Shown here: positions 1 through 64,000 of the stretch, one piece after another
How positions within the stretch are numbered: position 1 is the first letter of the stretch
How the letters are laid out: each line of letters begins with the position of its first letter
Source of the DNA: an uncultured virus (IMG/VR IMGVR_UViG_3300036987_000183)
Taxonomy: Duplodnaviria; Heunggongvirae; Uroviricota; Caudoviricetes
Virus record (IMG/VR): IMGVR_UViG_3300036987_000183
Direction: 5' to 3' (one strand)
Length of the DNA: 64,000 bases
Notes under the pieces: generated by a model
What the model saw: the letters and a program-made list of their open reading frames with translations, nothing else
The model's database searches: none
Told to the model about the DNA's origin: nothing
Program-made: the position numbers and the translations under genes

Positions 1-144
1 TTTGTAATCGCTAAAAAGAGGATCTTTTGCCGCTGCGAAGCCGATCAGAGGTTCTTCGAAATACGGTTGATCGCTGTTCGGAAAACAATTTTTCGGACCT
101 TCACGCACAAAGCGAATAATTTCATCACGAATTAAACTTTCCAT
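1..144 (-). CDS. 5' part of host Fe-S/epoxyqueuosine-reductase-like protein (runs off window)
   Basis: Manual translation MESLIRDEIIRFVREGPKNCFPNSDQPYFEEPLIGFAAAKDPLF; the FEEPLIGFA..DPLF motif resembles the N-terminus of deltaproteobacterial QueG-like Fe-S proteins. Confidence 0.5.
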   Translation of the reverse strand, partial: MESLIRDEIIRFVREGPKNCFPNSDQPYFEEPLIGFAAAKDPLFSDYK

Positions 145-301
145 TATCACTCCGGGACTATCTGTATCGTCAAATTTCCCTTGATTTTCTATTATATTGC
201 ATCTGGACTATTTGCGCCATAAGGCTTGACATATTTATGCTTTTATGCAATAAAAGGCAACGTTTCAGATGCTTGCAATGTTTGCAAATGCTAGTAGTTA
301 C

Positions 302-326
302 GCCACCTTAGCTCAGTTGGTAGAGC
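302..326 (+). repeat. att core, left copy (5' 25 nt of tRNA-Thr)
   Basis: GCCACCTTAGCTCAGTTGGTAGAGC identical to 45601-45625; followed by a second GGTAGAGC (327-334) instead of the anticodon arm. Confidence 0.92.
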
Positions 327-348
327 GGTAGAGCGCAAATGTAGATAT

Positions 349-383
349 AAAAGCCGTAAGATTTCGATCTTACGGCTTTTTTT
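349..383. terminator. Probable bidirectional intrinsic terminator
   Basis: AAAAGCCGTAAGAT-TTCG-ATCTTACGGCTTTT followed by more T; lies between the left att site and the integrase stop. Confidence 0.8.
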
Positions 384-450
384 GTGCCTTTTGCTCTACA
401 TTGTCAGTTTTTAACTTTTCAGAAAATAGCATATTGTTTAACGATACCGG

Positions 451-1917
451 TTACTTGCGTTTTGTAGACTTTGGGCCGCATTTTGCCGGCGGGGGCAGGT
501 GGATTCTGGCGAGGGTTTCTCCTGTGGCTGTGCGGGGGAACATGTAATCGATGGTTGCGTAGTTGGCGTAAAGGCGGATTTCGTTGACGAAGAGTGAAAC
601 GGCTGCGCGCTGCTCGAGGAGATCCAGTTCTGACCAGTCGGTTACCAGGGCAGCCAGGGCATCCCAGTCAGGTTCGGCTATGTGGGTGGGGTTGATTCCG
701 GAGCGCTGCTTTTTGATAGATTCGAGGCCTTGTTCGATTTCCTTTCTTTTTTCTCTGGCATCGGCAAAATCGATTACACCGTCGGCCACGGCTGCGACGA
801 GGCGCTGTTTTTTAGTGTTGAGAAGGGTTTCCTGTGCATCCAGGTCGGCGAGCCGCTCTGTGGTGTTCTGGGGCGTTTGGGAGGTTAACCAGAAGGTTCG
901 GATCTGATCCAGATCGGCGAGGGTGCCGAGGAGGTTGGTGGTGATGCGCTCGTCAACGATAGTTTGCCGGTGCATGCGGGATTTTTCGCAGAGCCGGGCG
1001 GTTTCATTGGCCTTACAGCCGTAGTATGCGTATGCCTGGCGGGTGGTTGGCGACCAGGACCGGATTGATCGGCCGCAATAACCACAGACGAACAGCCCGA
1101 GATTGCTGAGCAGGCTGGCGGCGGTGTTCCGGGTGTAGCCTTTTTTCCCGCTCCGACGATGGGCCTTGATTCTTTCTGCCTGGGTGGCGTCCATGCAAGG
1201 CTCCCATTCGCAGATGATATGGGGCCCTCCGGAGAGATCCGGCCGCAATGCCTGGTAGTAGAGCAGGCGCTCATCAGAGATTGCCCTGCGGACGGTGATG
1301 AGCGGCAGGCCGAGTTGGGTGGCTACCTGTCGAGCGCTCATGGTTTCGGCCAGGGCCCAGACCTTTTTCATGGTGGCGAGGGATTCCGGATCGATTATGG
1401 GCTTGCCGGTGTTTTTATCGTAGACGTAGGGCGGCGGTGTCTTGCCGCCGAGGAATTTGCCGGTACTGCGGGCCTGATCGCGTCCTTCCTTCATCCTGGA
1501 CTGCAGCACCTTCATTTCGACTGAGGAAAACCCGCCTTCCATGAGCAGCAGCATCCAGTCGGAGTGCTGCGCCGGGTCGAGGATCCGTGACATGGTGGCG
1601 AGGCGGACCTTGTGCTCGCCGCAGAGGTGCAGCCAGGCCACATAGTCCTGCAGGGAGTCGTCACGGGAGAGTCGGGAAAGCTCGATGGTGAGAATGATAT
1701 TGACCTTGCCGGCACGGATGTCCGCCTCGAGGCGGGCTCGTTCCTGGAGGTCTTCGGTTTTGCCCCGGGCGGCCGATGCGTGGCCGTCGTCATAGACTTC
1801 GTATTGCCAGCCCTGGGAGTGTGCGTAGGTGGGGAGTTGTTCGCGCTGGACGGTGAGCCGGTGGGCTGGCTTGTCACCGTCCTTGCGAGACTTGCGGATG
1901 TAGATTGCTGCGGTCAT
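451..1917 (-). CDS. Large serine recombinase (phage integrase)
   Basis: N-terminal AIYIRKS catalytic motif, ELSRLSR, recombinase domain, CGYC...C..C zinc ribbon and coiled coil; likely ATG at 1917. Confidence 0.92.
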   Translation of the reverse strand: MTAAIYIRKSRKDGDKPAHRLTVQREQLPTYAHSQGWQYEVYDDGHASAARGKTEDLQERARLEADIRAGKVNIILTIELSRLSRDDSLQDYVAWLHLCGEHKVRLATMSRILDPAQHSDWMLLLMEGGFSSVEMKVLQSRMKEGRDQARSTGKFLGGKTPPPYVYDKNTGKPIIDPESLATMKKVWALAETMSARQVATQLGLPLITVRRAISDERLLYYQALRPDLSGGPHIICEWEPCMDATQAERIKAHRRSGKKGYTRNTAASLLSNLGLFVCGYCGRSIRSWSPTTRQAYAYYGCKANETARLCEKSRMHRQTIVDERITTNLLGTLADLDQIRTFWLTSQTPQNTTERLADLDAQETLLNTKKQRLVAAVADGVIDFADAREKRKEIEQGLESIKKQRSGINPTHIAEPDWDALAALVTDWSELDLLEQRAAVSLFVNEIRLYANYATIDYMFPRTATGETLARIHLPPPAKCGPKSTKRK

Positions 1918-2231
1918 TAATCTTCCAAAAACCAGTCTTTCTTCGGGTCCATATCTTCGCCCTTGATGACCCATTTACCGGTGCAGGCATCGTGGACAAA
2001 ATTCCCGGCCATTTTGTATTTGGTGCCGCCGGTGAGAGACATTGTTGCAAACCAGAGGATGCCACTGAATGCGCAAGATGCCGCCTTGGCCGGGATAAAT
2101 ATTGCATTACTAACACCAGCCCCTCCCCATGATCCTCCGTCTACCTCCGCGTCATCCGCCCAGCATGCCGGAGTAAAACCGGCAATTAATGTCATCGTCA
2201 GAGCGAGCACAACCAAACGTTTCGAAATCAT
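1917..2231 (-). CDS. Small exported/membrane hypothetical protein
   Basis: Signal-peptide-like N-terminus; GGAGG RBS; stop codon overlaps the integrase start. Confidence 0.6.
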   Translation of the reverse strand: MISKRLVVLALTMTLIAGFTPACWADDAEVDGGSWGGAGVSNAIFIPAKAASCAFSGILWFATMSLTGGTKYKMAGNFVHDACTGKWVIKGEDMDPKKDWFLED

Positions 2232-2325
2232 ACCTGCCTCCTTTGATTTTTTACCGGACTTGCCGGTTTGCCACTGTCTTTGAGGGGTTTCCGGATGGAA
2301 CTATGAAGGCGAAGCTTTCCTGGAC

Positions 2326-2730
2326 TTAAAAATTACAGAGATCGTAAACCATTTGTTCACCCAACGTGCCTGGCTTGTAGTCTCCCCCTTCTTCAGCGAT
2401 GACTTGGCCGTTTTTGATGAGTACAAAAAACAAGCTACTACCGGTGTATCCTCCCATCCTGTTTTTTGCATTAACCGAGACACAAACCCTGTGACCAAAC
2501 AAAAGGTTTCTATAATTTCCGTACCATCCACCAGTTGGCCCTTTCCAGTCTGAAAATACCGCACTATATGGGTCAACAAGCCTTCTGGATATAAACTCCG
2601 TAGTGATTTCTTTGTAATTGTCAGGATATTTTCCGTAGTCTGCATTTATAATTTGTTCTTGGGTAGGTTTTTTCGAAACCATGCAACTGGACAACGAGAC
2701 ACAAATAAATAGTAGCAAGAATACTCTCAT
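2326..2730 (-). CDS. Lipoprotein (possible superinfection-exclusion or moron product)
   Basis: Hydrophobic N-terminus with lipobox LSSC; conserved-looking VNAKNRMGGYTG motif. Confidence 0.7.
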   Translation of the reverse strand: MRVFLLLFICVSLSSCMVSKKPTQEQIINADYGKYPDNYKEITTEFISRRLVDPYSAVFSDWKGPTGGWYGNYRNLLFGHRVCVSVNAKNRMGGYTGSSLFFVLIKNGQVIAEEGGDYKPGTLGEQMVYDLCNF

Positions 2731-3102
2731 CTATTCCCTCCATTTTAGCCGCATCTCGTAAGCGGCCAGGTCGTTTACTAGCTCCAGGACAAGGGCCTGC
2801 CCCTCTACCGACAGGGTTTTGCATGCTTCGGCAATTTTAGCGATAGTTTCGCTGTCCGATATTTCCGGAGCATAAAATTCCGACGGATCGATATTGAGTG
2901 TTTCGGCCAATTTACATACCACTTGTTTACCTATTCCCCCGTGGCCTGATTCGATCTGCCCGATATACGAGACTCCGGAGAGGTTGGCCAACTCCCGTTG
3001 GGATAGCCGGAACTGTTTTCTCAAGCGTACCAGATTTTTCCGGACGCGCTTATCAATGTCACATTTTTTATAATTATTGAGCTTTGTCTCATAGTGTAAC
3101 AT
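2731..3102 (-). CDS. XRE-family HTH regulator
   Basis: LRKQFRLSQRELANLSG..YIGQIESG HTH pattern. Confidence 0.8.
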   Translation of the reverse strand: MLHYETKLNNYKKCDIDKRVRKNLVRLRKQFRLSQRELANLSGVSYIGQIESGHGGIGKQVVCKLAETLNIDPSEFYAPEISDSETIAKIAEACKTLSVEGQALVLELVNDLAAYEMRLKWRE

Positions 3103-3241
3103 ATAAAAATCTTTAGCTCCGAAAGCGCGGGTTTGAAGCGCTTAGTGTTTCATGGATTTTTTTGCTGGTTTGAGGCCGGTTTTTCGCGTGGCCGCTTAGC
3201 AAAATACTAAAGATTTTTACGTGTTAGCGTTGACCCAATTA

Positions 3242-3610
3242 TTAATTGGCTCTATTTTTGCTGTTGCTTTCCGCTGTTACGGCCTCAATCAGTCGCGTGA
3301 CCAAATCTCGTATTTCTGGTGATACGCGGCGCAGATCCTGAAAGAGCTTTAACTCATCACTGGTGAGCTGGATGGTCTTACCGTCGGGCGTGCCGGCCAT
3401 GTGGCCTCCGTGCAGTATCCATTCATAGGAGGTTTTTCCGATTTCGGCCAGCGTGATGAGGGTGTCTACGGTGGGCAGCGCGTCGCCGGTCTCATAGGCG
3501 GAGATGGCGGAGCCGGTTTTGAGTCCGAGCTGCTTCGCCAGCTCCTGCTGGGTGAGGCGGAGACGGTGTCTTATTTCCCTGATGCGCTGACCGATACCTG
3601 ATGCATTCAT
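3242..3610 (-). CDS. XRE-family HTH regulator
   Basis: IGQRIREIRHRLRLTQQELA...ISAYETG...WILHG. Confidence 0.85.
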   Translation of the reverse strand: MNASGIGQRIREIRHRLRLTQQELAKQLGLKTGSAISAYETGDALPTVDTLITLAEIGKTSYEWILHGGHMAGTPDGKTIQLTSDELKLFQDLRRVSPEIRDLVTRLIEAVTAESNSKNRAN

Positions 3611-3881
3611 GCCCCCATTAAAAGCGCCGCAATAAAAATGTCAAATAATATCAATATGGTTTGAGTTTTACCTTTCTTGTCAAATATAGATGAACAAACC
3701 GGACCAATAAATGGCCGGATCAACCAAGGAGGAGCAGATGAACGAACCGACCAAACACTGTGATAATCTGTCAGATACGGAAAAGGTGAAGATACAAAAA
3801 ATCTTTATCATGTCCAGCTTGCCGCCCAAGTTGCTGTTGCGGGCACTGGTGGCGGTGGTTATGAGGTCGTAACGCCCCCCC

Positions 3882-4376
3882 CTACTTATCGCCCTCCGCC
3901 GCTTGCTCCTGGTGAGCGGCTTCTTTTTCCAGCCTGCGTTTTGCGTCCTTCAGAAAATCCCCCAGGTTGATGTAGCCATCCGGCCCGCTGCCGGTGATCC
4001 GCATCTCGCGGATCGTTGCCTCGAGCATTTTTTCTGCAATCACCCTTTCGACACCCTGCTTTTCCAAACCCTCTATAACCCGTTCCAGGTGATCGTGCAT
4101 TATTTCTTCGTCGGTTTTTCCGTCGGGAAGATAGGTCTCGCCGTGTTCGTGGACGATCAGCGTGCTGGGTTCTTTGCCGGTGACAAGCCATTCAATTGTA
4201 ACCTCACCGTATTCAGCAATTTTTGTCAACATATCAATACGGGGGCTACCCTGGCCCCTCTCGTAAACAGATATCGCCGCTTTGCTTATACCAACAGCCT
4301 TCTCAAATTCAACAAGGCTTAGCTTTCCACGAATCTGGCGAATCCTTTTACCTATTTCCGTAATATTTGCACGCAT
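3882..4376 (-). CDS. XRE-family repressor (cI-like)
   Basis: IGKRIRQIR...ISVYERG...EWLVTG; first gene of the leftward operon beside a divergent AT-rich intergenic region. Confidence 0.8.
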   Translation of the reverse strand: MRANITEIGKRIRQIRGKLSLVEFEKAVGISKAAISVYERGQGSPRIDMLTKIAEYGEVTIEWLVTGKEPSTLIVHEHGETYLPDGKTDEEIMHDHLERVIEGLEKQGVERVIAEKMLEATIREMRITGSGPDGYINLGDFLKDAKRRLEKEAAHQEQAAEGDK

Positions 4377-4586
4377 ATTCTATCTTTATATTTATTTATC
4401 CCAAAAAGTCAAATGTATCTTGAATTAAAGTAACATGCGGATTTTTATAAAGAAAACCCGCAAATCAGTCTTTATAAAAAGAATATAATTCTACGGGTAA
4501 AGAAATATTATTGTTGACATTCTATAAATAAAGAATATTATCTCCAAAAAAAGACGTGAGAGCATGCAAACCAAAGGAGGCAGGGG
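4377..4586. promoter_or_regulatory. Divergent lysis/lysogeny control region
   Basis: AT-rich; TTGACA(4514-4519)-16 bp-TATTAT(4536-4541); recurring TAAAGAA/AAGAATAT operator-like words. Confidence 0.55.
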
Positions 4587-4674
4587 ATGAAGAGTTGTTT
4601 GGTTGAGATCCAGCACGAAAGACTTGGCCTTCAGTCTCGGATTGACTTCCTGAAGGCCAAGCGGGAATCGGGCG

Positions 4675-4947
4675 TTAATCGCGAAGCTCTTTTGGCACGG
4701 TCCAATCTTTCATCTCTTCAGCAAAAAGAAATTGAAGGTCGTTGTCGGACAGGCTTTTTACTTGGACGGGAAGCCAATGGTACTTCTCGACAAGGTAGTA
4801 ATGAAGAGCGTCTAGTTTTGTGTGCTTCTTGTACCCTTCTCGGGTTGCCAGAAAATCACCGAAGATGACCAGGTGGTACTTCAGCTCCGCGTCAGCCTCA
4901 CAGATTCTTTTGTGTGCCGCGTACAGCTTGTTTTGATTTTTATCCAT
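4675..4947 (-). CDS. Hypothetical protein
   Basis: ORF with strong GGAGG RBS before MDKNQNK. Confidence 0.6.
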   Translation of the reverse strand: MDKNQNKLYAAHKRICEADAELKYHLVIFGDFLATREGYKKHTKLDALHYYLVEKYHWLPVQVKSLSDNDLQFLFAEEMKDWTVPKELRD

Positions 4948-5041
4948 CTTCACTTCCTCCTTTGTGGTTTTGGTTTGTTTGGCGACGATCACTATAGCAA
5001 AGCGGGGAAGGGTAGTTAAACAATTTTTAAGGAAGTGACGT

Positions 5042-5572
5042 ATGGCAAGTATAACACTGGGTCAAATGATAGCTGAGGAGCGCAAGCGCAGGGGACTGAA
5101 CCTGGACCGGTTCAGCGATGCCGTTGGCATGAGCAGGAGTAACCTGTGCGTTATCGAAAATGGCGGGCTGAAGAATGGACCTGATCCGCAGACGGTTATC
5201 AAGATGTCGCAGGTGTTGCAATGCGAGGGGCTTTTATACAAGTACCTCGAGGATAATCTGGTCTATCAGATTGTTGCGGCAAAGGTACTGCCTGACCTGG
5301 ACAAATCAGGAAATGATCCGGCAGCCATTTTTGTCCGTTTAGCACGCGAGGCGCAAGATGCGCAGGAAGCAACCTTGGTGCTGGCAGAGATTTTCAGCAG
5401 AGCCGACCAGGTTCGTGATCCCGCTTTTGAGAAGACATTCCAGGAGATGATGCAGAAGCTGGTCGACATGAAGCGCGGGGTGGAGATCCTGGAATCGCAA
5501 CTGGTGGTCTCTCACATTATTAGCCAGGCCGGTCATCATGTTCCGGAGCAGAGGACCGGCACGGAGGGGTAG
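5042..5572 (+). CDS. XRE HTH regulator with CII-like C-terminus
   Basis: LGQMIAEERKRRGLNL...SNLCVIENG. Confidence 0.75.
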   Translation: MASITLGQMIAEERKRRGLNLDRFSDAVGMSRSNLCVIENGGLKNGPDPQTVIKMSQVLQCEGLLYKYLEDNLVYQIVAAKVLPDLDKSGNDPAAIFVRLAREAQDAQEATLVLAEIFSRADQVRDPAFEKTFQEMMQKLVDMKRGVEILESQLVVSHIISQAGHHVPEQRTGTEG

Positions 5573-5574
5573 TT

Positions 5575-7314
5575 ATGGCACGCAAGGGTCGCAAGGATCA
5601 GCCCACCTGGGACCAACTGACCGAGGAGCAGAAGATCCGCTTTGACAAGGGGTTTTCGTTGCTGCTCATGGCCAGGCACAGGCGTCTCGCTCGGGAGGCA
5701 AAGTCATGAATTATTACTCAAGAAAGAGGCGCTCGACACTCGCCGTCCTGGACCTGATGGCAATGCTGGCCCCATGGGTGGTTTTGATGGTCATAGTGGC
5801 TGTACTGGCTCACGCCTGCGGCACGGCAATCGATAAACAACAGCAGCGTTACGAGCTGCCCGCTAAAGATAGGGCGGCGGTGGCGGCGAGCTGGACGGCG
5901 GAAGGGGGCAGTGATGTTCTTCGTTGAGGTAACCAGTAAGAATTGTGTAACCGGCAAAAGCTCTGTGGTGCGGCTGAAGAAGCGGTATAAGTTGCGCGCC
6001 AATGCGGAGTTGGCCGCAGCCCGCATGAACATGGTAGTGCGGCCCGACGGCAAGACAACTACCTGTGAGACCTGGGGGAAGGTTATCCCCATAAAATAAT
6101 TTCCATCGGCGGCGCCGGGTCCCCTCCTTCCTGGCTACGAGTCTGCCACTCTTATGCCGCTTTTTTTACTTGAGAAAGGAAAACTTATGAGAACTGTTCA
6201 AAGAAACATCGTGACAGCACACCTTCTGGCAGCCGTGGCCGCCATCGGAAATACATTCAGTTTCCCCGGAATCCATAGAGCTATCCACTTCGCCCCGGAC
6301 TCCCGCCCTGAATCAAAGTCTTTCCTTGGCTACCACACCTCTCCTGCAGTTTTTTACCGGGGGAAATGCGGTAAACCGCGGAGAACAAACCGCTTAAAAT
6401 TTGCCAAACAAGCAAAGATGCGGCGCAGGAAAGCGGCATAAAAGCCGGGAGAAACCGGCCAGGTTATCGGCAAAGGAGGAAGGGATGCAACTTTATGCCA
6501 CGATCAGAAAGCAAAGCAAATACTCGAATCAGCAGGACTTCGGTTTGAACAAAAAACCCATACCTTTCAAAGTCGAGTTGGATTTTACTGACCCGTACTG
6601 GCCGGTAAAAGGTGGGCGTGGTGGCAACTACACCCTCTACGATGTGGATCTCTGGGTTAGGCGTGGGGACAAATTGCTAAAGACGCCAATGCATACCAGG
6701 CCGTAATAGCGGTTTGATGTGCACAGTTGGAAGTTGACACAAGGAGACATCCATGTGTGACGAGTGCGAGTTTTGGGGTGGTTGTTCGGTTAGAGACGCT
6801 GTCTGTCGGGAGGTCCTGCTCTCGGAGGATCTCTCAAACATGAGGACCAGGGTTCTTGATCGGTTGAAAGACTGCACGTTGTTCCTGATCAGGGAGTCAA
6901 GGAGGTTTGTATGACCACAGTTTGCAGTTTTTGCCAGGGCGTTGTCAGCCAGGATGATGAGCCACCAATTGTCGCGGCCGATGGCATGGAGATGGTTTCC
7001 CACGGGGCGCACCAGGCGTGCATGCTCGAGTTTTACGGCGAGGACTTTGCTGAGATCATTGGAGGGCAACCAACATGATGTTACCAACGATGTGGCAGAT
7101 CGCCCGGCACTATCCGTATTTGATCCCGCTCCTGGTGGCCATCTTGATCCTGACAGCTGTTGGCCATGTGATCGAGTTCACCAAAAAGCTCCTGCAGAAA
7201 AACAATTGCCCCGGCTGCTGTGAGGACAAAGTTGTCTGTCTGGTGGCCTGCGAGAGGATTTCGCGGCGATTGAGTGAGGTTAAGAGCGAGGTAATGAATG
7301 AACCTCTATCATGA
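5575..7314 (+). other. Cluster of small early-region hypothetical genes (e.g. 5575-5709, 5706-5927, 5911-6099, 6154-6441, about 6485-6706, 7075-7314)
   Basis: Tightly packed, start/stop-overlapping small + strand ORFs typical of phage early regions. Confidence 0.55.
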
Positions 7315-7443
7315 GCTCGACCGGATCACCCAGGCGACAGCGGCATCCAGGGTGCGGACACTGCCCCTCGAGGAGGTTGTCTATCTCAACAGCGCAGGCC
7401 GCATAACGCCAGTCGAACAGATCCTCACACAAAAGCCCAGGGT

Positions 7444-8023
7444 GTGCGTGCCGTTAAAGAGGAGATCGTGGTGAAGATGGGTGACTGCCGGCCGATGTCG
7501 GCAAGGATTACCGAGCGGCAATGCGGTATTAACCGGGCCCGTGAACTGTTCTCTTGTAAGCATTGTTTTGGGCTGGAGAACATAACAGAGACCGCTATCG
7601 AGGGGGAGATTGTGAGTAAAAAAGGGAAGTGTGTCAAGTGTAAGCGACCGGATATGGCTATCGTTGCCGCCGGCTTATGTGGCAAGTGCTATCTCGATAG
7701 GAAAAAGGAGATTGAAGCTGCAGCTGCTTCCGGATCTGATGCCAATGAAACACCTCCGGCTGGCAATGAGGAAATTATATCAACCCCGGCCGATCACATT
7801 GTTTCAGTGGCGACCGAGACCACGGCCGGAAGCAACCCTCGCTCGCTCCTCTCAATGATCACCCCCCCCCCCAACAGTAAAATTCGAAGGAATCTTTCTC
7901 GATTTCAGCGCCCATCCCGGCCTCTTGGTGGACTTGGAGGCGATCAGCGACAACGTACCAGGCGACATCTTAGTGCTGTGCTCGATGCTGGTGCAGGGAA
8001 AACTGCGCGGGGTGGTGGAATGA
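7444..8023 (+). CDS. Cys-rich hypothetical protein, probably frameshifted at a C11 tract (7862-7872)
   Basis: CxxC pairs; after the C tract a protein-like +1 frame ends at TGA 8021-8023, overlapping ATG 8020. Confidence 0.45.
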
Positions 8024-8141
8024 TAGGACCTTCTCCGCGATTGAACCAACTCTATACCAGCGACTCTCCATGTTGCCCCCGTCTCCCCCTTAATCAGGGA
8101 GCTGACCAATCGTCCTATTGGATGTGTACCGGGAGGCTATT

Positions 8142-8954
8142 TTGATCACTATCAGACTCAAAGGTGTGGAGGCTACCCTTAAAAACCTGGAGAAGATCCG
8201 TGCCGATCAAATACCTTTCGCTACTGCCAAGGCCTTGACCGATACGGCAAAGCTGGTGCGCGATAGAACAGTCGCAACGATGAAAGGGGTTTTCGATAAG
8301 CCAACTCCTTTTACTCTTAACGCCTTTCAGATTCGGCCTGCCACGAAATCTAACCTTACAGCCAAGGTGGAATTTAAGTATGAACGCCTCGGGTATATGC
8401 GCACCCAGGTTGAAGGCGGTTTCCGTGGTCGAAAGAGATCAGAGTCGGCTCTGCAGAAAACCGGGATGATGCAAGCGGGGCAATCATGGGTACCAGGTAA
8501 GGGCGCTCGCCTTAACCAACACGGGAACATAAGCGGTGGTCAGATCACCCAGTTACTGTCTGTGCTGCGATCTGCTGAGATGACATCCGGGTATAGTGCG
8601 AACGTGACGGCGCGATCGGCAAAGAAGAACCGCAAGTCTCGTGATTATTTTGTTGTGACAAAGAAGCGCGGCGGGCTGGTACCTGGGGTTTACGAGCGAG
8701 TGCAGTCGGGGGCCGGCTTTGGAGCAAAGACGAAGAAGAGCCTACCATTCGGAACCTACCAGAAAGGTAAGACCAAGGGAAAGATATCCTCGGTTATCCG
8801 TGCCAGAGGTGTGAAGCCTGTAATGATCTTCGTTGACAAGGCAGGCTACCAGAAGCGGTTACCTTTCTACGAACTGAGCCAGAAGGTTATCGATCGCAAC
8901 TTCGGCAGGATTTTCCGGGAAGCTGCCGCCTATGCACTTAAAACGGCACGATGA
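8142..8954 (+). CDS. Lambda gpZ/HK97-gp10-like tail completion protein
   Basis: QIPFATAKALTDTAK...FDKPTPFTLNA motif; very basic protein. Confidence 0.6.
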   Translation: MITIRLKGVEATLKNLEKIRADQIPFATAKALTDTAKLVRDRTVATMKGVFDKPTPFTLNAFQIRPATKSNLTAKVEFKYERLGYMRTQVEGGFRGRKRSESALQKTGMMQAGQSWVPGKGARLNQHGNISGGQITQLLSVLRSAEMTSGYSANVTARSAKKNRKSRDYFVVTKKRGGLVPGVYERVQSGAGFGAKTKKSLPFGTYQKGKTKGKISSVIRARGVKPVMIFVDKAGYQKRLPFYELSQKVIDRNFGRIFREAAAYALKTAR

Positions 8955-9417
8955 CAAGGCCCGCTGGGATAAGTAATTCCCTTATCAGCTTGAATATTCC
9001 AAGGAGAGGTAACAGGATGACACTTCAAACAGTAGTGGCCCAAGGCAATGAGAATATTACGCTATATGAGCAGCTGAAGGACCGGCTCTATATCGTGGGT
9101 GTAAAAGAGGGTGAGCGCTTTGATGCGGCACGAGTCAAGGCACTCTCAGGTGCCGATTCTATTCGGTTTCGCCCCGCTCCCGGGACAGCTGTGGGATCAA
9201 ATAAACATGACCACTGAGTGTATTTACCCTGGACGGAGTAAAACGATTCGCCCCGCAGGGGCGCAATTAGAGTTTGTGGGGGTGAAGTCCCCCGGCCGCC
9301 CCTCCCCCCTCCCTTCCTTCAAAAGAAGGTCCTTTCCAATGGTCCTGACGGGGAATGGGGGGGTAATGGCAAGGTTGGCGAACATGAAGATCATGAGAAT
9401 TCAGGCCTCAAACTCGC

Positions 9418-9462
9418 GGGTCCTTCCGGGCCCCCTGACCCTTGCGGGTAATTCGAGCCTCA
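9418..9462 (+). other. Candidate cos site (cosQ plus cosN)
   Basis: GGGTCCT (the lambda cosQ sequence) followed by TCCGG and, about 22 bp later, TTGCGGGTAATTCGAGCC; phage has a GpA-type terminase. Confidence 0.5.
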
Positions 9463-9518
9463 CTGTTTGTTTACGAATAAAGTTTTTTTGAATTTTCCGT
9501 TTTTCATTTTATAGAATA

Positions 9519-9956
9519 TTGGGGAATTCCGGGAGGTTAGCGGCTGTGGTGGAAAAATCAAGAAACAAATTATTTACCTTGGCCGAGGCTGGGGAGTCGT
9601 TCGGCATGGACATGGTGAAATTCGAGGATTGTGCCAGATGGATCATTGCCAGACTTCACCCGAAAGGCGCTGCCTGTCCCCATTGCTCCACAGTCATATC
9701 CGGAGAATCCCGTCTGGAAAAATGGTACCTGTTCGAGCAGCTCCGCTGCCAGTCGTGCCACGTAAAATTCACCGCCGCGACCGGTACCCACCTCAACGGA
9801 AGCAAGCTCGAGATCAGGGAGATATACCTGGTCGCCGCCCTGTCTTCCCTGGGGGTCTCTCCCCTTAAAATAGCCTCCACATTACGCGTCCACGTCGACA
9901 CCGTTGCCAACTGGCAGTCCAAATTCCGCGCCCACCAGGAGCTTGCTGGTGTCTGA
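9519..9956 (+). CDS. Zn-ribbon plus HTH protein resembling the N-terminal half of IS1595 transposases
   Basis: CPHC...RCQSC..KFTAATGT.L.GSKL and HTH (GVSPLKIASTLRVHVDTV); no DDE domain. Confidence 0.65.
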   Translation: MGNSGRLAAVVEKSRNKLFTLAEAGESFGMDMVKFEDCARWIIARLHPKGAACPHCSTVISGESRLEKWYLFEQLRCQSCHVKFTAATGTHLNGSKLEIREIYLVAALSSLGVSPLKIASTLRVHVDTVANWQSKFRAHQELAGV

Positions 9957-11577
9957 AACTCCCCCCTCCGACACTACGATTGACGTGCGTGCTCTTGTGG
10001 AAGAGCGCCGGCGCATTGAGGCTATCGCCTTGGCCGAGAAAGAAAAGTCCGACGCGCCGGAGATCACTCCACGAAAGATCAAGCAATGCCTCCAGTCCAA
10101 CGAGCTCGGAGACGGAACCCTCTATGCAGCTCTACACCGTGGCAAATATCTCTACAGTAAAAACACCGCTCAATGGCTCGCCTGGCGTGGCCACCACTGG
10201 GACCTCGATATAATGGACGAAGCCTTTGCCGCGGTTGAAGATGTCGCCCAGCATTACCTGGAAGCAGGACACTCGCTCAAGGACGAAATAGAGCAGCTGC
10301 AGAAAGACGATAAAACCGACGAATCAAAACGCCTCCGGGAGCTGCAAAAAGCCTACTACGGTCGCGTAAAAAAACTCCGCTCCGTCTCCGGAGTCGGCAA
10401 CTGCCTCACCTATAGCCACCGGATCAAAGAGCCGATCGCCATCAAAGGGGACGAAATAGACACCAATCCCTGGCTCCTGGCCTTCACCAACGGCGTGCTC
10501 GACCTCCGCACCGGCAAACTGCGTGACGGTCGCCCGGAAGATTACCTACTCAAAGCCGTCCCGCACGAATGGAAAGGCATCGACTGCCCGGCGCCGAACT
10601 TCCTTGCGTACCTCCACTCTTCCCTCGATGGCCCGCCAGAGCTCAACGCAGATGCCCGCGAGGAATACAGCAAGCAGCTGGTCAGCTTTGTACTGCGTGC
10701 CCTCGGCTACGGCATCACCGGCCTCACGACCGAGCACATGTTTCTGGTCTTCAACGGACCTGGCGGCCGCAACGGCAAAGGCATTCTGGTCGAAACCCTC
10801 CGCCATGTCTTTGGCCCACTGGCCGGACCGATACCCGCCGAAATGCTGCTCGACCAGGGACGTGCCAAGTCCAGCTCCGGGCCATCACCCGACGTCATGG
10901 CACTCAAAGGCTTGCGCCTGGCCTTTGCCTCCGAAACCGACGAGGGCCGGCGCTTCTCACCCGGGCAGGTCAAATGGTATTCCGGCGGTGACACCCTCAC
11001 CGGCCGCTTGCCTCACGACAAGCGCAACACCTGTTTCGACCCGACGCACACGCTGATCCTGCTCACCAATAACCTGCCGCACGCCCCTGGGGACGACTTT
11101 GCCTTCTGGGATCGGCTCAAGCTGGTGCCCTTTCTTTACAGCTTCGTCTCCAATCCGGATCCCGCCAAGCCGAACCAGAAGAAGCGGAACGCCGGTCTCC
11201 GGGAAAAACTCAAAGAAGAAGCCAGCGGCATAGCAGCACTGATCGTCCGTGGCTGTCTCGAGTGGCAGCGGGACGGGCTCAGTCCTCCCTCCATAGTCAC
11301 CAGCGCCACCGAGGAATATCGCATGGACGAGGACACCATCACCCAGTTTGTCGAAGAATGCTGCATCGTGACCAGCGGATCCGATGTTAAGGCAGCCGAT
11401 ATCTACAAAGCCTTCGCCGCCTGGTACCAGGAAAACATCAATGGTGATGAAAAAAGGACACCCAAGCAGAAGAAATTCGGGCAGATGCTAACCAAGCAGT
11501 TCAAGAAAGAGAAGATCGGAGGCGTCGTTAAATACTTCGGCCTCCAGCTCAATAGCGAGTCGCAGGAATCCTTCTAA
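9949..11577 (+). CDS. P4/D5-family primase-helicase (SF3 ATPase)
   Basis: D5_N-like NGVLDLRTG; Walker A GPGGRNGKG; ASETDEG; K..SGGD; TNNLP. Confidence 0.88.
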   Translation: MSETPPSDTTIDVRALVEERRRIEAIALAEKEKSDAPEITPRKIKQCLQSNELGDGTLYAALHRGKYLYSKNTAQWLAWRGHHWDLDIMDEAFAAVEDVAQHYLEAGHSLKDEIEQLQKDDKTDESKRLRELQKAYYGRVKKLRSVSGVGNCLTYSHRIKEPIAIKGDEIDTNPWLLAFTNGVLDLRTGKLRDGRPEDYLLKAVPHEWKGIDCPAPNFLAYLHSSLDGPPELNADAREEYSKQLVSFVLRALGYGITGLTTEHMFLVFNGPGGRNGKGILVETLRHVFGPLAGPIPAEMLLDQGRAKSSSGPSPDVMALKGLRLAFASETDEGRRFSPGQVKWYSGGDTLTGRLPHDKRNTCFDPTHTLILLTNNLPHAPGDDFAFWDRLKLVPFLYSFVSNPDPAKPNQKKRNAGLREKLKEEASGIAALIVRGCLEWQRDGLSPPSIVTSATEEYRMDEDTITQFVEECCIVTSGSDVKAADIYKAFAAWYQENINGDEKRTPKQKKFGQMLTKQFKKEKIGGVVKYFGLQLNSESQESF

Positions 11578-11644
11578 TCTGCAGGACGATCATTGGCCGG
11601 GACCTACCGAATAAGGGGGCGGGCGGCCGCAAAGGAGAATCAGT

Positions 11645-11884
11645 ATGACATGGGAAGCGGTAATAAAAGACCAGACCGGCAAGCGGGGCATAGATGGCGG
11701 AAGCATCTGCCCGGAATGCGCACACGGATCCTTTGTGTTAGACAAGGGCCCTTGCCACATCCCCAGGCTTGCCAGAGTGCTCGGCAACCTGATCACCAGT
11801 ATCGATAAAGGCTCGGATGGCCACACGGCTTCCGGAATGGTGGAGCTGCTCTGCTCCGGATTTGAACCGAAACCGGAGGACTAG
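11645..11884 (+). CDS. Small Cys-containing hypothetical protein
   Basis: AGGAG RBS; CPEC motif. Confidence 0.5.
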   Translation: MTWEAVIKDQTGKRGIDGGSICPECAHGSFVLDKGPCHIPRLARVLGNLITSIDKGSDGHTASGMVELLCSGFEPKPED

Positions 11885-12170
11885 GACCTTTGAGACCATA
11901 GCAAGACCGTGAAAAATCGTCAGTCCTGCTTCTAACTTATTGAAAGTAAAAGCACAAAAACCAGTAGCAGGACTTTAGGACCGAAATGTTTCAAACTTTA
12001 ATTTCTATTTTACGGCGGAGCTTACACTTTTATCAGGAAATAATTCCTTACATCTCCGTCCTATAGTCCTAGTTCGCATGGAAAAAAGAATAATATAAAG
12101 GCTTTAATAGATAAGACAGACGAATTTTCGTCTGTCCTGATCACTCCTGATAGACGTGAAAGGTCCTGGT
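11881..12170. other. Candidate phage replication origin
   Basis: AT-rich gap between helicase and primase with repeated AGGAC/GTCCT words and inverted repeat AGTCCTGCT(11922)/AGCAGGACT(11966). Confidence 0.45.
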
Positions 12171-12178
12171 AGGGAACT

Positions 12179-13651
12179 ATGACACTCCTCGAATTAGCAC
12201 AAAGCAAAGTACCGATGCGGAAAGTGACCGCCAACGAATGGCACGGGCCCTGTCCGTCGTGCGGAACAAAGCACAGCAACCCGGCTTTTTCCGACCGTTT
12301 CAGCGTAAAAATCAAAGCGGACGGAGAAGACCGCTGGTATTGCCGGGACTGCGGTAATGGCGACGCTATCGCCTTTCTCATGCAGTTTGAGGGCCTTTCC
12401 TTTCCCGCGGCCTGCAAGACCCTGGGAAAACCGCTTCCCGAAAACGAAGAATACCAGGCCCCACACTTCCGGTCGCCTGCCGCCGAAACCTTCCAGCCGC
12501 GCACGGTAGCGGCACCCGCCGACCTCTGGCGCGAACATGCCGAAAAGTTCCTCGCTTGGACAAACCAGCAACTGATCGACCTGGGCGAAGGCCCCGGCAC
12601 TCCCCTTCACTACCTGGCCGGGCGAGGCATCAACAAAGAAACCGCCATCGCGCAGCGCCTCGGCTGGAACCCAGGCGAAAAAGGCAAAGACTGCTACCGG
12701 GCACGGGAAGCTTGGGGACTGGAAACCGTCATGAAAGGAGACAAAAAGAAAAAGCTCTGGCTGCCGATCGGCCTCGTCATACCCTTCCATGTCGGAGGCA
12801 TACTCCGCCGCCTGCGGATCCGCATCCCCAAAGAGCGCCGCACCGCTGAATTCTCCACGCCCTACTACATCGTGCCCGGCTCGGCCATGGACACCTTCGT
12901 TTGCGGCGAGAACGCCAAAGCATACGTCATCACCGAGGCAGAGCTCGACGCCATCCTGGTTGCGCAGGAGGCCGCAGGGCTGTCCGTCGGGACCATGGCC
13001 ATGGGGAACGACTCCGCCAAGCCCACCGACGCAGCACACGCCATGCTGGCCGCCTCCCTACACATTTCCAACGCCCTCGACTATGACTTTTGCCAAGGCA
13101 GTGCCAGCAACCCGGGCGGAGTCGCCTGGCTCTGGTGGAAAAAACACTTCCCCCAGGCAGAGCGCTGGCCGGTACCGGCCGGCAAGGATCCGGGAGATTC
13201 ATATCAAGCCGGAATAAACATTCGCGAATGGGTGATCGCCGGGCTGCCGCCGGTCCTTACCCTGCCACCCAAGGAGGAGACTGTTGTTAATTTACCCAAG
13301 AGTGTCAGCGTCGACAGTGGTGTGGATACCCCTAACAATAACGGACTACCCGTTAACGAGTGTGTGGATAAGAACCCGGAAGAGGACCCGATTCAAGTCG
13401 ATTATCTCCGAGGCAAAAGCGAGAACGGCCACATTTTTTTCATCACAGACAATGCGGAAAGCCGGTCGAAACTGGCGGAGAAATTCCCGGGCAAAGCCAT
13501 ATTCACCCATGCCGAGATCGAGCTGCTTAAAGACTGCAGCGCCGAACAGGCTGAAAAATACATCATCATCAAGGAAACCCGAGGAGTTGCCGCCGCAATC
13601 TTCACCACCGCGCAGCTCGCGCAGGCCGAAAAGGTTTCCGCGGCGCCGTAG
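12179..13651 (+). CDS. DNA primase-like protein (CHC2 zinc finger plus TOPRIM)
   Basis: GPCPSCG...DRF...WYCRDCG.GDAI; ITEAELDA; ALDYD; GKDPGD. Confidence 0.82.
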   Translation: MTLLELAQSKVPMRKVTANEWHGPCPSCGTKHSNPAFSDRFSVKIKADGEDRWYCRDCGNGDAIAFLMQFEGLSFPAACKTLGKPLPENEEYQAPHFRSPAAETFQPRTVAAPADLWREHAEKFLAWTNQQLIDLGEGPGTPLHYLAGRGINKETAIAQRLGWNPGEKGKDCYRAREAWGLETVMKGDKKKKLWLPIGLVIPFHVGGILRRLRIRIPKERRTAEFSTPYYIVPGSAMDTFVCGENAKAYVITEAELDAILVAQEAAGLSVGTMAMGNDSAKPTDAAHAMLAASLHISNALDYDFCQGSASNPGGVAWLWWKKHFPQAERWPVPAGKDPGDSYQAGINIREWVIAGLPPVLTLPPKEETVVNLPKSVSVDSGVDTPNNNGLPVNECVDKNPEEDPIQVDYLRGKSENGHIFFITDNAESRSKLAEKFPGKAIFTHAEIELLKDCSAEQAEKYIIIKETRGVAAAIFTTAQLAQAEKVSAAP

Positions 13652-13686
13652 CCGGGTACCGGAAATAGATCCAGGAGAAACAGACC

Positions 13687-14820
13687 ATGAAATTCACGAT
13701 AAATCAAAAACTCTTCTGCGCCGCACTCTCCCGCGTCCAGGGCATCACCGGCAGCAGGCTCACCATGCCGATCCTGGCCAACGTGCTGCTCAGCACCTCG
13801 GCACCCCTGCCCTTACTCCACATCAGCGTCAGTGACCTGGAAGTCGGCTACACCACCGTCATCGACTGCAATGACATCGAAACACCCGGCAGCATCACCG
13901 TGCCGGCTAAAAAAATCTATGAAGTCGTCAAAGGAGCACCCACCGGAGAAATAAGCTTCTCGCTCGATCCCGCAAACAACCGGGTCACCATCGAAGCCGG
14001 AACATTCGTAACCACCCTGGCAGGTTTGCCCGCAGACGAATTTCCCGAAGTGAACAGGGTTGACGGGGAAGATCTCGAGCTCGATGCCGCCGCCCTCCTG
14101 CGCCTGATCGGCCACGTCGACTATGCCCAGTGTGCTGCCCCGGAAAAATACAACATCTGCGGAGTATTCCTGCAGATCAAAGACGATGACGAAGGGTGCA
14201 GCCGCCTCTACGCCGCCGCCACCGACGGCCACCGCCTGGCAGCCGACAGCGTGCCCCTGCCCGGAGATCCGCGTGTCATCCCGGCCGATCTCGCCAAAGG
14301 AATCATCATCCCCCGCAAGGGCATCGCCGAACTGAAAAAAATATCGCCCGAAGGCGTGTTGATCCTGCAGATCCTTGGTAACAACCTGTCCATCTCAACG
14401 GAAAACGAGACCTTCACCCTGCGTCTGGTCGACGGACAGTTTCCCGACATCCAGCGGATAATCCCGACAAAGATACTCGGCAGCGCCCATTTCAACCGGC
14501 AACCGCTGATCGATGCCCTCGACAGGGTGTCCCTGCTCAGTGAAGGCAAATCCCACGCGGTAACCCTCTCGTTTGACGACGGACATATCCAGCTCGATTC
14601 CCAGAATCCGGAGCTCGGAGAAGCGCATGACCGGGTTGCCGCCGCCCTCGAAGGTGAGCTGTCCTATCGCAAACTCAATGCCGCCTACCTGGTTCAGGCG
14701 CTCTCCGTCTGGGATTGCGGTGTAGTGCAGATCAACCTGGCCGGTGATCTCGACCCGATACTGGTAACGCCCTACGGCGAAACGGAGCCACTTGCCGTCA
14801 TCATGCCGTTGCGAGGATAG
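13687..14820 (+). CDS. dnaN: DNA polymerase III beta subunit (sliding clamp), phage-encoded
   Basis: 377 aa; MPILANVLL, ATDGHRLA, LVDGQFPD, C-terminal VIMPLR. Confidence 0.9.
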   Translation: MKFTINQKLFCAALSRVQGITGSRLTMPILANVLLSTSAPLPLLHISVSDLEVGYTTVIDCNDIETPGSITVPAKKIYEVVKGAPTGEISFSLDPANNRVTIEAGTFVTTLAGLPADEFPEVNRVDGEDLELDAAALLRLIGHVDYAQCAAPEKYNICGVFLQIKDDDEGCSRLYAAATDGHRLAADSVPLPGDPRVIPADLAKGIIIPRKGIAELKKISPEGVLILQILGNNLSISTENETFTLRLVDGQFPDIQRIIPTKILGSAHFNRQPLIDALDRVSLLSEGKSHAVTLSFDDGHIQLDSQNPELGEAHDRVAAALEGELSYRKLNAAYLVQALSVWDCGVVQINLAGDLDPILVTPYGETEPLAVIMPLRG

Positions 14821-14831
14821 GAAGGAAACCC

Positions 14832-15095
14832 ATGCCATTCACCGACGTTCCGAAAAACCTGGAGATACTTGCCGAAGAGTGCGCCGAAGTCATTCAGATC
14901 AAATCGAAAATCATTCGATTCGGCATCGATGACTATCACCCCAAGAACGGAGCACCCAACCGGCAGGCCCTTGAAACAGAATGCGGCCATGTCCTGGCTA
15001 TGATCGAAATCCTGGTAAAGAACGGGCTGCTTACTCAGAAAGGGATCGATGAGGCCAAAGAGCTGAAAAAAATAAAAATGAGGGCATGGTACTGA
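14832..15095 (+). CDS. MazG-like nucleotide pyrophosphohydrolase domain protein
   Basis: LAEECAEVIQ...LETECGHV motif. Confidence 0.55.
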   Translation: MPFTDVPKNLEILAEECAEVIQIKSKIIRFGIDDYHPKNGAPNRQALETECGHVLAMIEILVKNGLLTQKGIDEAKELKKIKMRAWY

Positions 15096-15096
15096 G

Positions 15097-15789
15097 ATGA
15101 GCGACATCACCACCGAAGAACAGATCCTCATCGACGCAGTCGACAAAACCGGGCAGGCCTACCAGGAAAGCCCCACCGTCGTCAACCTCCGTGAATGGAA
15201 CGCAGCCAAAGCCGCCCTGGAAAAATACCGGAAAGCCCTGACAGAAACAACCGAAGGCCAGCGCTTTCGCAGTATCGCCGAGGTTGCCCGCTTCCTTATC
15301 CGGCAGGGCTACAAAGTCCAGGAGCGCACCCTCCGCAACCACCACAAGTCAGGCCTCTTCCCTGTTCATGTCGGCGGAGAATTCCGGCAGCAGGATATCG
15401 AAGCCTATGCGGAAAAAAACCTCAAGCGGCCCGGCTACGAAGGTCAGGGCACCGGCGGCACCCCGACCGCCAAAGACCGACTGGCCGAAGCAATGGCCGA
15501 CGGCAAAGAACTCGACAACAAGAAAAAACGCGGAGAGCTGATCGACGCCGCCGAAGAAGAAGCACGCGATGCCAAACTCTGGCGGGCAGTGCGTGCCGAC
15601 ATTGAAAACTACGCCCCGGCCATCATCACCGAACTGGTGGAAAGGGTCCTCTCCTGCGACCCGCCCGAGGAGCTGCGCCACCGAATCACCACCCTGATCC
15701 CGGAGCTCCGCGTAACCTACGAAGACTTTATCGCCGAAATGTTCGACCGCTATGCCCGTGATGGTGGGGTGGCGGTTGAAACAGCATGA
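15097..15789 (+). CDS. Probable terminase small subunit (Nu1-like)
   Basis: HTH-like central region followed by LDNKKKRGELID coiled segment; upstream of GpA. Confidence 0.5.
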   Translation: MSDITTEEQILIDAVDKTGQAYQESPTVVNLREWNAAKAALEKYRKALTETTEGQRFRSIAEVARFLIRQGYKVQERTLRNHHKSGLFPVHVGGEFRQQDIEAYAEKNLKRPGYEGQGTGGTPTAKDRLAEAMADGKELDNKKKRGELIDAAEEEARDAKLWRAVRADIENYAPAIITELVERVLSCDPPEELRHRITTLIPELRVTYEDFIAEMFDRYARDGGVAVETA

Positions 15790-15911
15790 AGCATAAATGT
15801 CCCTACCGGTGCCCGGTCTCCAGTTGGCGATACTGCTGCTGGCATTGTAAGGAAGTAGATGATTGTGAAAACAGGTGTCGGAGCTGTTTGACGGGTAGGT
15901 GCTGGAAGTAA
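15786..15911 (+). CDS. 41-aa Cys-rich peptide
   Basis: MKHKCPYRCPVSSWRYCCWHCKEVDDCENRCRSCLTGRCWK; ATGA overlap with the upstream stop. Confidence 0.5.
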   Translation: MKHKCPYRCPVSSWRYCCWHCKEVDDCENRCRSCLTGRCWK

Positions 15912-15943
15912 CTGCACGTTGTTAGCGTGAGAAGGGGATAACA

Positions 15944-16909
15944 GTGTCAACGAAAATATCATGGTGCGACGAAACAATAAACCCAGTCGTTGGGTGCTCC
16001 AAAATCAGCGAAGGCTGCCAGAACTGCTACGCTGAAAACATGGCTGCTCGGCTGGCCTCGATGGGCTTTGTTCAATACCGAGCTGTGACATCATCACGCC
16101 GCTGGAACGGTCGAGCTGAGTTTGTCCCTTCAGAGCTGCAAAAACCGGATAAATGGAAAAAACCTCGAAGCATCTTCGTTTGCAGTATGGGTGACCTGTT
16201 CCATGAGTGGGTACAGCCCGAATGGATCGACAGGGTGATGAGGATGGCATGGAATAATAAACGCCACACTTTCATTCTGCTGACAAAGCGTCCGGAAAAC
16301 ATGCTTAAGTATTTCATTGGATTAGCCAAGCCAGGCACTGGCACCGACACCGCGAAAAGATTGCTCATGAACCCGAACTACACCCAGCAAGACCACGGTT
16401 GGCACATGCGGTATTTACGGGGAGACTCATTGCAGAATCTTGTTTTGGGTGTGTCCGCGGAAAATCAGGGAGCGGCTGACAAGCGTATTGGGCTTTTACT
16501 CCAAACTCCAGCTGCAAAGCGGTTTGTCTCGCTGGAGCCGATGATAGGACCGGTTGATTTGGATAGAATCCATGAGGCTGGTGAAGGTGAGGAAGGGTCA
16601 CATTGGGAAAGCTGGGAAAGCTGTATCGACGGCAAACGATTTGACCCATGGTCTGAAGGATGGATAAACGGTTTTCCGAGGCTCGATGGCGTAATCCTTG
16701 GCGGAGAATCCGGCAGGAGCGGCCGCCGTCTTGAACCTCAATGGGCAATGAAGGTTCGCGATCAATGCCACGCTGCCGGGGTGCCTTTTATGTTCAAGCA
16801 ATGGCACCACGAAAACAGAAACGAGGTCAACCCGAGCACCGGCTTTCCTTTGTTGGGGAGTTGTACTCATTCGGAATTGGCTTGGGCAGTTAATAGAAAG
16901 GAGAGTTGA
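15944..16909 (+). CDS. Phage Gp37/Gp68 (DUF5131) family protein
   Basis: ISWCD..NP..GCSKISEGCQNCYA, SMGDLFH, LTKRPE, GGESG, FMFKQW. Confidence 0.88.
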   Translation: MSTKISWCDETINPVVGCSKISEGCQNCYAENMAARLASMGFVQYRAVTSSRRWNGRAEFVPSELQKPDKWKKPRSIFVCSMGDLFHEWVQPEWIDRVMRMAWNNKRHTFILLTKRPENMLKYFIGLAKPGTGTDTAKRLLMNPNYTQQDHGWHMRYLRGDSLQNLVLGVSAENQGAADKRIGLLLQTPAAKRFVSLEPMIGPVDLDRIHEAGEGEEGSHWESWESCIDGKRFDPWSEGWINGFPRLDGVILGGESGRSGRRLEPQWAMKVRDQCHAAGVPFMFKQWHHENRNEVNPSTGFPLLGSCTHSELAWAVNRKES

Positions 16910-16910
16910 A

Positions 16911-17886
16911 GTGACAGCGCAACATCGCCAATGGCTACAGAAGCGCCGGGGAGAAGAATATCCATGGATGAATGATGACCAGTTTGAGTGCTGGTGTATG
17001 TTCTGCGAACTCTTGCACGGAGGGAATCACCAATTCGGCAAGATTAAGCCAGCAGGGCCGGATGGAATCACTGTTGATGAACACGCGGCGGGAGGTTGGG
17101 GTACCTACGATTTTGACCACCTGACCCGGGCCGTTGTCCTGGCCCATGATCGTTGCATCCGGTTTTATATAAGTCCACGTAACTCACAGAAACTCCGCTT
17201 CCACCTTCACAAAAGGAACGCAAGGGATGGGGGTATCATGATCAAGCATCCGACATTAGAGGAAGCTGTAGAGAAAATACGGAAAACAAGCTAACGATAA
17301 GTCTGGCGCCGCCTCACGGGTCGAGGCGCTGGTTATCACTTTCAAAAGGAAACTGAAATGACACAAGAAGAAATCGACAGAATCTTAGAAATCATGGAAT
17401 CAACGGCTAACACACTGCGGGGAATAACACTTGATCCTGCAATCCCGAAACACGTTAAAGATTGTTTCTGGCCCCTCATTGCAAAACTTGAAGGCGAAGT
17501 GGCGATGCACGTTTAGCGATAACAAGGCATTATCCAAATAACACAAGGAACGCATCATGCCAAATTGGGTTAAATACCGATCAGAACAGGCAAAAAGAGC
17601 ACGGAGCGAAAAAGCAAGCCGTGCCGCAAATGCCCGATGGGAGCAATACCACGCCTGCCTTTCTGATCAACCAATTATGCAGGACCTGCCTGATGACTGC
17701 TTCCGCATAACCGTCGAGAATCTGATAACCAAAAAAACCGAAGTGTTGCTGTTTCATCCTGGCGGGAAGTCTGGCCGTTTCCACATCGATGTCAACGGGA
17801 AATACTGGAAAACCTGCGGCTGGACTGACGCCACTGTCAGGATCCGCAAGAGCTGCAAAAGAATGTTTAACCCGAGGATAATTTGA
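16911..17886 (+). other. Three accessory hypothetical genes (16911-17294, 17358-17516, 17557-17886)
   Basis: Lower-GC ORFs with RBSs between the small and large terminase genes. Confidence 0.55.
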
Positions 17887-19778
17887 ACACAGCCCCGCAA
17901 CCGACATTCGAATTCATCCCCTTCCGCCCGGCGGAAGTAAAAGCCTTCCGCCGGCGCAAGCGCCTTCCCGGCCCCCAGTGGGCGGAAAAAAATATCTACG
18001 TCCCGGCCGGGTCTCGCCAGGGGCTCTACCGCAACCACAATAATCCGCCCCTCTACGGCATCCTCGAAATTGCCGGGCGGCCGCATGTCCGCACCGTGGT
18101 GCTCGCCAAAGGGATCCAGACCGGCGGGACCCTCGGCTTTTATATCCTGCTGCTTCGCGAGGCCGACTATTCCAGCGGCGGTGACAACGCCCTGATCGTC
18201 ATGGCCGACGAGCGCTCGGTCAAGAAGCTGAGCAAGAAGCGCCTGCAGCGGATGATCGACCTGAGCCCGACCCTTGCCGCCATCAAGAGCAGCAACCCGG
18301 ACGATACCACCATCTACTCCATCACCCTGGCCGACGGCTTCACCATCGACATCGGCTGGGCCTCCTCCGAGATGAGCGTCTCCTCCGAGTCGTACCGGGT
18401 CCTCATCCTGGACGAAATCAGCAAGTACAAAGTCCGCGGCAACATCGAGGATGCCAAGGGCCGCACCACCGTCTATCCCGACACCAAAAAACAATTCATC
18501 TTCTCTTCCCCGGCCATCGACTCCGATGATCCGGAAAAGCGCGATCCGCTCATGGAAGAGGCTGAATCCTGCGACGTGATGCTGGATTATCATGTCAAGT
18601 GCCCCGACTGCGGTGTCGAGCAGGTGATGATCTTCGAAAACATCAAATGGCCCCGCCAGGAAGGTTTACTGCCCGGCTCCGCCATCGAGGATCCCAAAGC
18701 GATCCGCCGGCACAAAACCGCCTGGTATGAATGCCCCCATTGTCACGGCCGCTGGAACGATTACAAACGCGACAAGGCTGTGCTCGCCGCCATGAAGCAT
18801 GGCTGGAAACCGACCGAACCGGGAATCGATTTTCCGCAATCGGTCTACTTCCATTACCCCGGCTGGCTCTCGCCCTACATGTCCCTGTCCGAAGTAGCCG
18901 CCCGCTGGATCGAGGCCCAGGGTGATGAGGAGAAACTCCAGAAATGGTACAACCTGGTCGCAGGGGTATCCTACCGCCACGAGAAAAAAGACCGGCCGCA
19001 CTCTGCTATCCTGGCCCTGCGCGACGATCGCCCCGAGGGGCTGGTGCCGTCGGTCCCCATTGCCGCCATCTCCTGCATTGCCGACATGCAGAAGCGCGGA
19101 CTCTGGTACAAGATCACCGCCTGGGGCTACGGCCTCGAGCAGGAAAGCTGGACGCTCAAAACCGGCTATGTCGACTCCTGGGAGGCCCTGCGCCAGATCA
19201 TGTTCGACTCGCAGTTTGAAGACATCAACAAAAATACCTACAACGTAACCCTGCGCGGGCTGGACTCGGGCGGCGGAGAAGGCGAAGAACACTCCGATCT
19301 CTCCCGCACCGCCGAGGCCTACCTGTTCGCCGCCGCCAATCCCGGCGTAATACTCTTCAAAGGCCGCCGCCGCATGACTCGGCAGCACAACGTCACGAAT
19401 CTCGACCGACTCCCCGGGACCAACAAGCCGCTGCCCGGCTCCGCGAAGCTCTACACGATTCACTCGACTTTCTTCAAGGACAAGCTGGCCGGAAAACTCC
19501 TGGTGTCCCCGACTGATCCCGGCTCCTGGCACCTGCATCAAGACATCGATGAGGATTTCGCCAAGCAGATGTGCGTCGAATTCCGTAACTCACAGGGGTT
19601 CTGGGAATGCCCCAAAAACAAGGCGAACCACTACTGGGACTGCAGCTATATGGAGATGGCGCTGGTGGAGATTGCCCAAGTTAAATTCTGGAAGCATGCT
19701 GTGGAGCCACAAGCAAAACCGCAGCAGGCACCGCCATCGCCCGGCGGCAACCGGCCAAGCTGGTTTAACAACCGATAG
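17883..19778 (+). CDS. Terminase large subunit, GpA family
   Basis: QWAEKN, KGIQTGGT (variant Walker A), ILDEISKY, CPDCG/CPHC, C-terminal NHYWDC. Confidence 0.88.
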   Translation: MNTAPQPTFEFIPFRPAEVKAFRRRKRLPGPQWAEKNIYVPAGSRQGLYRNHNNPPLYGILEIAGRPHVRTVVLAKGIQTGGTLGFYILLLREADYSSGGDNALIVMADERSVKKLSKKRLQRMIDLSPTLAAIKSSNPDDTTIYSITLADGFTIDIGWASSEMSVSSESYRVLILDEISKYKVRGNIEDAKGRTTVYPDTKKQFIFSSPAIDSDDPEKRDPLMEEAESCDVMLDYHVKCPDCGVEQVMIFENIKWPRQEGLLPGSAIEDPKAIRRHKTAWYECPHCHGRWNDYKRDKAVLAAMKHGWKPTEPGIDFPQSVYFHYPGWLSPYMSLSEVAARWIEAQGDEEKLQKWYNLVAGVSYRHEKKDRPHSAILALRDDRPEGLVPSVPIAAISCIADMQKRGLWYKITAWGYGLEQESWTLKTGYVDSWEALRQIMFDSQFEDINKNTYNVTLRGLDSGGGEGEEHSDLSRTAEAYLFAAANPGVILFKGRRRMTRQHNVTNLDRLPGTNKPLPGSAKLYTIHSTFFKDKLAGKLLVSPTDPGSWHLHQDIDEDFAKQMCVEFRNSQGFWECPKNKANHYWDCSYMEMALVEIAQVKFWKHAVEPQAKPQQAPPSPGGNRPSWFNNR

Positions 19779-19785
19779 ATTAGGT

Positions 19786-19813
19786 TTCATACTTCATCCT
19801 TCATCCTTCATAC
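19786..19813 (+). repeat. TTCATNN heptamer tandem array (x4)
   Basis: TTCATAC TTCATCC TTCATCC TTCATAC immediately after the terminase stop. Confidence 0.85.
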
Positions 19814-19837
19814 TTTTTATTTTTTCCGGAGGCAGAA

Positions 19838-20056
19838 ATGCAGCAGTCGTTTCGCAGGGAAGACACCCTCACCGTAAAGCAGATATGGAAAGAGCTCGAC
19901 CGCAAGATTTCCATCCGCAAAATCTACTACCTCATCGAAAGCGGAGAGTTTGGCGAGGGCAACGTCTACCGCTTCGCCGGAAGTCGCGGCACCTGCGTTA
20001 CGAAAGATGCCGTGCTGGCGTATAAGGATGGTTGCCGGTTGGATGTGGGGGTTTAG
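19838..20056 (+). CDS. Small Xis/MerR-like HTH protein (candidate late activator)
   Basis: LTVKQIW...ISIRKIYYLIESG; GGAGG RBS. Confidence 0.65.
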   Translation: MQQSFRREDTLTVKQIWKELDRKISIRKIYYLIESGEFGEGNVYRFAGSRGTCVTKDAVLAYKDGCRLDVGV

Positions 20057-22262
20057 ATGTCAAGGCTCCGCGAAATAGCACTATATGACGCCACGGTTCA
20101 TGCTTATCTCAAACTGTTTGATATGACCCCAGGGGCGTCCTGGACGCTTACAATGGAAAACCTGGTGATTCACCTGTCCAATGAAAAAGCAGAGTTACTG
20201 CGAAGGGTAACCGAGCTTGAGATCAGGAAAATGCCAGAACCTCTAGAGTTAAATATTGTCAAAATTAAAACCGAGACAACGGCTGGTACCGCCAAGGAGG
20301 AACGATGGACAACGAGAGAGACGCAATAGACAGGGATACCGGAACGAATGAGAAAAGTGCTATCCCGGTCAATTCGCTGGTTATGCCCTTTTCTCTGGAA
20401 ATATGGGAGAAAAAAACCATCACAGTTACAGCCGAAAATTATGCTGGAGCTGTTAAACAGGTTCCACGGGAATGCTCCTTCGAATCGGTACGGAAACAGG
20501 GTGATGAGTACGAAGATCGGTTGACCGAATATGACTGGTGTCACTTGTGCTGTCAGCCGATGCTCCAGAATAAAAATGGTCCGGTCGATAGGTGGGCAAA
20601 GATTGAGATCGACCGTGATGACGATTACCCCTTCGCAGGGGACTGCGTGCACGAATCCTGCGCTATTTCCCTGGGTAGGAAAATACTGGAAACCATGAGG
20701 ATATAACACCAGTTCAACCTTGGTAAGTGCACCTAACATAGAAAGAGCGAGGAGATTAAAAATGGAACTGACAAAAAAAGCAAGGGCTGTCGTTGATGCA
20801 ATTGAGGAATGCGGTGCAAGTGATAAGTTGACCCATGCCGTCACGTTGGCTACTGATCTGGCAGCAGACCTGGAGTTTATGGATCTGCATCATCTCGCAA
20901 TCGACAAAGGCTGGAAGATTCCGTCGCAGGAAAATGGTGATTTCCCGAAACATGCCTGGACGTGGTACTGGCGCAACTGTGAAGCTTATGAAAAAGACCC
21001 GTCCGTGGGCCGGCCGGTTGTGCCACATCGCAGTGGAGGTGGAATATTCCATGATGTTAAGAACCCACCGAGTATCCCGAGAGATAGACCGAGGGCATAG
21101 AATCTGGATCAGCGGAGGGCTTATGAGTGAGTACGGATGCACAGAATGTGAAGCATTGCCAGGGAGCGCTGTTTGCGAGAAATGCCAGCCTTCCGCTGTA
21201 TCGCCTAGTTCACCAGCCCCATGCCATGAGTGCCTATGTTGGGAAGGCCGCTGCACTCGTAGTAAAAGACTTTGGGACCAATGCGCATGGAAGAGTAACT
21301 ATGGATTGTTTGTGCCAAGAGAAAAAAGGCGACCCGCTAGGTAAATTATCTTTTAAAAAGGAGGATGACAATGAATGCAGTAGAAATCGTAAAACAGTTG
21401 GGCTATGAACAGATGAGAGTATTGCAGGAGTTGAAAAATAAACCCGACAGCGAAGGCTCTGTCCTCTGCAAGGATGCAGATTGCTCCTTCTCCGAACTCT
21501 TTTCTCTGGGTGAGAAAGGACTGATAGATGTGGGGATGGATCGGCTGGAACCGAAGCGAGTGCACCCTGCGTTGACCGACCTTGGCCGCGAAGTTCTGGC
21601 GCTCTGCGAGTCGGAAGGGATTGTTTAGTAAAGGTCTCACCCCCTATCCCATCCTAACTTTGTTAAAAAATTAGAGGGTTCCACATGAAAAATTGGAATG
21701 AACTTGATGGAGCAGCCGCAAAAAACTTAACCCCCTTGGCCTTAAAGGTATTTCACGAATACAAAGACCAACTCAAACAAGATGGACATACATGGGAAAA
21801 TGATGCCTCTGATATTTTACGTGGATACATTTGGGATGACATGGAAGATGACATTCAAGAGCCATAACGACAAGGGTCAGCTGGTTCCCTGCTGAGCCAG
21901 CTGACCATGAAAAATGATTTGAGCAAGGAGACTCGATGAAATTTCATTCGATCATGACGGCAGAGGTAAGAGTTGATTGTTACTCTGGCGAGACATGCGA
22001 CCAGCACCGAAAATATTTCGGCATGTACTGCGACGGTGACATGGAAGGCGGAGAGTTTGGAGAAGACAAGATCGTAATTAACCTGGCCCAGTTGCCACCA
22101 GGGGCAAAAGTGACTGTGGGATATCCCGTTTGCCCGACATGTGGAACTCCTCGTGAGGACTCCATGGAATTTGTGGAGGGCGTTTACAAGATCATCGGCC
22201 ATCCCGATAAATGCCAATGCGGTTTCGATTGGAAGAACTGGGCCGAAGAGGTATACGGATAA
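20057..22262 (+). other. Accessory hypothetical genes (20057-20329, 20305-20706, about 20762-21100, about 21123-21344, 21365-21628, 21685-21867, 21936-22262)
   Basis: Consecutive + strand small ORFs with RBSs, lower GC than the flanking core genes. Confidence 0.55.
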
Positions 22263-22276
22263 CACCTGCCGACCCC

Positions 22277-22309
22277 AGACCTGCCAGGTTTTCAAAACCT
22301 GGCAGGTCT
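22277..22309. repeat. Perfect 33-bp palindrome (REP-like), copy 1
   Basis: AGACCTGCCAGGTTTT-C-AAAACCTGGCAGGTCT; second copy at 36715-36745. Confidence 0.9.
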
Positions 22310-22370
22310 CATCCCCCCCATCCCTACCGCAAACTTTTTACAAATCCCCCCGAAAATGTAAAAAAACTTG

Positions 22371-22438
22371 TGCACGTGGTGCATGTGGTGCACGTGGTGC
22401 ACGTGGTGCAAGACTTTTCACTTTTTACGCCGTACCAT
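22371..22438 (+). promoter_or_regulatory. Candidate late promoter: 9-mer tandem array plus -10 element
   Basis: (TGCAYGTGG)x4+TGCA at 22371-22410; TACCAT at 22433-22438, 7 nt before ATG 22446. Confidence 0.6.
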
Positions 22439-22445
22439 CCGGCCC

Positions 22446-22688
22446 ATGGCACTCACCCCCCTTTATACCCAAGCGGAAATCGACGCCGAAATCACCCAGG
22501 CGAAACGCGATCTGGCTTCTGCCCGCCAGGCGATTTCGCGCAGCATCGGGACCGGAGTCAGCAACAGGGCCAGCATGAGAGAGCGGGTCGATGTCTTGCA
22601 GCGCCACCTGGAATGGCTCCAGAGTCAGCGCGCAGCCTTGCAGATCGGGCCGGGCGCTCAGGCTCATGTCGGGAGGCCTGCACGATGA
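22446..22688 (+). CDS. gpW-like head-tail joining protein
   Basis: 80 aa, helix-hairpin-helix pattern; directly before the portal with ATGA overlap. Confidence 0.65.
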   Translation: MALTPLYTQAEIDAEITQAKRDLASARQAISRSIGTGVSNRASMRERVDVLQRHLEWLQSQRAALQIGPGAQAHVGRPAR

Positions 22689-24352
22689 CTGGTTCTTGCC
22701 GCATAGGAAGAAGTTACCCCGCCGCCAACTACCATGGCCCGGCCATGGAAGCCGCTACCGTTTCCCGTTCCGCTGCCGGCGCGCTCGGTACCATGAGCAA
22801 CTGGGTCCCCCGCCGCCTCTCCTGGCGTGAAGAGGGTAGCCAGCGCGAAAAGGTCGCGCTCCGTTCCACCGACATCGCCGTCAATGACGCTCACGGCGCC
22901 AGCATTATCGACTCCATCACCATCAACACCGTCGGCACCGGACTCTGGCCCCGCTCCACTCCCAATTTCAAGCGGCTCGGAATTACCGAAGAACAAGCCA
23001 CCGAAGTCGCCGAGGCCATGGAATGGGAGTTCGAACAGTTCTCCCGAGAAGCCGACGCCCGGGGTGTCACCGATTTTTACGGCATCCAGGTGCAAAACAT
23101 CTGGGCGATGCTGGTCAAGGGGGAATTCATCAACCTCCCGCTGATGCTGCGCGATTCAGCCCGCCGCTATTCCCTGGCCCTCCAGACCATTGACCCCGCC
23201 CGCCTGCGCACTCCGGCGGTCTACGCCGCTTCCCCCGATATTCGCGACGGTATCCGCCTGGGCGAAAACGGCCAGGCAACCGGTTATTTTCTGGCTGATC
23301 CGGAAAACGGCCTGATCTTCTCCGGCGATTCCTACAACTACGAGTTTCAGGAGTTACCCCCCCGACGCGGGCACCGCCCGGTGGTCATACACAGGTTCGT
23401 ACCGAAAGAGCCGGAGCAGGCACGCGGAGTTCCGATCTTCGCCCCGGTAATGAAACTCTTCCGCGATAAATCCGATTACCTGGATTTCGAGCTGGTCGCC
23501 GCCATCGTCGCTGCCAACTTCCCCGTCTGGATCGAGAAGGGGAGCCTGTACGACGCAAACACCCTCCCCGGTGTACGCGTCGGCGCACCAATGACACCGG
23601 AAGGCGATCCGACCTACTACCACGAGCTCCGTCCCGGACAGGTCCATTACGGCAACCCCGGCGAGAAGCCCCACTTTCCCAGCTCGACCCGCCCCTCCGG
23701 CAACCTCCCGGCCTTCCTGGAGACAGTACTGCGAGCCATCGGTGCCGGCGGCGGCGGAATGCCCTACGAGCTGGTGGCCAAGGACTTCAGTAAAACAAAC
23801 TACAGCTCCGCCCGGGCCGCACTGGAAGAGGCCTGGCGCGTATTCGGCTTTAACCAGGATTGGCTGGTCAAGGGTTTTTGTCAGCCGGTCTGGGAGATGG
23901 CCTTCGAAGAGGCCTGGCTCAGGGGTCGGATCAAGTTCCCTAAGGGCGCACCCGACTTCTACGCCGCCCGAGCTGAATGGTGTGCGGCGCAGTGGACAGT
24001 CCCCGAGCGTACCACCCTCGACCCGGTCAAAGAGATGGTCGCTCACGTCATGGGCAAGCAAAACAACGTCGCCACCGACGCCGATTTCTGCGCCAAACGT
24101 GGAAAAGACTACGAAGCCGTCTACCAGCAAAGAAATCGCGAGCGCAAACTTGCCAAGGATCTGGATCTCCCCGAGGTCAACGACTCGACCGTCTCAAAAA
24201 AACCGGAAAAACCGGAAGACCCGCAGAACCCATCGGAGTCATCCTCCTTCGCCAAGGCTCCGGCGGACACGTCGGCGGACATGGTAGCCAACATCATCGC
24301 CGAAGCAGTCCGGGAAGAAGTAAAGGCCGCCATGCGCACGGAGACAGCATGA
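22685..24352 (+). CDS. Portal protein, lambda family
   Basis: TVGTGL, IRDGI, EQARGVP, DFSKTNYSSARAAL, LDPVKE motifs. Confidence 0.9.
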   Translation: MTGSCRIGRSYPAANYHGPAMEAATVSRSAAGALGTMSNWVPRRLSWREEGSQREKVALRSTDIAVNDAHGASIIDSITINTVGTGLWPRSTPNFKRLGITEEQATEVAEAMEWEFEQFSREADARGVTDFYGIQVQNIWAMLVKGEFINLPLMLRDSARRYSLALQTIDPARLRTPAVYAASPDIRDGIRLGENGQATGYFLADPENGLIFSGDSYNYEFQELPPRRGHRPVVIHRFVPKEPEQARGVPIFAPVMKLFRDKSDYLDFELVAAIVAANFPVWIEKGSLYDANTLPGVRVGAPMTPEGDPTYYHELRPGQVHYGNPGEKPHFPSSTRPSGNLPAFLETVLRAIGAGGGGMPYELVAKDFSKTNYSSARAALEEAWRVFGFNQDWLVKGFCQPVWEMAFEEAWLRGRIKFPKGAPDFYAARAEWCAAQWTVPERTTLDPVKEMVAHVMGKQNNVATDADFCAKRGKDYEAVYQQRNRERKLAKDLDLPEVNDSTVSKKPEKPEDPQNPSESSSFAKAPADTSADMVANIIAEAVREEVKAAMRTETA

Positions 24353-24361
24353 TTTCAATAA

Positions 24362-24389
24362 TTCATCATTCATCCTTCATAATTCATCC
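24362..24389 (+). repeat. TTCATNN heptamer array (x4)
   Basis: TTCATCA TTCATCC TTCATAA TTCATCC between portal and protease. Confidence 0.85.
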
Positions 24390-24410
24390 TTACCCCAGCC
24401 CGGAGGCAGC

Positions 24411-25697
24411 ATGAAACTCGACCGCCTGGTCCGCCTGATCAGTCAGCAATGGGCTATCGAATCGGAGGTGTTGGAAAACTGGTGTCAGATCCTCGACGCC
24501 AAGCTTTCCGGTCTCCCGCTTCCGGATCACCTCCTGGCCACCGAAGAAAGAATCGCCGCTGGCCGCTCCGGATCCAGAAGCGATGACGACCTGTTTATTC
24601 GCGACGGAAACATTGCCATCGTCCCGGTAGTCGGCACCCTGGTCAAAGCCAATACCCTCTTTTCCTGCGACGCTACCTATGGCGATTTGCGCCGGGCCGT
24701 ATCGGCCGCCGAGAAAGCTAAAGGGATCGACGCCATTATTCTTGATGGCGACACTCCCGGCGGTACCGTGGCAGGCGTGCAGGAGGCCGGTGATTTTCTC
24801 GCCAAGGTTGGCCAACGAAAACCCCTCTACGGCTGGGTGGATGACCTGGCGGCCTCGGCCGGTTATTGGCTCCTGTCTCAAACCCGCATGATCGGAGCGC
24901 ACGCCGCCGCCGATATCGGCTCTATCGGAGTCCTGACCGTCCACTATGACCGATCCGGACGCGACGCGCAGAATGGCGTCAAGCGCACCGTGCTTGCCGT
25001 GGGTGATTACAAAGCAGCGGGCAACGATACCGCCCCGCTTACCACCGACGAAAGATCCTACATCATGGACCGGCTTGACCAGACCTACGGCCTCTTCATT
25101 GCCGCCGTCGGCAAGGGCCGCCCGCAACTCTCCGCCGAGATGATCCGTGAGATGCAGAGCCGCGTTTATAAATCCGCCCAGGCCCAAAAACTGGGCCTCA
25201 TCGACCACGTCATGGGACGTGATGAATATATCGACTATATCAAACAACAGACCAGAGGGGCGGTCACCGTCCCGGTAAAAGGAGTAAGAGCCATGAATAT
25301 CGATGAACTCAGAGCGCAGCATCCCGACCTCGTCTCTCAGGTTGAGGCCGCCGCTCGCGAAGGAATGATCTCCCGTGCCGAGCACGACACCGCCTTGACC
25401 GTTGCCAGCACCGAAGCGACCGAGACGAGCCGCTCCTCGGTGCTTGCCCTGCACTCCGCAATTTTCGGCGAGGAGGCCGCCGCCCGCTTCTCGGCGGCAG
25501 TCGAAAGCGGCATCACCGCCGACCAGGCCAAAGCGCTTGGCATTACCGCCGAAACCGGTGACGCCGCGAGCCGCACCGCCATCCTGGACGGCATCACCGC
25601 AGCTGCGGCGCAGGGCCTCAGACCCGGCCAGATCGTGCAGCAGCAAGTAGCCGCCATTGATACCTCGGCCATCTACGCGAATCGACAAGCAAGGTAA
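24411..25697 (+). CDS. S49 (SppA-like) prohead protease with C-terminal scaffold (gpC-like)
   Basis: DTPGG, AASAGYWL, GSIGV, GDYK, GLIDHV. Confidence 0.9.
   Translation: MKLDRLVRLISQQWAIESEVLENWCQILDAKLSGLPLPDHLLATEERIAAGRSGSRSDDDLFIRDGNIAIVPVVGTLVKANTLFSCDATYGDLRRAVSAAEKAKGIDAIILDGDTPGGTVAGVQEAGDFLAKVGQRKPLYGWVDDLAASAGYWLLSQTRMIGAHAAADIGSIGVLTVHYDRSGRDAQNGVKRTVLAVGDYKAAGNDTAPLTTDERSYIMDRLDQTYGLFIAAVGKGRPQLSAEMIREMQSRVYKSAQAQKLGLIDHVMGRDEYIDYIKQQTRGAVTVPVKGVRAMNIDELRAQHPDLVSQVEAAAREGMISRAEHDTALTVASTEATETSRSSVLALHSAIFGEEAAARFSAAVESGITADQAKALGITAETGDAASRTAILDGITAAAAQGLRPGQIVQQQVAAIDTSAIYANRQAR
25293..25697 (+). CDS. Nested in-frame scaffolding protein (Nu3-like)
   Basis: Internal AAGGAG RBS then in-frame ATG (MNIDELRAQHPDLV); Ala-rich helical sequence. 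Confidence 0.65.
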   Translation: MNIDELRAQHPDLVSQVEAAAREGMISRAEHDTALTVASTEATETSRSSVLALHSAIFGEEAAARFSAAVESGITADQAKALGITAETGDAASRTAILDGITAAAAQGLRPGQIVQQQVAAIDTSAIYANRQAR

Positions 25698-25702
25698 ACA
25701 AA

Positions 25703-25760
25703 GGATGAAGGATGAAGGGTGAAGTTTTTTCATAATTCATACTTCAAAATTCATAATTCC
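25703..25760. repeat. Inverted heptamer arrays (GGATGAA)n...(TTCATAA)n
   Basis: Seen directly between protease and decoration genes. Confidence 0.85.
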
Positions 25761-25780
25761 AAAAAAAAGGAGTACCGAAC

Positions 25781-26428
25781 ATGTCCCCAGTAATCAGCGA
25801 AGGCCGCTATCGCGGCGAATTTCTCTACAGCGAAGCGTGCGGAACCCGCTCGCTGGAGACTGTCATCATCGATACAGGCGATTTAGCCGCGGGTACCGTA
25901 CTCGGCCAGATCACCAAAGGGGCCGCAACCGGAGCGGCCGTGGTCGGCGGTACCGGCAACGGTACCATTACCGCCGCCCCGGCCGTGGCAGCTGGCGCTA
26001 AAGCAGGCGTTTACCGCGCTGTCTGCATCGAACCGGCGTCAAACGCCGGTAAGTTCCTGGTCACCGACCCTGACGGCATCAACCTCGGCGTGGCCACCGT
26101 GGCAGTCGAGTTTGTCGGCGGCGGACTCACGTTCACTATTGCCGACGGCAGCACCGACTTCGCTTCCGGCGATTCCTTCACGGTCACCGTGGCCGCAGGT
26201 TCCCTGAAATACGTTGCCTACGACCAAGACGGTGTAAACGGCACCGAGATCGCCGCCGGTATCCTCCTCGACAACGTCGACGCCACCTCAGCCGACGTGG
26301 AGGCCGTCATCGTAGCCCGTGACGCCGAAGTAAACGGCAGCGAAATCACCTGGCCGGCGGACATCGAAGCCGGAGAGAAAACCGTCGCCATCGCGCAGCT
26401 CGCTACTCTCGGCATCATCGTCAGGTAA
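25781..26428 (+). CDS. Head decoration protein (gpD-like) with beta-rich insert
   Basis: LAAGTVLG...AAGIL...ARDAEV...LGIIVR; position before the capsid gene. Confidence 0.8.
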   Translation: MSPVISEGRYRGEFLYSEACGTRSLETVIIDTGDLAAGTVLGQITKGAATGAAVVGGTGNGTITAAPAVAAGAKAGVYRAVCIEPASNAGKFLVTDPDGINLGVATVAVEFVGGGLTFTIADGSTDFASGDSFTVTVAAGSLKYVAYDQDGVNGTEIAAGILLDNVDATSADVEAVIVARDAEVNGSEITWPADIEAGEKTVAIAQLATLGIIVR

Positions 26429-26434
26429 AACAAA

Positions 26435-26501
26435 GGATGAGTTATGAAGGATGAAGGATGAAGTAAAAAACCTTTCATAATTCATAATTCAAAATTCATA
26501 C
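26435..26501. repeat. Inverted heptamer arrays (GGATGAA)n...(TTCATAA)n
   Basis: Seen directly between decoration and capsid genes; similar to 25703-25760. Confidence 0.85.
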
Positions 26502-26524
26502 TTTAAGAAAGAGGAGAAAGACAA

Positions 26525-27556
26525 ATGGGAGTCTTCGACGTATTCAATTCCGACCCGTTCAGCCTGGTGTCACTAACCGACGCCATCAACAAAGTTCCCT
26601 TCGTCCCCGGATATCTCGGCCAGCTCGGCATTTTCGAGGAAAAGGGTGTGTCAACCACTTCTGTAATGATCGAGGAAAAAGACGGCATCCTCTACCTGGT
26701 TGAGAACCGCCCTCGCGGAACATCACCCCAGCAGAATCAAACCGGCAAGCGCAAGGCCAGATCCCTTGTCCTCACCCACCTGCCGACCGGCGACCGGGTC
26801 ATGGCCGACGAGATCCAGGGCGTGCGGGAATTCGGCAGCAACGACCAGGCCAAAGCCATCCAGAACGTGGTCAACGGCAGGTTCGCCACCATGTCCAACA
26901 GCCTCGATGCCACCCTGGAGCATTTGCGCATTGGGGCCATCAAGGGGACCATCCTTGATTCGGACGGCAGCACGGTGATCTACAACCTGTTTACCGAGTT
27001 CGGCGTCTCTCAGGAGACGGAGGTTGACTTTGATCTCGACAACGCCAACCCGGCTTCAGGTATTGTGCGCAAAAAATGCGCCGGCATCATTCGCGCCATC
27101 GCCGTCAATCTCGGCGCCGTACCCTTCTCCGGCGTCGAAGCCCTCTGCGGCGACGCCTACTTCGATGACCTGATTGCCCATCCTGAAGTGCGCGCAACCT
27201 ACCTCGGCCAACAGGAAGCGGCGGAATTGCGCGGCGGCTACGTTCAGGGCGGACAGGCATATGGCCGCGTTTCCTACGGCGGGATCAATTTCACCAACTA
27301 TCGTGGAAGGGTCGGTACTATCGACTATATCAACACCGACAAAGCTCACTTCTTCCCGACCGGCGTAACCGGCCTGTTCAAAACATACTTCGGCCCGGCC
27401 AACTACATCGAGACGGTAAATACCCTGGGGCTTCCCAAGTACGCGAAAGTCTCCCCGGATATGCAGTTCCAGAAATGGGTCGACCTCGAAGCGCAATCAA
27501 ACCCGCTCCCCATTTGCACCAGACCCAAGGTGCTCATGATCGGCAAGCGAACCTAG
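26525..27556 (+). CDS. Major capsid protein, lambda gpE family
   Basis: FSLVSLTDAIN, EHLRIGAIKG, ETVNTLGLP, QSNPLPICTRP. Confidence 0.9.
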   Translation: MGVFDVFNSDPFSLVSLTDAINKVPFVPGYLGQLGIFEEKGVSTTSVMIEEKDGILYLVENRPRGTSPQQNQTGKRKARSLVLTHLPTGDRVMADEIQGVREFGSNDQAKAIQNVVNGRFATMSNSLDATLEHLRIGAIKGTILDSDGSTVIYNLFTEFGVSQETEVDFDLDNANPASGIVRKKCAGIIRAIAVNLGAVPFSGVEALCGDAYFDDLIAHPEVRATYLGQQEAAELRGGYVQGGQAYGRVSYGGINFTNYRGRVGTIDYINTDKAHFFPTGVTGLFKTYFGPANYIETVNTLGLPKYAKVSPDMQFQKWVDLEAQSNPLPICTRPKVLMIGKRT

Positions 27557-27558
27557 TA

Positions 27559-27590
27559 TTGGGGCGGGCTTACCCCGCCCCAAACTTTTA
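27559..27590 (+). terminator. Hairpin/terminator after the capsid gene
   Basis: TTGGGGCGGG-CTTAC-CCCGCCCCAA followed by ACTTTT. Confidence 0.55.
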
Positions 27591-27620
27591 ACCGCACCTT
27601 CTGGAACTTGCCGGGGTTTT

Positions 27621-27932
27621 ATGGATTTCACAACTGACATAGACATGCTGTTTGAAGAGTTTGCCGATGCAACCGCCACCATCGGCGCCGACTCAATCTC
27701 TGTCATATTCGACGCTCCCTACAAGGGCGTCAGCATTGAGACCAACGAGATCGAGGCCTACTCCCCGATGGCAACGGTTAAATCAACCGACGTGGCAGCC
27801 CTGTCCATAGCGCATGGTACCTCGATCATCATCAGCGGCGCACCTGGCGGAGAATATGACGGGACCTACACCGTCATCGGCATCGAACCCGACGGCCAAG
27901 GAACAAAGAAACTCATACTCGAGAGTCAGTAG
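27621..27932 (+). CDS. Head-tail joining protein (gpFII-like)
   Basis: Size, position and C-terminal YTVIGIEPDGQG..LIL. Confidence 0.7.
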   Translation: MDFTTDIDMLFEEFADATATIGADSISVIFDAPYKGVSIETNEIEAYSPMATVKSTDVAALSIAHGTSIIISGAPGGEYDGTYTVIGIEPDGQGTKKLILESQ

Positions 27933-27973
27933 GCAGGGAGTAGAAACCAGTAACCAGGGAATAGGAGCCATTC

Positions 27974-28255
27974 ATGTCCGAGCATATTCACCCGGAACCG
28001 TGCTCAGCGTATCACGCCAGTAATTGTGAATATGCCAATTCCGCCGCAGAGAAGGCAGTGAAAAAAACTTTCGCGATCCTCGGGGTGGATATCGAGCGCC
28101 CTGAGCAGGTGGCGGAGTTCCAGGACGCCCTCCGCTTCGGCAAAAAGCTCTTCAAGCTCGCCGATCACGGTGTGCTGGTTATGGTCGGAGCCCTGGCGCT
28201 CCTGTTCGTTGCCGCGGTGGTGGTCGGGATTAAAGTCAAGCTTCTGGGGTCGTGA
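27974..28255 (+). CDS. Membrane hypothetical protein
   Basis: C-terminal hydrophobic helix; RBS. Confidence 0.6.
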   Translation: MSEHIHPEPCSAYHASNCEYANSAAEKAVKKTFAILGVDIERPEQVAEFQDALRFGKKLFKLADHGVLVMVGALALLFVAAVVVGIKVKLLGS

Positions 28256-28731
28256 TGGTCAAGTGTGAATTTTTAGAAGGCTGCCAAGTCTACCAAAATG
28301 CCGGAGAGGCAGCATGCCGCAGGCACTTTTGTAACGACACCTGCCCCACACCGAAAGGAAAAAACAATGATAATCACGGCCCTGGGAGGATGGAACAATC
28401 TGGTGATTCTGCCGGATCCGGAACACAACCGACACATGCGGCGTGTCCGCCGAAGCCTCGGCGAAGGCGGAAGGCGTAAGAAAAATGGCTAAGACCTGTT
28501 TTTTCTGTAAACCGAATAACCAGCATGTCTGCGACGGCGAGCATTGCGGCGGGTGTGTGGTCGGCCAGGATCCCCACGGGGACGTGTCCGCCAGAGCCTT
28601 GGTGGTGGAGGATGGCAAACCCAGCGAGCGGATGTATGACGGTAGACCATGGATACCAGGGGAGGTATTGGCGGAGGAGAAAGACGGTACCCCCAGTGAG
28701 GACACAAAACTTTCTGAAAGGATGATGCAAA

Positions 28732-29022
28732 ATGCTGACGACACTCAAGAATGAACTAATCAGAATCTGGCCGCTCCTGGCAATCATTGCCCTCGCCCTC
28801 GTGATACTCGGCGATGTGGCTCAATTGGCGGTACAGCTTTACCGCCTATCGATGGTGGCGCTGGTCCTGATCGCTGCCCACTTGATCCGTAAGGCGCTGT
28901 TCCCGTATCTGGACCTGAAAACATTTACCGGTAAAGCCAAGGAAACAGCATCCGGAGCGGGCATGGTTGTTCTGGCGTTGTTCGCCCTGTTGGCAGTCAT
29001 TGTTTGCGTGGCGGTGCTGTAG
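28732..29022 (+). CDS. Putative holin
   Basis: 96 aa with three hydrophobic segments, directly upstream of the endolysin. Confidence 0.65.
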   Translation: MLTTLKNELIRIWPLLAIIALALVILGDVAQLAVQLYRLSMVALVLIAAHLIRKALFPYLDLKTFTGKAKETASGAGMVVLALFALLAVIVCVAVL

Positions 29023-29678
29023 TGAGATATCTGCTCTTCGCCCTGGTGCTTATCGGCCTCCAGATATCGCCTGCAGCCTGTCTAGCTGCCCAGGTGAATA
29101 TCTTGGCCAGGGCGCAAAAACATTTGCCGACCCTCTCGCAGATCACCGACCTCCACTGGCCCGACGCTCCGATGCGGGAAGTCATGGCCGGACAGATCGA
29201 GCAGGAGAGCAGGTGGAACACGAAAGCCGAACTGAAAACCTCAAGAGAGTACGGCATCGGCCTGGCACAGATAACCGTCACGGAGCGATTCAATAATTTT
29301 GAGGCGGCAAAAAGAATCTCCGCACTCAAGGACTGGCAATGGGAAGACCGTTTCAATCCGCGCTACCAGATGACCTACCTGGTTCTCACTGACCGGGCCA
29401 ATATTAGGGCTGTGAGCAAAATGTTCCTGGATGATGCAAATCGCTGGGCAGGAGCATTAGTGGCCTACAATGCCGGCATGGGCACGGTACTTCAGCGCCG
29501 AGCAATTGAGCGAGCCACTACCGGCCGGAATAGCGGTCTCTGGTTCAGTGGTCTCGACAAATATCGCATGGCCTACGAAAAACGGCTGCTTTATGGACGT
29601 GACCTGGGCGAGCGCCGCAATGAGTATCCGCACCTTGTGATACGAGTCCGGGCGCCAAAATACCGGGGGATGTTGTGA
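29022..29678 (+). CDS. Lytic transglycosylase (SLT) endolysin with N-terminal signal
   Basis: QIEQESRW catalytic Glu, GLAQ, AYNAG. Confidence 0.85.
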   Translation: MRYLLFALVLIGLQISPAACLAAQVNILARAQKHLPTLSQITDLHWPDAPMREVMAGQIEQESRWNTKAELKTSREYGIGLAQITVTERFNNFEAAKRISALKDWQWEDRFNPRYQMTYLVLTDRANIRAVSKMFLDDANRWAGALVAYNAGMGTVLQRRAIERATTGRNSGLWFSGLDKYRMAYEKRLLYGRDLGERRNEYPHLVIRVRAPKYRGML

Positions 29679-30082
29679 TAACCGACTTGCTTAAATCATT
29701 TTCGGGGGCGGTAGCTACGTACCTTATACAGATCCTGCTTGGCATCATTGTCCTGCTGGCCATTTTCGCCGGTATCCAAACAGCCAGGCTTCGCTGGTCT
29801 GATAAAGACCTGCAGATAGTCCAAGCCAAAAACGAAAACCTCTCCACCGAGATTGCCGCACAAAATAAGGCAATCCAGCGGTGGCAAGAAGAGGGAGAGA
29901 TGGCACGGCTGCAAGCCGAGGTGGCCCAGCAGGCCGCCGCCAAGGTGAGAGCCAAAAGCAACCGCCGAATTGCCAAGCTCCAGGCCGAACAGGTACCGAC
30001 AGATTGCACCGAGGCAGCGCAATGGGCAGCAGGCAAAGCGGCTGAACTGACGAGGACATGGCAGGCGATCCCTGCTCCGTGA
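29675..30082 (+). CDS. Putative i-spanin (Rz-like)
   Basis: N-terminal TM helix followed by coiled coil, downstream of the endolysin. Confidence 0.6.
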   Translation: MITDLLKSFSGAVATYLIQILLGIIVLLAIFAGIQTARLRWSDKDLQIVQAKNENLSTEIAAQNKAIQRWQEEGEMARLQAEVAQQAAAKVRAKSNRRIAKLQAEQVPTDCTEAAQWAAGKAAELTRTWQAIPAP

Positions 30083-30109
30083 ACTGTGTCCGTGAAGGGC
30101 GAAGACTCT

Positions 30110-30271
30110 ATGGAAAATTTCAAGTGCGACGTAAGGCTCAACAATGAGCGGATAAAGAAACTACAAAAGCTCAGAGAATGGAGCGGCCTGGGCAAGCAGG
30201 CGATCTTTAACACGCTAATAGATCAGGCGTATGACAACGCGGCACGGACAATGGGAGCTACAAAAAAATGA
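30110..30271 (+). CDS. Small ribbon-helix-helix-like protein
   Basis: DVRLNNERIKKLQKL...GLGKQAIFNTLID pattern. Confidence 0.4.
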   Translation: MENFKCDVRLNNERIKKLQKLREWSGLGKQAIFNTLIDQAYDNAARTMGATKK

Positions 30272-30600
30272 ACAACACGGAAGGCGGTTCAATGTTCAAG
30301 GTTCAAAGTTCAAGGTTGAAAGGTATTTTCAACTCAAAACTCAAAACTCAAAACTCAAAACTGCTTTTAGTGTTTTTAGTGGTTTTTCTCGCCGCCTGCA
30401 CCGCTCCAGTCGAGACACTGATCCCGACTGCTATCCCCTGCCCGCAGCCGCCAGCTCTGATCCGCCCGCACCTGGCCCTCCAGGATCTTCAGCCCGTGGC
30501 AGCGCCTTCCGAGGTGCTCCGGGCCTACGTCATCACCGTCGAGCAGCTCACGGGTTACGCCTGCGAGCTGGAAACAATTATCAATGGGTACAGGAGATAG
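30268..30600 (+). CDS. Putative o-spanin lipoprotein (Rz1-like)
   Basis: Lipobox LAAC followed by Pro-rich segment; its 5' part overlaps a heptamer repeat array (30286-30362). Confidence 0.6.
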   Translation: MNNTEGGSMFKVQSSRLKGIFNSKLKTQNSKLLLVFLVVFLAACTAPVETLIPTAIPCPQPPALIRPHLALQDLQPVAAPSEVLRAYVITVEQLTGYACELETIINGYRR

Positions 30601-30603
30601 ACG

Positions 30604-30963
30604 ATGCAAAAACTAATCGAGGGTTATACCCGCCACTCATACTCCGGCATTATCGAAGTGGCATCAAGTATCACGCCGCTGGCAGCCGCCGCCGTTGATG
30701 TAGGCGAGTTTATCAATTGTTCCCAGTTCTCCCGCCTGCACGGCACCGTCTTCGCCGATCAGGGCGGCACCCTCAACATCCACTTCAGCGGCGACGGGGT
30801 CAACATCGACTACACCCGGACCATCTCTGTCGGGGCCTCGGACAAGGTCAACTCAGCCTGGGACCAACTGGTGATTGCTCCCTATGTCAAGTTCGAATAC
30901 ATCAACGGCTCCACAATCCAGGGTGCGTACCGCTTCTACGCCTTTGGCCGGTCCATGAGCTAA
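30604..30963 (+). CDS. Hypothetical beta-rich virion protein
   Basis: AGGAG RBS; beta-strand-like pattern; immediately upstream of the DGR target. Confidence 0.6.
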   Translation: MQKLIEGYTRHSYSGIIEVASSITPLAAAAVDVGEFINCSQFSRLHGTVFADQGGTLNIHFSGDGVNIDYTRTISVGASDKVNSAWDQLVIAPYVKFEYINGSTIQGAYRFYAFGRSMS

Positions 30964-30973
30964 GGGGAAAGAG

Positions 30974-32575
30974 ATGCCAATACAAAGCGATGGAAAAATC
31001 AAATCAGACCCGACCGGCCTTTTGCTCGGCTCCTCCAGTGCCCTCTCTCCCGCGGTCAACTCTATCGGCTCCCCGGGCAGCGCCGGCTTCGGCGTCGGGA
31101 TCGCCCCGGAGACCGCCCTGCCTCCGGGTATGGTCCCCCTGTATGGGTACACCGAACCGACCCACTTCAATTTCGGCAACTACCAGTACAAAGACGGCTC
31201 CGTCATGTGCTGGGTACCGAAATACTACTACAAGATCGGCACCGGAGCCAACGGGCTGCCGGCCAACCGGGTCGACATTGCCGGCGTCCAGACCTTCGCC
31301 ACTACCGCCCTGGCCAACAATGCCGGCTACGCATTGCACCGGGCCTTTATCGATGGCGGGGCGGAAAAAGACGGCTTCTTTGTCGACAAATACATTGTCA
31401 GCAAAAACGCCTGGGGTACCGGTTATATTGCCAGTTCTATCAAAAACGGCCTGCCGCTTTCCACCAACAGTGCCCACAACCCGATCGGAGACCTGACCGC
31501 CGTCAGCGGGGCCAACTATTATTACTCGGCCCTCACCGCTGCAAGGGCCCGGAGCGGACTCAACGGCGCCGTCGACGCCAACTCACCCTTTTTCTGTACG
31601 AGCCGCTTCATCTATGCTGCCCTGGCGCTGCTGTCCATGGCCCACGGCCAGGCCTCAGCCAATGGTCAGTTTTGCGGCTGGTTCGACGCGACGAAGAATT
31701 TTCCGAAAGGGTGTAACAATAACGCCCTGGCGGATGAATCCGACGCCACCGTCACCTATCAATCGGACGGCTACTCCAACTGTGCCAAAACGGGCAGCGG
31801 TAACCCTTTTGCCAAAACAACCCACAACGGCCAGGCCTGTGGTGTCGCTGACCTTAATGGCCTGATGTGGGAGATCAGCGCCGGGCTTACCTGTATCGCC
31901 GCAAGTAAAACAATTACTGGTGCATCAAAAGCCAATCCCTGTGTGATAACCATTGTCGGACATGGCTACACAACCGGCCAGGTTGCAATGATCACCAGCG
32001 TCGGCGGCATGACGCAACTCAACGACAAAATCTACACACTCACGTCGATCAACGCGGACACCTTCTCGCTGAACGGTGTCGACTCTTCCGCTTACACTGA
32101 TTTCACCACGGGTGGATCCGTGACCGTCGGCACATTCTACGCCGCTAAATCGGCGACAAAGATGCGCGACTTCACCTCCGGCAACTCAGCCGCCACCGAT
32201 CACTGGGGGGCAACCGGCGTAGCCGCCATGATGGATGCCTTCGCCATGCCGCTCCTGGCAGCGTCCGGCGGAACAGCGATTGCACAGCGGTTTGGGAATG
32301 CTGCTAACCAGGTCCTCTCCGAGGCAACCTCCGGCGCCGGATGGCTTCTTGCTGGTCTCGGCATCCAGAAAGACAGTGCCGGAATTTCTTCAGCAGGAAC
32401 CAACCTTTTTGGCACCGACTATTTTTATGAGTATATCAGGAATGAGCTATGCGTCATCTCCGGTGGGATCTGGAACGACGGTTCGTCTGCCGGCGTGTGG
32501 TGCCTGGCTGTGAGCTCCGCTCGGACGAACTCGGGCAGCTCTGTGGGGTTCCGGTGTGCCTGCTACCCTGCTTAA
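30974..32575 (+). CDS. DGR target protein (CLec/FGE-like fold, probable receptor-binding protein)
   Basis: GFFVDKY, GVADLNGLMWE, C-terminal SGG.W...AGVW...VGFRC; VR at the 3' end. Confidence 0.9.
   Translation: MPIQSDGKIKSDPTGLLLGSSSALSPAVNSIGSPGSAGFGVGIAPETALPPGMVPLYGYTEPTHFNFGNYQYKDGSVMCWVPKYYYKIGTGANGLPANRVDIAGVQTFATTALANNAGYALHRAFIDGGAEKDGFFVDKYIVSKNAWGTGYIASSIKNGLPLSTNSAHNPIGDLTAVSGANYYYSALTAARARSGLNGAVDANSPFFCTSRFIYAALALLSMAHGQASANGQFCGWFDATKNFPKGCNNNALADESDATVTYQSDGYSNCAKTGSGNPFAKTTHNGQACGVADLNGLMWEISAGLTCIAASKTITGASKANPCVITIVGHGYTTGQVAMITSVGGMTQLNDKIYTLTSINADTFSLNGVDSSAYTDFTTGGSVTVGTFYAAKSATKMRDFTSGNSAATDHWGATGVAAMMDAFAMPLLAASGGTAIAQRFGNAANQVLSEATSGAGWLLAGLGIQKDSAGISSAGTNLFGTDYFYEYIRNELCVISGGIWNDGSSAGVWCLAVSSARTNSGSSVGFRCACYPA
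32447..32562 (+). repeat. DGR variable repeat (VR)
   Basis: 116-bp ungapped match to 33022-33137; 17 of 19 mismatches are at TR adenines. Confidence 0.95.
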
Positions 32576-32592
32576 GGGAGTGATAACGACCG

Positions 32593-32997
32593 ATGACGCA
32601 GTCCAGTGGTGAAGTTCATTTAAATCGCAAGTTCATGGAGCTGATAAAACTCCTGAACATTTACCTCAACCACTTTCCAAAGCACGAGAAATTCGCGCTC
32701 AGCAACAGGATCCGGAACACCGCCTATGAAATCTACGACAATATTTCCGAGGGCCAGAAGCGATACTTGAAAAAGACCACGCTGAGCAACCTGGACATTG
32801 CCCACGAGAAGCTCAGGATGCAGATCTACCTCGCCTACGAGCTGGGGTATTTCCGATTCAAGGACGGCAAGGAAACCGACAAAACACCAGAAGAGCTCGA
32901 AGGCCACCGCTTTGGCTCCCTCAGTCTCTTGGTGGACGAGCTGGGCAGGATGATCGGCGGCTGGATTAAGAAGATGAAGGACGATAGCAGATGGTGA
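32593..32997 (+). CDS. avd: Accessory variability determinant (four-helix bundle)
   Basis: HFPKHEKFALSNRIR...LRMQIYLA...ELGRMIGGW; lies between VR and TR. Confidence 0.9.
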   Translation: MTQSSGEVHLNRKFMELIKLLNIYLNHFPKHEKFALSNRIRNTAYEIYDNISEGQKRYLKKTTLSNLDIAHEKLRMQIYLAYELGYFRFKDGKETDKTPEELEGHRFGSLSLLVDELGRMIGGWIKKMKDDSRW

Positions 32998-33021
32998 AGT
33001 AGAAGAACGGGCACCACATTA

Positions 33022-33137
33022 CTATGCGTCATCTCCGGTGGGAACTGGAACAACGGTTCGAATGCCGGCGTGTGGTACCTGAATTTGAACAACTATCGGA
33101 CGAACTCGAACAACAATGTGGGGTTCCGGTGTGACTG
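33022..33137 (+). ncRNA. DGR template repeat (TR)
   Basis: AAC/AAT-rich non-coding copy of VR between avd and RT. Confidence 0.95.
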
Positions 33138-33259
33138 TCTCTCTGGCCTCAAAACGCGCAGGCGTATAGTGGAGATACAGGGGTGTGGTGTCCGGCGTTA
33201 CGCGAAATCAACCAGCCGGACTTTTTAGTAGGACAATCCGAACATCAGGATGGCACTTT

Positions 33260-34306
33260 TTGAAACGACACGGCAATCTTTTCAACGAAATATTTACCCG
33301 GGAAAACCTGCACCAGGCCTTCCTCGATGCCCGCAAGGGCAAACGGAAGAAGCGTGCCTGCTTCGATTTCGAGACAGCACTCGGCCGCAACCTGGAGATG
33401 CTCTACCAGGAGATCCACTCAGGCACCTACCGCCCGCGTCCGTATTATACCTTCAAGGTCTACGAGCCCAAGGAACGCATCATCCACGCCCCGGCGTTCC
33501 GCGATATCGTCGTGCAGCACGCGATCTATCGGATCATCTATCCGCTCTTTAACAAGACATTCATCGATCAATCCTTCGCCTGCCGGAACGGCATGGGCAC
33601 TCACCGGGCCAGCGACTACACTCAGCGAGCTCTGCGCAAATGCGATCCCGACAGCTACACGCTGAAACTGGATATCCGGAAATTCTTCCACAGTATCGAC
33701 CGATCCATCCTGAACTGGCTGCTCGAACGAAAGATTAAAGACCAGCGACTGGTTGACCTGATGATGCTCTACGCCGAATGCGACGGACCGGCCGGGATCC
33801 CGATCGGCAACCTCCTCAGCCAACTATATGCCCTGGTCTACCTCAACCCTCTGGACCATTACGTCAAGCGGATCCTCGGGGTGAAAAACTACGTCCGCTA
33901 TGTCGATGATTTCATCCTGTTCGGCCTGACCCGCGAGCAGTGCCTCGAATACCGGGAGCGGATCATCATTTACCTGGATAAAGCGCTCCGCCTGACACTC
34001 TCGAAATCCACCATCCAAAAGGTACGCCGTGGCGTCAATTTCGTCGGCTACCGCACCTGGCGACACAAGCGCTTTATCCGAAAGTTCAGCCTGTACCGAT
34101 TCAAGAAAGCGCTGCGCACCGGCAACGCCAGATCAATAGCCTCGATCCTTGGACACGCCTGTCGCACCAACTCACTGCCGCACATGCTGCGGCTCATCAA
34201 GGAGAGCAGCAATGGCCAAAATATACCGCTTCCAAAAAGCCTCGGACGAATACACCAGCTACGGCCCGCAAGGCGAAGGGATCACCGAGCTCTGCACGCT
34301 GCCTGA
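33260..34306 (+). CDS. DGR reverse transcriptase
   Basis: KRHGNLF start (TTG 33260), PKER.I.AP.FRD.VVQHA, LKLDIRKFF.SI, GIPIGNLLSQ, RYVDDF, FVGY. Confidence 0.95.
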   Translation: MKRHGNLFNEIFTRENLHQAFLDARKGKRKKRACFDFETALGRNLEMLYQEIHSGTYRPRPYYTFKVYEPKERIIHAPAFRDIVVQHAIYRIIYPLFNKTFIDQSFACRNGMGTHRASDYTQRALRKCDPDSYTLKLDIRKFFHSIDRSILNWLLERKIKDQRLVDLMMLYAECDGPAGIPIGNLLSQLYALVYLNPLDHYVKRILGVKNYVRYVDDFILFGLTREQCLEYRERIIIYLDKALRLTLSKSTIQKVRRGVNFVGYRTWRHKRFIRKFSLYRFKKALRTGNARSIASILGHACRTNSLPHMLRLIKESSNGQNIPLPKSLGRIHQLRPARRRDHRALHAA

Positions 34307-34643
34307 TGGGTTCACGTATGTTTCGGTACCGGATGATGGGAAATTGTCCGACGAGCAGCCGAAGCAGATCCAGATCGAGGAGCCGATCCTCACTGACGAG
34401 CTGAAAGAGCAGATCAAGGCAACGAGCCCACACTGCCAGCTGATCTATACCAGGATGCAGGAGAAGATCCGCGAGAAGTATTGCTCAGAAGACGAGATGT
34501 ACATGACCCGGATCAGCGTCGGGCAACTCGCCGGCATGTATCAGATGCAGCCGGGCGAGCCGGAGCTGATAGTGGCATACCAAACCTTCATCGAGGGGAT
34601 CAGGCAATGGGGAAAGTCAGAGCGGGCAAAATTCGGACTGTAA
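34212..34643 (+). CDS. Hypothetical protein (overlaps the RT 3' end)
   Basis: AAGGAG RBS with ATG at 34212. Confidence 0.65.
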   Translation: MAKIYRFQKASDEYTSYGPQGEGITELCTLPDGFTYVSVPDDGKLSDEQPKQIQIEEPILTDELKEQIKATSPHCQLIYTRMQEKIREKYCSEDEMYMTRISVGQLAGMYQMQPGEPELIVAYQTFIEGIRQWGKSERAKFGL

Positions 34644-35048
34644 TTAAACGCTATCTGAAAAACATCGCCATCTGGATCGATCAGGGCTGCAACGTCGTAC
34701 TGTTTGCCGGATCCCCTGACGAGACAATCAGCAGCAGAATCGGCCGCAATCAACATATCTGGATCTGCCGGTTCGCGAAACGGGTGGTTGATATGGTCTT
34801 TGGCCTCGGGCACTGCGAACGGAGCATCGAGCACGAAGAGTGCCGGAAAGGCGAACTGTAACCCCATGATAACCGGCTTCAAAAGAGAGCGCCGAGGCTC
34901 AGGATTCCGCGTAGCTGTCCAGGTCGATCATTCCTCCTGGGGGCATGGTGAGGCGGCAACAATCCGGGCAGCAAAGAAGCTGGCCAAAACCGAAGCAGAA
35001 CGTAAAGCGGCGAGGCGGCCGGAAACTTTAGTATGGAGAGCGGAATAA

Positions 35049-35492
35049 ATGAGCAGTAAACGCCAGCAGATAGTCGACGCCATCGAAACCCGGATGAAAA
35101 CCATCCTCACCACCGGCGGCTATGCCACCAATGCCGGGCAGAGGGTCTACGTCTGGCGCACCACGCCTTTGGCTGATACAGAGTTGCCGGCACTGTGCCT
35201 GTACGATACGACCGGGGAGGTCAACGAGGACGGCGGCATCATTGGCAAGTTTTCCCACCGACTGGATCTCAGTATCGAGGCGATCGCCTCCGGCTCCACA
35301 ACCCGCAGCGTGGTGCGCAACATGATCGCCGACGTGTTCAAGGCCCTCGGCACAGATGAGTATTTCGGTGGCCTGGTGGAAACCACCTCTTCACCCAGTC
35401 ACGATATCAACCTCGAGCAGGCCGATAAACTCATCGGCGCCGGGATAGTCAAGTTTTCGGTCACCTATAGAACCAATCAGTGGGAAATATAA
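35049..35492 (+). CDS. Tail terminator/completion protein (gpU-like)
   Basis: SKRQQI...ELPAL...VTYRT; immediately before the tail tube gene. Confidence 0.7.
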   Translation: MSSKRQQIVDAIETRMKTILTTGGYATNAGQRVYVWRTTPLADTELPALCLYDTTGEVNEDGGIIGKFSHRLDLSIEAIASGSTTRSVVRNMIADVFKALGTDEYFGGLVETTSSPSHDINLEQADKLIGAGIVKFSVTYRTNQWEI

Positions 35493-35537
35493 AAACCAGC
35501 GGCTGGCAGTCAGCGGCTAGAAAAGGAGCAACAAGCA

Positions 35538-36707
35538 ATGCCACAGGCCAGAGGATCTAAAGGAAAAATGGGCTACCAGGTCGAGACGACCTTTGCCGCT
35601 ATGCCGGACACCCCAGCGCTCAACCTTCTCTACTTCGAGAACGAATCCATCCAGGAGAAGATCAACACCATCACCAGCCAGATCATCCGCGACAGCCGTA
35701 ACCCGGTGGCTCCGGTCCGCGGCAATCGCGATGTATCCGGCAGCATTAAAACGCAGCTCTGCCCGAACATCGGCACCCTACTGCGGGCGGCGCTGGGATC
35801 CAATACCACCACCGGAGCGTCATCCCCCTACACCCACACCATGAAGGTCGGCGATTTGCCGTCGCTCCTGATGGAAAAAGGCTTCACCGACCTCGGGAAA
35901 TACCTCCTGTACCTGGGACTCAAGATCAGCCGGGTGAATATCAGCGCCAAAGCGGAAGGGTACCAGGACATATCCTTCGACCTGATGGGCGCCTTCGAGG
36001 CTCAGGCCCTGAAATACGATGGCCAGTCTGGGAGTTTTGCCGTGGGCCAGACCGCAACAGGGGCCACCAGCACCAGCACCGGTTTCATCATGGGCGATAA
36101 CGACGGCGGCACCAGCGGTTTCCTGACGCTCATCAACACCAGTGGCGATTTCCAGAATGATGAAGCGCTCGCCGATGGCGACACCGGCGCAGCCACGGTG
36201 GACGGCACCCTCGGCAGCGCCACGATCGACGGCACGTACACCGACCCGGGGCATTCACCGTTCGATGGTTTTTCCATCGGCACACTGCAGGAAGGCGGCG
36301 CCGATGTCGCAGTGATCCAGAGCGTGGACATCACCATCGATAACGACTTGGACGGTGAAACGTATGTCATCGGCGGCGGAGGGGTCCGGAGGAGCATCAA
36401 CGAGGGCATCGTCAAGGTAAGCGGCACGATCACCGCCCTATTCGAGGACCTGGTCATGTTCAACAAGGCGCTGCGCTTCACCGAGACCAGCCTGAAACTG
36501 ATCTGGAAGCACGGCACCGGTGCCGGCACCGCCGGAAACGAATCACTCGAGCTGCTCATCCCTGAACTGAAATTCTCCCGGGAAACGCCGGTCATCGAAG
36601 GGCCGAAAGGGATCCTCTATCGCGGACCGTTCGAAGCGTACTACTCCGACTCTGTCCAGGCCACCGCCATTCAGCTGATTCTGAAGAATGCCCAGGCCAC
36701 CATTTAA
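35538..36707 (+). CDS. Major tail tube protein
   Basis: YQVETTF, VSGSI, KVSGTITALFED, P.IEGP; position before chaperones and tape measure. Confidence 0.8.
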   Translation: MPQARGSKGKMGYQVETTFAAMPDTPALNLLYFENESIQEKINTITSQIIRDSRNPVAPVRGNRDVSGSIKTQLCPNIGTLLRAALGSNTTTGASSPYTHTMKVGDLPSLLMEKGFTDLGKYLLYLGLKISRVNISAKAEGYQDISFDLMGAFEAQALKYDGQSGSFAVGQTATGATSTSTGFIMGDNDGGTSGFLTLINTSGDFQNDEALADGDTGAATVDGTLGSATIDGTYTDPGHSPFDGFSIGTLQEGGADVAVIQSVDITIDNDLDGETYVIGGGGVRRSINEGIVKVSGTITALFEDLVMFNKALRFTETSLKLIWKHGTGAGTAGNESLELLIPELKFSRETPVIEGPKGILYRGPFEAYYSDSVQATAIQLILKNAQATI

Positions 36708-36714
36708 CGCCCTG

Positions 36715-36745
36715 GACCTGCCAGGTTTTCAAAACCTGGCAGGTC
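36715..36745. repeat. 31-bp palindrome (REP-like), copy 2
   Basis: GACCTGCCAGGTTTTCAAAACCTGGCAGGTC. Confidence 0.9.
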
Positions 36746-36763
36746 TGATCTTGAAAGGTCACC

Positions 36764-37398
36764 ATGAAAGAAAAGCGTTACGAAATAGGCGGTAAAACCT
36801 ACGTCCAGAGAACACTGGTGTTGGGGCAGGTCAAGCAGATCCGCGAGGTCATCGCCGGATTGGTCGTGCCATCGTCGCTGAACGTGCCGGATATTATGGC
36901 CGCCCTCGATGACCGTCTCCCGCTGGCCCTGGCGGTTGTGTTGACGCCCGAAGGAGAGTCGCCCAGGAAGAAGGACCTGCAGGCCCTGGCGGATGAGCTG
37001 GAGTTTTCCATCGAGGCCGAAACGGCCGTCGAGGTAATCGAGGATTTTTTTATCTGCAACCCGGTGGCTTCACTCTCGACAAAGCTGGCGGGGATGATAA
37101 TCAAAGTTCGCAGCATGATGAGAACGAGGACTGGGTCGGACAGCTCTGCGTGTATCTCACCGACGGAGACATTACCCGGCGAGACGCAGTCCTCTGGGGA
37201 TATACCCTTGGAGAATGCGCCCCCTACCTGAAGCACCGGAAGCGCGAGCTGCTGTTCCGCGAGGCGGTCATCGCCTTCATGACCGGCGGCAAAGAAGAAA
37301 CACCGGAAGACGCCTACTGCGAGGCCTGCAAGCAGTCCGGGAAAGCGGACTGCTCCACCTGCACCAGGGAGATAAAGACTCATGACCCAGCAAAATAA
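36764..37398 (+). CDS. Tail assembly chaperones G (36764-37231) and GT (via -1 frameshift)
   Basis: Slippery T TTT TTT at 37045-37051; -1 frame is open from there to the stop at 37398. Confidence 0.7.
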
Positions 37399-39445
37399 AA
37401 CCGAGATAGTCATCACGGCCCTGAATCAGACGCAGCAGGCTTTCCGGGAACTAAAAGGGCAGTTTGGTGGCCTGGCAAACGACCTCGAGTCGGCAAAAGG
37501 AAAGTTCTCGGCATTGGCTGGCGTTATGGCGGGGCTGGGAGTGACCCTATCTGCTGGAGCGTTTGCGGCCTGGATCAAAAGCACTATCGATGCTGCCGAC
37601 GAGATGGGAAAGATGTCCCAGAAAGTCGGTGTCTCCGTGGAGGCACTGTCCGAGCTGAAATATGCCGGAGACCTGGCCGATGTGTCGCTCGATCAGCTCG
37701 GCATGGGCTTGAAGCAGCTCAGCAAAAACATGCGAGATGCCAGCCTGGGCGGCAAAGAGCAGATACGCTCATTCAATGACCTCGGCGTAGAGATTAAAAA
37801 TACTGACGGAACGCTGCGCAGTACAGACGACGTGTTCCGCGATGTGGCTGAGAAGTTTTCGACCATGGAGGACGGTGCCGAAAAGACCGCTCTGTCAATG
37901 AGAATGTTTGGACGCTCCGGTGCGGACCTCATACCTCTGTTGAACAGCGGCAAGAGTGGTCTAAAGGATATGGCAACAGAAGCGCGGGCACTTGGTGCCG
38001 TGTTTACTGGTGAAGCTGCCAAGGGTGCGGAACAGTTTAACGATAACCTGACCACGATTAAAACCTCATTCGCCGGCTTCGCTATCGGTATTGTCAATAA
38101 CGGCATCATGCCCTTGATGGATTTTATCAAGTCCCTTCAACAGGCATCCGTCGCGTATTTTGCGTTCATGGACAAATTGAAAGCCATTGATGACGCAAAA
38201 TGGAAGGGAATAATAACAAAAACCGGTCGGGCCGAATTGTCACGACAGATGGCCATTATCGACGAAGCGGCTTTCGCTACAATGAACGACATCGAGGCCA
38301 AATTCGCAGCGAAGAAAGCCGCAACTGTTGCAGGGGGTGGGAGAACCACAGATAAACCTACCAAGATCGCCAGGTCCCTTAAAGAGAAAGCCGTTAAAGC
38401 TGAAACCCTCCCCAGTGCCTACGCCATGGAGACATCAGAACTGGCCGCATTTTCAACCAAGATGGCAAAATGGTGGGAATCGGAGGATAAGGCTAGAAAA
38501 GAGGCGGCAGATGCGCTGGTCAAAGAACTTGAACTAAAGCAGCAGGTTCGTGAAGCCGAGATCCAGCACCAACTTTCCCTGGTCGACACCGCCGAAGCCT
38601 ACAACCAAATCAGCGAAGCAGAGGCAGCCGAGCAGCGGCTGGCGCTCAATCAGGAATTACTCTCTGTCCAGGAGCAGTGGCTCGGTACCATGGACAAGGC
38701 CACTGACGCTTCAGGTTGGCTGGCCCAGGCGCAAGCCATCGAGGAAGCCCGGCAAAAAATTCTAGGACTATCAAAAGCCGTCCAATCATATAACGGCACG
38801 GCAGCGCAAGGTTGGCAGGAAGGCATCGAGAAATACAAAAAAACTTTGCCCTCGACCTTCCAACAGATGTCAGACATGGCGGAAGGCACAGCGAACAGCA
38901 TGCAGGGCTCCTTTTCGGAAGTGTTCGGGGATGGCATGCGCGGTGAACTGAAGGATCTTTCCGATTACTTTGCATCGTTCACGAACTCACTAATAGATCT
39001 GTGGGCTGATGCTATGGCGCAGATGACCATGGCCAGTATGATGGGGAAAAGTGGCGGTTGGGGTGATTTCTTTGGCAGCCTGTTTAGTTCTTTTCCGGCA
39101 GGGACATCGCAATCAACCCTCGATTGGCTGACCAACGCCAAAGGCAACGTCTTTTCCTCGCCATCTCTCTCCCAGTATTCAGGCCAGGTCGTCTCAAAAC
39201 CCACCTTCTTCAAATTCGCCTATGGTGACGCCCTCGGAGTCATGGGCGAGGGCAGTGATCCGGAAGGCATCTTCCCCTTGGCCAGGGACAAAAGCGGCAA
39301 GCTCGGTGTTCGAGCGGTCGGAGGCGGAGGATCGTCCTTAACCATCCACATGCCGCTTACCGTGGAAGGCAGTAAAAAATATACTTCCGGCCTCAGAAGA
39401 GAAGTTGAGGAAACGGTAAGAAAATACGTGAGGGACCACAGCTAA
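37382..39445 (+). CDS. Tail tape measure protein
   Basis: 687 aa, Ala/Gly/Leu-rich and helical; MFGRSGADLIPLL; C-terminal NAKGNVF...GVMGE.G.PE motif. Confidence 0.88.
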   Translation: MTQQNKTEIVITALNQTQQAFRELKGQFGGLANDLESAKGKFSALAGVMAGLGVTLSAGAFAAWIKSTIDAADEMGKMSQKVGVSVEALSELKYAGDLADVSLDQLGMGLKQLSKNMRDASLGGKEQIRSFNDLGVEIKNTDGTLRSTDDVFRDVAEKFSTMEDGAEKTALSMRMFGRSGADLIPLLNSGKSGLKDMATEARALGAVFTGEAAKGAEQFNDNLTTIKTSFAGFAIGIVNNGIMPLMDFIKSLQQASVAYFAFMDKLKAIDDAKWKGIITKTGRAELSRQMAIIDEAAFATMNDIEAKFAAKKAATVAGGGRTTDKPTKIARSLKEKAVKAETLPSAYAMETSELAAFSTKMAKWWESEDKARKEAADALVKELELKQQVREAEIQHQLSLVDTAEAYNQISEAEAAEQRLALNQELLSVQEQWLGTMDKATDASGWLAQAQAIEEARQKILGLSKAVQSYNGTAAQGWQEGIEKYKKTLPSTFQQMSDMAEGTANSMQGSFSEVFGDGMRGELKDLSDYFASFTNSLIDLWADAMAQMTMASMMGKSGGWGDFFGSLFSSFPAGTSQSTLDWLTNAKGNVFSSPSLSQYSGQVVSKPTFFKFAYGDALGVMGEGSDPEGIFPLARDKSGKLGVRAVGGGGSSLTIHMPLTVEGSKKYTSGLRREVEETVRKYVRDHS

Positions 39446-39813
39446 TGGCAAACATAGTTATCGGATCTTTTACTCCAGCGCGAGAGCCAAGCGACCGCCC
39501 CATGATTCGGCCAGGCAAGTCTGCCGCAGCGGTCGAGACATACTCCAGCGTGGCGTACCTTTCCTGGGGAGTAAGTATCGTCGGCGAGGTAATAGAAATC
39601 GGCTGGGATTACCTATCGGCCAGCGATTTTGATAGCCTCGATGCTATTTACGTAACTGATGCCCCGGTTGTCTTCAATCCAAACGACGGCTCTGGCAAAA
39701 CCTACAATGTAAATATTATGAGTCTGGACGGCAAATACCATATCGGTGTCGACGATGCCTTCTTGCGCAAGGAAGTAAAGCTGACCTTGCTCATCATGTC
39801 CGAGGTGGCCTAA
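39445..39813 (+). CDS. Distal tail-like protein
   Basis: Size and position after the tape measure gene. Confidence 0.55.
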   Translation: MANIVIGSFTPAREPSDRPMIRPGKSAAAVETYSSVAYLSWGVSIVGEVIEIGWDYLSASDFDSLDAIYVTDAPVVFNPNDGSGKTYNVNIMSLDGKYHIGVDDAFLRKEVKLTLLIMSEVA

Positions 39814-42800
39814 TGGCATTAACTCTCGACGCAACCCTACTAGCCGCCCAATCCAGCCAATCCCGGCACCCGCTCTGCGACTTGATCGTCCGCCGCAGCG
39901 TTGACGATCTGCCATTCCCGAAAAACCCCGGCGTCATCCCGGTTAGTGGCAAACAAAGATACCCAAAAATGCTGGTCATGCCGGATGGGCGGATAGCGCT
40001 CATACATAATGTTGATTACAACTCCGGCGACGCCGGCATAGGCATAGCCTTTTCTGATGTTGACAGGACGGCATTTGGAAACCGGGTTATTCCGGCACTG
40101 GATTATACCTATTCTACAAACGGACTGATGCTCGATGCCGTGGTGCTGAATGCCAATGGGGATATCGGCATCATTGTATTCAATGACCCCGGCTGGTCAA
40201 ATGGACTGTACGCCCACGTTGTCAATTCTTCCGGTGTTAAAGTTTCTAGTAACACCATCTGGAACACAACAACGGTGGTGCAAAGCATATCGGTGGTTAA
40301 GCGCGGGGATAACGACTTCGCCTTGGTATACATGAAACCAAGCAACGAGCTCGTAATGAGAACATCGACAAACTTTACCAGTTGGAGCGCCGAAACTGTT
40401 ATTCATTCGGATTCGGCCCCTGCAATTGGCGGTCTGGTCGCTACTCAAATAATACGGGATGTGAAGGTTGCTAAATTGGCAGATGGTTCCTATGTGATGT
40501 TTCTGTCCTATCAGGCATACATCGATGACACGGGAAGCATTTACAACATCTATTATTCCACCAGTGCCGATATGGTGACCTGGGCTGATGCTCTGCCGCT
40601 GACAGACACAACACTAAAAAGCCGGGATTACTATTTTCCTGACGTTGTGCAGATGGCTGACGGCTCCTTGTTCATTGCCATGCACGAATATAATTCCTAC
40701 CTGTCGATGAATAGAGACACCACGGGATGGGTGCAGGGTACGCTACCCTATCAAGCACTCAGCGTATCGGACCAATGGCTGGATATACCAAACGGGAAGC
40801 TGTACGTCATTTCGTATGACAGCGGTTTTAAGGGCGGCGCAAAGATTGACCTCGCCACATGGACCATCGACAAGTGCTATAGCGGGTTGAATGTTCCAGC
40901 AATACCAGCTTATTTTGCCGCTCAAAGTGGTATTCTTGGTGGCAGACAGCATGGCGTATTGGGTTTTATGCCAATAGTCAAGAACTCCGGCATTTGTCTG
41001 CTTGATTTTGATAACGACAACTATAGGGCGTTCTTTTTTCGGGATGAGAGTGGCACTTACGGTGCTGGAAACGAACAAAATGTAAACTGGACACCATTCC
41101 TAGGGGGTGCGTATTGGGGCATGGACTCTCTCATTTGCCGTGGTGCTTGGGTAGACATAGAGAACAACCGGTTATATGTTCATATAACCAACTCCTATAT
41201 TTATGACGACAACTACCAATTCGGATACATCGATCTTGACCAAACAGGCCCGACGTATGATTTCACCACACTTGTAACTGCCGTTTTCAATAAGGGGAAC
41301 GATCAAACAGCGACATGCTTTAGGGTATACCCCGATCAGGGTTTGCTGCTTATTTGGGGTGCAAGTGCATCCTATGGCGGCAGTATGCGTATCTATGATA
41401 TTAACAATAACGCCAATTATAAAACCTATTACAGATCGACACATACCAACTTTCCATATGGTGGGATACTAGACGCTCACTTGATTGGCAATACGGTTTT
41501 TTGTACTCCGTGCAACGGTGGTACGCTCGGTGATGAATACAAATATCATATCCTGGAAATAAACCTTTTGAATGATAACATGATGTATCACATAGCCCCG
41601 TATTCCTTATCTGTAGCAAACCTTAATGGTAATGGTCCGGGAGAGGTTCCTTATTATGGGGCGATGAGCAAATGCGAAACCACAAAAGAATTCATCATCG
41701 CCACATATAAAAACCCTCTCGTTTTCAACTATGAAAATTATTCATGGGAATATATAGATTACAATTATGATGGTTCGGCACCGACTCCAGTGGATAATCG
41801 GTGGTGGGTGCTTGACTATGACCCGATCAACGATGTGTACCTTGGCGCAAAGGCCGAAAATATCTTGTACCTGCTCCCCCGCAGCGGCGATGCAACCCGC
41901 TTAATGTACGCCACGGGCGTCAAAACAACCGACTGGGCCTTTGGCACACCAGCCACCCTTGTTTCTGGCTACAAAAACGTGAATGGCCGCCTTGCCATAA
42001 CAGAGGATGATGCTGTATGGGCAACGTGGACCGATAATGCCGCCGCAGCGTTCCCGGTATCATGGGGAAAAACCGGTGCACAACTTTCCCTGCAAAACTA
42101 CCTGACCGACGAAACGGAATTCGAGTGGAGTCTGGAAGGTGTGCCAAGCTCCCTGCATTTCAAACTATCCCATGGCCACCTTTTTGATCCGCAGAACTCC
42201 GCCTCCATCCTCAATTACTACCTGTCAAAGGGCAGTTCAGTCACGGCCAAGCTCGGCGAGCTGGTGAACGGGGTGGAATATTGGGCGAACCAGGGCGTCT
42301 ATATCATCCGTGAGCTGGCCCTGCGCTACCAGCGCGGAGAGTATCCGATCCTCGATGTTTCCTGCGAAGACATCACCTGCCTCTGGGAGATGGCACAGAT
42401 CGCCGCCACGCAATTGACAACCAGTTATCCCGACGATGGAATTAAGGCGATCGTTAAGGCCAACACTCCGCTGACCGATGACGATTTCAACCTGCCCACC
42501 TTCACAGACAGGTTCACGTTCGATGCCATGTGGATCGATACCTACCTCTCCGACATCGTCCATGACCTGGCGAACCGGTTCAAATATTTTATCATCATGG
42601 ATATGGACGGCAAGGTCACGGCCAGGCGCATCGACACCACCGCAGCCGTCAGCAACGCCTACACCGACAAGAGTAAGCTGATCGACTTCACGCCGAATGA
42701 TGCTTTTTCCGACCTGACAAATCGTTTCATCGTCACCGGGCAATCCCTCGATGATATTGAGTTGATGTATACCGAGGAGCGGATTGCCGAGCAAAACGGG

Positions 42801-43556
42801 ACGGTTGGCTGGTGGGGCTGTAAAAAAGACCTCATTATCTGGTACAGCGGCGATATGTCACGGAGGGCCAAGCACCCCCGGCTCAACGTGCTGGAATCGC
42901 CCGTTTCGATGGGGTTTCAATTGTCTGGCGGGGTTTCAATCGGCATCAGCTATATCGATACGAATCACAAATATTGCATCGTTGAGGTAAATGTTCCAAA
43001 CCTTATACCAGTTCTGGTCGGTGCCCTTGCCGTTTGGATTGCTGCTCACTACATCCCTGACGAGGTAATTGTCGGTGGTGTCGGAGCGTCTGCCGGGGTA
43101 ACGATACCGATTGGCAGAATTATCGAAAGCGTCTCCCTAATACTTGTCATGAACGTCCTTGGCAGTGTGGCGAATTACCGGTTTGAAATTTGGGGTCAAC
43201 CAGTCGGATACGTGAAAAGGGACTACACGGCCCAGGCTGATGACGCTACGCTACAGCAGCAGTTGGGCATGGTGATACCGCAAAAAGAAGAAGGTTTCCT
43301 TTGCTCCACACCTACCCATTGTCAGTATGTCGCCGATTTTGAACGTGACCTGGCGGTGCTGCAAAGGAATCGGGTCACGACCGGCAAAATCGCACACCTC
43401 AAGGACGAGGTCGGGGATGTGATTTCTTTACCACACCCCTACACCAACAACACCATCAAAACGCTGATAACCAAGTTGAACCGGAAATACAAACCTTCCA
43501 CACTGACCGACGACGAGGGACACTTTACCGACACGGTAGATGGGTGGGTGATTTAA
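39813..43556 (+). CDS. Large tail tip/hub protein with beta-propeller-like region
   Basis: 1247 aa; Asp-box-like RTSTNFTSW and STSADMVTW; hub-like C-terminal part. Confidence 0.65.
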   Translation: MALTLDATLLAAQSSQSRHPLCDLIVRRSVDDLPFPKNPGVIPVSGKQRYPKMLVMPDGRIALIHNVDYNSGDAGIGIAFSDVDRTAFGNRVIPALDYTYSTNGLMLDAVVLNANGDIGIIVFNDPGWSNGLYAHVVNSSGVKVSSNTIWNTTTVVQSISVVKRGDNDFALVYMKPSNELVMRTSTNFTSWSAETVIHSDSAPAIGGLVATQIIRDVKVAKLADGSYVMFLSYQAYIDDTGSIYNIYYSTSADMVTWADALPLTDTTLKSRDYYFPDVVQMADGSLFIAMHEYNSYLSMNRDTTGWVQGTLPYQALSVSDQWLDIPNGKLYVISYDSGFKGGAKIDLATWTIDKCYSGLNVPAIPAYFAAQSGILGGRQHGVLGFMPIVKNSGICLLDFDNDNYRAFFFRDESGTYGAGNEQNVNWTPFLGGAYWGMDSLICRGAWVDIENNRLYVHITNSYIYDDNYQFGYIDLDQTGPTYDFTTLVTAVFNKGNDQTATCFRVYPDQGLLLIWGASASYGGSMRIYDINNNANYKTYYRSTHTNFPYGGILDAHLIGNTVFCTPCNGGTLGDEYKYHILEINLLNDNMMYHIAPYSLSVANLNGNGPGEVPYYGAMSKCETTKEFIIATYKNPLVFNYENYSWEYIDYNYDGSAPTPVDNRWWVLDYDPINDVYLGAKAENILYLLPRSGDATRLMYATGVKTTDWAFGTPATLVSGYKNVNGRLAITEDDAVWATWTDNAAAAFPVSWGKTGAQLSLQNYLTDETEFEWSLEGVPSSLHFKLSHGHLFDPQNSASILNYYLSKGSSVTAKLGELVNGVEYWANQGVYIIRELALRYQRGEYPILDVSCEDITCLWEMAQIAATQLTTSYPDDGIKAIVKANTPLTDDDFNLPTFTDRFTFDAMWIDTYLSDIVHDLANRFKYFIIMDMDGKVTARRIDTTAAVSNAYTDKSKLIDFTPNDAFSDLTNRFIVTGQSLDDIELMYTEERIAEQNGTVGWWGCKKDLIIWYSGDMSRRAKHPRLNVLESPVSMGFQLSGGVSIGISYIDTNHKYCIVEVNVPNLIPVLVGALAVWIAAHYIPDEVIVGGVGASAGVTIPIGRIIESVSLILVMNVLGSVANYRFEIWGQPVGYVKRDYTAQADDATLQQQLGMVIPQKEEGFLCSTPTHCQYVADFERDLAVLQRNRVTTGKIAHLKDEVGDVISLPHPYTNNTIKTLITKLNRKYKPSTLTDDEGHFTDTVDGWVI

Positions 43557-44620
43557 TGGCGCTACGACAACTAAAAAACCGCATTATCCGACAGAGAATA
43601 CAGAAGGAAGCAGCCTACCGCACGGAAACCCGTGACGCGATCCTATGGGATGTAATCGACAACAAACGATGCCGCGTCAAGATCCTGGGTAGTAACACCT
43701 TGCTTGTTGCAAACTACCCGGAGAACCTGGAGAGTAAACCAGCCTGGCTCAAGCCGGGAACAGCAGTCAAAATAAACCATACCGCGGGCAACCGGCACAT
43801 ATTGACGATCATTGGACTCGGTACCGCAATACCTCAGCCAACGGACAGTGCACTTCTGCCCACTCCACCGATTGGCGTCGACGCGGTATTGACCGGCCTG
43901 GAACTGTTCCCCTTTGAGACGCCGGGAATGTTCGTCTACGTCTCGACCGGTACCTTCCGCATCGGTGGCACGATATACACGGTTGAGCCGTCACTGATGA
44001 GCGAAAGCAACATCCTGAGTATGAACAGCGGCGCCCCGCTCGACACCACGGCAGAGGCGGTTGCGATCAGCGGTGCTCATGGCTCCCTGTATCGACTCGA
44101 CCTGATAGTGATCGGCGCTGACATGGTGATTCACACCACCAACGGCACGGCCGCCGCGACCCCGGTAGAGCCTGCCGTCCCTGCCGGGCACTTGCGGCTG
44201 GGTAATGTCCTGGTGCCTCCCGGCGTAACGACCATCCTGCAAAGCCACCTCAACCGCACATTCAGCGACCCGATAGCCTCGCAGTTGACATTGACAATAT
44301 CCGACAGTGACCTTGCATGGGGCGAAAATTCCTGCACCATCACCGCGAAAGTCCTCGACCAGTACGGACGCATCATAACCGGCACGAACTGGGGTGTTTA
44401 CGCAGAATTCCTGAGCGGCACCGGGACCATCGATGGACAAACAACATCGACCAGATACACCGGTACATCATCGAATCAGGCAATATTCACCTATGCCCGC
44501 AACACTGCGGCCGGAGAAAAGAGCCCGATGCTACAGTTCAGCCTGATACAAAACCCGAATTTGAAGATGATACAATTCATAACCGTCCGCGATTCCAGCG
44601 GCAACATCCTGATGGGATAG
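43556..44620 (+). CDS. Minor tail protein
   Basis: Translationally coupled; YRLDLIVI...PAVPAG..LG.V.VP motif seen in phage tail proteins. Confidence 0.55.
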   Translation: MALRQLKNRIIRQRIQKEAAYRTETRDAILWDVIDNKRCRVKILGSNTLLVANYPENLESKPAWLKPGTAVKINHTAGNRHILTIIGLGTAIPQPTDSALLPTPPIGVDAVLTGLELFPFETPGMFVYVSTGTFRIGGTIYTVEPSLMSESNILSMNSGAPLDTTAEAVAISGAHGSLYRLDLIVIGADMVIHTTNGTAAATPVEPAVPAGHLRLGNVLVPPGVTTILQSHLNRTFSDPIASQLTLTISDSDLAWGENSCTITAKVLDQYGRIITGTNWGVYAEFLSGTGTIDGQTTSTRYTGTSSNQAIFTYARNTAAGEKSPMLQFSLIQNPNLKMIQFITVRDSSGNILMG

Positions 44621-44628
44621 GAGCGAAC

Positions 44629-44808
44629 ATGGAAAACCGGGAAATAGAACTATTGGAAGCGATATTAGTGGAATTAAGGATACTCAACGGAACAGCGGTC
44701 AAACAGCAGGAGGCCAGCCAAGCCAGGATGCAGGAAGCGCAAAAAATGATGGATGTCGCGAAGAACATGCTGCCGCCGGAAATGAGAGGTGTTCTCGATG
44801 GGCAATAA
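44629..44808 (+). CDS. Small hypothetical protein
   Basis: AGGAG RBS with ATG at 44629. Confidence 0.5.
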   Translation: MENREIELLEAILVELRILNGTAVKQQEASQARMQEAQKMMDVAKNMLPPEMRGVLDGQ

Positions 44809-45430
44809 TTTCTTTGTACCGTTTGCCACCGCCCGCTTCCGGGCATCAGAAATGAACACGCCACTGATAGCACTAGACAAGGCAATCAGCTATCAGCAGA
44901 ATGTCATGGTCCATTGCGATGGTGATCTCAGTTACGACAAGGCAACCGGCATTCTGTCCTGGTCGGCAACCCTGCGGATACTATTCAACCGAGCTGATGG
45001 GCAGGCGATCCAGAACACCGTGGCGGCGGGAAGCGTTACGCTGACAGATAACAAGTTTGCCTATGTGACCCTCAACGAGACAAACGACACGGTACTGACG
45101 GTATCGAGCGCGACAGTTTCCACCGCCGCCGCCAGCAACTTCCTCGCCCTGGGCCGATTGGTTCTGGCGTACAGAAATACCACCAGCGACGAATGCTATG
45201 CTGTGGGCATAACCCACCCGATCAGGAAGATCGAGGCGCATATCGCCGATGCAGTAACCGTACACACCATCACCGACCCGACAGACGCACCGGTTGATGC
45301 TGACGCACTGCGGGAGGACCTGGTGACGAACGTTGTCCCGAGCGTCGAGTCTGCACTCAACGCCCTGGGTGTAAAGGTCAATGCGATCATTGCGGTACTC
45401 GAGGCAAGAAAGCAGACCGCCAGCTCGTAA
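44798..45430 (+). CDS. Putative tail/fibre protein
   Basis: Last gene of the tail operon; beta-rich with a C-terminal coiled segment. Confidence 0.5.
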   Translation: MGNNFFVPFATARFRASEMNTPLIALDKAISYQQNVMVHCDGDLSYDKATGILSWSATLRILFNRADGQAIQNTVAAGSVTLTDNKFAYVTLNETNDTVLTVSSATVSTAAASNFLALGRLVLAYRNTTSDECYAVGITHPIRKIEAHIADAVTVHTITDPTDAPVDADALREDLVTNVVPSVESALNALGVKVNAIIAVLEARKQTASS

Positions 45431-45472
45431 TAGTCCGCGAGTCCCTTACAGTGGCTGTTTTATAGGGATAAC

Positions 45473-45501
45473 TTGACACCTGCCAGGGATTGAGGTACAA
45501 A
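45473..45501 (+). promoter_or_regulatory. Phage-borne sigma70-like promoter facing the tRNA
   Basis: TTGACA-17 bp-TACAAA about 100 bp upstream of the tRNA. Confidence 0.55.
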
Positions 45502-45600
45502 GAAGCACTACAACGTACTTATGCGGCTTCGCAGGAGTCATATGTAGGGCAAAACCTTCCTAAAACATTTAATTATCAAGCGGTTAAGAGATAATTACCT

Positions 45601-45676
45601 GCCACCTTAGCTCAGTTGGTAGAGCAATTGATTCGTAATCAATAGGTCACCAGTTCGACTCTGGTAGGTGGCTCCA
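45601..45676 (+). tRNA. tRNA-Thr(CGT); first 25 nt are the right att core
   Basis: Full cloverleaf: GCCACCT/AGGTGGC acceptor stem, ATTGA-TTCGTAA-TCAAT anticodon arm, GTTCGA T-loop, encoded CCA. Confidence 0.96.
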
Positions 45677-45683
45677 GAAAAAC

Positions 45684-45718
45684 AAGAGGTTAGCCCTCAC
45701 AGGCTAGCCTCTTTCTTT
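45684..45718 (+). terminator. tRNA terminator
   Basis: AAGAGGTTAGCC-CTCACA-GGCTAGCCTCTT-TCTTT. Confidence 0.75.
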
Positions 45719-45724
45719 ATGCTC

Positions 45725-46563
45725 TGACGCAGATATTGACGCAGATGTTATATAACGAATCAACTGCACTCCCTACACTGGTGCTTTTGCTTAGTCGCTG
45801 ACGCTTACACGCAAACCTCACCAGACGCATCCTCCCTTGTCCACACAAGCTCGGCTGAGTGAGCTAAGATGACCTTCTTCCCAATAGAAATGTATCCCAG
45901 ATAGCAACCTTACCCTGAGTATTTAGTCTTTATTTTTCATAGGCTATTACTATAATGTCTTATATATCATTAGAGTACGCAACTAGCTTCATATCCTATC
46001 GATATCATTATAAATATTGTCATATTCCATGTGCAGTATTGGTAACACGCTGAATAATAGACCATTTGCTATATATGGGTGTATGTGGAAGAAGTACCAC
46101 TATATATGGTTTTGTGGAGACGTCCGTTCAATCTCAATCTCGCCAAAAAAGAGAGGTATGGCGTGTGATCAGGTGGTTGTACCGGCAGAGAGGCAGCAAG
46201 TAAGAAAAGCAGATTGCGGTTTCAATTTCATTTTTATATATTACCCGAGGCAGAGGTATTAAGATATCAGACTTGAATTGACCAAGGTTCCGACCCCGCC
46301 CCTTGTTTCTGAGCTTTAAGAGGTTGTAGCTCTCCAAGGCATAGGTAGGTATGCTTCAGCTGGATATCTCCTGTCAGATAGCTAATATAGGTTGTGAGGT
46401 ATGGTAAATACTTTTTCGGTCACTCCAGATCATTTTGTAAAAGACCACAAAATGATCTTTCGTGATCCGAGCCAATAAAACCTTGTAGCTATTTGAAATG
46501 TAAGGGTTATCTGGTAGCAGTAGTGACGTTGATTTGCTGCGTTAAGCGTCAATATCTGCGTCA
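45725..46563. repeat. Pair of exact 18-bp inverted repeats (45725-45742 and 46546-46563)
   Basis: TGACGCAGATATTGACGC / GCGTCAATATCTGCGTCA. Confidence 0.85.
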
Positions 46564-46650
46564 AGTTTTGAGTTGGTTCTGTAACTAGCTGATTTATATA
46601 CCTAATAATACTCAGGCAATAGATTACTAATCAATTGCTTGAATTGAGGA

Positions 46651-47877
46651 GTGTCAAATATGCTTTTTGAGTACGGTAAAAGACTTGATCAATTAGATTA
46701 TGAAAGACTCTGGACTGAAAAGAATTGGTATTTCAGCGATGCCATTATCATGTTGACGAGTTATGAGATGGAGATTAGAGGCTTTTATAGCTTGGATGAC
46801 TCAAAGCTAACATATGCTAAGATCCATGGAAAGTATGAAAGCTATTTGTTAGAGAGTATGCTGGAAAAGTTGTTTGAGTATAATGACGGAGTAGATCCTG
46901 ATCTAAAGGCAAGTTATGCCTCAGAAATTTCTGATCTGACCACAGTCAATCCAAGCCGTTCAACTTTCAATAGGTATACATTCCTGAATTTCTTAGAAGC
47001 TAATTATCCAGGCAACATTGACATTGATAGGCTAAAGAGGTTTTTGTCAGGTGAAGAGGCTCCATTAAACACCAAACCTCATGCATCAAAGGTAGAGGAG
47101 CAAAGCCGCATAGTCGTTCAAACTACCAATAGTGATTTGCTGAATAATCAAGGAAGCGTAGATAGCTCTGGTATAACACACATCAGAGGAACTGGTGCAG
47201 ATGCATCACATACCTTAGGTGCAGCAGCTTTAGACGGTCATAAGTATTGTTTCGAAAGGATTACTCAGAGCTGGAAATTAAGGTTCATGGATATTGAGTT
47301 GAACGGCGTAAAAGATTTGGTTGGTATGGACTATATACAACTGCTGCTCAAAAACCCTGGGATTCCAATTGGTGTCTACGAGATACAATCCATGTTAAAT
47401 CCTATAGGGATAAAGTCTCCTGAAGGTAGAAGAAGGCCAGAGCTTGAGATTTTTGAAGGTCACACGACTGCTAAATTAGACAATAATAATACCTCCAAGA
47501 ATAAAGAGACCAGAAGCAGCAAATCCAAATCATTAGAGAACTTAAAAAGAAGGCTCCAAAAGTTGTCACAAGAAAGAAACGAGCTTGATTCAGACTATGA
47601 TCATATTGAAATTGAAGCAATTGATAACGAATACGCCAAGATAGAAGCCGCAGTGGATAATATCCTCTATGCAAAGAATGATGATCCAGAAATAAAAAAT
47701 AACCGTGACAAGGTTGCCAAAGCTATTAAAGCTGCCATAAAAAATATTAGTGGCCTCAAAACAACGGATGGCCAACCCAGTACACCTCTCAGCAACTTCT
47801 TGACCCAACATATTAAAACTGCAAGTGAATGTGTATACAACCCTCCAACAATAAACCCTCCTGATTGGTCATTCTAG
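46651..47877 (+). CDS. Hypothetical protein, possible winged-helix transcriptional activator
   Basis: 408-aa ORF; C-terminal GMDYIQLLLKNPG...RDKVAKAI...IKT..C.Y.P resembles island regulators. Confidence 0.55.
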   Translation: MSNMLFEYGKRLDQLDYERLWTEKNWYFSDAIIMLTSYEMEIRGFYSLDDSKLTYAKIHGKYESYLLESMLEKLFEYNDGVDPDLKASYASEISDLTTVNPSRSTFNRYTFLNFLEANYPGNIDIDRLKRFLSGEEAPLNTKPHASKVEEQSRIVVQTTNSDLLNNQGSVDSSGITHIRGTGADASHTLGAAALDGHKYCFERITQSWKLRFMDIELNGVKDLVGMDYIQLLLKNPGIPIGVYEIQSMLNPIGIKSPEGRRRPELEIFEGHTTAKLDNNNTSKNKETRSSKSKSLENLKRRLQKLSQERNELDSDYDHIEIEAIDNEYAKIEAAVDNILYAKNDDPEIKNNRDKVAKAIKAAIKNISGLKTTDGQPSTPLSNFLTQHIKTASECVYNPPTINPPDWSF

Positions 47878-48027
47878 TATTATCAATGCAAGCGACGACC
47901 TTAAAAGTCGTCAAACGAAAATATAACTCGTCCTTATAAGGTAGAGGCAGAGCGAAGCAAACGACAGCATCCATGGCAGTCTGTCAGTGCAAGCCGAACC
48001 TACTATACTTCTAAGGAGATAACACAG

Positions 48028-48423
48028 ATGGACAACAAACTCAAAACACTCACCTTCCCCCAGACCAGAAACGCATTACTGCTTTACGAAGCAGTCGCCA
48101 TTGCACTCGAAGACGCAGGGTTCATGGATGACAACAAGAAGATCAACAAGGCCATCGAGGCCCTGACGCCTAAGGACGATGTTACCAAGGTCCTGAAGCA
48201 GCTTCAGGGGTATGGCTACAGAGACTATCTCGTGGAAAAGGAAGCAGGCCGAGCCGTGGACTCTGCCGAGGCGAAAGCCGCTCACATCAAAGATTACGTC
48301 TCTGCCAGGTTCAAGAAGCACATGTCCAACCCGAAAACAGGTGTTAAGGCAACCAAGATGTATAACGATGCTTACCCTTCCGTCGTAGCTGAAAACCCTT
48401 CTGATGACACTCCAACGGCATAA
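48028..48423 (+). CDS. Hypothetical protein
   Basis: Strong TAAGGAG RBS; followed by GAGAGGGG/CCCCTCTC hairpin. Confidence 0.65.
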   Translation: MDNKLKTLTFPQTRNALLLYEAVAIALEDAGFMDDNKKINKAIEALTPKDDVTKVLKQLQGYGYRDYLVEKEAGRAVDSAEAKAAHIKDYVSARFKKHMSNPKTGVKATKMYNDAYPSVVAENPSDDTPTA

Positions 48424-48921
48424 GGTTGTCATTACTACATTGCCTACATAACCACCAACACTGAGAGGGGCTTGTCCCCTCTCTCTACCTATGATTAAGG
48501 AGAATAAAGTGAGAGAACTATTACCAAATACTTTGGCGAGCGTAGCAACGATGCTCTGATCATTCATAGAGATGGCAAGGACTGGGTATCGTCCAGAAGC
48601 CTTTGTGACCTCATGGGAGTGGTTGATGAGTATTATTTGGTATTCGACCAAAGAACGTGGCCTGAGGTGAACCTTACCGAGGAGGGCAAGTGTAAGTTCA
48701 CTGCTGAGGGAGCACATCTACCCTGTCCAATTTGGTTCGTTTCGGAGACTGGCTTCTGGAAGATAGTTGCAAAGTCAAACTCTTCCTGGCCAGCGAGGTT
48801 CCGTGCATCATTCCTGCCGACAGTATTCGAAGGTGGACTTTAAGTGTCCTGAAGTATCAATACTTTGAACGTGACGAAGGGGGGGAGGATTACGCTCTCC
48901 CCTTTTGTATACGGAGCCACC

Positions 48922-50595
48922 ATGAAACCAAAATACTCAGAATATGACAATTACAGATGGATCAATTGTAACCGATGGAGTACCGCTAAGGAGGTGGAGG
49001 CTTTAGTTGAATATCTGGTACAGGGGATTGCTTCAAGGAAGGGGCATGGCTACCGGATCAATATGACCGCCCTGGTGTTGGACCTCTACCAATCATATTT
49101 GTGCGACCCAGAACAGTATCTGGCCTATAGTCGGCGTGAAGTTAGTTATCTTAATGTCGGCAGTGACCACCCCTATATAAAGAATCACAACATCAAATAT
49201 CAGTACTTATTGAAGTGCGTCGATTACCTCTATGGTGATGGTTTGATTGAGAATCATGAAGGTGGCTATTTCCGCGATGATAAATCGAATAAGATTATCT
49301 CTTTTGCCAGTAGGATAAGACCGCTTAAAAGTCTTATGTCTGTGGTTGAGGAGTATGGGGTCACTCCTGAGATGATAGACGACTTTGCGCCACTGGATGT
49401 AATAATACTTAGGGGCAAAGAGGACGAAAAAACTGGTATAAAACCTGAGAAGAGGTACCCCAGGAACAAAGTTACGACCAGGATGGTGACGCTGATACGC
49501 CAGTACAACTCATTGCTTGAACGGTCTCAGATTGATGTTGACATTGAATGTCTAACGGATAAAGACCGTGATGAGCTGGTTAAGAAGCTGGCAGATATTG
49601 ACGGTCTTAAGCGCATTGTTCTGCGTTTGTCAAACAAATCAGTTTATCGGGTATTCAACAATGGCAGTATGGAACAAGGTGGCCGGTACTATAAGGCTTG
49701 GTGGATTAGTGCGCCTAGCACAATCAGAAAGTATATTACCATCCAGGGTGATCCTACTGTAGAGCTGGACTTCTCAGCCATGCACGTCCATTTGCTTTAT
49801 GCGGTCAAAGGTGTCAACTATGCTGATAAAAAGGAAGATGCCTATACCTTAGCTTCAGGAGCGCACACTCTTGCAAATCCAAAAGATGATCGGGCCTTAA
49901 ACAAGCTCATACTCTTGACAGCATTCAACGCTAAGTCGTCAGAGTCAGCAGCTTCAGCCGTTTATGATGATCTAAGGACAGAAGGCAAGCTATATCGGTA
50001 CAGCATTCAAAACCATGATCGTATCAATGCCAAGCTCTCACTGTTGAAACAAAAGCACCCTGTCATATCTGATATGATAGCTGATGACTACGGCCTAAAG
50101 CTCCAATACTATGATTCTAATGTGATCGAGAGGGTGATTGATCATTTTACCGCTATAGGAATCCCGGTGCTAACCGTTCATGATTCAGTTATATGTCAGG
50201 CTCAACATGAAGAGCTAGTTAGAAATGTGATGGTCCGATACTTCTATCAGGTAGTCGAAAATCTCTTAGCTCTCAGCATTAGACCAACACCTTTGTACTC
50301 AAGAGCAGGATTCATCCTAAGTCATCTAAATAGCATCAGGTCATATAGGACCGGAAGCATAAGGCTTCCGTTAGCGTCTAAGCTCAATATTGTGAATCCT
50401 TCAAGATATCATGGACGTATAACTGATACTATAGCTAACAGTTTGATCGTTAAGAGTACAGGTAGAGCCAATATTTGCTCTAAGAAGTGTAGTCATCATG
50501 CTAGACAAGAGCATAAACTAAAGTATATACCGAGCATAAAACTAGAGCTACAGGAGCTAACAGAAGCAGGAATCAGCATACTAAGGATTAAATGA
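48922..50595 (+). CDS. Family-A DNA polymerase/T7-RNAP-fold polymerase-like protein
   Basis: GGRYY, motif A ELDFSAMH, motif B-like RALNKLILLTAFN, LQYYDS, motif C LTVHDS. Confidence 0.55.
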   Translation: MKPKYSEYDNYRWINCNRWSTAKEVEALVEYLVQGIASRKGHGYRINMTALVLDLYQSYLCDPEQYLAYSRREVSYLNVGSDHPYIKNHNIKYQYLLKCVDYLYGDGLIENHEGGYFRDDKSNKIISFASRIRPLKSLMSVVEEYGVTPEMIDDFAPLDVIILRGKEDEKTGIKPEKRYPRNKVTTRMVTLIRQYNSLLERSQIDVDIECLTDKDRDELVKKLADIDGLKRIVLRLSNKSVYRVFNNGSMEQGGRYYKAWWISAPSTIRKYITIQGDPTVELDFSAMHVHLLYAVKGVNYADKKEDAYTLASGAHTLANPKDDRALNKLILLTAFNAKSSESAASAVYDDLRTEGKLYRYSIQNHDRINAKLSLLKQKHPVISDMIADDYGLKLQYYDSNVIERVIDHFTAIGIPVLTVHDSVICQAQHEELVRNVMVRYFYQVVENLLALSIRPTPLYSRAGFILSHLNSIRSYRTGSIRLPLASKLNIVNPSRYHGRITDTIANSLIVKSTGRANICSKKCSHHARQEHKLKYIPSIKLELQELTEAGISILRIK

Positions 50596-51366
50596 GCTCT
50601 AGAGGAGTAAGGCAGGCCTTACTCTGAACTATAGAGCTATATATACGATGATAATACAAGAGAGCAATCTACTGGATAATATAGAACTAGACACTAAGTC
50701 ACCCCCCCCTCTCTCTATAACTAGCGGAGATTCGCGCTAAACCACCGAATTTAAACGGAAAGCGACTAAACTCTGTTTTGGTTCGAGAGTCGCCGCCGGT
50801 TCGCGCCGGGCCGGTTCATCCCGCGCAAGAATAGAACCTGCTAGCCGGTGTTTACTTGAAGGTGGTAGTTCTAGTAGGTCGAGCAGTAAAGTCTGACTGT
50901 AAGCCTGATCTGAGCGCCTGACTAACGGAATTAAGGGTGAAAAGGTCCTGTCATTTCAAAAAAGACTTAACCTCTATATACTAAGTCTGAGCTAGATTTA
51001 AATTGAACGTCTAGTGTCACCACTCTCACCGAAATAATAGCAATCCATTCCGACCTATCCCCGACCCCGCTTTGATTCCGAGACCATCCCTACTTAGACC
51101 AGGAGCAACCATGTCATTGCGGCAATCATGGATCGTGAAGAGTTTTTTGAAAAGACTTGGTTGGAAGGTAATGCGGTAATGCTCAGTTTTCTTCCTGTAA
51201 ATAGCATTTCATGACCAGTTGCTAGATAAACCATTGTATATTATGGTGTTAGATGATTTCAGCCCAGGACCTGGGGGGAAGTGCACTTGCCACCAAAGAA
51301 AGTAACTCTACCATATGGTAAATAACATCTAATCATTTCTGTCAACAGTCAAAAACCTGCTAGATA

Positions 51367-51711
51367 TCATTTCACTCGCTTATTCACATTCCCTACCAGC
51401 TTCAAGATGCATCCCCGAAGCTCACCATTCTTGATTCTTCTATACGCCTGTAGTAGCTGATCCTCTTCACCTGTGAGTCTGACAGACTGGATAGGTGCCG
51501 TAGTAAAGAAATCTGATACCGATACCTTAAGAGCATTTGCTATCTGCTGGAACTTAAGGATATTAAGCGTAGTCTGACCATTCTCGTATTTCTGTATCTG
51601 CTGAAAAGTAACACCTACCATCTCAGCAAGCTTCTCTTGAGAAAGACCGGCTTGCTGCCTTAACAGCTTGATCTTCATACCCAAATCTATAGAGCTGACC
51701 ATATCACCCAT
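51367..51711 (-). CDS. XRE-family regulator
   Basis: LSQEKLAEMVGVTFQQIQKYENG. Confidence 0.88.
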   Translation of the reverse strand: MGDMVSSIDLGMKIKLLRQQAGLSQEKLAEMVGVTFQQIQKYENGQTTLNILKFQQIANALKVSVSDFFTTAPIQSVRLTGEEDQLLQAYRRIKNGELRGCILKLVGNVNKRVK

Positions 51712-52158
51712 AGCGCACCATCCTTGTCGGAAGATTACAACTATGAGTTGTGTAGCGCCATGGATTCACACTAGAAATGATATAACTTGAAAGTACAAAC
51801 TCTTGGTGGTATAAAAAGCAGGTTATAAATCCATCTTAATATAGTTGAATGGCAACTTTATGGGAAATTTGCTGACCTGCTAAACAGGGACCAGAAAGCC
51901 CACGTCGATAGCATGAAGCTATAGGTTTCGGCTTTTTCTATATGGGATGTCAGATAAAGTGTCATGGGCCTTAAGGGGTTAGTGTGCGCGACCTTATAAA
52001 CGGAATTGGTTGTTTAATTGCTTTCGTAGCTATTGTTATGGCTATTGCCAGTATACCCCTCTTAGGACCAATACCAGTTACTGTCGTATTTTTCATAGGC
52101 TGTGCGTTGTATAGATCTAGGTGATGTGTCCTAAAATCAATCAAATGTGGAGGAGAGC

Positions 52159-53034
52159 ATGGCTTTAATATTATGTGGCGAGTGTGGCAAAACCATATCT
52201 GACAAAGCACATTCATGTCCTGGATGTGGTTACCCATTGCAACCGTCAGATGCAAATCGAACCATGCAAATCGATTTAAAGACTTTTAGCAAGGAACAAT
52301 TATGGGCCAAAGCGTACAATATGCAGTACAAATACAAAGACAAAAAGGCTGATATCCCAACCGCTATTGAAATATATAATTATATCATTGAACATTTTAA
52401 TGGTAGTAAAGAATCTGATAATGCGAAAGTTCAGTTAAATATATTAACAACACAATCCCCAAGAACACAGACTGTGGCTAGTGATAGTGCACCTGAAATC
52501 AGCAAATCTATAGATATTCAAAAAAACAACCAAAGCCTCAAAGAATATTACAAAATACTCGGTCTTGAAGAAAGTGCAAGCATTGAAGAAGTAACGTCTG
52601 CATATAATGAATTATCAGACAAGTGGAATCCCATAAAATATGAAGTCCATGAACGGAGCATGTTATCCTTTGCCGAGCATGAGTTTAAGGAAATTCATGA
52701 TGCATATAATAGAATAAACCAACAGCTAACAGGAGACTATCAAGGAAGTAATATTGTAGAAGATGAAGTAGATAACAATGATAGTAAAAGCAGTAGCCCT
52801 ATATTTGCATTAGTGTCAGTAGTAACAGCAATATTTGCAATAATTATTTTGTATCAATTATTTTATGGAGGCCATGGCGGCCTAGGATCACAATATTATA
52901 AAGGGAATATTGATGCTTTTGTTAATGACAATGTCGAAAGGGTAAACTCGATCTCAACTGTTATTAAAATATTTGCAGTTCTTTTCGGAATGTGGTTTGT
53001 AATGTTAATTTCAAGAATTGTCTGTAAGAAATAA
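52159..53034 (+). CDS. Zinc-ribbon plus J-like domain membrane protein
   Basis: CGECG...CPGCG; YYKILGL...AY..L..KWNP (degenerate HPD); C-terminal TM helices. Confidence 0.7.
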   Translation: MALILCGECGKTISDKAHSCPGCGYPLQPSDANRTMQIDLKTFSKEQLWAKAYNMQYKYKDKKADIPTAIEIYNYIIEHFNGSKESDNAKVQLNILTTQSPRTQTVASDSAPEISKSIDIQKNNQSLKEYYKILGLEESASIEEVTSAYNELSDKWNPIKYEVHERSMLSFAEHEFKEIHDAYNRINQQLTGDYQGSNIVEDEVDNNDSKSSSPIFALVSVVTAIFAIIILYQLFYGGHGGLGSQYYKGNIDAFVNDNVERVNSISTVIKIFAVLFGMWFVMLISRIVCKK

Positions 53035-53303
53035 TGCTAATTGTTATATTAACATATTGATTGCTAGAACACTCGGATTAAACAACTGACAACTTTAAAG
53101 ATAATGGGGAGGGTATGGGTGCAGCGCTTGGAACGATATTCGGTAATTGGTTGTTTGGAAGAGCATCTATAGTTATCTGTGTTATTGCGCTTGTAATGGT
53201 CTTAGGAAATAAATGATGGTTATTGCTGTATTGATTTATATTGTCATTTGAAAAGTCTTAATAAGACAAACTTAGGTCATAGAATAAACTATTGGGGGTA
53301 CTC

Positions 53304-54107
53304 ATGCTTAAAACAGAAATCACTACGATTACTTTAATTGTTGCAATTCTTACCTGTTGTGGGTGCGATGGTTCTGGAGTATTTGGAAATAGTGTGAAAT
53401 CCACACTCGCCAAAGAAATGCCAAAATATGACCACGATATAGTTAAAATAAAAACTGTTGAACCAGTAGTAGGTTATGATGATTGTTATAAAATAAGCGC
53501 TGAAGTGACATCATCCGCTATGAGGATAGGTGGTGTACCAATGCAGGATTATGTTGTGAAACTCAAAGACAATAAAATTGAAAAAGGGACTTATATAACT
53601 GGTGGTCTACTTGAAACAACCTCAGAACTTGTATGCAAGGATAGCGACAAAAGTGTCATGCCTCAAGAGCCATCTTCAACTTCACACAAAGAGCTAAACT
53701 ATAGCATTAAGTTTCCTGATGGGTGGAAAGTTGAGAGACCGAATAGCGAAGTTGATTCCATAGTTGCATATAGTAAAGAACTAGAATCCATGTACACAGT
53801 GAGTAGATTGGGCAGATATAGTGACGCACAAGATATTTCTTTAGCCAGAGCACAGGCATTAGGAGACAATAGATTAGAAAATATGCGACATACATACCCA
53901 GATGCAAAATTGCGTAGTGCCGATGTTATTCGAAATTTAAACGGACGTGAGGCAATGATATTAACATATCAACTTAACACAAGATATAATGAAATAAATA
54001 TCTTAGTGCCTACTCGGGAGTATACATATCAAATAAGTTTTATAGGACCGATGAGTGTATTAAAAGCTACTTCCAATACAGTGCAAAGTTTTAAAATACT
54101 ACAATAA
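53304..54107 (+). CDS. Putative lipoprotein with PsbP-like C-terminus
   Basis: Lipobox-like CCGC; YSIKFPDGW...VQSFKI. Confidence 0.55.
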   Translation: MLKTEITTITLIVAILTCCGCDGSGVFGNSVKSTLAKEMPKYDHDIVKIKTVEPVVGYDDCYKISAEVTSSAMRIGGVPMQDYVVKLKDNKIEKGTYITGGLLETTSELVCKDSDKSVMPQEPSSTSHKELNYSIKFPDGWKVERPNSEVDSIVAYSKELESMYTVSRLGRYSDAQDISLARAQALGDNRLENMRHTYPDAKLRSADVIRNLNGREAMILTYQLNTRYNEINILVPTREYTYQISFIGPMSVLKATSNTVQSFKILQ

Positions 54108-54483
54108 CTAAGCAACATAGCCTGTATTTAGCCAGTTAAGGCAAGATATTTTAGTATATATCACATACATCATTCTAATAGCATTTATGCGTCTACTAAA
54201 AAGCCTATAACCTATCATATGATTCCTGTATGTTGTGCAAGGGAGGAACCATCATGATCATCCAAGAGCCAGACTCTCAATAGTCTGGCTTTATCAATTT
54301 GAAAGGAGGTGAATTAGTAGAACTGTAATAACCCTTCCCATCAATCTAATCCGTAACATCGATCTACCATCGACAATCCAAGCACCACAACCTAGCAGTA
54401 TATCCGTAAAGGGATATCTGCGTCTTGTAACCTACGTTACAAAAAACTGAAAAATATATGACCATCAAGGTCTTTATCTAAAG

Positions 54484-54508
54484 TGCAATATTGCTATCCA
54501 ATATTGCA
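54484..54508. promoter_or_regulatory. Palindromic operator-like site
   Basis: TGCAATATTG-CTATC-CAATATTGCA upstream of the response regulator. Confidence 0.45.
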
Positions 54509-54644
54509 AGGAGAAAACAAGCCCTACTTAAGCCTAGATGTCGAGCATGTTTTTGTCTTGACACAATTTAACATGGTAATTATCATTATTCATAATATAC
54601 TTGTTGACGATATCTGGTCAGAATACCTATGACGGAGTAACCGG

Positions 54645-55319
54645 ATGACAATTCTTGTGGTAGAAGACGATAAAAAAATAGCAAATTTTATAAAGCGTGG
54701 CCTTGAGGCAGAGGAATATAAGGTTGAAGTTGTTCATAATGGCGAGAAAGGTCTAGAATTAGCTCTGGAGCGGTCATATGGTCTAATTATACTCGATGTA
54801 ATGTTAACAAAAAAAGATGGCCTCACCCTGCTAAGGGAGCTAAGGGAAAAAAGGTACTTTACTCCTGTGTTGATTCTGTCGGGGAAGACTATGAAGGAAG
54901 ATAAAGTCGCAGGACTTGATGCTGGGGCAGATGATTATATGACTAAACCATTTGCCTTTTCTGAGCTAATAGCACGCGTCAAGGCTCTTCAGCGTAGGAC
55001 GGAACACGAAAGAGGTGCTAAAATACATTTCTCAGATCTCTGTCTCGATCCTGTTACTCATCAAGTATGGTATAAAGAAAAAGAGCTTGAGCTTGCCGCA
55101 AGGGAGTACGAACTTCTTGAATACTTCATGCGCAACCCAAACCAAGTTCTCACTTTGGATATGATCTCCGATCAAATTTGGAGAGGCGAGATTAGTAAAT
55201 ATACAAATATCATAGCAGTATACGCCAACTATCTTAGGAAGAAACTACGTAAAGTAGATTCAAAAGAGCTTATCCATACTGTGCGCAGTGTTGGTTATAT
55301 CATGAAAGAAGTTGCTTAA
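54645..55319 (+). CDS. OmpR-family response regulator (orphan)
   Basis: ILVVEDD, IILDVML, GADDYMTKPF, IHTVRSVGY. Confidence 0.92.
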   Translation: MTILVVEDDKKIANFIKRGLEAEEYKVEVVHNGEKGLELALERSYGLIILDVMLTKKDGLTLLRELREKRYFTPVLILSGKTMKEDKVAGLDAGADDYMTKPFAFSELIARVKALQRRTEHERGAKIHFSDLCLDPVTHQVWYKEKELELAAREYELLEYFMRNPNQVLTLDMISDQIWRGEISKYTNIIAVYANYLRKKLRKVDSKELIHTVRSVGYIMKEVA

Positions 55320-55371
55320 GGAAGTACGGGTTGAAGAGCTGGACCATATTTTAAATCGAGAGGACTCCAAA

Positions 55372-55860
55372 ATGGCAACATTAATTGAATTAGCAGCATC
55401 ACTAGTAGAGTCACATGCTTCCACTACTGCAATGACCACTGAAGAGCTCCTGAAGGAAATCGAACTGGTCTACAATGCCTTGAAGAACCTTGAGGCAGGG
55501 GTAGTGGCTCCTGTTGTTACAGAAGCGAACGTACCTACCATCACGGCTAAGCAATCAATTAAGCCAAATGAGGTAATATGCTTGATCTGCGGTAAGGGAG
55601 GTATGCAGACCCTTGCTCGTCACCTAAATACCGCCCACAATATGAAGCCAGGAGAATATAGGAAGCAGTTTGGTATTTCTTCCAAGCAACCTTTAGTTGC
55701 CAAGAAGTTCTCAGAGTCCAGAAGGAAAACTGCCCTGGAAAAAGATCTTGCTGGAAATCTCGCTAAGGCCAGAGAGGTAAGAATGGCAAATATAGCAGCT
55801 GCAAAAGTAGCTGGGGCAAAAAAGGCACCGCAATCTAAGAAGGCAGTTAAGAAGGATTAG
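55372..55860 (+). CDS. MucR/Ros-family regulator
   Basis: CLICGK...LARHLNTAH..PGEYRKQFG...PLVA. Confidence 0.88.
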   Translation: MATLIELAASLVESHASTTAMTTEELLKEIELVYNALKNLEAGVVAPVVTEANVPTITAKQSIKPNEVICLICGKGGMQTLARHLNTAHNMKPGEYRKQFGISSKQPLVAKKFSESRRKTALEKDLAGNLAKAREVRMANIAAAKVAGAKKAPQSKKAVKKD

Positions 55861-56039
55861 GCCTTAGAAAGGTATAAAAGCTAGTTCTCTTAATCTTGTC
55901 ATTTGGATGTGCAAGTGTTGGATTGGTAGCTCTTGACAAATATATTAGACTTGAGCAAAGACTATCTGACTATAACACGAAATTAAAGGAATCGACATAT
56001 GGTATTGGAACCGAGCCAAGTGCGACACAATCCCTACTG

Positions 56040-56456
56040 TTAAAATAGCAGAAATATAAAAAATGATGTGAGAACTACGACTAAAAGACTGAAAAGTGGA
56101 GCTATTATTCCACCGATAGGACATTTTATGAGAGGTTTACCTATTGATTTTCCTATAGGTATCAATAAGATAAAGCCTGTTAAAGGGAAATACCATTCAA
56201 GTTTCCAAAGGCTTGCAGCAAATATTGATATGACTGCAAGTATAGAAACTAAAGCCAAGATTTCGTATATCATTCCACCAATACCGCTAACAAATATAAG
56301 TGGTCTATATAAAATTATAGCTTCTGGATTTGGTTTTCCTAAATATTTAACAAATTTTCCATCTTCAAATCGGATAATACCATGTCCATAATCATAATTA
56401 ATGGAGGCAATGCCGTAACAAACGCAGCAGATAAAAAATATAACTTCAAGGGTCAT
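56040..56456 (-). CDS. Membrane hypothetical protein
   Basis: Multiple hydrophobic segments. Confidence 0.55.
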   Translation of the reverse strand: MTLEVIFFICCVCYGIASINYDYGHGIIRFEDGKFVKYLGKPNPEAIILYRPLIFVSGIGGMIYEILALVSILAVISIFAASLWKLEWYFPLTGFILLIPIGKSIGKPLIKCPIGGIIAPLFSLLVVVLTSFFIFLLF

Positions 56457-57934
56457 ATAGATACCTAATTCATGTGACGTTGATTGTAATTATTCCATTT
56501 CAACACTAATTGCTCCATTCGAAGGGAAGTCAGTACATTTGTCATTGTTCCGCATGCCTGCGAAAAGTTGCTCTACAGGGCGGGTATTGTTAACTACTGA
56601 ACATGCTACCCCGCAACCTCGATAATACTATTGGAATAAATAATTTCAAGAGTAAATATTTATAAAGGTTTTGAGATGCTATGCTTTCTGATGTAACCAG
56701 AGATGTACGGTGTTGAGTAGGTTTACCACGGGTAATTGTGGGGCCAAGGCTGCATCCTTTGAAATATTCATTACTTTCAAGACCCCAGCATATTTGTGAC
56801 CTATTCTGTCGCAACCATATTTTATCCTCCTCACCATGATATCCATATGCTGTTCACAACCTAAACCGGATTACCAGGAGCTTGCCCCAGAAGAAAGAAA
56901 GGTATTCTGTCGGCTAGTTTATCTTCTGCGAAAAAGAGGATATTCGATTAAGGATGCTCAGGATATGGCATATCGGAAGATTCTGGAGGATAGTATCTCG
57001 TTTGATTTAGGTAAGTAGCCTTGTATGGAAGCGCCGGCTTGCGGTCTGTTAAATTGTTTCTCATGGCGGAATAGGGCCAAATCTGATATGTATTGTCCGC
57101 GTTTAAGAATTCTTGAGGAGAGAAGCGGTGGGCGAATATCCAGTCGAAGTTCTGGAGGAAATCAACCGGCTCAAGGCACAACATCTTAAAGAACAAATAC
57201 AAAGGCATTTAAGGTCGAGTGACCGCTGAAAAGGAGCATTTTCTGATGATCAGTTTTATAGGGTTCGTACTTTTCATGATTTTTCTCTTCAAGTACACAA
57301 AGATAGACAGATTCTATCTTTGGGGCTTTGTTATCATGTCTTTACTTGGTATGATAGGTATTAACTTTGGAATGATAGGAGCTTTTGTTGCGTTATTGGC
57401 ATGTAAGGTAGTTAAAGATTTTCGCACTTTGGACAAAACAGGTTAGCCAGGCCAACCTGCAGGGTTCCAGTAAACTTTTGCGGATAGTATGGATGGAATG
57501 ATTTTTTTCGCTCTGCTTTAGATCTCACCAAGTTTCCTGGATCGCCGTTGGTACATTACCACCACGGACTCGCCCCGAATATTTGCGACAGCGGACTGTT
57601 CGCATATCATCTGCTTTTACTCTAAGGCCGGTTTTGCAGACAACTTGCTTGCTTTACCTCTAAAAGGGTCGGTGCATGTGACCACATATTAAGTACGCGA
57701 TAAAAACTATTCTACTAAAAGTCCTATACAGAATCCAGATTCTTAAAATGTAGACAGTAACCAGATTGAATATATAATACTCTTTTTGCATTATTCCCGT
57801 ACCCCACCCCCTCAATATCATGTGCCTACCAGGCACCCAGCAAGGATCTACTCGCCTGTATGACCATCAACATACCCAATATAGACACCGGCCATTAAGA
57901 AGCTGAAGCGGATAGACATATACGGAAGGTAAAC

Positions 57935-57961
57935 ATTAGAAAACTGGCAATTTCTAATAAA
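57935..57961 (+). repeat. 27-bp repeat copy 1 (copy 2 at 62337-62363)
   Basis: ATTAGAAAACTGGCAATTTC(T/G)AATAAA, one mismatch between copies. Confidence 0.85.
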
Positions 57962-58001
57962 TCTTGATAAGTAATAATATCATCGTCTTGCTGGAGCTTC
58001 C

Positions 58002-58979
58002 ATGACCTACGAGCAGCTTGTTGAGTTCCTTTCCTCAAAAATGAAGATGTCCCATATTTATCAGCCACTCCTTATCAGGAGCCTGGTAGATGCTGGTGGA
58101 TCTGCAACCATTCGCCAATTAGCTCAATTCTTCCTTTCCCAAGACGAAAGTCAACTTCTCTACTACGAAAAACGCATCAAGGAAATGCCTCTCAAGGTTC
58201 TTTCAAAACATGGAGTAGCATCAGCAGATGGAGAGTTAGTGCATCTGAATGTTAAGAAGTTATCCTTGGAGCAGAAAGCACATATCAGAGGTCTCTGCGA
58301 ACAAAAGCTCCAGGAGTTCGTCCAGAAAAGGGGTTTGGGTATTTGGGATTACAGGTTACTGGAAACAGATCCGATACCTGACAGTATACGATATCAGGTG
58401 CTTAAGGAGTCTGGTGGAAGGTGTGCTCTGTGTGGTATTACCAAGAAGGAATCACCAATCGACGTTGACCATATCATTCCCAGGAGCAGGGGCGGCACTC
58501 ACAACAAATCAAACCTTCAAGCCTTATGCATAAAGTGCAATAGAAGCAAAGGGAATAAAGATAAAACGGACTTCAGAAATGACCTTCCTGAGGGCAAGAT
58601 AGAAGATTGCATATTCTGCTCTGATGAGATCCTTGAAAGAAAAATAGCTGAAAATGGTCCTGTATTCGCCATAGAAGATAAATTTCCAGTTACCTCTAAC
58701 CACCTACTCGTAATCCCCAAAAGACATACTCCAGATTACTTCTCGATGACCTCCCTTGAACGTCAATGTGCCGAAGAACTCTTGAGATACCTTAAAAACC
58801 ATGTAGCAAGTCAAGATAAGGCTGTTACTGGCTTCAACATAGGTACGAATTGTGGCGAGGTTGCGGGCCAATCAGTTATGCATGCCCATGTCCACCTAAT
58901 ACCCAGGAGAGCTGGAGACATGGATAAACCCAAAGGTGGAGTCCGGCATGTAATTCCAAGCAAAGGTTACTACAAATGA
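58002..58979 (+). CDS. HNH endonuclease-HIT hydrolase fusion
   Basis: CALCG..VDHIIPRSRGG..NLQALCIKCN; CIFC...GQSVMHAHVHLIPR. Confidence 0.9.
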   Translation: MTYEQLVEFLSSKMKMSHIYQPLLIRSLVDAGGSATIRQLAQFFLSQDESQLLYYEKRIKEMPLKVLSKHGVASADGELVHLNVKKLSLEQKAHIRGLCEQKLQEFVQKRGLGIWDYRLLETDPIPDSIRYQVLKESGGRCALCGITKKESPIDVDHIIPRSRGGTHNKSNLQALCIKCNRSKGNKDKTDFRNDLPEGKIEDCIFCSDEILERKIAENGPVFAIEDKFPVTSNHLLVIPKRHTPDYFSMTSLERQCAEELLRYLKNHVASQDKAVTGFNIGTNCGEVAGQSVMHAHVHLIPRRAGDMDKPKGGVRHVIPSKGYYK

Positions 58980-59022
58980 GATAGAAAAGTGGATATGTTA
59001 ATAGTGAAAGGTGTGATCGACT

Positions 59023-59352
59023 ATGAAATTCAGGAAAGACCTTCCAGGTTATGTTCCACCTAAGCAGGTAGAATTGACTGTTAAGAGAAAAGACCAAAAG
59101 AAAGAAAAGTGGTCTGAGGTTGCTAATATCAACAGTAGTAATATCAGTTGCAATGTGAATATATCATTCAATGGCAGCAAAACCGTAATATCATATAAAG
59201 CATTACGTCAATATAATAGTGTTGATGATGATGGTGATTTTAAAAATACAATATATTCAGTAGAAATAATACTAGACAAGTACATTATGTCAGATGTTAT
59301 AGAACATGCTGTTAATTCTGGAATGTATACTGTCAAGTTAGCACCAAAATAA
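59023..59352 (+). CDS. Hypothetical protein
   Basis: ORF with RBS inside the defence-like cluster. Confidence 0.5.
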   Translation: MKFRKDLPGYVPPKQVELTVKRKDQKKEKWSEVANINSSNISCNVNISFNGSKTVISYKALRQYNSVDDDGDFKNTIYSVEIILDKYIMSDVIEHAVNSGMYTVKLAPK

Positions 59353-59443
59353 GCAAATATAATATAATATAATATTATAGTACAAGTAGGTGCTGAAAAT
59401 TTACTAATAAGTACTGTTATTGTGGCCATATTTGGAGGTGTAG

Positions 59444-60352
59444 ATGGCAGTTCCAGATTTCCAATCATTCTTCAAGCCCATACTTGATGTGGCAGCTGAT
59501 AATGGAGAGCATTCTGTAAAAGATGCAAGAACTATTATCAAATCTGTAATGGATCTGTCTGAAGAAGACCTCCGTGATATGCTCCCTAGTGGTACGCAGT
59601 CAAAGTTTGATAACAGGATCGCGTGGGCAATTAGCTATCTCGTTCAAGCGAACGTGTTGGAAAGACCCAAAAGAGCGTTTTTCAAGATTACAGATCGTGG
59701 TCGAGAGTTGCATAATAAAAAACACGCAAGAATTGATGTCGCTATCCTCAAAGCCTATCCTGAGTTCCTAGAGTTCCATACTTCTAAAGTAACCACACCC
59801 GTCACTCCCATAGAAATTGATACATCAGTAAGTGCCACTCCCGATGAAATCCTTCAACAGGCTTATCAAAGCATGCGGAATGATCTAGCCAGCGAGATAC
59901 TTGAGAAGATAAAGATCAACTCTCCAGGGTACTTTGAAATGTTGGTTGTTGATCTGTTGGTAGCTATGGGTTATGGAGGGTCAAGAACGGATGCAGGACA
60001 GTCACTTGGGCGGAGTGGTGATGAAGGTATAGATGGTATCATCAAAGAAGATCGTCTGGGGCTTGATGTGATTTACTTGCAGGCCAAAAGATGGGCTAGC
60101 ACAGTAGGTCGTCCTGAGATCCAGAGATTTGTAGGAGCGTTACATGGCAAGCGAGCAAAAAAAGGCGTATTCATTACTACAGGCAAGTTTTCAAATGATG
60201 CCTTGGATTATGTAGCGACCATTGATCCTAAAGTTGTCCTGATAGACGGTAGGACCTTGGTGGAATATATGATTGATTTCAACCTGGGAGTCTCTATAGC
60301 AACAACATATGAAATTAAACGCCTAGATTCAGATTATTTCTCAGAGGAGTAG
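59444..60352 (+). CDS. mrr: Mrr-family type IV restriction endonuclease
   Basis: MAVPDFQ, NRIAWA, DEGIDG, YLQAKRW, GVFITT, LIDG. Confidence 0.92.
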   Translation: MAVPDFQSFFKPILDVAADNGEHSVKDARTIIKSVMDLSEEDLRDMLPSGTQSKFDNRIAWAISYLVQANVLERPKRAFFKITDRGRELHNKKHARIDVAILKAYPEFLEFHTSKVTTPVTPIEIDTSVSATPDEILQQAYQSMRNDLASEILEKIKINSPGYFEMLVVDLLVAMGYGGSRTDAGQSLGRSGDEGIDGIIKEDRLGLDVIYLQAKRWASTVGRPEIQRFVGALHGKRAKKGVFITTGKFSNDALDYVATIDPKVVLIDGRTLVEYMIDFNLGVSIATTYEIKRLDSDYFSEE

Positions 60353-60573
60353 TATATTGTTTTAAAGAGGGCCATGATGTTTTGGAAAAGCCCAAGGACT
60401 ACAGTTTCATATTTTGGCTAAGGAGCGGCCAACAACCACCTTTATAGATAATAAATGTTGAGAAGTGATCGTACTTTAGCCGCAGTTCTGCTTACACATG
60501 AATCAGTTTAAATGCCTACGATTGGATACATATAGCGATACAGATCGAAATATTGATATTTTTGGAGGGATAG

Positions 60574-62052
60574 ATGAATGTCAGGGAGTGGCTTCCAGAA
60601 TTTAAAGTGTCAGCCGAAAGCGATACAGAGTTACTTAAGTACTTTCTTAAAACATCTTACGTAGACGATATTCTTAACACGTCAAAATGGATGGTCCTAG
60701 GCCGCAAAGGTACTGGTAAAACAGCAATTTATGAATATATCAAAAGCGGGACAAGAGAATCGTTAGGCGGATTTGAACCAATAGCCCTCAATTTCAAAGA
60801 CTATCCTTGGCCAATTCACAAACTGTACAAGGAAGGGATGGAGGGAGAAATTACAGCTTATCAGAAAAGTTGGCATTACCTAGTTATAGTTCAAGCTATA
60901 TCTAAGCTAATTGAAATACGTGAAAAGAGCTCTGAGTACTTATCAAGTGAATTGCAAGCAGCCAAAAAAATAATAAACTTTATATACGGTAGTCCGTTTC
61001 CTTCTCTAATGGAAGTTATTAAATCAAAGTTGTTTCGAATAAATAGCTTGTCTTTACCAAATTTAGCAGCAGCAGATATAAATATGTCAGCAGGAGAAAT
61101 CTCATTTGATGATGTATCTGCTGATTCACAATTAAAATCGAAACTTAAAACTAATGCGTTTGTCTTGCTGCAGTACTTAGAAACAATACTCTTACAAAAC
61201 ATTGGCGAGACGCAAATTTTGGTTGCTTTAGACCAGTTAGACGAAAATTGGTTGCAAAACGAAATTGAAGAATATAGTAAAATATTGATCAATCTTATAA
61301 ATGTTTGTCAGCACATAAACAATGCCGAAAGATTTAAAAATCTAAAGATTATTCTTTTTCTAAGGTTAGATATCTATGAAACATTGAGGTTTAATGACAA
61401 AAACAAGATTTTTCAGGATAGCGCTGTCGAAATAAGGTGGGACAATGATAGTTTAAATGAAATGTTTTTCGAAAGGGTTAAGAAATATAAGCCTGCTGAA
61501 CTTCAATTAGATATGAATTTGAAAAGCAATGCTATTTTTGAAGCAAAGTTTGTAAGACATGGAGCCACACCATTCAAGCACATTTTAAGGAGATCATTTT
61601 ATCGACCACGTGATATTGTTGTTTATATGAATAAAATTAGAGAAGCCCATAAAGGTACTAAGAGCGGATTGTATTCATCCAAGGATTTATATAATGCCGA
61701 AAAAGATGTGTCAAAAAGTTTGTACAGTGAACTTATTGATGAATGGTCAAATCAAAAGCCTGATTTAGATACAATTCTTTCTGTATTACAGAACATCGGC
61801 ACACAAACCTTCAAATATGAAGACTTTGTTGAGAAATATAGTAATTCCAACTCAGATTGTGATAAGGCTGATATCAATGATGCCCTTTTATTCTTGTTCC
61901 TTAATTCTGTTATTGGTCAAAAAATTACTGCCAACTGGGAATATTTTTGCACTAATCCGTACATGCAAATAGACAATGCTAAGCAGTTTCATGTTAATTC
62001 TGGCCTTAAAGACAGGCTCATGCTAACAGAGAGCAGATCTTCACGAGCTTAA
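60574..62052 (+). CDS. P-loop ATPase (Sll1717-like)
   Basis: SAESD, GRKGTGKT, LDQLDE, RPRD motifs. Confidence 0.8.
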   Translation: MNVREWLPEFKVSAESDTELLKYFLKTSYVDDILNTSKWMVLGRKGTGKTAIYEYIKSGTRESLGGFEPIALNFKDYPWPIHKLYKEGMEGEITAYQKSWHYLVIVQAISKLIEIREKSSEYLSSELQAAKKIINFIYGSPFPSLMEVIKSKLFRINSLSLPNLAAADINMSAGEISFDDVSADSQLKSKLKTNAFVLLQYLETILLQNIGETQILVALDQLDENWLQNEIEEYSKILINLINVCQHINNAERFKNLKIILFLRLDIYETLRFNDKNKIFQDSAVEIRWDNDSLNEMFFERVKKYKPAELQLDMNLKSNAIFEAKFVRHGATPFKHILRRSFYRPRDIVVYMNKIREAHKGTKSGLYSSKDLYNAEKDVSKSLYSELIDEWSNQKPDLDTILSVLQNIGTQTFKYEDFVEKYSNSNSDCDKADINDALLFLFLNSVIGQKITANWEYFCTNPYMQIDNAKQFHVNSGLKDRLMLTESRSSRA

Positions 62053-62336
62053 TATTATTATTACTAACTCTCCGCTTATAAGTTAAAAGGCATTAGTGGT
62101 GTTATTAGTTCAAAAATAATACGTTTGCTAGTTACAAAACCCATAATTATCTCCGAGGTCTGATTCATATATTGAAAGCCAAATAGCTCCAAGAACCGAC
62201 CCCTACCCCCTAAAGGATCAGTACACCTACCAGATAACATTGAATTCTGTTTACCGACAGTATGATCTTTCCTTCCAACGTTCGCAAGGTGATAAATCCA
62301 TAATTTCAAGTAGATACATGCTTTAAAAAAACAATT

Positions 62337-62363
62337 ATTAGAAAACTGGCAATTTCGAATAAA
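62337..62363 (+). repeat. 27-bp repeat copy 2
   Basis: Matches 57935-57961. Confidence 0.85.
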
Positions 62364-62444
62364 CTTTGCTATATGATTATGAAAAATCTGTATGAAAGTC
62401 ACGGCTTAAAAAGTAATCTAACCTAATAATGTTACGACGTCACT

Positions 62445-62873
62445 TTGATATTACAGGAGGCTTGTGTGCAATTAACTGAAAGTCAAGTATCCGCATCTGC
62501 TTTAGCTGAGGTTTTTAGTTCTGCTTTCATGGATGTCTATGATTTAGATGCCGACTCTTTTCGTGTTAAAGGTGATAGAATTGGTGTTTATGTTGAAGTA
62601 GACAAAGATAAAAAATTTATTAAATATAGTTTCATTAATAAGATGAACAATATAAATATAAGTGCTATTACACAAGTAATGAATAAAATGAATCAAGAAT
62701 ATTATTTTCTAAAATTCTCACTTGTTCCATATGACAATAACTACTTTTATACTTCTCACTATTATATGAGTTTTAAAAAAGGAATAATCAATTACCAGTT
62801 AGTTGATAACCTGAAAATGTTTGAAAGGGTAACATATGAAGCGGCTATGTCAGAACTGGGCGATTATTTCTAA
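62445..62873 (+). CDS. YbjN-like hypothetical protein
   Basis: Size and the pattern NKMNQEYYFLKFSL. Confidence 0.45.
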   Translation: MILQEACVQLTESQVSASALAEVFSSAFMDVYDLDADSFRVKGDRIGVYVEVDKDKKFIKYSFINKMNNINISAITQVMNKMNQEYYFLKFSLVPYDNNYFYTSHYYMSFKKGIINYQLVDNLKMFERVTYEAAMSELGDYF

Positions 62874-63611
62874 TGCTATCTATAATTGCTTCTTTGGCAA
62901 GACAAGCCTGAGAGATAAATTTAATTAGCACTGATTTACAAGTTCAGTACAGAGATTGTAATCATCTGTAATAAGTTCTCAAAAAAAAACTCTATATGAT
63001 ATCCAAAATATTCAAAACATCCGAGTACCCAGATGGTATATAGGAAAAGGGAATAGTAAATAGATGAACCCCGGTGGGGTAACGTCTTTAGCAAGGGTAT
63101 GGCCTAACTGGTCGTGCCCTTTTTTATTACCATTAAGCATGTAACAATACGAAAGGAGGTAGATCCGTAGAACAAAGACCAGATAGACTATTGGGGAATG
63201 AGTTGCAGCGAGCATGAGGATAATTGCAATGCTTGCGTATGTACAGCAACCAGTATTGATCTGTGACCAAATTAAATTACATCTGAAAAGCCATATCCTT
63301 TAATAGGGGAGTGGCCCTTTTTGCATTCGGTATGCGCACGGTACGCAGTGTGGATATAAGTGTCCATGAAAAAGCATTGATGGGTATTATACTTGAATGT
63401 AATGTTTAAACATATATTTAATTATGATGTGAGTCAAGATTCTTATGTTTAACTGCTTTAATAAAAATCTTGACACGCCACATATCTTGTGGTGTATTCG
63501 AGCTTAATTGTTTCATAAGGGTAACATGTCAGCATGTTATATGAATGCATTTAATAGTAACCGGGCGTTAGTAATTATGTGTATAAAAATGCTCAGTTTC
63601 GGAGGAATCTT

Positions 63612-64000
63612 GTGAAATCTAAAGTGATGCTAATAATCTGTACCATTATTATGCCACTATTAGTAAAAATAATTTTTGGGTCAAAGATTAATGAATACAT
63701 ATACCACTCTGGGTTATATGGCTGGGTACATGATAATAACGGATTGTTTGCTATTTGTGTGTTTATACTTGTCTTTGTTATAGTGATTGTATTAGCGATA
63801 ATATTTTTTTTCCAAGCAGCTGGTTTGGCTGATGAATTTATTGAATCCGGTGTTGATCTTGGTAAAGAAGTATGGAAAAAAAATAATATGAACGATAAAA
63901 TATTGCATGGAATAGAAAAAACATATTCTGCGGCACATGGCGCTTATAAAGAAATTATGACAATAATGACAGCAGATAATATTCGCAAATGGCTAAAATC
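63612..64000 (+). CDS. Partial membrane protein (runs off window)
   Basis: GGAGG RBS, GTG start, hydrophobic segments. Confidence 0.5.
   Translation, partial: MKSKVMLIICTIIMPLLVKIIFGSKINEYIYHSGLYGWVHDNNGLFAICVFILVFVIVIVLAIIFFFQAAGLADEFIESGVDLGKEVWKKNNMNDKILHGIEKTYSAAHGAYKEIMTIMTADNIRKWLK

Follow-up and report, generated by a model that had tools for sequence, protein, structure and literature searches.

A phage diversity-generating retroelement with a putative sense-strand hairpin of tandem G·A pairs downstream of its VR

The window, a 64,000-nt stretch of DNA from an uncultured virus (IMG/VR IMGVR_UViG_3300036987_000183), contains a diversity-generating retroelement (DGR), the features of which are listed in Table 1. 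The DGR is carried by a complete temperate tailed prophage of 45.3 kb, bounded by 25-bp att repeats at a tRNA-Thr gene. The repeat occurs in two exact copies within the window and in none of 100 shuffles, and a serine recombinase gene (451-1974) lies near attL. The host is probably Geobacteraceae-like, with the taxonomy taken from named homologues only. The cassette has the order target-avd-TR-RT and is located between the lysis genes (spanins) and the tail terminator; genes of 1247 aa and 358 aa, separate from the DGR target, were found downstream of the tape measure.

Table 1. Features of the DGR and of the prophage ends (window coordinates).
Feature	Position	Strand	Remarks
attL	302..326	+	25-bp copy of tRNA-Thr 5′ end; left prophage end
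DGR target gene	30974..32575	+	533 aa; predicted CLec (FGE-type) fold, VR at C terminus
Inserted beta domain, FCCH-like	31895..32137	+	residues about 308-388 of target
VR	32447..32562	+	target codons 492-530
IMH	32542..32575	+	17 bp shared exactly with TR (11 G+C), A/C at 32559, then divergence from TR until stop
Target hairpin variant	32576..32591	+	GGGAGTGATAACGACC; read from the sequence, putative folding
avd	32593..32997	+	134 aa; Pfam bAvd, PHROG Avd, NCBIfam DivGenRetAVD
TR	33022..33137	+	28 adenines, 11 AAC/AAT codons; 110/116 identical in L125
Spacer RNA (Sp)	33138..33259	+	covarying helices, one pairing with TR 3′ end; 120/122 identical in L125
DGR reverse transcriptase (RT)	33260..34306	+	348 aa from TTG; YVDD 33899-33910
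Partner gene	34212..34643	+	143 aa; overlaps RT 3′ end
attR	45601-45625	+	inside intact tRNA-Thr(CGT) 45601..45676; right prophage end

The VR and the TR gave a gapless 116-bp alignment containing 19 mismatches, and 17 of the 28 TR adenines were changed in the VR vs. 2 of the 88 other bases (Fisher p = 3e-11). The adenine changes comprised 7 to G, 6 to C and 4 to T, while both non-adenine changes were T to G. Nine of the 11 in-frame AAC/AAT codons of the TR were changed, accounting for 14 of the 17 adenine changes, and the VR reading frame remained open up to the stop at 32573-32575. The initial annotation had described the gapless alignment, the 17 changed adenines, their concentration in AAC/AAT codons and the open frame, and we reproduced each of these at the same coordinates. 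One of the differences, A at 33134 in the TR and C at 32559 in the VR, was present in 104 of 107 related loci (non-redundant loci of the clade, chosen by likeness to the RT, Avd or target of the window), and in 92 of the 107 no other change fell within the last 9 nt. Judging from these sequences, it is a fixed IMH/IMH* difference that marks the end, and because the last A-to-C difference is such a marker, the mutagenic count becomes 16 of 27. The annotation had also called the substitution fraction high and hence a sign of activity. At 0.61 it is ordinary, as the 107 relatives have a median of 0.58 and 40 of them have an equal or higher value, and we therefore rejected a large fraction of changed adenines as proof of activity.

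Among solved structures, the RT was best matched by BPP-1 bRT (173 bits, E 7e-50), with the next RT at 71 bits and group II intron RTs in the PDB at no more than 71 bits, and its D, R, GIPIG..SQ and YxDD positions aligned with those of bRT. Against the NCBIfam models for group II, retron and DRT it scored below the respective cut-offs. By its matches to solved RTs, the protein is assigned to the DGR class with catalytic motifs that appear intact, in agreement with the DGR-type YVDD reverse transcriptase annotated earlier. Its start is most likely TTG 33260 and not GTG 33185, because the bRT alignment begins at the next residue. The adjacent avd gene, also annotated earlier, was borne out by Pfam bAvd (56 bits, cut-off 40; E 6e-15) and PHROG Avd (E 2e-22), and its product scored 70 bits against the NCBIfam DivGenRetAVD equivalog, below the cut-off of 80. 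For the Sp, the covariation score across 30 sequences was 0.371, compared with 0.131 shuffled (0/500 shuffles) and 0.03-0.09 slid; the TR:Sp helix was 74% paired and two short helices were 100% paired, all helices having been picked after viewing the alignment. Rfam gave no credible family across 30900-34700, and no Rfam RT motif was found in 16 related loci; the available text of Weinberg 2017 describes RT-10 as a TR-RT spacer motif, distinct from the post-VR hairpin (PMC5737381).

The same gene order is seen in the BPP-1 DGR (mtd-avd-TR-brt; architecture B1, Wu et al. 2018, PMC5758913), which also shares with the window adenine-specific differences in AAC codons, IMH/IMH*, TR:Sp pairing, a GRNA loop soon after the VR, and an RT of the bRT kind. 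The BPP-1-type architecture proposed at the outset is thus upheld by gene order, avd, DGR-type RT and adenine-specific differences, all of which are present. Unlike BPP-1, the window has a tandem GA/GA and no 7-10 bp perfect GC-rich stem, the constant part of its IMH is 11/17 G+C and not GC-only, its target has an FCCH-like insert and a fold that resembles TaqVP more closely than Mtd, and its cassette is placed between the lysis genes and the tail genes. The closest cultured phage by RT, Pseudomonas phage Bise (OR683401; 59% identical), shares the avd-TR-RT order but differs in having a perfect 6-bp stem with a GGTA loop, another target and a baseplate-type tail.

Comparison with the related locus L125 bears on whether the element has been active. 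The two loci have TRs that differ at 6 positions, and at 6/6 of these each VR agrees with the TR of its own locus; between the VRs, 15 of 27 shared adenines differ vs. 2 of 83 other sites. These sequences indicate that TR-to-VR transfer took place after the split from L125, as a historical event. Of the earlier claim of past or ongoing activity, the past part therefore stands on the six mirrored TR sites, and the argument from the substitution fraction falls. We found no VR variants in L001 or L043, nor in the contigs of runs X8, X10 and X11 that span the VR; all of these may represent one population, and rare variants are lost from contigs. The contig of X9 stops within the VR at 32541; its records are filtered, so this hole proves nothing. 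A metagenome pattern scan gave three loci, of which L043 was identical to the window, and L041 and L042 showed no similarity to it. That the VR was identical in every contig observed is what would be expected of an intact but dormant element in this lysogen, its VR frozen from earlier homing. We hold this to be possible but somewhat doubtful, given that all genes of the DGR are open, that identity to L125 is 95-98% for the TR, Sp and hairpin vs. 81-93% for flanking coding DNA, and that VR invariance is known from assembled contigs only.

The target was modelled using AlphaFold2 with a 93-row alignment (pLDDT 86), and the model best matched TaqVP (PDB 5vf4; Z 28.0, rmsd 3.0, 298 aligned, 22% identity), with further matches to Mtd (Z 11.6) and TvpA (Z 11.3). 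The model thus supports the CLec fold suggested by the initial annotation; the FGE-type CLec fold is shared with TaqVP, from which the target differs in its length of 533 aa, its beta insert and its being prophage-encoded. The insert matched Pfam E1_FCCH (31.6 bits, cut-off 29.5) and UBA6 FCCH (Z 14.3, rmsd 1.1), also resembled a phage tail-tube accessory domain, and is missing from the targets of some relatives (in L028-L032 the match leaves out residues about 311-389). The 143-aa partner gene had tblastn matches in 103 of 202 loci, and in relatives without a DGR it comes directly after the target, at about 22-28 nt (L019-L021, L028, L032, L034); an atlas search with it returned only unnamed viral clusters and no named family. 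The target is likely to serve as an adhesin or receptor-binding protein exposed on the virion, acting together with this partner. A head, collar or surface-adhesion protein that does not bind a host receptor would fit the position of the target gene between the spanins and the tail terminator, away from the tail-tip genes, with the 1247-aa and 358-aa genes following the tape measure, and would also fit the N terminus, in which neither domain search nor the AlphaFold2 model revealed a tail-anchoring domain. Such a role is nonetheless unlikely in view of C-terminal matches of the target to PHROG tail families, structural neighbours that carry tail collar or fibre annotations, and the DGR of Bise, which comes after baseplate and tail genes.

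Downstream of the VR, the perfect GC-rich stem of 7-10 bp is absent. Instead, a stem that begins 14 nt past the VR end can be laid out as a GATA loop (32582-85), two Watson-Crick pairs, GA at 32578-79 opposite GA at 32588-89, and two outer pairs, and the stretch from the VR end to the avd start is 29/30 identical in L125. The pattern GANNGRNANNGA followed the VR in 70 of the 107 clade loci, the others comprising 5 with a GNA variant, 20 with a perfect stem of at least 5 bp, 7 with an imperfect stem and 5 with nothing; as controls, it occurred in 1/120 after the TR, 0/120 on the opposite strand and 0.10 per 120 shuffled. Because most relatives share the imperfect form, we rejected the idea of a decayed element. 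Of 72 pattern matches, 70 had Watson-Crick bases at the inner two pairs, which covaried (GC/GC 54, AC/GT 9, GT/AC 7). Among the 70 GA loci, the loop was GATA or GGTA in 68, there were fewer than two outer pairs in 19, and GAGCGRTAGCGA was nearly invariant in 53. GA-type and perfect stems had an equal median distance of 24 nt from the IMH marker, with about 10 switches between them on the RT tree; L136, for example, carries TC/GA and its sisters L130 and L017 GA/GA. When viral contigs were scanned by motif first, a VR lay directly upstream in 20/107 and 5/11 matches vs. 0/37 for a control pattern, and the matches included a second DGR group with RTs 32-37% identical.

We think it reasonably probable that 32576-32591 is a target-recognition hairpin, in which sheared tandem G·A pairs would sit under a GNNA mini-hairpin, and which would form only on the sense strand. 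Since the corresponding positions of the opposite strand would be TC/TC mismatches, the hairpin should form on the single-stranded sense strand and not as a cruciform. Following established DGR biochemistry, an avd-TR-Sp RNA would be bound by RT and Avd, cDNA would be primed in cis from the TR:Sp duplex, copying would be error-prone opposite A, and the cDNA would replace the VR starting at the IMH, rewriting about 15 codons. The sense strand would be the one paired by the cDNA, becoming accessible through transcription or as lagging-strand template, and a hairpin on it would keep the strand open. As far as the accessible text of each paper goes, BPP-1 editing in E. coli was higher with the cDNA-complementary strand as lagging-strand template (PMC12875486), which favours this reading, and Guo 2011 reported, against it, BPP-1 cruciform cleavage on both strands, without an orientation effect (PMC3240598). 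With regard to stability, the available parts of two papers give a Tm of 71 °C for the DNA mini-hairpin d(GCGATAGC) (PMC13037366) and strong stacking for tandem GA-AG (PMC8163305). The GCGATAGC core was exact in 49 of the 70 GA loci, which thus share the core of the GCGNNAGC mini-hairpins (Hirao; PMC13037366); the window's own core, GTGATAAC, is T-A closed and lies outside the measured set, its octamer being absent from the melting table seen in that paper, where an A-T-closed example is shown with no melting point. Several further results count against the hairpin. A nearest-neighbour model gave only -0.2 kcal/mol (z 0.54) for the sense strand of the window hairpin and 0 for the antisense strand. 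The hairpin-less loci (n = 5) had the same changed-adenine fraction, 0.59, and in the second VR of L045 the right arm was lost, yet 23 of 39 adenines differ.

RNA often contains tandem GA pairs, and within a genuine DGR the GA-flanked motif might act at the RNA level or in translation, as the ribosome-binding site or start codon of avd or as a leader hairpin containing tandem GA: its GAG is similar to a Shine-Dalgarno core, and its right GA overlaps the avd ATG in 27 of the 70 GA loci. We judge this quite unlikely, as the earliest possible avd start lies at least 16 nt beyond the loop in 14 of the 70, the avd-like match in the second DGR group starts about 130-210 nt downstream of the motif, the GATA/GGTA loops (68/70) are GRNA and not the RNA-type GNRA, and position and loop agree with the BPP-1 DNA element; moreover, in the melting data available, the GCGAAAGC octamer has a melting temperature of 76.5 °C in DNA form and 39 °C in RNA form (PMC13037366). 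A protein-binding or nicking site in duplex DNA (for Avd, RT or a host factor), without G·A pairing, would suit the weak predicted folding and the conservation of GAGCGRTAGCGA, whose near-invariance exceeds what structure alone would need. The compensatory changes of the inner pairs and the swapping, in sister loci, of the GA/GA step for Watson-Crick pairs of many sequences make this very unlikely. Overall, we find it highly likely that the locus is best explained as an intact avd-TR-RT phage DGR in a temperate prophage, with the sense-strand hairpin proposed here.

As given in the available text, the known DGR hairpin/cruciform (Guo et al. 2011, PMC3240598; myDGR rule, PMC6602519) has in common with the window a 4-nt GRNA sense-strand loop, 4-34 bp after the VR, but the window's 2 contiguous Watson-Crick pairs would escape both an MFOLD screen and the published rule, which asks for a 7-10 bp stem. 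Our literature search, in which figures, most subscription papers and preprint supplements were beyond reach, found no description of a GA-flanked DGR hairpin and nothing that joined DGR, hairpin and sheared as a topic, and the literal 12-mer led to unrelated papers only. The hairpin is unmentioned in the portions seen of Roux 2021 (PMC8144416) and in further DGR papers checked by term, and the examined text on DNA mini-hairpins and tandem sheared GA pairs makes no link to DGRs (PMC13037366, PMC8163305).

With more than 30,000 DGRs catalogued, according to the accessible text of Roux 2021 (PMC8144416), the DGR itself adds little, and the hairpin variant is its unusual part. We lean slightly toward the view that a large group of phage DGRs uses a strand-specific ssDNA hairpin (GNNA mini-hairpin plus sheared G·A) that is freely interchangeable with perfect stems. 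If true, natural variation would show that the cruciform is dispensable and that recognition takes place on the exposed sense strand, a choice between hairpin and cruciform that Guo 2011 left undecided in the text available (PMC3240598), and some of the DGRs reported without an inverted repeat (66%) would carry a signal missed by folding programs. The entry route of the mutated cDNA into the VR is still debated, with a 2026 study proposing single-strand access at the replication fork, and a natural signal that pairs on one strand would offer a direct and inexpensive way to test which strand and structure are read. The variant would also allow DGR tools to recognise hairpins more correctly and would help in designing targets for DGR-based mutagenesis.

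The initial annotation had paired a variable repeat (VR, 32447-32562) with a template repeat (TR, 33022-33137), and we recovered the same positions, 116 bp long and gap-free. Its count of 17 changed adenines among 28 in the TR was reproduced, with 17 of the 19 mismatches lying opposite TR adenines and only 2 of 88 non-adenine bases changed, both T to G (Fisher p = 3e-11). The AAC/AAT bias also held, with 14 of the 17 adenine changes falling within 9 of the 11 in-frame AAC/AAT codons, as did the open VR frame and the neighboring avd, which was identified by profile matches. We examined 203 sequences (202 fetched loci and the window) and found an adenine-specific repeat pair in 147; collapsing identical flanks left 120, and in 107 of these, the window's own copy included, the RT or Avd was at least 48% identical to that of the window. 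The final A-to-C difference (TR 33134, VR 32559) was present in 104 of these 107 related loci and was the sole change in the last 9 nt in 92; it is thus the IMH/IMH* marker at the repeat ends, which leaves a mutagenic count of 16/27. Separately, the two T-to-G changes (TR 33085 and 33094, VR 32510 and 32519) were not seen in the VR of the close relative L125. Across the related loci, T accounted for 43 of the 65 non-adenine differences and became G in 32, a hint that these RTs also err at U, at a low rate. That bases other than A can change is already known (PMC5758913).

The best solved relative of the RT was BPP-1 bRT, at 173 bits, with the next RT scoring 71. The bRT alignment matches up the catalytic and fingers residues and begins immediately after TTG 33260, the probable start codon. 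The TR-RT spacer displayed covarying helices across 30 relatives, one pairing with the TR 3′ end, as spacer RNA likewise does in the bRT-Avd-RNA structure (bioRxiv 2023.10.23.563531). The element is a true DGR, and an ordinary one as such; the one published DGR feature that it lacks is the perfect stem after the VR.

The initial annotation had read the high substitution fraction as a sign of past or ongoing activity. That fraction, 0.61, is average (median 0.58, n = 107) and is no proof of activity, but past activity was shown by comparison with L125, whose RT is 95% identical to the window's and whose TR differs at six sites. At 6/6 of these each VR follows its own TR. Comparing one VR with the other, 15 of 27 shared adenines are different, as against 2 of 83 other sites, so homing has occurred since the two lineages split. 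In P0001, a related protein of equal length and 89% identity, VR differences likewise fell mostly at TR-adenine codons. No VR variants were found in VR-spanning contigs of metagenome runs X8, X10, and X11, an assembly level at which rare variants are dropped, and two loci identical to the window (L001 and L043) showed no VR difference.

The CLec fold proposed for the target was borne out by a predicted model of the 533-aa protein (93-row alignment, pLDDT 86), which best matched the DGR variable protein TaqVP (Z 28.0, rmsd 3.0, 298 residues), followed by Mtd and TvpA (Z 11–12). An FCCH-like beta domain, missing in L028-L032, is inserted at residues 308-388. A 143-aa gene overlaps the RT end and has matches in 103 of the 202 fetched loci; in DGR-free relatives it lies directly 3′ of the target, and thus avd-TR-RT lies within a gene pair made up of the target and this partner. 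Upstream of the target, a 119-aa gene has a homologue in just 5 of 202 loci and a weak PBSX XepA match (E = 3e-5, far below the cut-off).

Coordinates of features in and around the prophage
Feature	Position	Remark
att repeat, 25 bp	302-326 and 45601-45625	second copy within intact tRNA-Thr
D5-type helicase/primase part, separate zinc-finger primase gene, beta clamp	9904-11577, 12179-13651, 13687-14820	in this order
TTCATCC/TTCATAA-like 7-nt unit runs	19785-19822, 24361-24398, 25728-25765, 26459-26510, 30325-30362	intergenic amid late genes, some inverted
portal ORF, 713 aa	22211-24352	portal match starts near residue 184-194
palindromic repeat, 41 bp	22273-22313, 36710-36750	93% alike; also in L125
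small ORF	22368-22688	may be a head-tail joining gene
119-aa gene	30604-30963	just 5′ of target
Avd	32593-32997	profile matches
low-GC island	46000-64000	GC 0.32-0.46; right of attR
HNH-HIT fusion	58002-58979	in low-GC island
Mrr nuclease	59444-60352	in low-GC island

The 25-bp repeats bound a 45.3-kb prophage encoding a serine recombinase, repressors, primase, clamp, terminase, portal, capsid, holin, endolysin, spanin, tail terminator, tube, and tape measure, with the DGR between the lysis genes and the tail terminator. Integration duplicates the 5′ end of tRNA-Thr (45601-45676), with a serine recombinase as integrase; the more usual pairing is of tRNA 3′ ends with tyrosine integrases. The clamp gene beside the primases encodes the phage's own version of the DNA polymerase III beta clamp. 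Given where its match begins, the real portal start is probably later. The palindromic repeat could be REP-like or a protein-binding site, and the low-GC island, which also encodes MucR and a response regulator, resembles a defence island. Judging by named homologues of the RT, the target, and a flanking MucR, the hosts are probably Geobacteraceae-like. The stretch occurs in coal and groundwater metagenome runs, of which several are possible sources.

BPP-1 depends on a GC-rich stem of 8 bp, capped by a GRNA loop, that follows the VR; breaking this stem lowers tropism switching more than 1000-fold (PMC3240598). The window shares the loop (GATA, 32582-32585), but in place of a perfect stem it carries a conserved alternative, in which two pairs below the loop are followed by GA opposite GA and two further pairs. 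Decay of the hairpin in the window was rejected, since 70 of the 107 related loci carry this GA type, GANNGRNANNGA, 51 with at least two outer pairs and 19 with fewer; the remainder comprised a GNA variant (5), a perfect stem of at least 5 bp (20), an imperfect stem (7), and no hairpin (5). None of these hairpins was found in the 13 distant loci, and the hairpin was absent from the clean DGR-free relatives L019, L028, and L032. Controls gave 1/120 after the TR, 0/120 on the reverse strand, and 0.10 per 120 in shuffles. Both inner pairs were Watson-Crick in 70 of 72 matches to a pattern that did not require pairing, in three covarying forms. The median distance to the IMH marker is 24 nt for GA and perfect types alike. 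On a FastTree tree of the RTs (117 rows), 10 switches between the two types are needed, and well-supported branches alone require at least 9 changes of the perfect-stem label; the hairpin loci are related rather than independent. In one locus, L136, TC stands opposite GA, vs. GA opposite GA in its sisters.

Eighteen loci matched another purine-purine step, two pairs outward of the first (window region 32574-32593), not all with Watson-Crick pairs between the steps; beside L047, L082, L086, and L135, these include L125, where GA/GA occurs at both steps and forms a zipper-like repeat of two pairs and two GA. Six loci (L002, L005, L007, L008, L010, and L027) kept target and hairpin with all or part of avd-TR-RT absent, apparently through deletion.

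Scanning viral contigs for the GA-hairpin motif first, we found a VR just upstream in 20/107 and 5/11 matches (partly redundant, with short flanks only in 27 of the 107) vs. 0/37 for a control pattern. The scans also led to a second DGR group, whose RTs are 32–37% identical. The motif is not DGR-specific, as 77 of the 107 matches had no DGR part. The GA-flanked mini-hairpin 16-mer also occurs away from DGRs (L204-L310), outside long ORFs in 18/37 distinct contexts vs. 4/28 for a control pattern, and could serve mobile elements more generally as a single-strand DNA signal.

Guo et al. did not decide whether the BPP-1 signal acts as a cruciform or as a hairpin on one strand (PMC3240598). In DNA, stacking of tandem GA-AG is strong (PMC8163305). 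The core found in 49 of 70 GA loci, GCGATAGC, is a mini-hairpin that melts at 71°C, of a class far weaker as RNA that escapes standard folding models (PMC13037366). With GA pairing and this core on the sense strand, and TC that would stand opposite TC on the complement, the signal would be expected to form on the sense strand alone. The cDNA pairs with this strand, and in E. coli BPP-1 edits more when the cDNA-paired strand is the lagging-strand template (PMC12875486). Several observations speak against this reading. For the perfect stem of BPP-1, Guo et al. saw both strands cleaved and no influence of orientation (PMC3240598). A standard model gives the window hairpin just -0.2 kcal/mol, and its T-A-closed core lies outside the melting table, where an A-T-closed example appears without a melting point (PMC13037366). 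The five hairpin-less loci look as mutated as the others, and a second VR in L045 has lost the right arm. In 27 of 70 GA loci the avd start shares bases with the right-hand GA, although in 14 of 70 it is far off.

We found no description of the GA-type hairpin in the searched text of openly accessible papers. Wu et al. reported inverted repeats in just 127 of 372 DGRs using MFOLD (PMC5758913), and myDGR demands a stem of 7–10 bp (PMC6602519); both the screen and the rule would miss a GA-type hairpin.

Follow-up and report, generated by a model that had tools for sequence, protein, structure and literature searches.

In the window analyzed here (the whole 64,000-nucleotide [nt] stretch of uncultured virus record IMGVR_UViG_3300036987_000183), a gene for a 557-amino-acid (557-aa) polymerase is accompanied by a conserved, oriented DNA site. 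Judged by its sequence, the enzyme belongs to divPolA2, a family named in phages in 2024; the family itself already has a name, and the site, with the core AGT(A/T)AT(G/A), is the new finding. We give a probability of about 0.55 to the reading that the enzyme would serve as the site-specific primase or initiator of its element, resembling the Rep protein of ColE2 in function.

An intact polymerase gene with a Pol A/T7 RNA polymerase fold

The polymerase open reading frame (ORF) is real and intact, although an upstream TTG start would give a protein of 576 aa:
48922-50595, plus strand: 557-aa divPolA2-type enzyme, ATG start at 48922, stop at 50595

A preliminary description of this DNA had listed five motifs, inferred a polymerase palm from their order, and staked that proposal on a right-hand fold and two conserved aspartates. 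All five motifs are present in the order claimed: GGRYY (residues 253 to 257), ELDFSAMH (281 to 288), R324-x3-K328, LQYYDS (394 to 399), and VHDS (419 to 422). Among 111 aligned homologues (of 116 matches, five short fragments being omitted), R243, F245, G254, R255, D283, Y308, K328, H420, and D421 were invariant, both aspartates among them, and R324 was kept in at least 90%. The predicted structure (pLDDT 90, pTM 0.85) comprised a winged helix at about residues 20 to 150 and a Pol A/T7 RNA polymerase (RNAP) core at residues 156 to 516, and it lacked an exonuclease domain, as had been proposed. The right-hand fold was supported by VIA fold comparison, with Z scores of 12.9 for apicoplast Pol A, 12.0 for yeast mitochondrial RNAP (mtRNAP), and 10.7 for T7 RNAP. 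In the model, residues 20 to 150 matched winged-helix proteins with Z scores of up to 7.0.

At the sequence level, the protein matched PHROG 4756 (E 2e-55) but no Pfam family, and PDB sequence searches returned no match in one case and a single chance match in another. Because profile comparisons against single T7 RNAP or Pol I sequences gave no significant alignment, motif correspondences rest on the fold and on alignment by hand. On this basis the enzyme appears to mix Pol I and T7 RNAP motif letters. It has three T7 RNAP-like features, namely GR-x-Y, an aspartate three residues past Q395 (the pre-C Asp), and HDS. In the hand alignment, position 395 holds Q or M where T7-type motifs have H, and motif A reads D-F/Y-S in place of D-G-S. 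The hand-aligned equivalents of Pol I E710 and F762 are H288, present in 87 of 92 database proteins, and L332, a position occupied by L or N. The motif-B tyrosine of T7 RNAP, Y639, is replaced by N336, and motif B is separated from the pre-C motif by 67 residues, versus 153 in T7 RNAP.

Relationship to divPolA2 and TV-Pol

The preliminary description regarded the polymerase as belonging to something undescribed, a view that lacks support. The divPolA2 family was defined by Yutin et al. (2024, Virol J 21:200, PMC11348598), whose account covers phage members, and our family profile matched the divPolA2 representative AUR84708 with an E value of 4.6e-30, over its gene at MG592441:25469-26503. The 557-aa protein also matched 113 Rheinheimera phage records, and homology to barbavirus members is therefore present as well. 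It has the divPolA2 traits of an intact palm, no 3' exonuclease, an extra N-terminal globular domain, and a Z score of about 12 to mtRNAP. In the published account, the N-terminal domain is called unrelated to known domains, a repair enzyme or an RNA polymerase is proposed, and phage members are said to coexist with a regular PolB. The present case differs from that account in its chromosomal integrative element, in the assignment of the N-terminal domain as a winged helix, and in having a cognate site; the section of PMC11348598 on divPolA2 names no DNA site. No use of the term divPolA2 turned up beyond the original paper and its preprint, and we found no bench test of this enzyme branch in the literature searched, in which subscription journals were thinly covered.

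The family probably overlaps TV-Pol, a predicted primase-polymerase described by Iyer, Abhiman, and Aravind in 2008 (PMC2579912), and the 557-aa enzyme fits most TV-Pol features. Both are reduced to a core in which a thumb, an Arg hairpin, a palm with two Asp residues, and RxxxK fingers are present and a nuclease is absent; here the hairpin residue is R255, the palm residues are D283 and D421, and the finger residues are R324 and K328. Two helices of the model, at residues 183 to 201 and 213 to 225, precede the hairpin and may by their position represent the thumb. A subset of TV-Pols has an N-terminal domain and integrase or resolvase neighbors (PMC2579912); TV-Pol genes in general adjoin genes for lambda-type integrases, resolvases, or transposases, and Bro-N neighbors occur there too. 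Similarly, our family has no nuclease fusion, and integrase, resolvase, and Bro-N genes lie nearby. The species list for TV-Pol includes Geobacter and Rhodobacterales. In contrast, the TV-Pol N-terminal domain (TV-PolN) was predicted to be all-helical, whereas here the model shows a winged helix with a beta wing, and the D5 helicase is absent here. No DNA site beside TV-Pol genes is given in the main text of PMC2579912. Ma-LMM01, which holds a TV-Pol and was the sole named member compared, gave no match below E 0.15 with either of two profiles run unfiltered.

The family is huge, with 12,255 cluster representatives at E values of up to 0.001. Of 401 genomes sampled in the order to which a Roseicyclus locus (L035) belongs, 51 had the gene, and it was present in 279 records of lytic phages. 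One homologue is gp100 of phage ICP1, at 53.1 to 54.8 kb.

The gene lies in an integrative element

The gene belongs to an integrative element, about 20 kb long, that occupies a tRNA-Thr gene. Apart from the polymerase gene and its site, the features are as follows:
45601-45676, plus strand: tRNA-Thr(CGT), the integration target (ARAGORN)
about 45631-45677: likely att core, the 3' part of the tRNA and left island end (repeat unitig of run X4)
45725-45746, plus strand: TGACGC tandem repeat, putative integrase arm-type site (relatives L001 and L124)
46414-46473, no strand assigned: conserved palindrome, imperfect and about 55 nt long, ahead of the operon (similarity and hairpin folds)
46546-46639, minus strand: att-like inverted copies of the TGACGC repeat (46546-46563) and the tRNA anticodon arm (46619-46639)
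46660-47877, plus strand: 405-aa gene whose product may be a DNA-binding regulator (OmpR-like domain at the C terminus, with a coiled-coil insert)
48028-48423, plus strand: 131-aa gene, optional (strong RBS, GGAG 9 nt before ATG)
about 48509-48843, plus strand: Bro-N-like gene with a frameshift near its 5' end (Pfam, PHROG, homologues)
50605-50624, no strand assigned: 8-bp hairpin GAGTAAGG/CCTTACTC just past the stop codon
51367-64000, no strand assigned: island cargo (XRE regulator, Zn-ribbon/DnaJ protein, response regulator, Ros/MucR, HNH-HIT protein, Mrr)

The preliminary description had not contained the Bro-N gene, the site at 50716-50740, the block at 46414-46473, or the att-like repeats at 45725 and 46546.

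The likely island ends were placed with run X4, which may be the source sample. A 47-nt repeat unitig over 45631-45677 had a depth of 256, versus 62 to 79 alongside, and a 20,414-nt contig began at 45648 and extended 2,061 nt beyond position 64000, placing the right island end about 2 kb past the window. The island was covered no more deeply (62) than the prophage side (79), and the X4 contigs listed contained no excision or inversion joint; contigs are not a reliable guide to either. The nearest virus record is without the island. No integrase gene was found in the window, and none lies between the repeats at 46546-46639 and the tRNA; from the relatives, it would sit beyond the window end. 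In L001 and L124 the TGACGC repeat recurs about 45 to 50 nt past the tRNA, and the L001 element has it once more close to its far end; L124 shares the inverted repeat pair. Rfam detected only the tRNA above cut-off.

The relatives show that the family rides small tRNA-integrating elements with tyrosine integrases. An integrase cluster was found in 53 of 80 loci (a resolvase cluster in 8) and in 40 of the 46 loci of at least 15 kb, and two neighbor integrases were confirmed by Pfam names. The polymerase was the most constant gene beside the integrase, and the earlier suggestion that it is the core gene of an integrative element is supported. No helicase cluster recurred among the 120 largest neighbor clusters of the 80 loci, and neither an SSB-like partner nor an effector gene recurred among the neighbors of these loci. 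A satellite, possibly one exploiting the adjacent prophage, had also been suggested. The relatives' elements occupy many different tRNAs, lytic phages carry the gene, and no capsid, packaging, or helper-exploiting gene was recognized in the 45 largest clusters of the 80 loci, judged from the sequence starts. Dependence on the adjacent prophage is thus unsupported; mobilization of the element in trans by a helper is possible.

The other genes of the operon vary. The 405-aa protein, earlier called a putative activator, had no Pfam match above cut-off and 11 database matches, itself included; its model (pTM 0.36) weakly matched OmpR-type DNA-binding domains (Z 7.2 to 7.3), and among the fetched loci only L138 and L004 had homologues besides the identical L083. 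The gene is exchangeable in its slot and does not count as a core partner. The 131-aa gene is the small gene for which a strong RBS had been noted correctly; homologues precede the polymerase gene in L001 and L084, and no such ORF appears there in the ORF maps of L126 and L128. The Bro-N-like gene matched Pfam Bro-N at E 0.016, below cut-off, and a PHROG anti-repressor at E 0.003, and intact 103-aa homologues (62 to 64%) occur in L084 and L085.

The 46414-46473 block was 92% identical to L126, 87% to L128, and 75% to L004. Folding gave a DNA hairpin for the block in the window and in L126, L128, L004, and L005, with differing stem letters, and a weak one in L084; the block is possibly a second priming site, a resolution site, or an operator. 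A GACGAC-N7-GTCGTC palindrome noted earlier does exist at 47894-47912, but it is at chance level and unsupported as a signal: 17% of 500 shuffles of that intergenic stretch hold one, and no counterpart was matched in related loci. The downstream 771 nt are rich in CTAG as described (9 versus 4.5 expected, reached in 2% of shuffles) but not in TAG (34%). The reported hairpin past the stop codon is present, and similar ones occur in 4% of 120-nt and 15% of 771-nt shuffles; it is possibly a terminator or pause for either strand. L085 has a closely similar hairpin, and L002, L003, L006, and L124 have other stems, the folds being judged by eye.

A conserved, oriented site beside the gene

The preliminary description had noted noncoding DNA downstream of the gene and suggested a replicon test with it, and it is this DNA that holds the best origin or start candidate:
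50716-50740, minus strand: cognate site, consisting of clade box TTAGCGCGAATC, 6-nt spacer, core AGTTATA, and purine run

The site points back into the polymerase gene and aligns with ten related loci, where the spacing is 6 nt (7 in two) and the distance past the stop codon is 25 to 128 nt. We propose it as a candidate priming or start site. Across the family, the core AGT(A/T)AT(G/A) pointed into the gene just downstream in 31 of 81 loci (opposite orientation, 6) and just upstream in 20 of 83 (opposite orientation, 0). The top 6-mer downstream of the gene was CATTAC, which occurred in 39 of 88 regions, shuffled sequences giving 6.2. Matrix scores on the training loci are circular, and the loci are related by descent. 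The frozen matrix found the site in 17 of 52 new loci versus 0 and in 12 of 46 held-out loci with less than 60% identity to any training protein, again versus 0. No site was detected for 25 of the 84 training loci, nor for 32 of the 38 held-out loci with identity under 45%, and beside viral members the counts were 4 versus 5 of 24. In L001, L085, and L126 the matrix chose the wrong site or none, and the clade pattern recovered it.

Among the 84 loci, 31 had downstream-only and 21 upstream-only sites. The more numerous downstream-only sites, antisense to the gene, suit an origin better than a gene promoter; the upstream sites, 40 to 150 nt before the gene, look like ordinary self-promoters. Second copies were present in 12 of 59 loci, several of them convergent and some within the integrase coding sequence. 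The other 47 loci had one copy at that stringency, and the sites did not recur ahead of cargo genes.

Box similarity correlated with similarity of the core domain (rho 0.33) about as well as with that of the winged helix (rho 0.36), which does not mark out the winged helix as the recognizing domain. The tree, of 84 rows, was built with FastTree and midpoint rooted. L124 and L130 lie in one genome, G028, and have different boxes.

Several other candidates were set aside. CCCCTCTCTCTA at 48476 belongs to a stem that follows the 131-aa gene, a GAATC-N6-core at 44578-44595, inside a prophage gene, is without the TTAGC part and was taken as chance, and an IHF-like site adjoined the start site in 17 versus 17 of 59 cases. 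Sigma-70 and terminator scans were at chance (11 versus 15.4 and 4 versus 4.8), and the stretch from stop codon to site mostly folded weakly (z +1.2 to −2.9).

A site-specific primase is the favored reading

In the mechanism that we favor, the winged helix would bind the clade-specific box, the core would be opened, and the enzyme would start a short purine-led chain without a primer, RNA being likelier than DNA (about 60:40). The host polymerase and helicase would then extend the chain and copy the element, probably after excision. The fold and conserved catalytic residues count for this reading, as do the oriented site, the held-out matrix scores, and the absent helicase cluster. So do the three T7 RNAP-like motif features, the enrichment of CATTAC, the excess of downstream-only sites, and the loss of E710 and F762, the Pol I residues that exclude ribonucleotides (PMC7581432). 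The bulky H288 could itself exclude ribonucleotides. The second copies, several of them convergent, recall the ssiA/ssiB pair of RSF1010 (PMC4538821), and the early theta origin of ICP1, mapped "near the 60kb position" (10.1101/639039), is a loose fit to the position of gp100. The distant, training, and viral loci without a site count against a primase, as do the bulky H288, the self-promoter look of the upstream sites, the box similarity that tracks both domains about equally, and the lack of an integrase in the window.

The upstream-only sites fit a different reading, which we consider unlikely, in which the enzyme is a minimal single-subunit RNA polymerase that uses its own promoter to transcribe element genes, or to make a control RNA antisense to its own gene, and does not prime replication. 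It is among the options raised in PMC11348598, and the RNAP-like motif letters, the presence of mtRNAP and T7 RNAP among the top folds (T7 RNAP aligning from residue 57), and the T7 promoter-like form of the two-part site with its purine start speak for it. Most sites are antisense, however, extra copies converge or fall within coding sequence, and cargo genes have no recurring sites ahead of them. In T7 RNAP the specificity loop lies in the fingers, and the motif-B tyrosine is characteristic; here the short interval between motif B and the pre-C motif leaves no room for a loop of that type.

Still less probable is a self-priming DNA polymerase that would use dNTPs to copy the element alone, as a Pol A equivalent of pipolin piPolB or CCPol. 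Pol A enzymes are the best fold matches, motif A begins D-F/Y-S, and Q395 is Pol I-like; the layout of tRNA, integrase, polymerase, and defense genes resembles pipolins, CCPol-MP primes with dNTPs, and in L029, L044, L061, and L064 inverted repeats of 244 to 345 bp with inward-facing sites flank the gene. Yet the enzyme has no proofreading domain and a short thumb, has lost E710, F762, and the motif-B tyrosine, and has no recurring SSB-like or helicase partner, and the coexistence of phage members with PolB argues against this role. A defense or repair enzyme that binds the site for autoregulation, unrelated to replication, would suit the defense cargo of the islands and the repair option of PMC11348598 but is very improbable, given that PADLOC gave no match for the enzyme, that no effector gene recurs, and that the gene is both the most constant one beside the integrase and carried by lytic phages.

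Comparison with known systems and significance

As a proposed element-specific primase acting at its own site with host elongation, the enzyme would resemble ColE2 Rep and RSF1010 RepB' (PMC4538821), and like ColE2 Rep it would bind an adjoining origin. It is not a member of that group, whose proteins have the AEP fold and serve plasmids, whereas the present enzyme has the Pol A/T7 fold and is carried by integrative elements and phages. It differs from T7 RNAP in size (557 versus 883 aa) and in the winged helix that replaces the T7 N-terminal domain. The T7 promoters phi1.1A and phi1.1B, the primary origin of T7, lie 26 and 101 nt after gene 1, but the present site is directed back into the gene. 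Pipolins (PMC5695915, PMC11551731) are likewise integrative elements with defense cargo and a hallmark polymerase that starts, or is believed to start, without a primer, although piPolB belongs to family B. CCPol-MP of SCCmec (PMC7581432, 10.1101/2022.12.02.518924) also starts without a primer on an integrative element, but CCPol retains E710 and F762, depends on an SSB-like partner, and adjoins a helicase.

Somewhat short of even odds, the family may constitute a very large class of minimal replicons, each with a 50- to 65-kDa enzyme of winged helix and Pol A fold that starts chains de novo at its own site of about 20 bp (a variable box plus an AGTAATG core). The box variants would then be specificity groups that let several elements coexist in a genome, and the class would be the smallest form of the promoter-style origin priming of T7 and mitochondria, on integrative elements and lytic phages.

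The site supplies the substrate that has been missing from tests of the enzyme, so that one protein and one 25-bp sequence would separate a primase from an RNA polymerase and from a self-priming DNA polymerase. Since the enzyme appears to mix Pol I and T7 RNAP motif letters, the answer may bear on the origin of RNA synthesis in this fold. Priming by TV-Pols has been a prediction since 2008. An initiator that is both small and site specific could, in addition, be useful as a tool.

A predicted Pol A/T7 RNA polymerase fold with an intact active site

The polymerase gene was identified by ORF calling.

48922-50595, plus strand: polymerase ORF, 557 aa, with its ATG at 48922

All five motifs listed in the preliminary description (GGRYY, ELDFSAMH, R-x3-K, LQxxDS and VHDS) were found in this ORF. 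AlphaFold returned a confident model (pLDDT 90, pTM 0.85), and structure comparison of its residues 156 to 516 bore out the proposed Pol A/T7 RNA polymerase fold. The region matched apicoplast Pol A (Z 12.9, rmsd 4.5, 263 residues aligned), yeast mitochondrial RNA polymerase (Z 12.0, rmsd 4.0, 261 aligned), Klenow (Z 11.9) and T7 RNA polymerase (Z 10.7, 284 aligned). Numerous winged-helix proteins match residues 20 to 150, with Z up to 7.0, and the model lacks an exonuclease domain, as had been said of the sequence.

An alignment of 111 homologues (116 matches minus five short fragments) showed that R255, D283, K328, H420 and D421 are invariant; both aspartates of the motifs, D283 and D421, are thus kept. 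D283 was also present in 92/92 database proteins, in all but one of 26 viral loci and in 96 of the 100 bacterial ones, where gaps account for the other four. No Pfam family covers the polymerase; PHROG 4756 matches it (E 2e-55).

We set the motifs by hand against named reference records for T7 RNA polymerase and E. coli Pol I, and they read as a mixture of the two. GRYY, the Asp of QYYD and HDS are T7-like, whereas D-F-S and Q395 are Pol I-like. In this placement, H288 and L332 take the positions of E710 and F762, the Pol I residues that, according to PMC7581432, keep out ribonucleotides; N336 takes that of the motif-B tyrosine, and motif B lies 67 residues from pre-C, versus 153 in T7 RNA polymerase. 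Since profile comparisons with the single T7 RNA polymerase and Pol I sequences gave no significant match, the correspondence rests on fold and motif order.

The enzyme belongs to a family already known by name. The family profile matches AUR84708, the divPolA2 representative, at E 4.6e-30; the 2024 divPolA2 paper describes an N-terminal domain without a match to known domains (PMC11348598). The polymerase also fits most features of a TV-Pol subset described in 2008 (PMC2579912, main text), which has an N-terminal domain, adjoins integrases, resolvases and Bro-N, and was predicted to prime. The one named TV-Pol member compared, from Ma-LMM01, did not match the family. The family takes in 12,255 cluster representatives at E up to 0.001. 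Matches were also found in 345 of 357 candidate stretches from GTDB genomes, the best 80 of which were analyzed as loci, and in 279 phage records, 113 of them Rheinheimera phages. The literature searched yielded no bench test of the family.

The polymerase gene travels on integrative elements

The integrative setting suggested for the window was upheld across family loci. A tyrosine-integrase cluster occurred in 53 of 80 loci, and in 40 of the 46 that are at least 15 kb long. tRNA genes occurred in 43 of 80 (42/60 in one set and 1/20 in the other, which consists mostly of short loci), and in six loci the same tRNA is present twice, bounding elements of 6.6 to 12 kb. Genes 5′ of the polymerase gene differ between loci. 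The window's 405-aa and 131-aa genes each have homologues in two fetched loci, and its Bro-N gene, frameshifted here, is intact in L084 and L085. The 120 largest neighbor clusters include no recurring helicase, and their sole recurring Walker A cluster resembles an ABC-type ATPase.

The window's island begins at tRNA-Thr. A 20,414-nt contig from sequencing run X4, possibly the source sample, starts inside this tRNA and extends 2,061 nt past the window, which makes a length of about 20 kb probable for the element. The window itself yielded no integrase. Because relatives such as L001 and L124/125 have an integrase at their far end and, like the window, TGACGC repeats next to the tRNA, we infer that the integrase of the window's element would lie just outside. 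The idea that the island exploits the adjacent prophage found no backing: no tie between the two was seen. That prophage (451-45430) appears complete and has its own large serine recombinase (Pfam); its ORFs 32593-32997 and 33185-34306 presumably encode the Avd-type protein and reverse transcriptase of a diversity-generating retroelement.

About 1 kb from the tRNA anticodon arm and TGACGC repeat (45623-45746), both recur in inverted orientation, at 46546-46639, and L124 has the same inverted repeats. The gene-free segment between them could be invertible, or could be left over from the loss of a tRNA-proximal integrase; the X4 contigs listed no inversion joint. A noncoding block (46120-46343) is 76% conserved in L003 and 66 to 68% in L084, with weaker matches in L128 and L130 and no match in Rfam. 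Cargo resembling defense genes lies at 58002-62052. It comprises Mrr, an HNH-HIT fusion that is 74% identical to L012 at the DNA level, and a protein of 492 aa that begins with a Walker A-like stretch and matches PADLOC weakly.

An oriented site flanks the gene

Of the lesser signals proposed around the gene, the GACGAC palindrome was at chance level (17% of shuffles). Downstream, CTAG was mildly elevated (9 versus 4.5 expected) and TAG was not enriched, while the hairpin (50605-50624) is present at borderline significance against shuffles.

In bacterial loci, we searched 88 regions reaching from position −30 to position +300 relative to the stop codon for 6-mers and 7-mers enriched over shuffles. 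CATTAC was the top 6-mer (39/88 regions versus 6.2), and CATTACT was the top 7-mer (29 versus 2.3). Binned along 84 loci, the word peaked only in the first 150 nt 3′ of the gene (31/81 on the plus strand versus 6 on the other) and in the last 150 nt 5′ of it (20/83 on the strand opposite to the downstream peak versus 0); the next downstream bin held 8 and the remaining bins 0 to 7 each. Read as AGTAATG, the site points into the gene from both positions. The window copy is as follows.

50716-50740, minus strand: site, 120 nt past the polymerase stop

The same two-part site, a box followed by the core, lies 25 to 128 nt past the stop in ten related loci with differing surrounding letters. L138 and the more distant L010, L012 and L134 gave no match to it; the L084 and L005 sequences end before this position.

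A matrix trained on the 84 loci scored 59 of them toward the gene and 3 away, a circular count on training loci. It was then frozen and applied to held-out loci: of 64 newly fetched, 52 had complete flanks and an undisrupted gene, three of these being identical to training loci. Among the 52 it found 17 versus 0 in the opposite direction. The count was 12/46 versus 0 for loci below 60% identity, and only 6/38 versus 0 for those below 45%. The site is therefore real without being present throughout the family, and other site words may serve in distant clades. Six distant members (L171, L174, L183, L194, L215 and L218) have possible variants 3′ of the gene, under the matrix cutoff: a CTTA box, a core such as AGTAGTG or ATTGATG, and then a purine run. 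Viral members showed no enrichment of the site. By eye, the phage members L092, L093, L096, L097 and L101 have another palindromic word, GGCTACAGCC...GTGGCC, within about 150 nt 5′ of the gene, with thin k-mer support (3 to 4 of 21).

Similarity of the 12 letters before the core rises with protein similarity, from 0.38 to 0.87, and at middle distances outpaces that of the letters after it (0.51 versus 0.35 and 0.64 versus 0.44), the pairs of loci not being independent. Box similarity correlates with the core domain about as well as with the winged helix. We found no description of a cognate site on integrative elements in the literature searched.

Second copies occurred in 12 of 59 loci. At a looser match, copies converge in L047, L049 and L066, lie inside integrase coding sequence in L042, L049 and L075, and stand in tandem in L028, L058 and L065. 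In L029, L044, L061 and L064, near-perfect inverted repeats of 244 to 345 bp with inward-facing sites flank the polymerase gene, as in this pair.

L029, 9296-9540 / 11297-11541: inverted repeat pair

[quoted passage not shown] Other arrangements were seen: L132 (8862-11622) and L133, from genome G040, hold two identical inverted 2,761-bp copies of a unit with the polymerase gene, 17 kb apart; in the viral contig record L103 (1-11746), a polymerase-bearing unit is repeated in tandem, with three near-identical copies; and in L128 (9205-11282) a two-gene, insertion-sequence-like insertion splits the polymerase gene, leaving the downstream site intact.

A candidate site-specific primase

Together, the intact active site, DNA-binding fold, integrative context and oriented site lead us to favor, at a probability of roughly 55%, a site-specific primase or initiator. 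The winged helix would read the box, the A/T-rich core would be opened, and a purine-led chain would begin toward the gene, to be extended by host enzymes. ColE2 Rep is the closest working model for such a polymerase and site, and RSF1010 ssiA/ssiB is the one for the paired sites (PMC4538821).

The divPolA2 paper proposes repair or RNA polymerase activity (PMC11348598). A minimal RNA polymerase is a tentative second choice: the upstream sites resemble self-promoters, which counts against a primase, but priming is favored over gene expression by the sites in antisense or convergent orientation and by those within coding sequence. A self-priming DNA polymerase is less likely still; H288 could bar ribonucleotides, again a point against a primase, but the enzyme is small and has neither proofreading nor a helicase, which argues for a primer maker rather than a replicase. 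A defense or repair role, for all that repair has been proposed, seems improbable.

Phage ICP1 fits a primase only loosely: its homologue gp100 lies at 53.1-54.8 kb, and its early origin has been put near 60 kb (10.1101/639039). With the site, the old prediction of priming becomes open to direct experiment.
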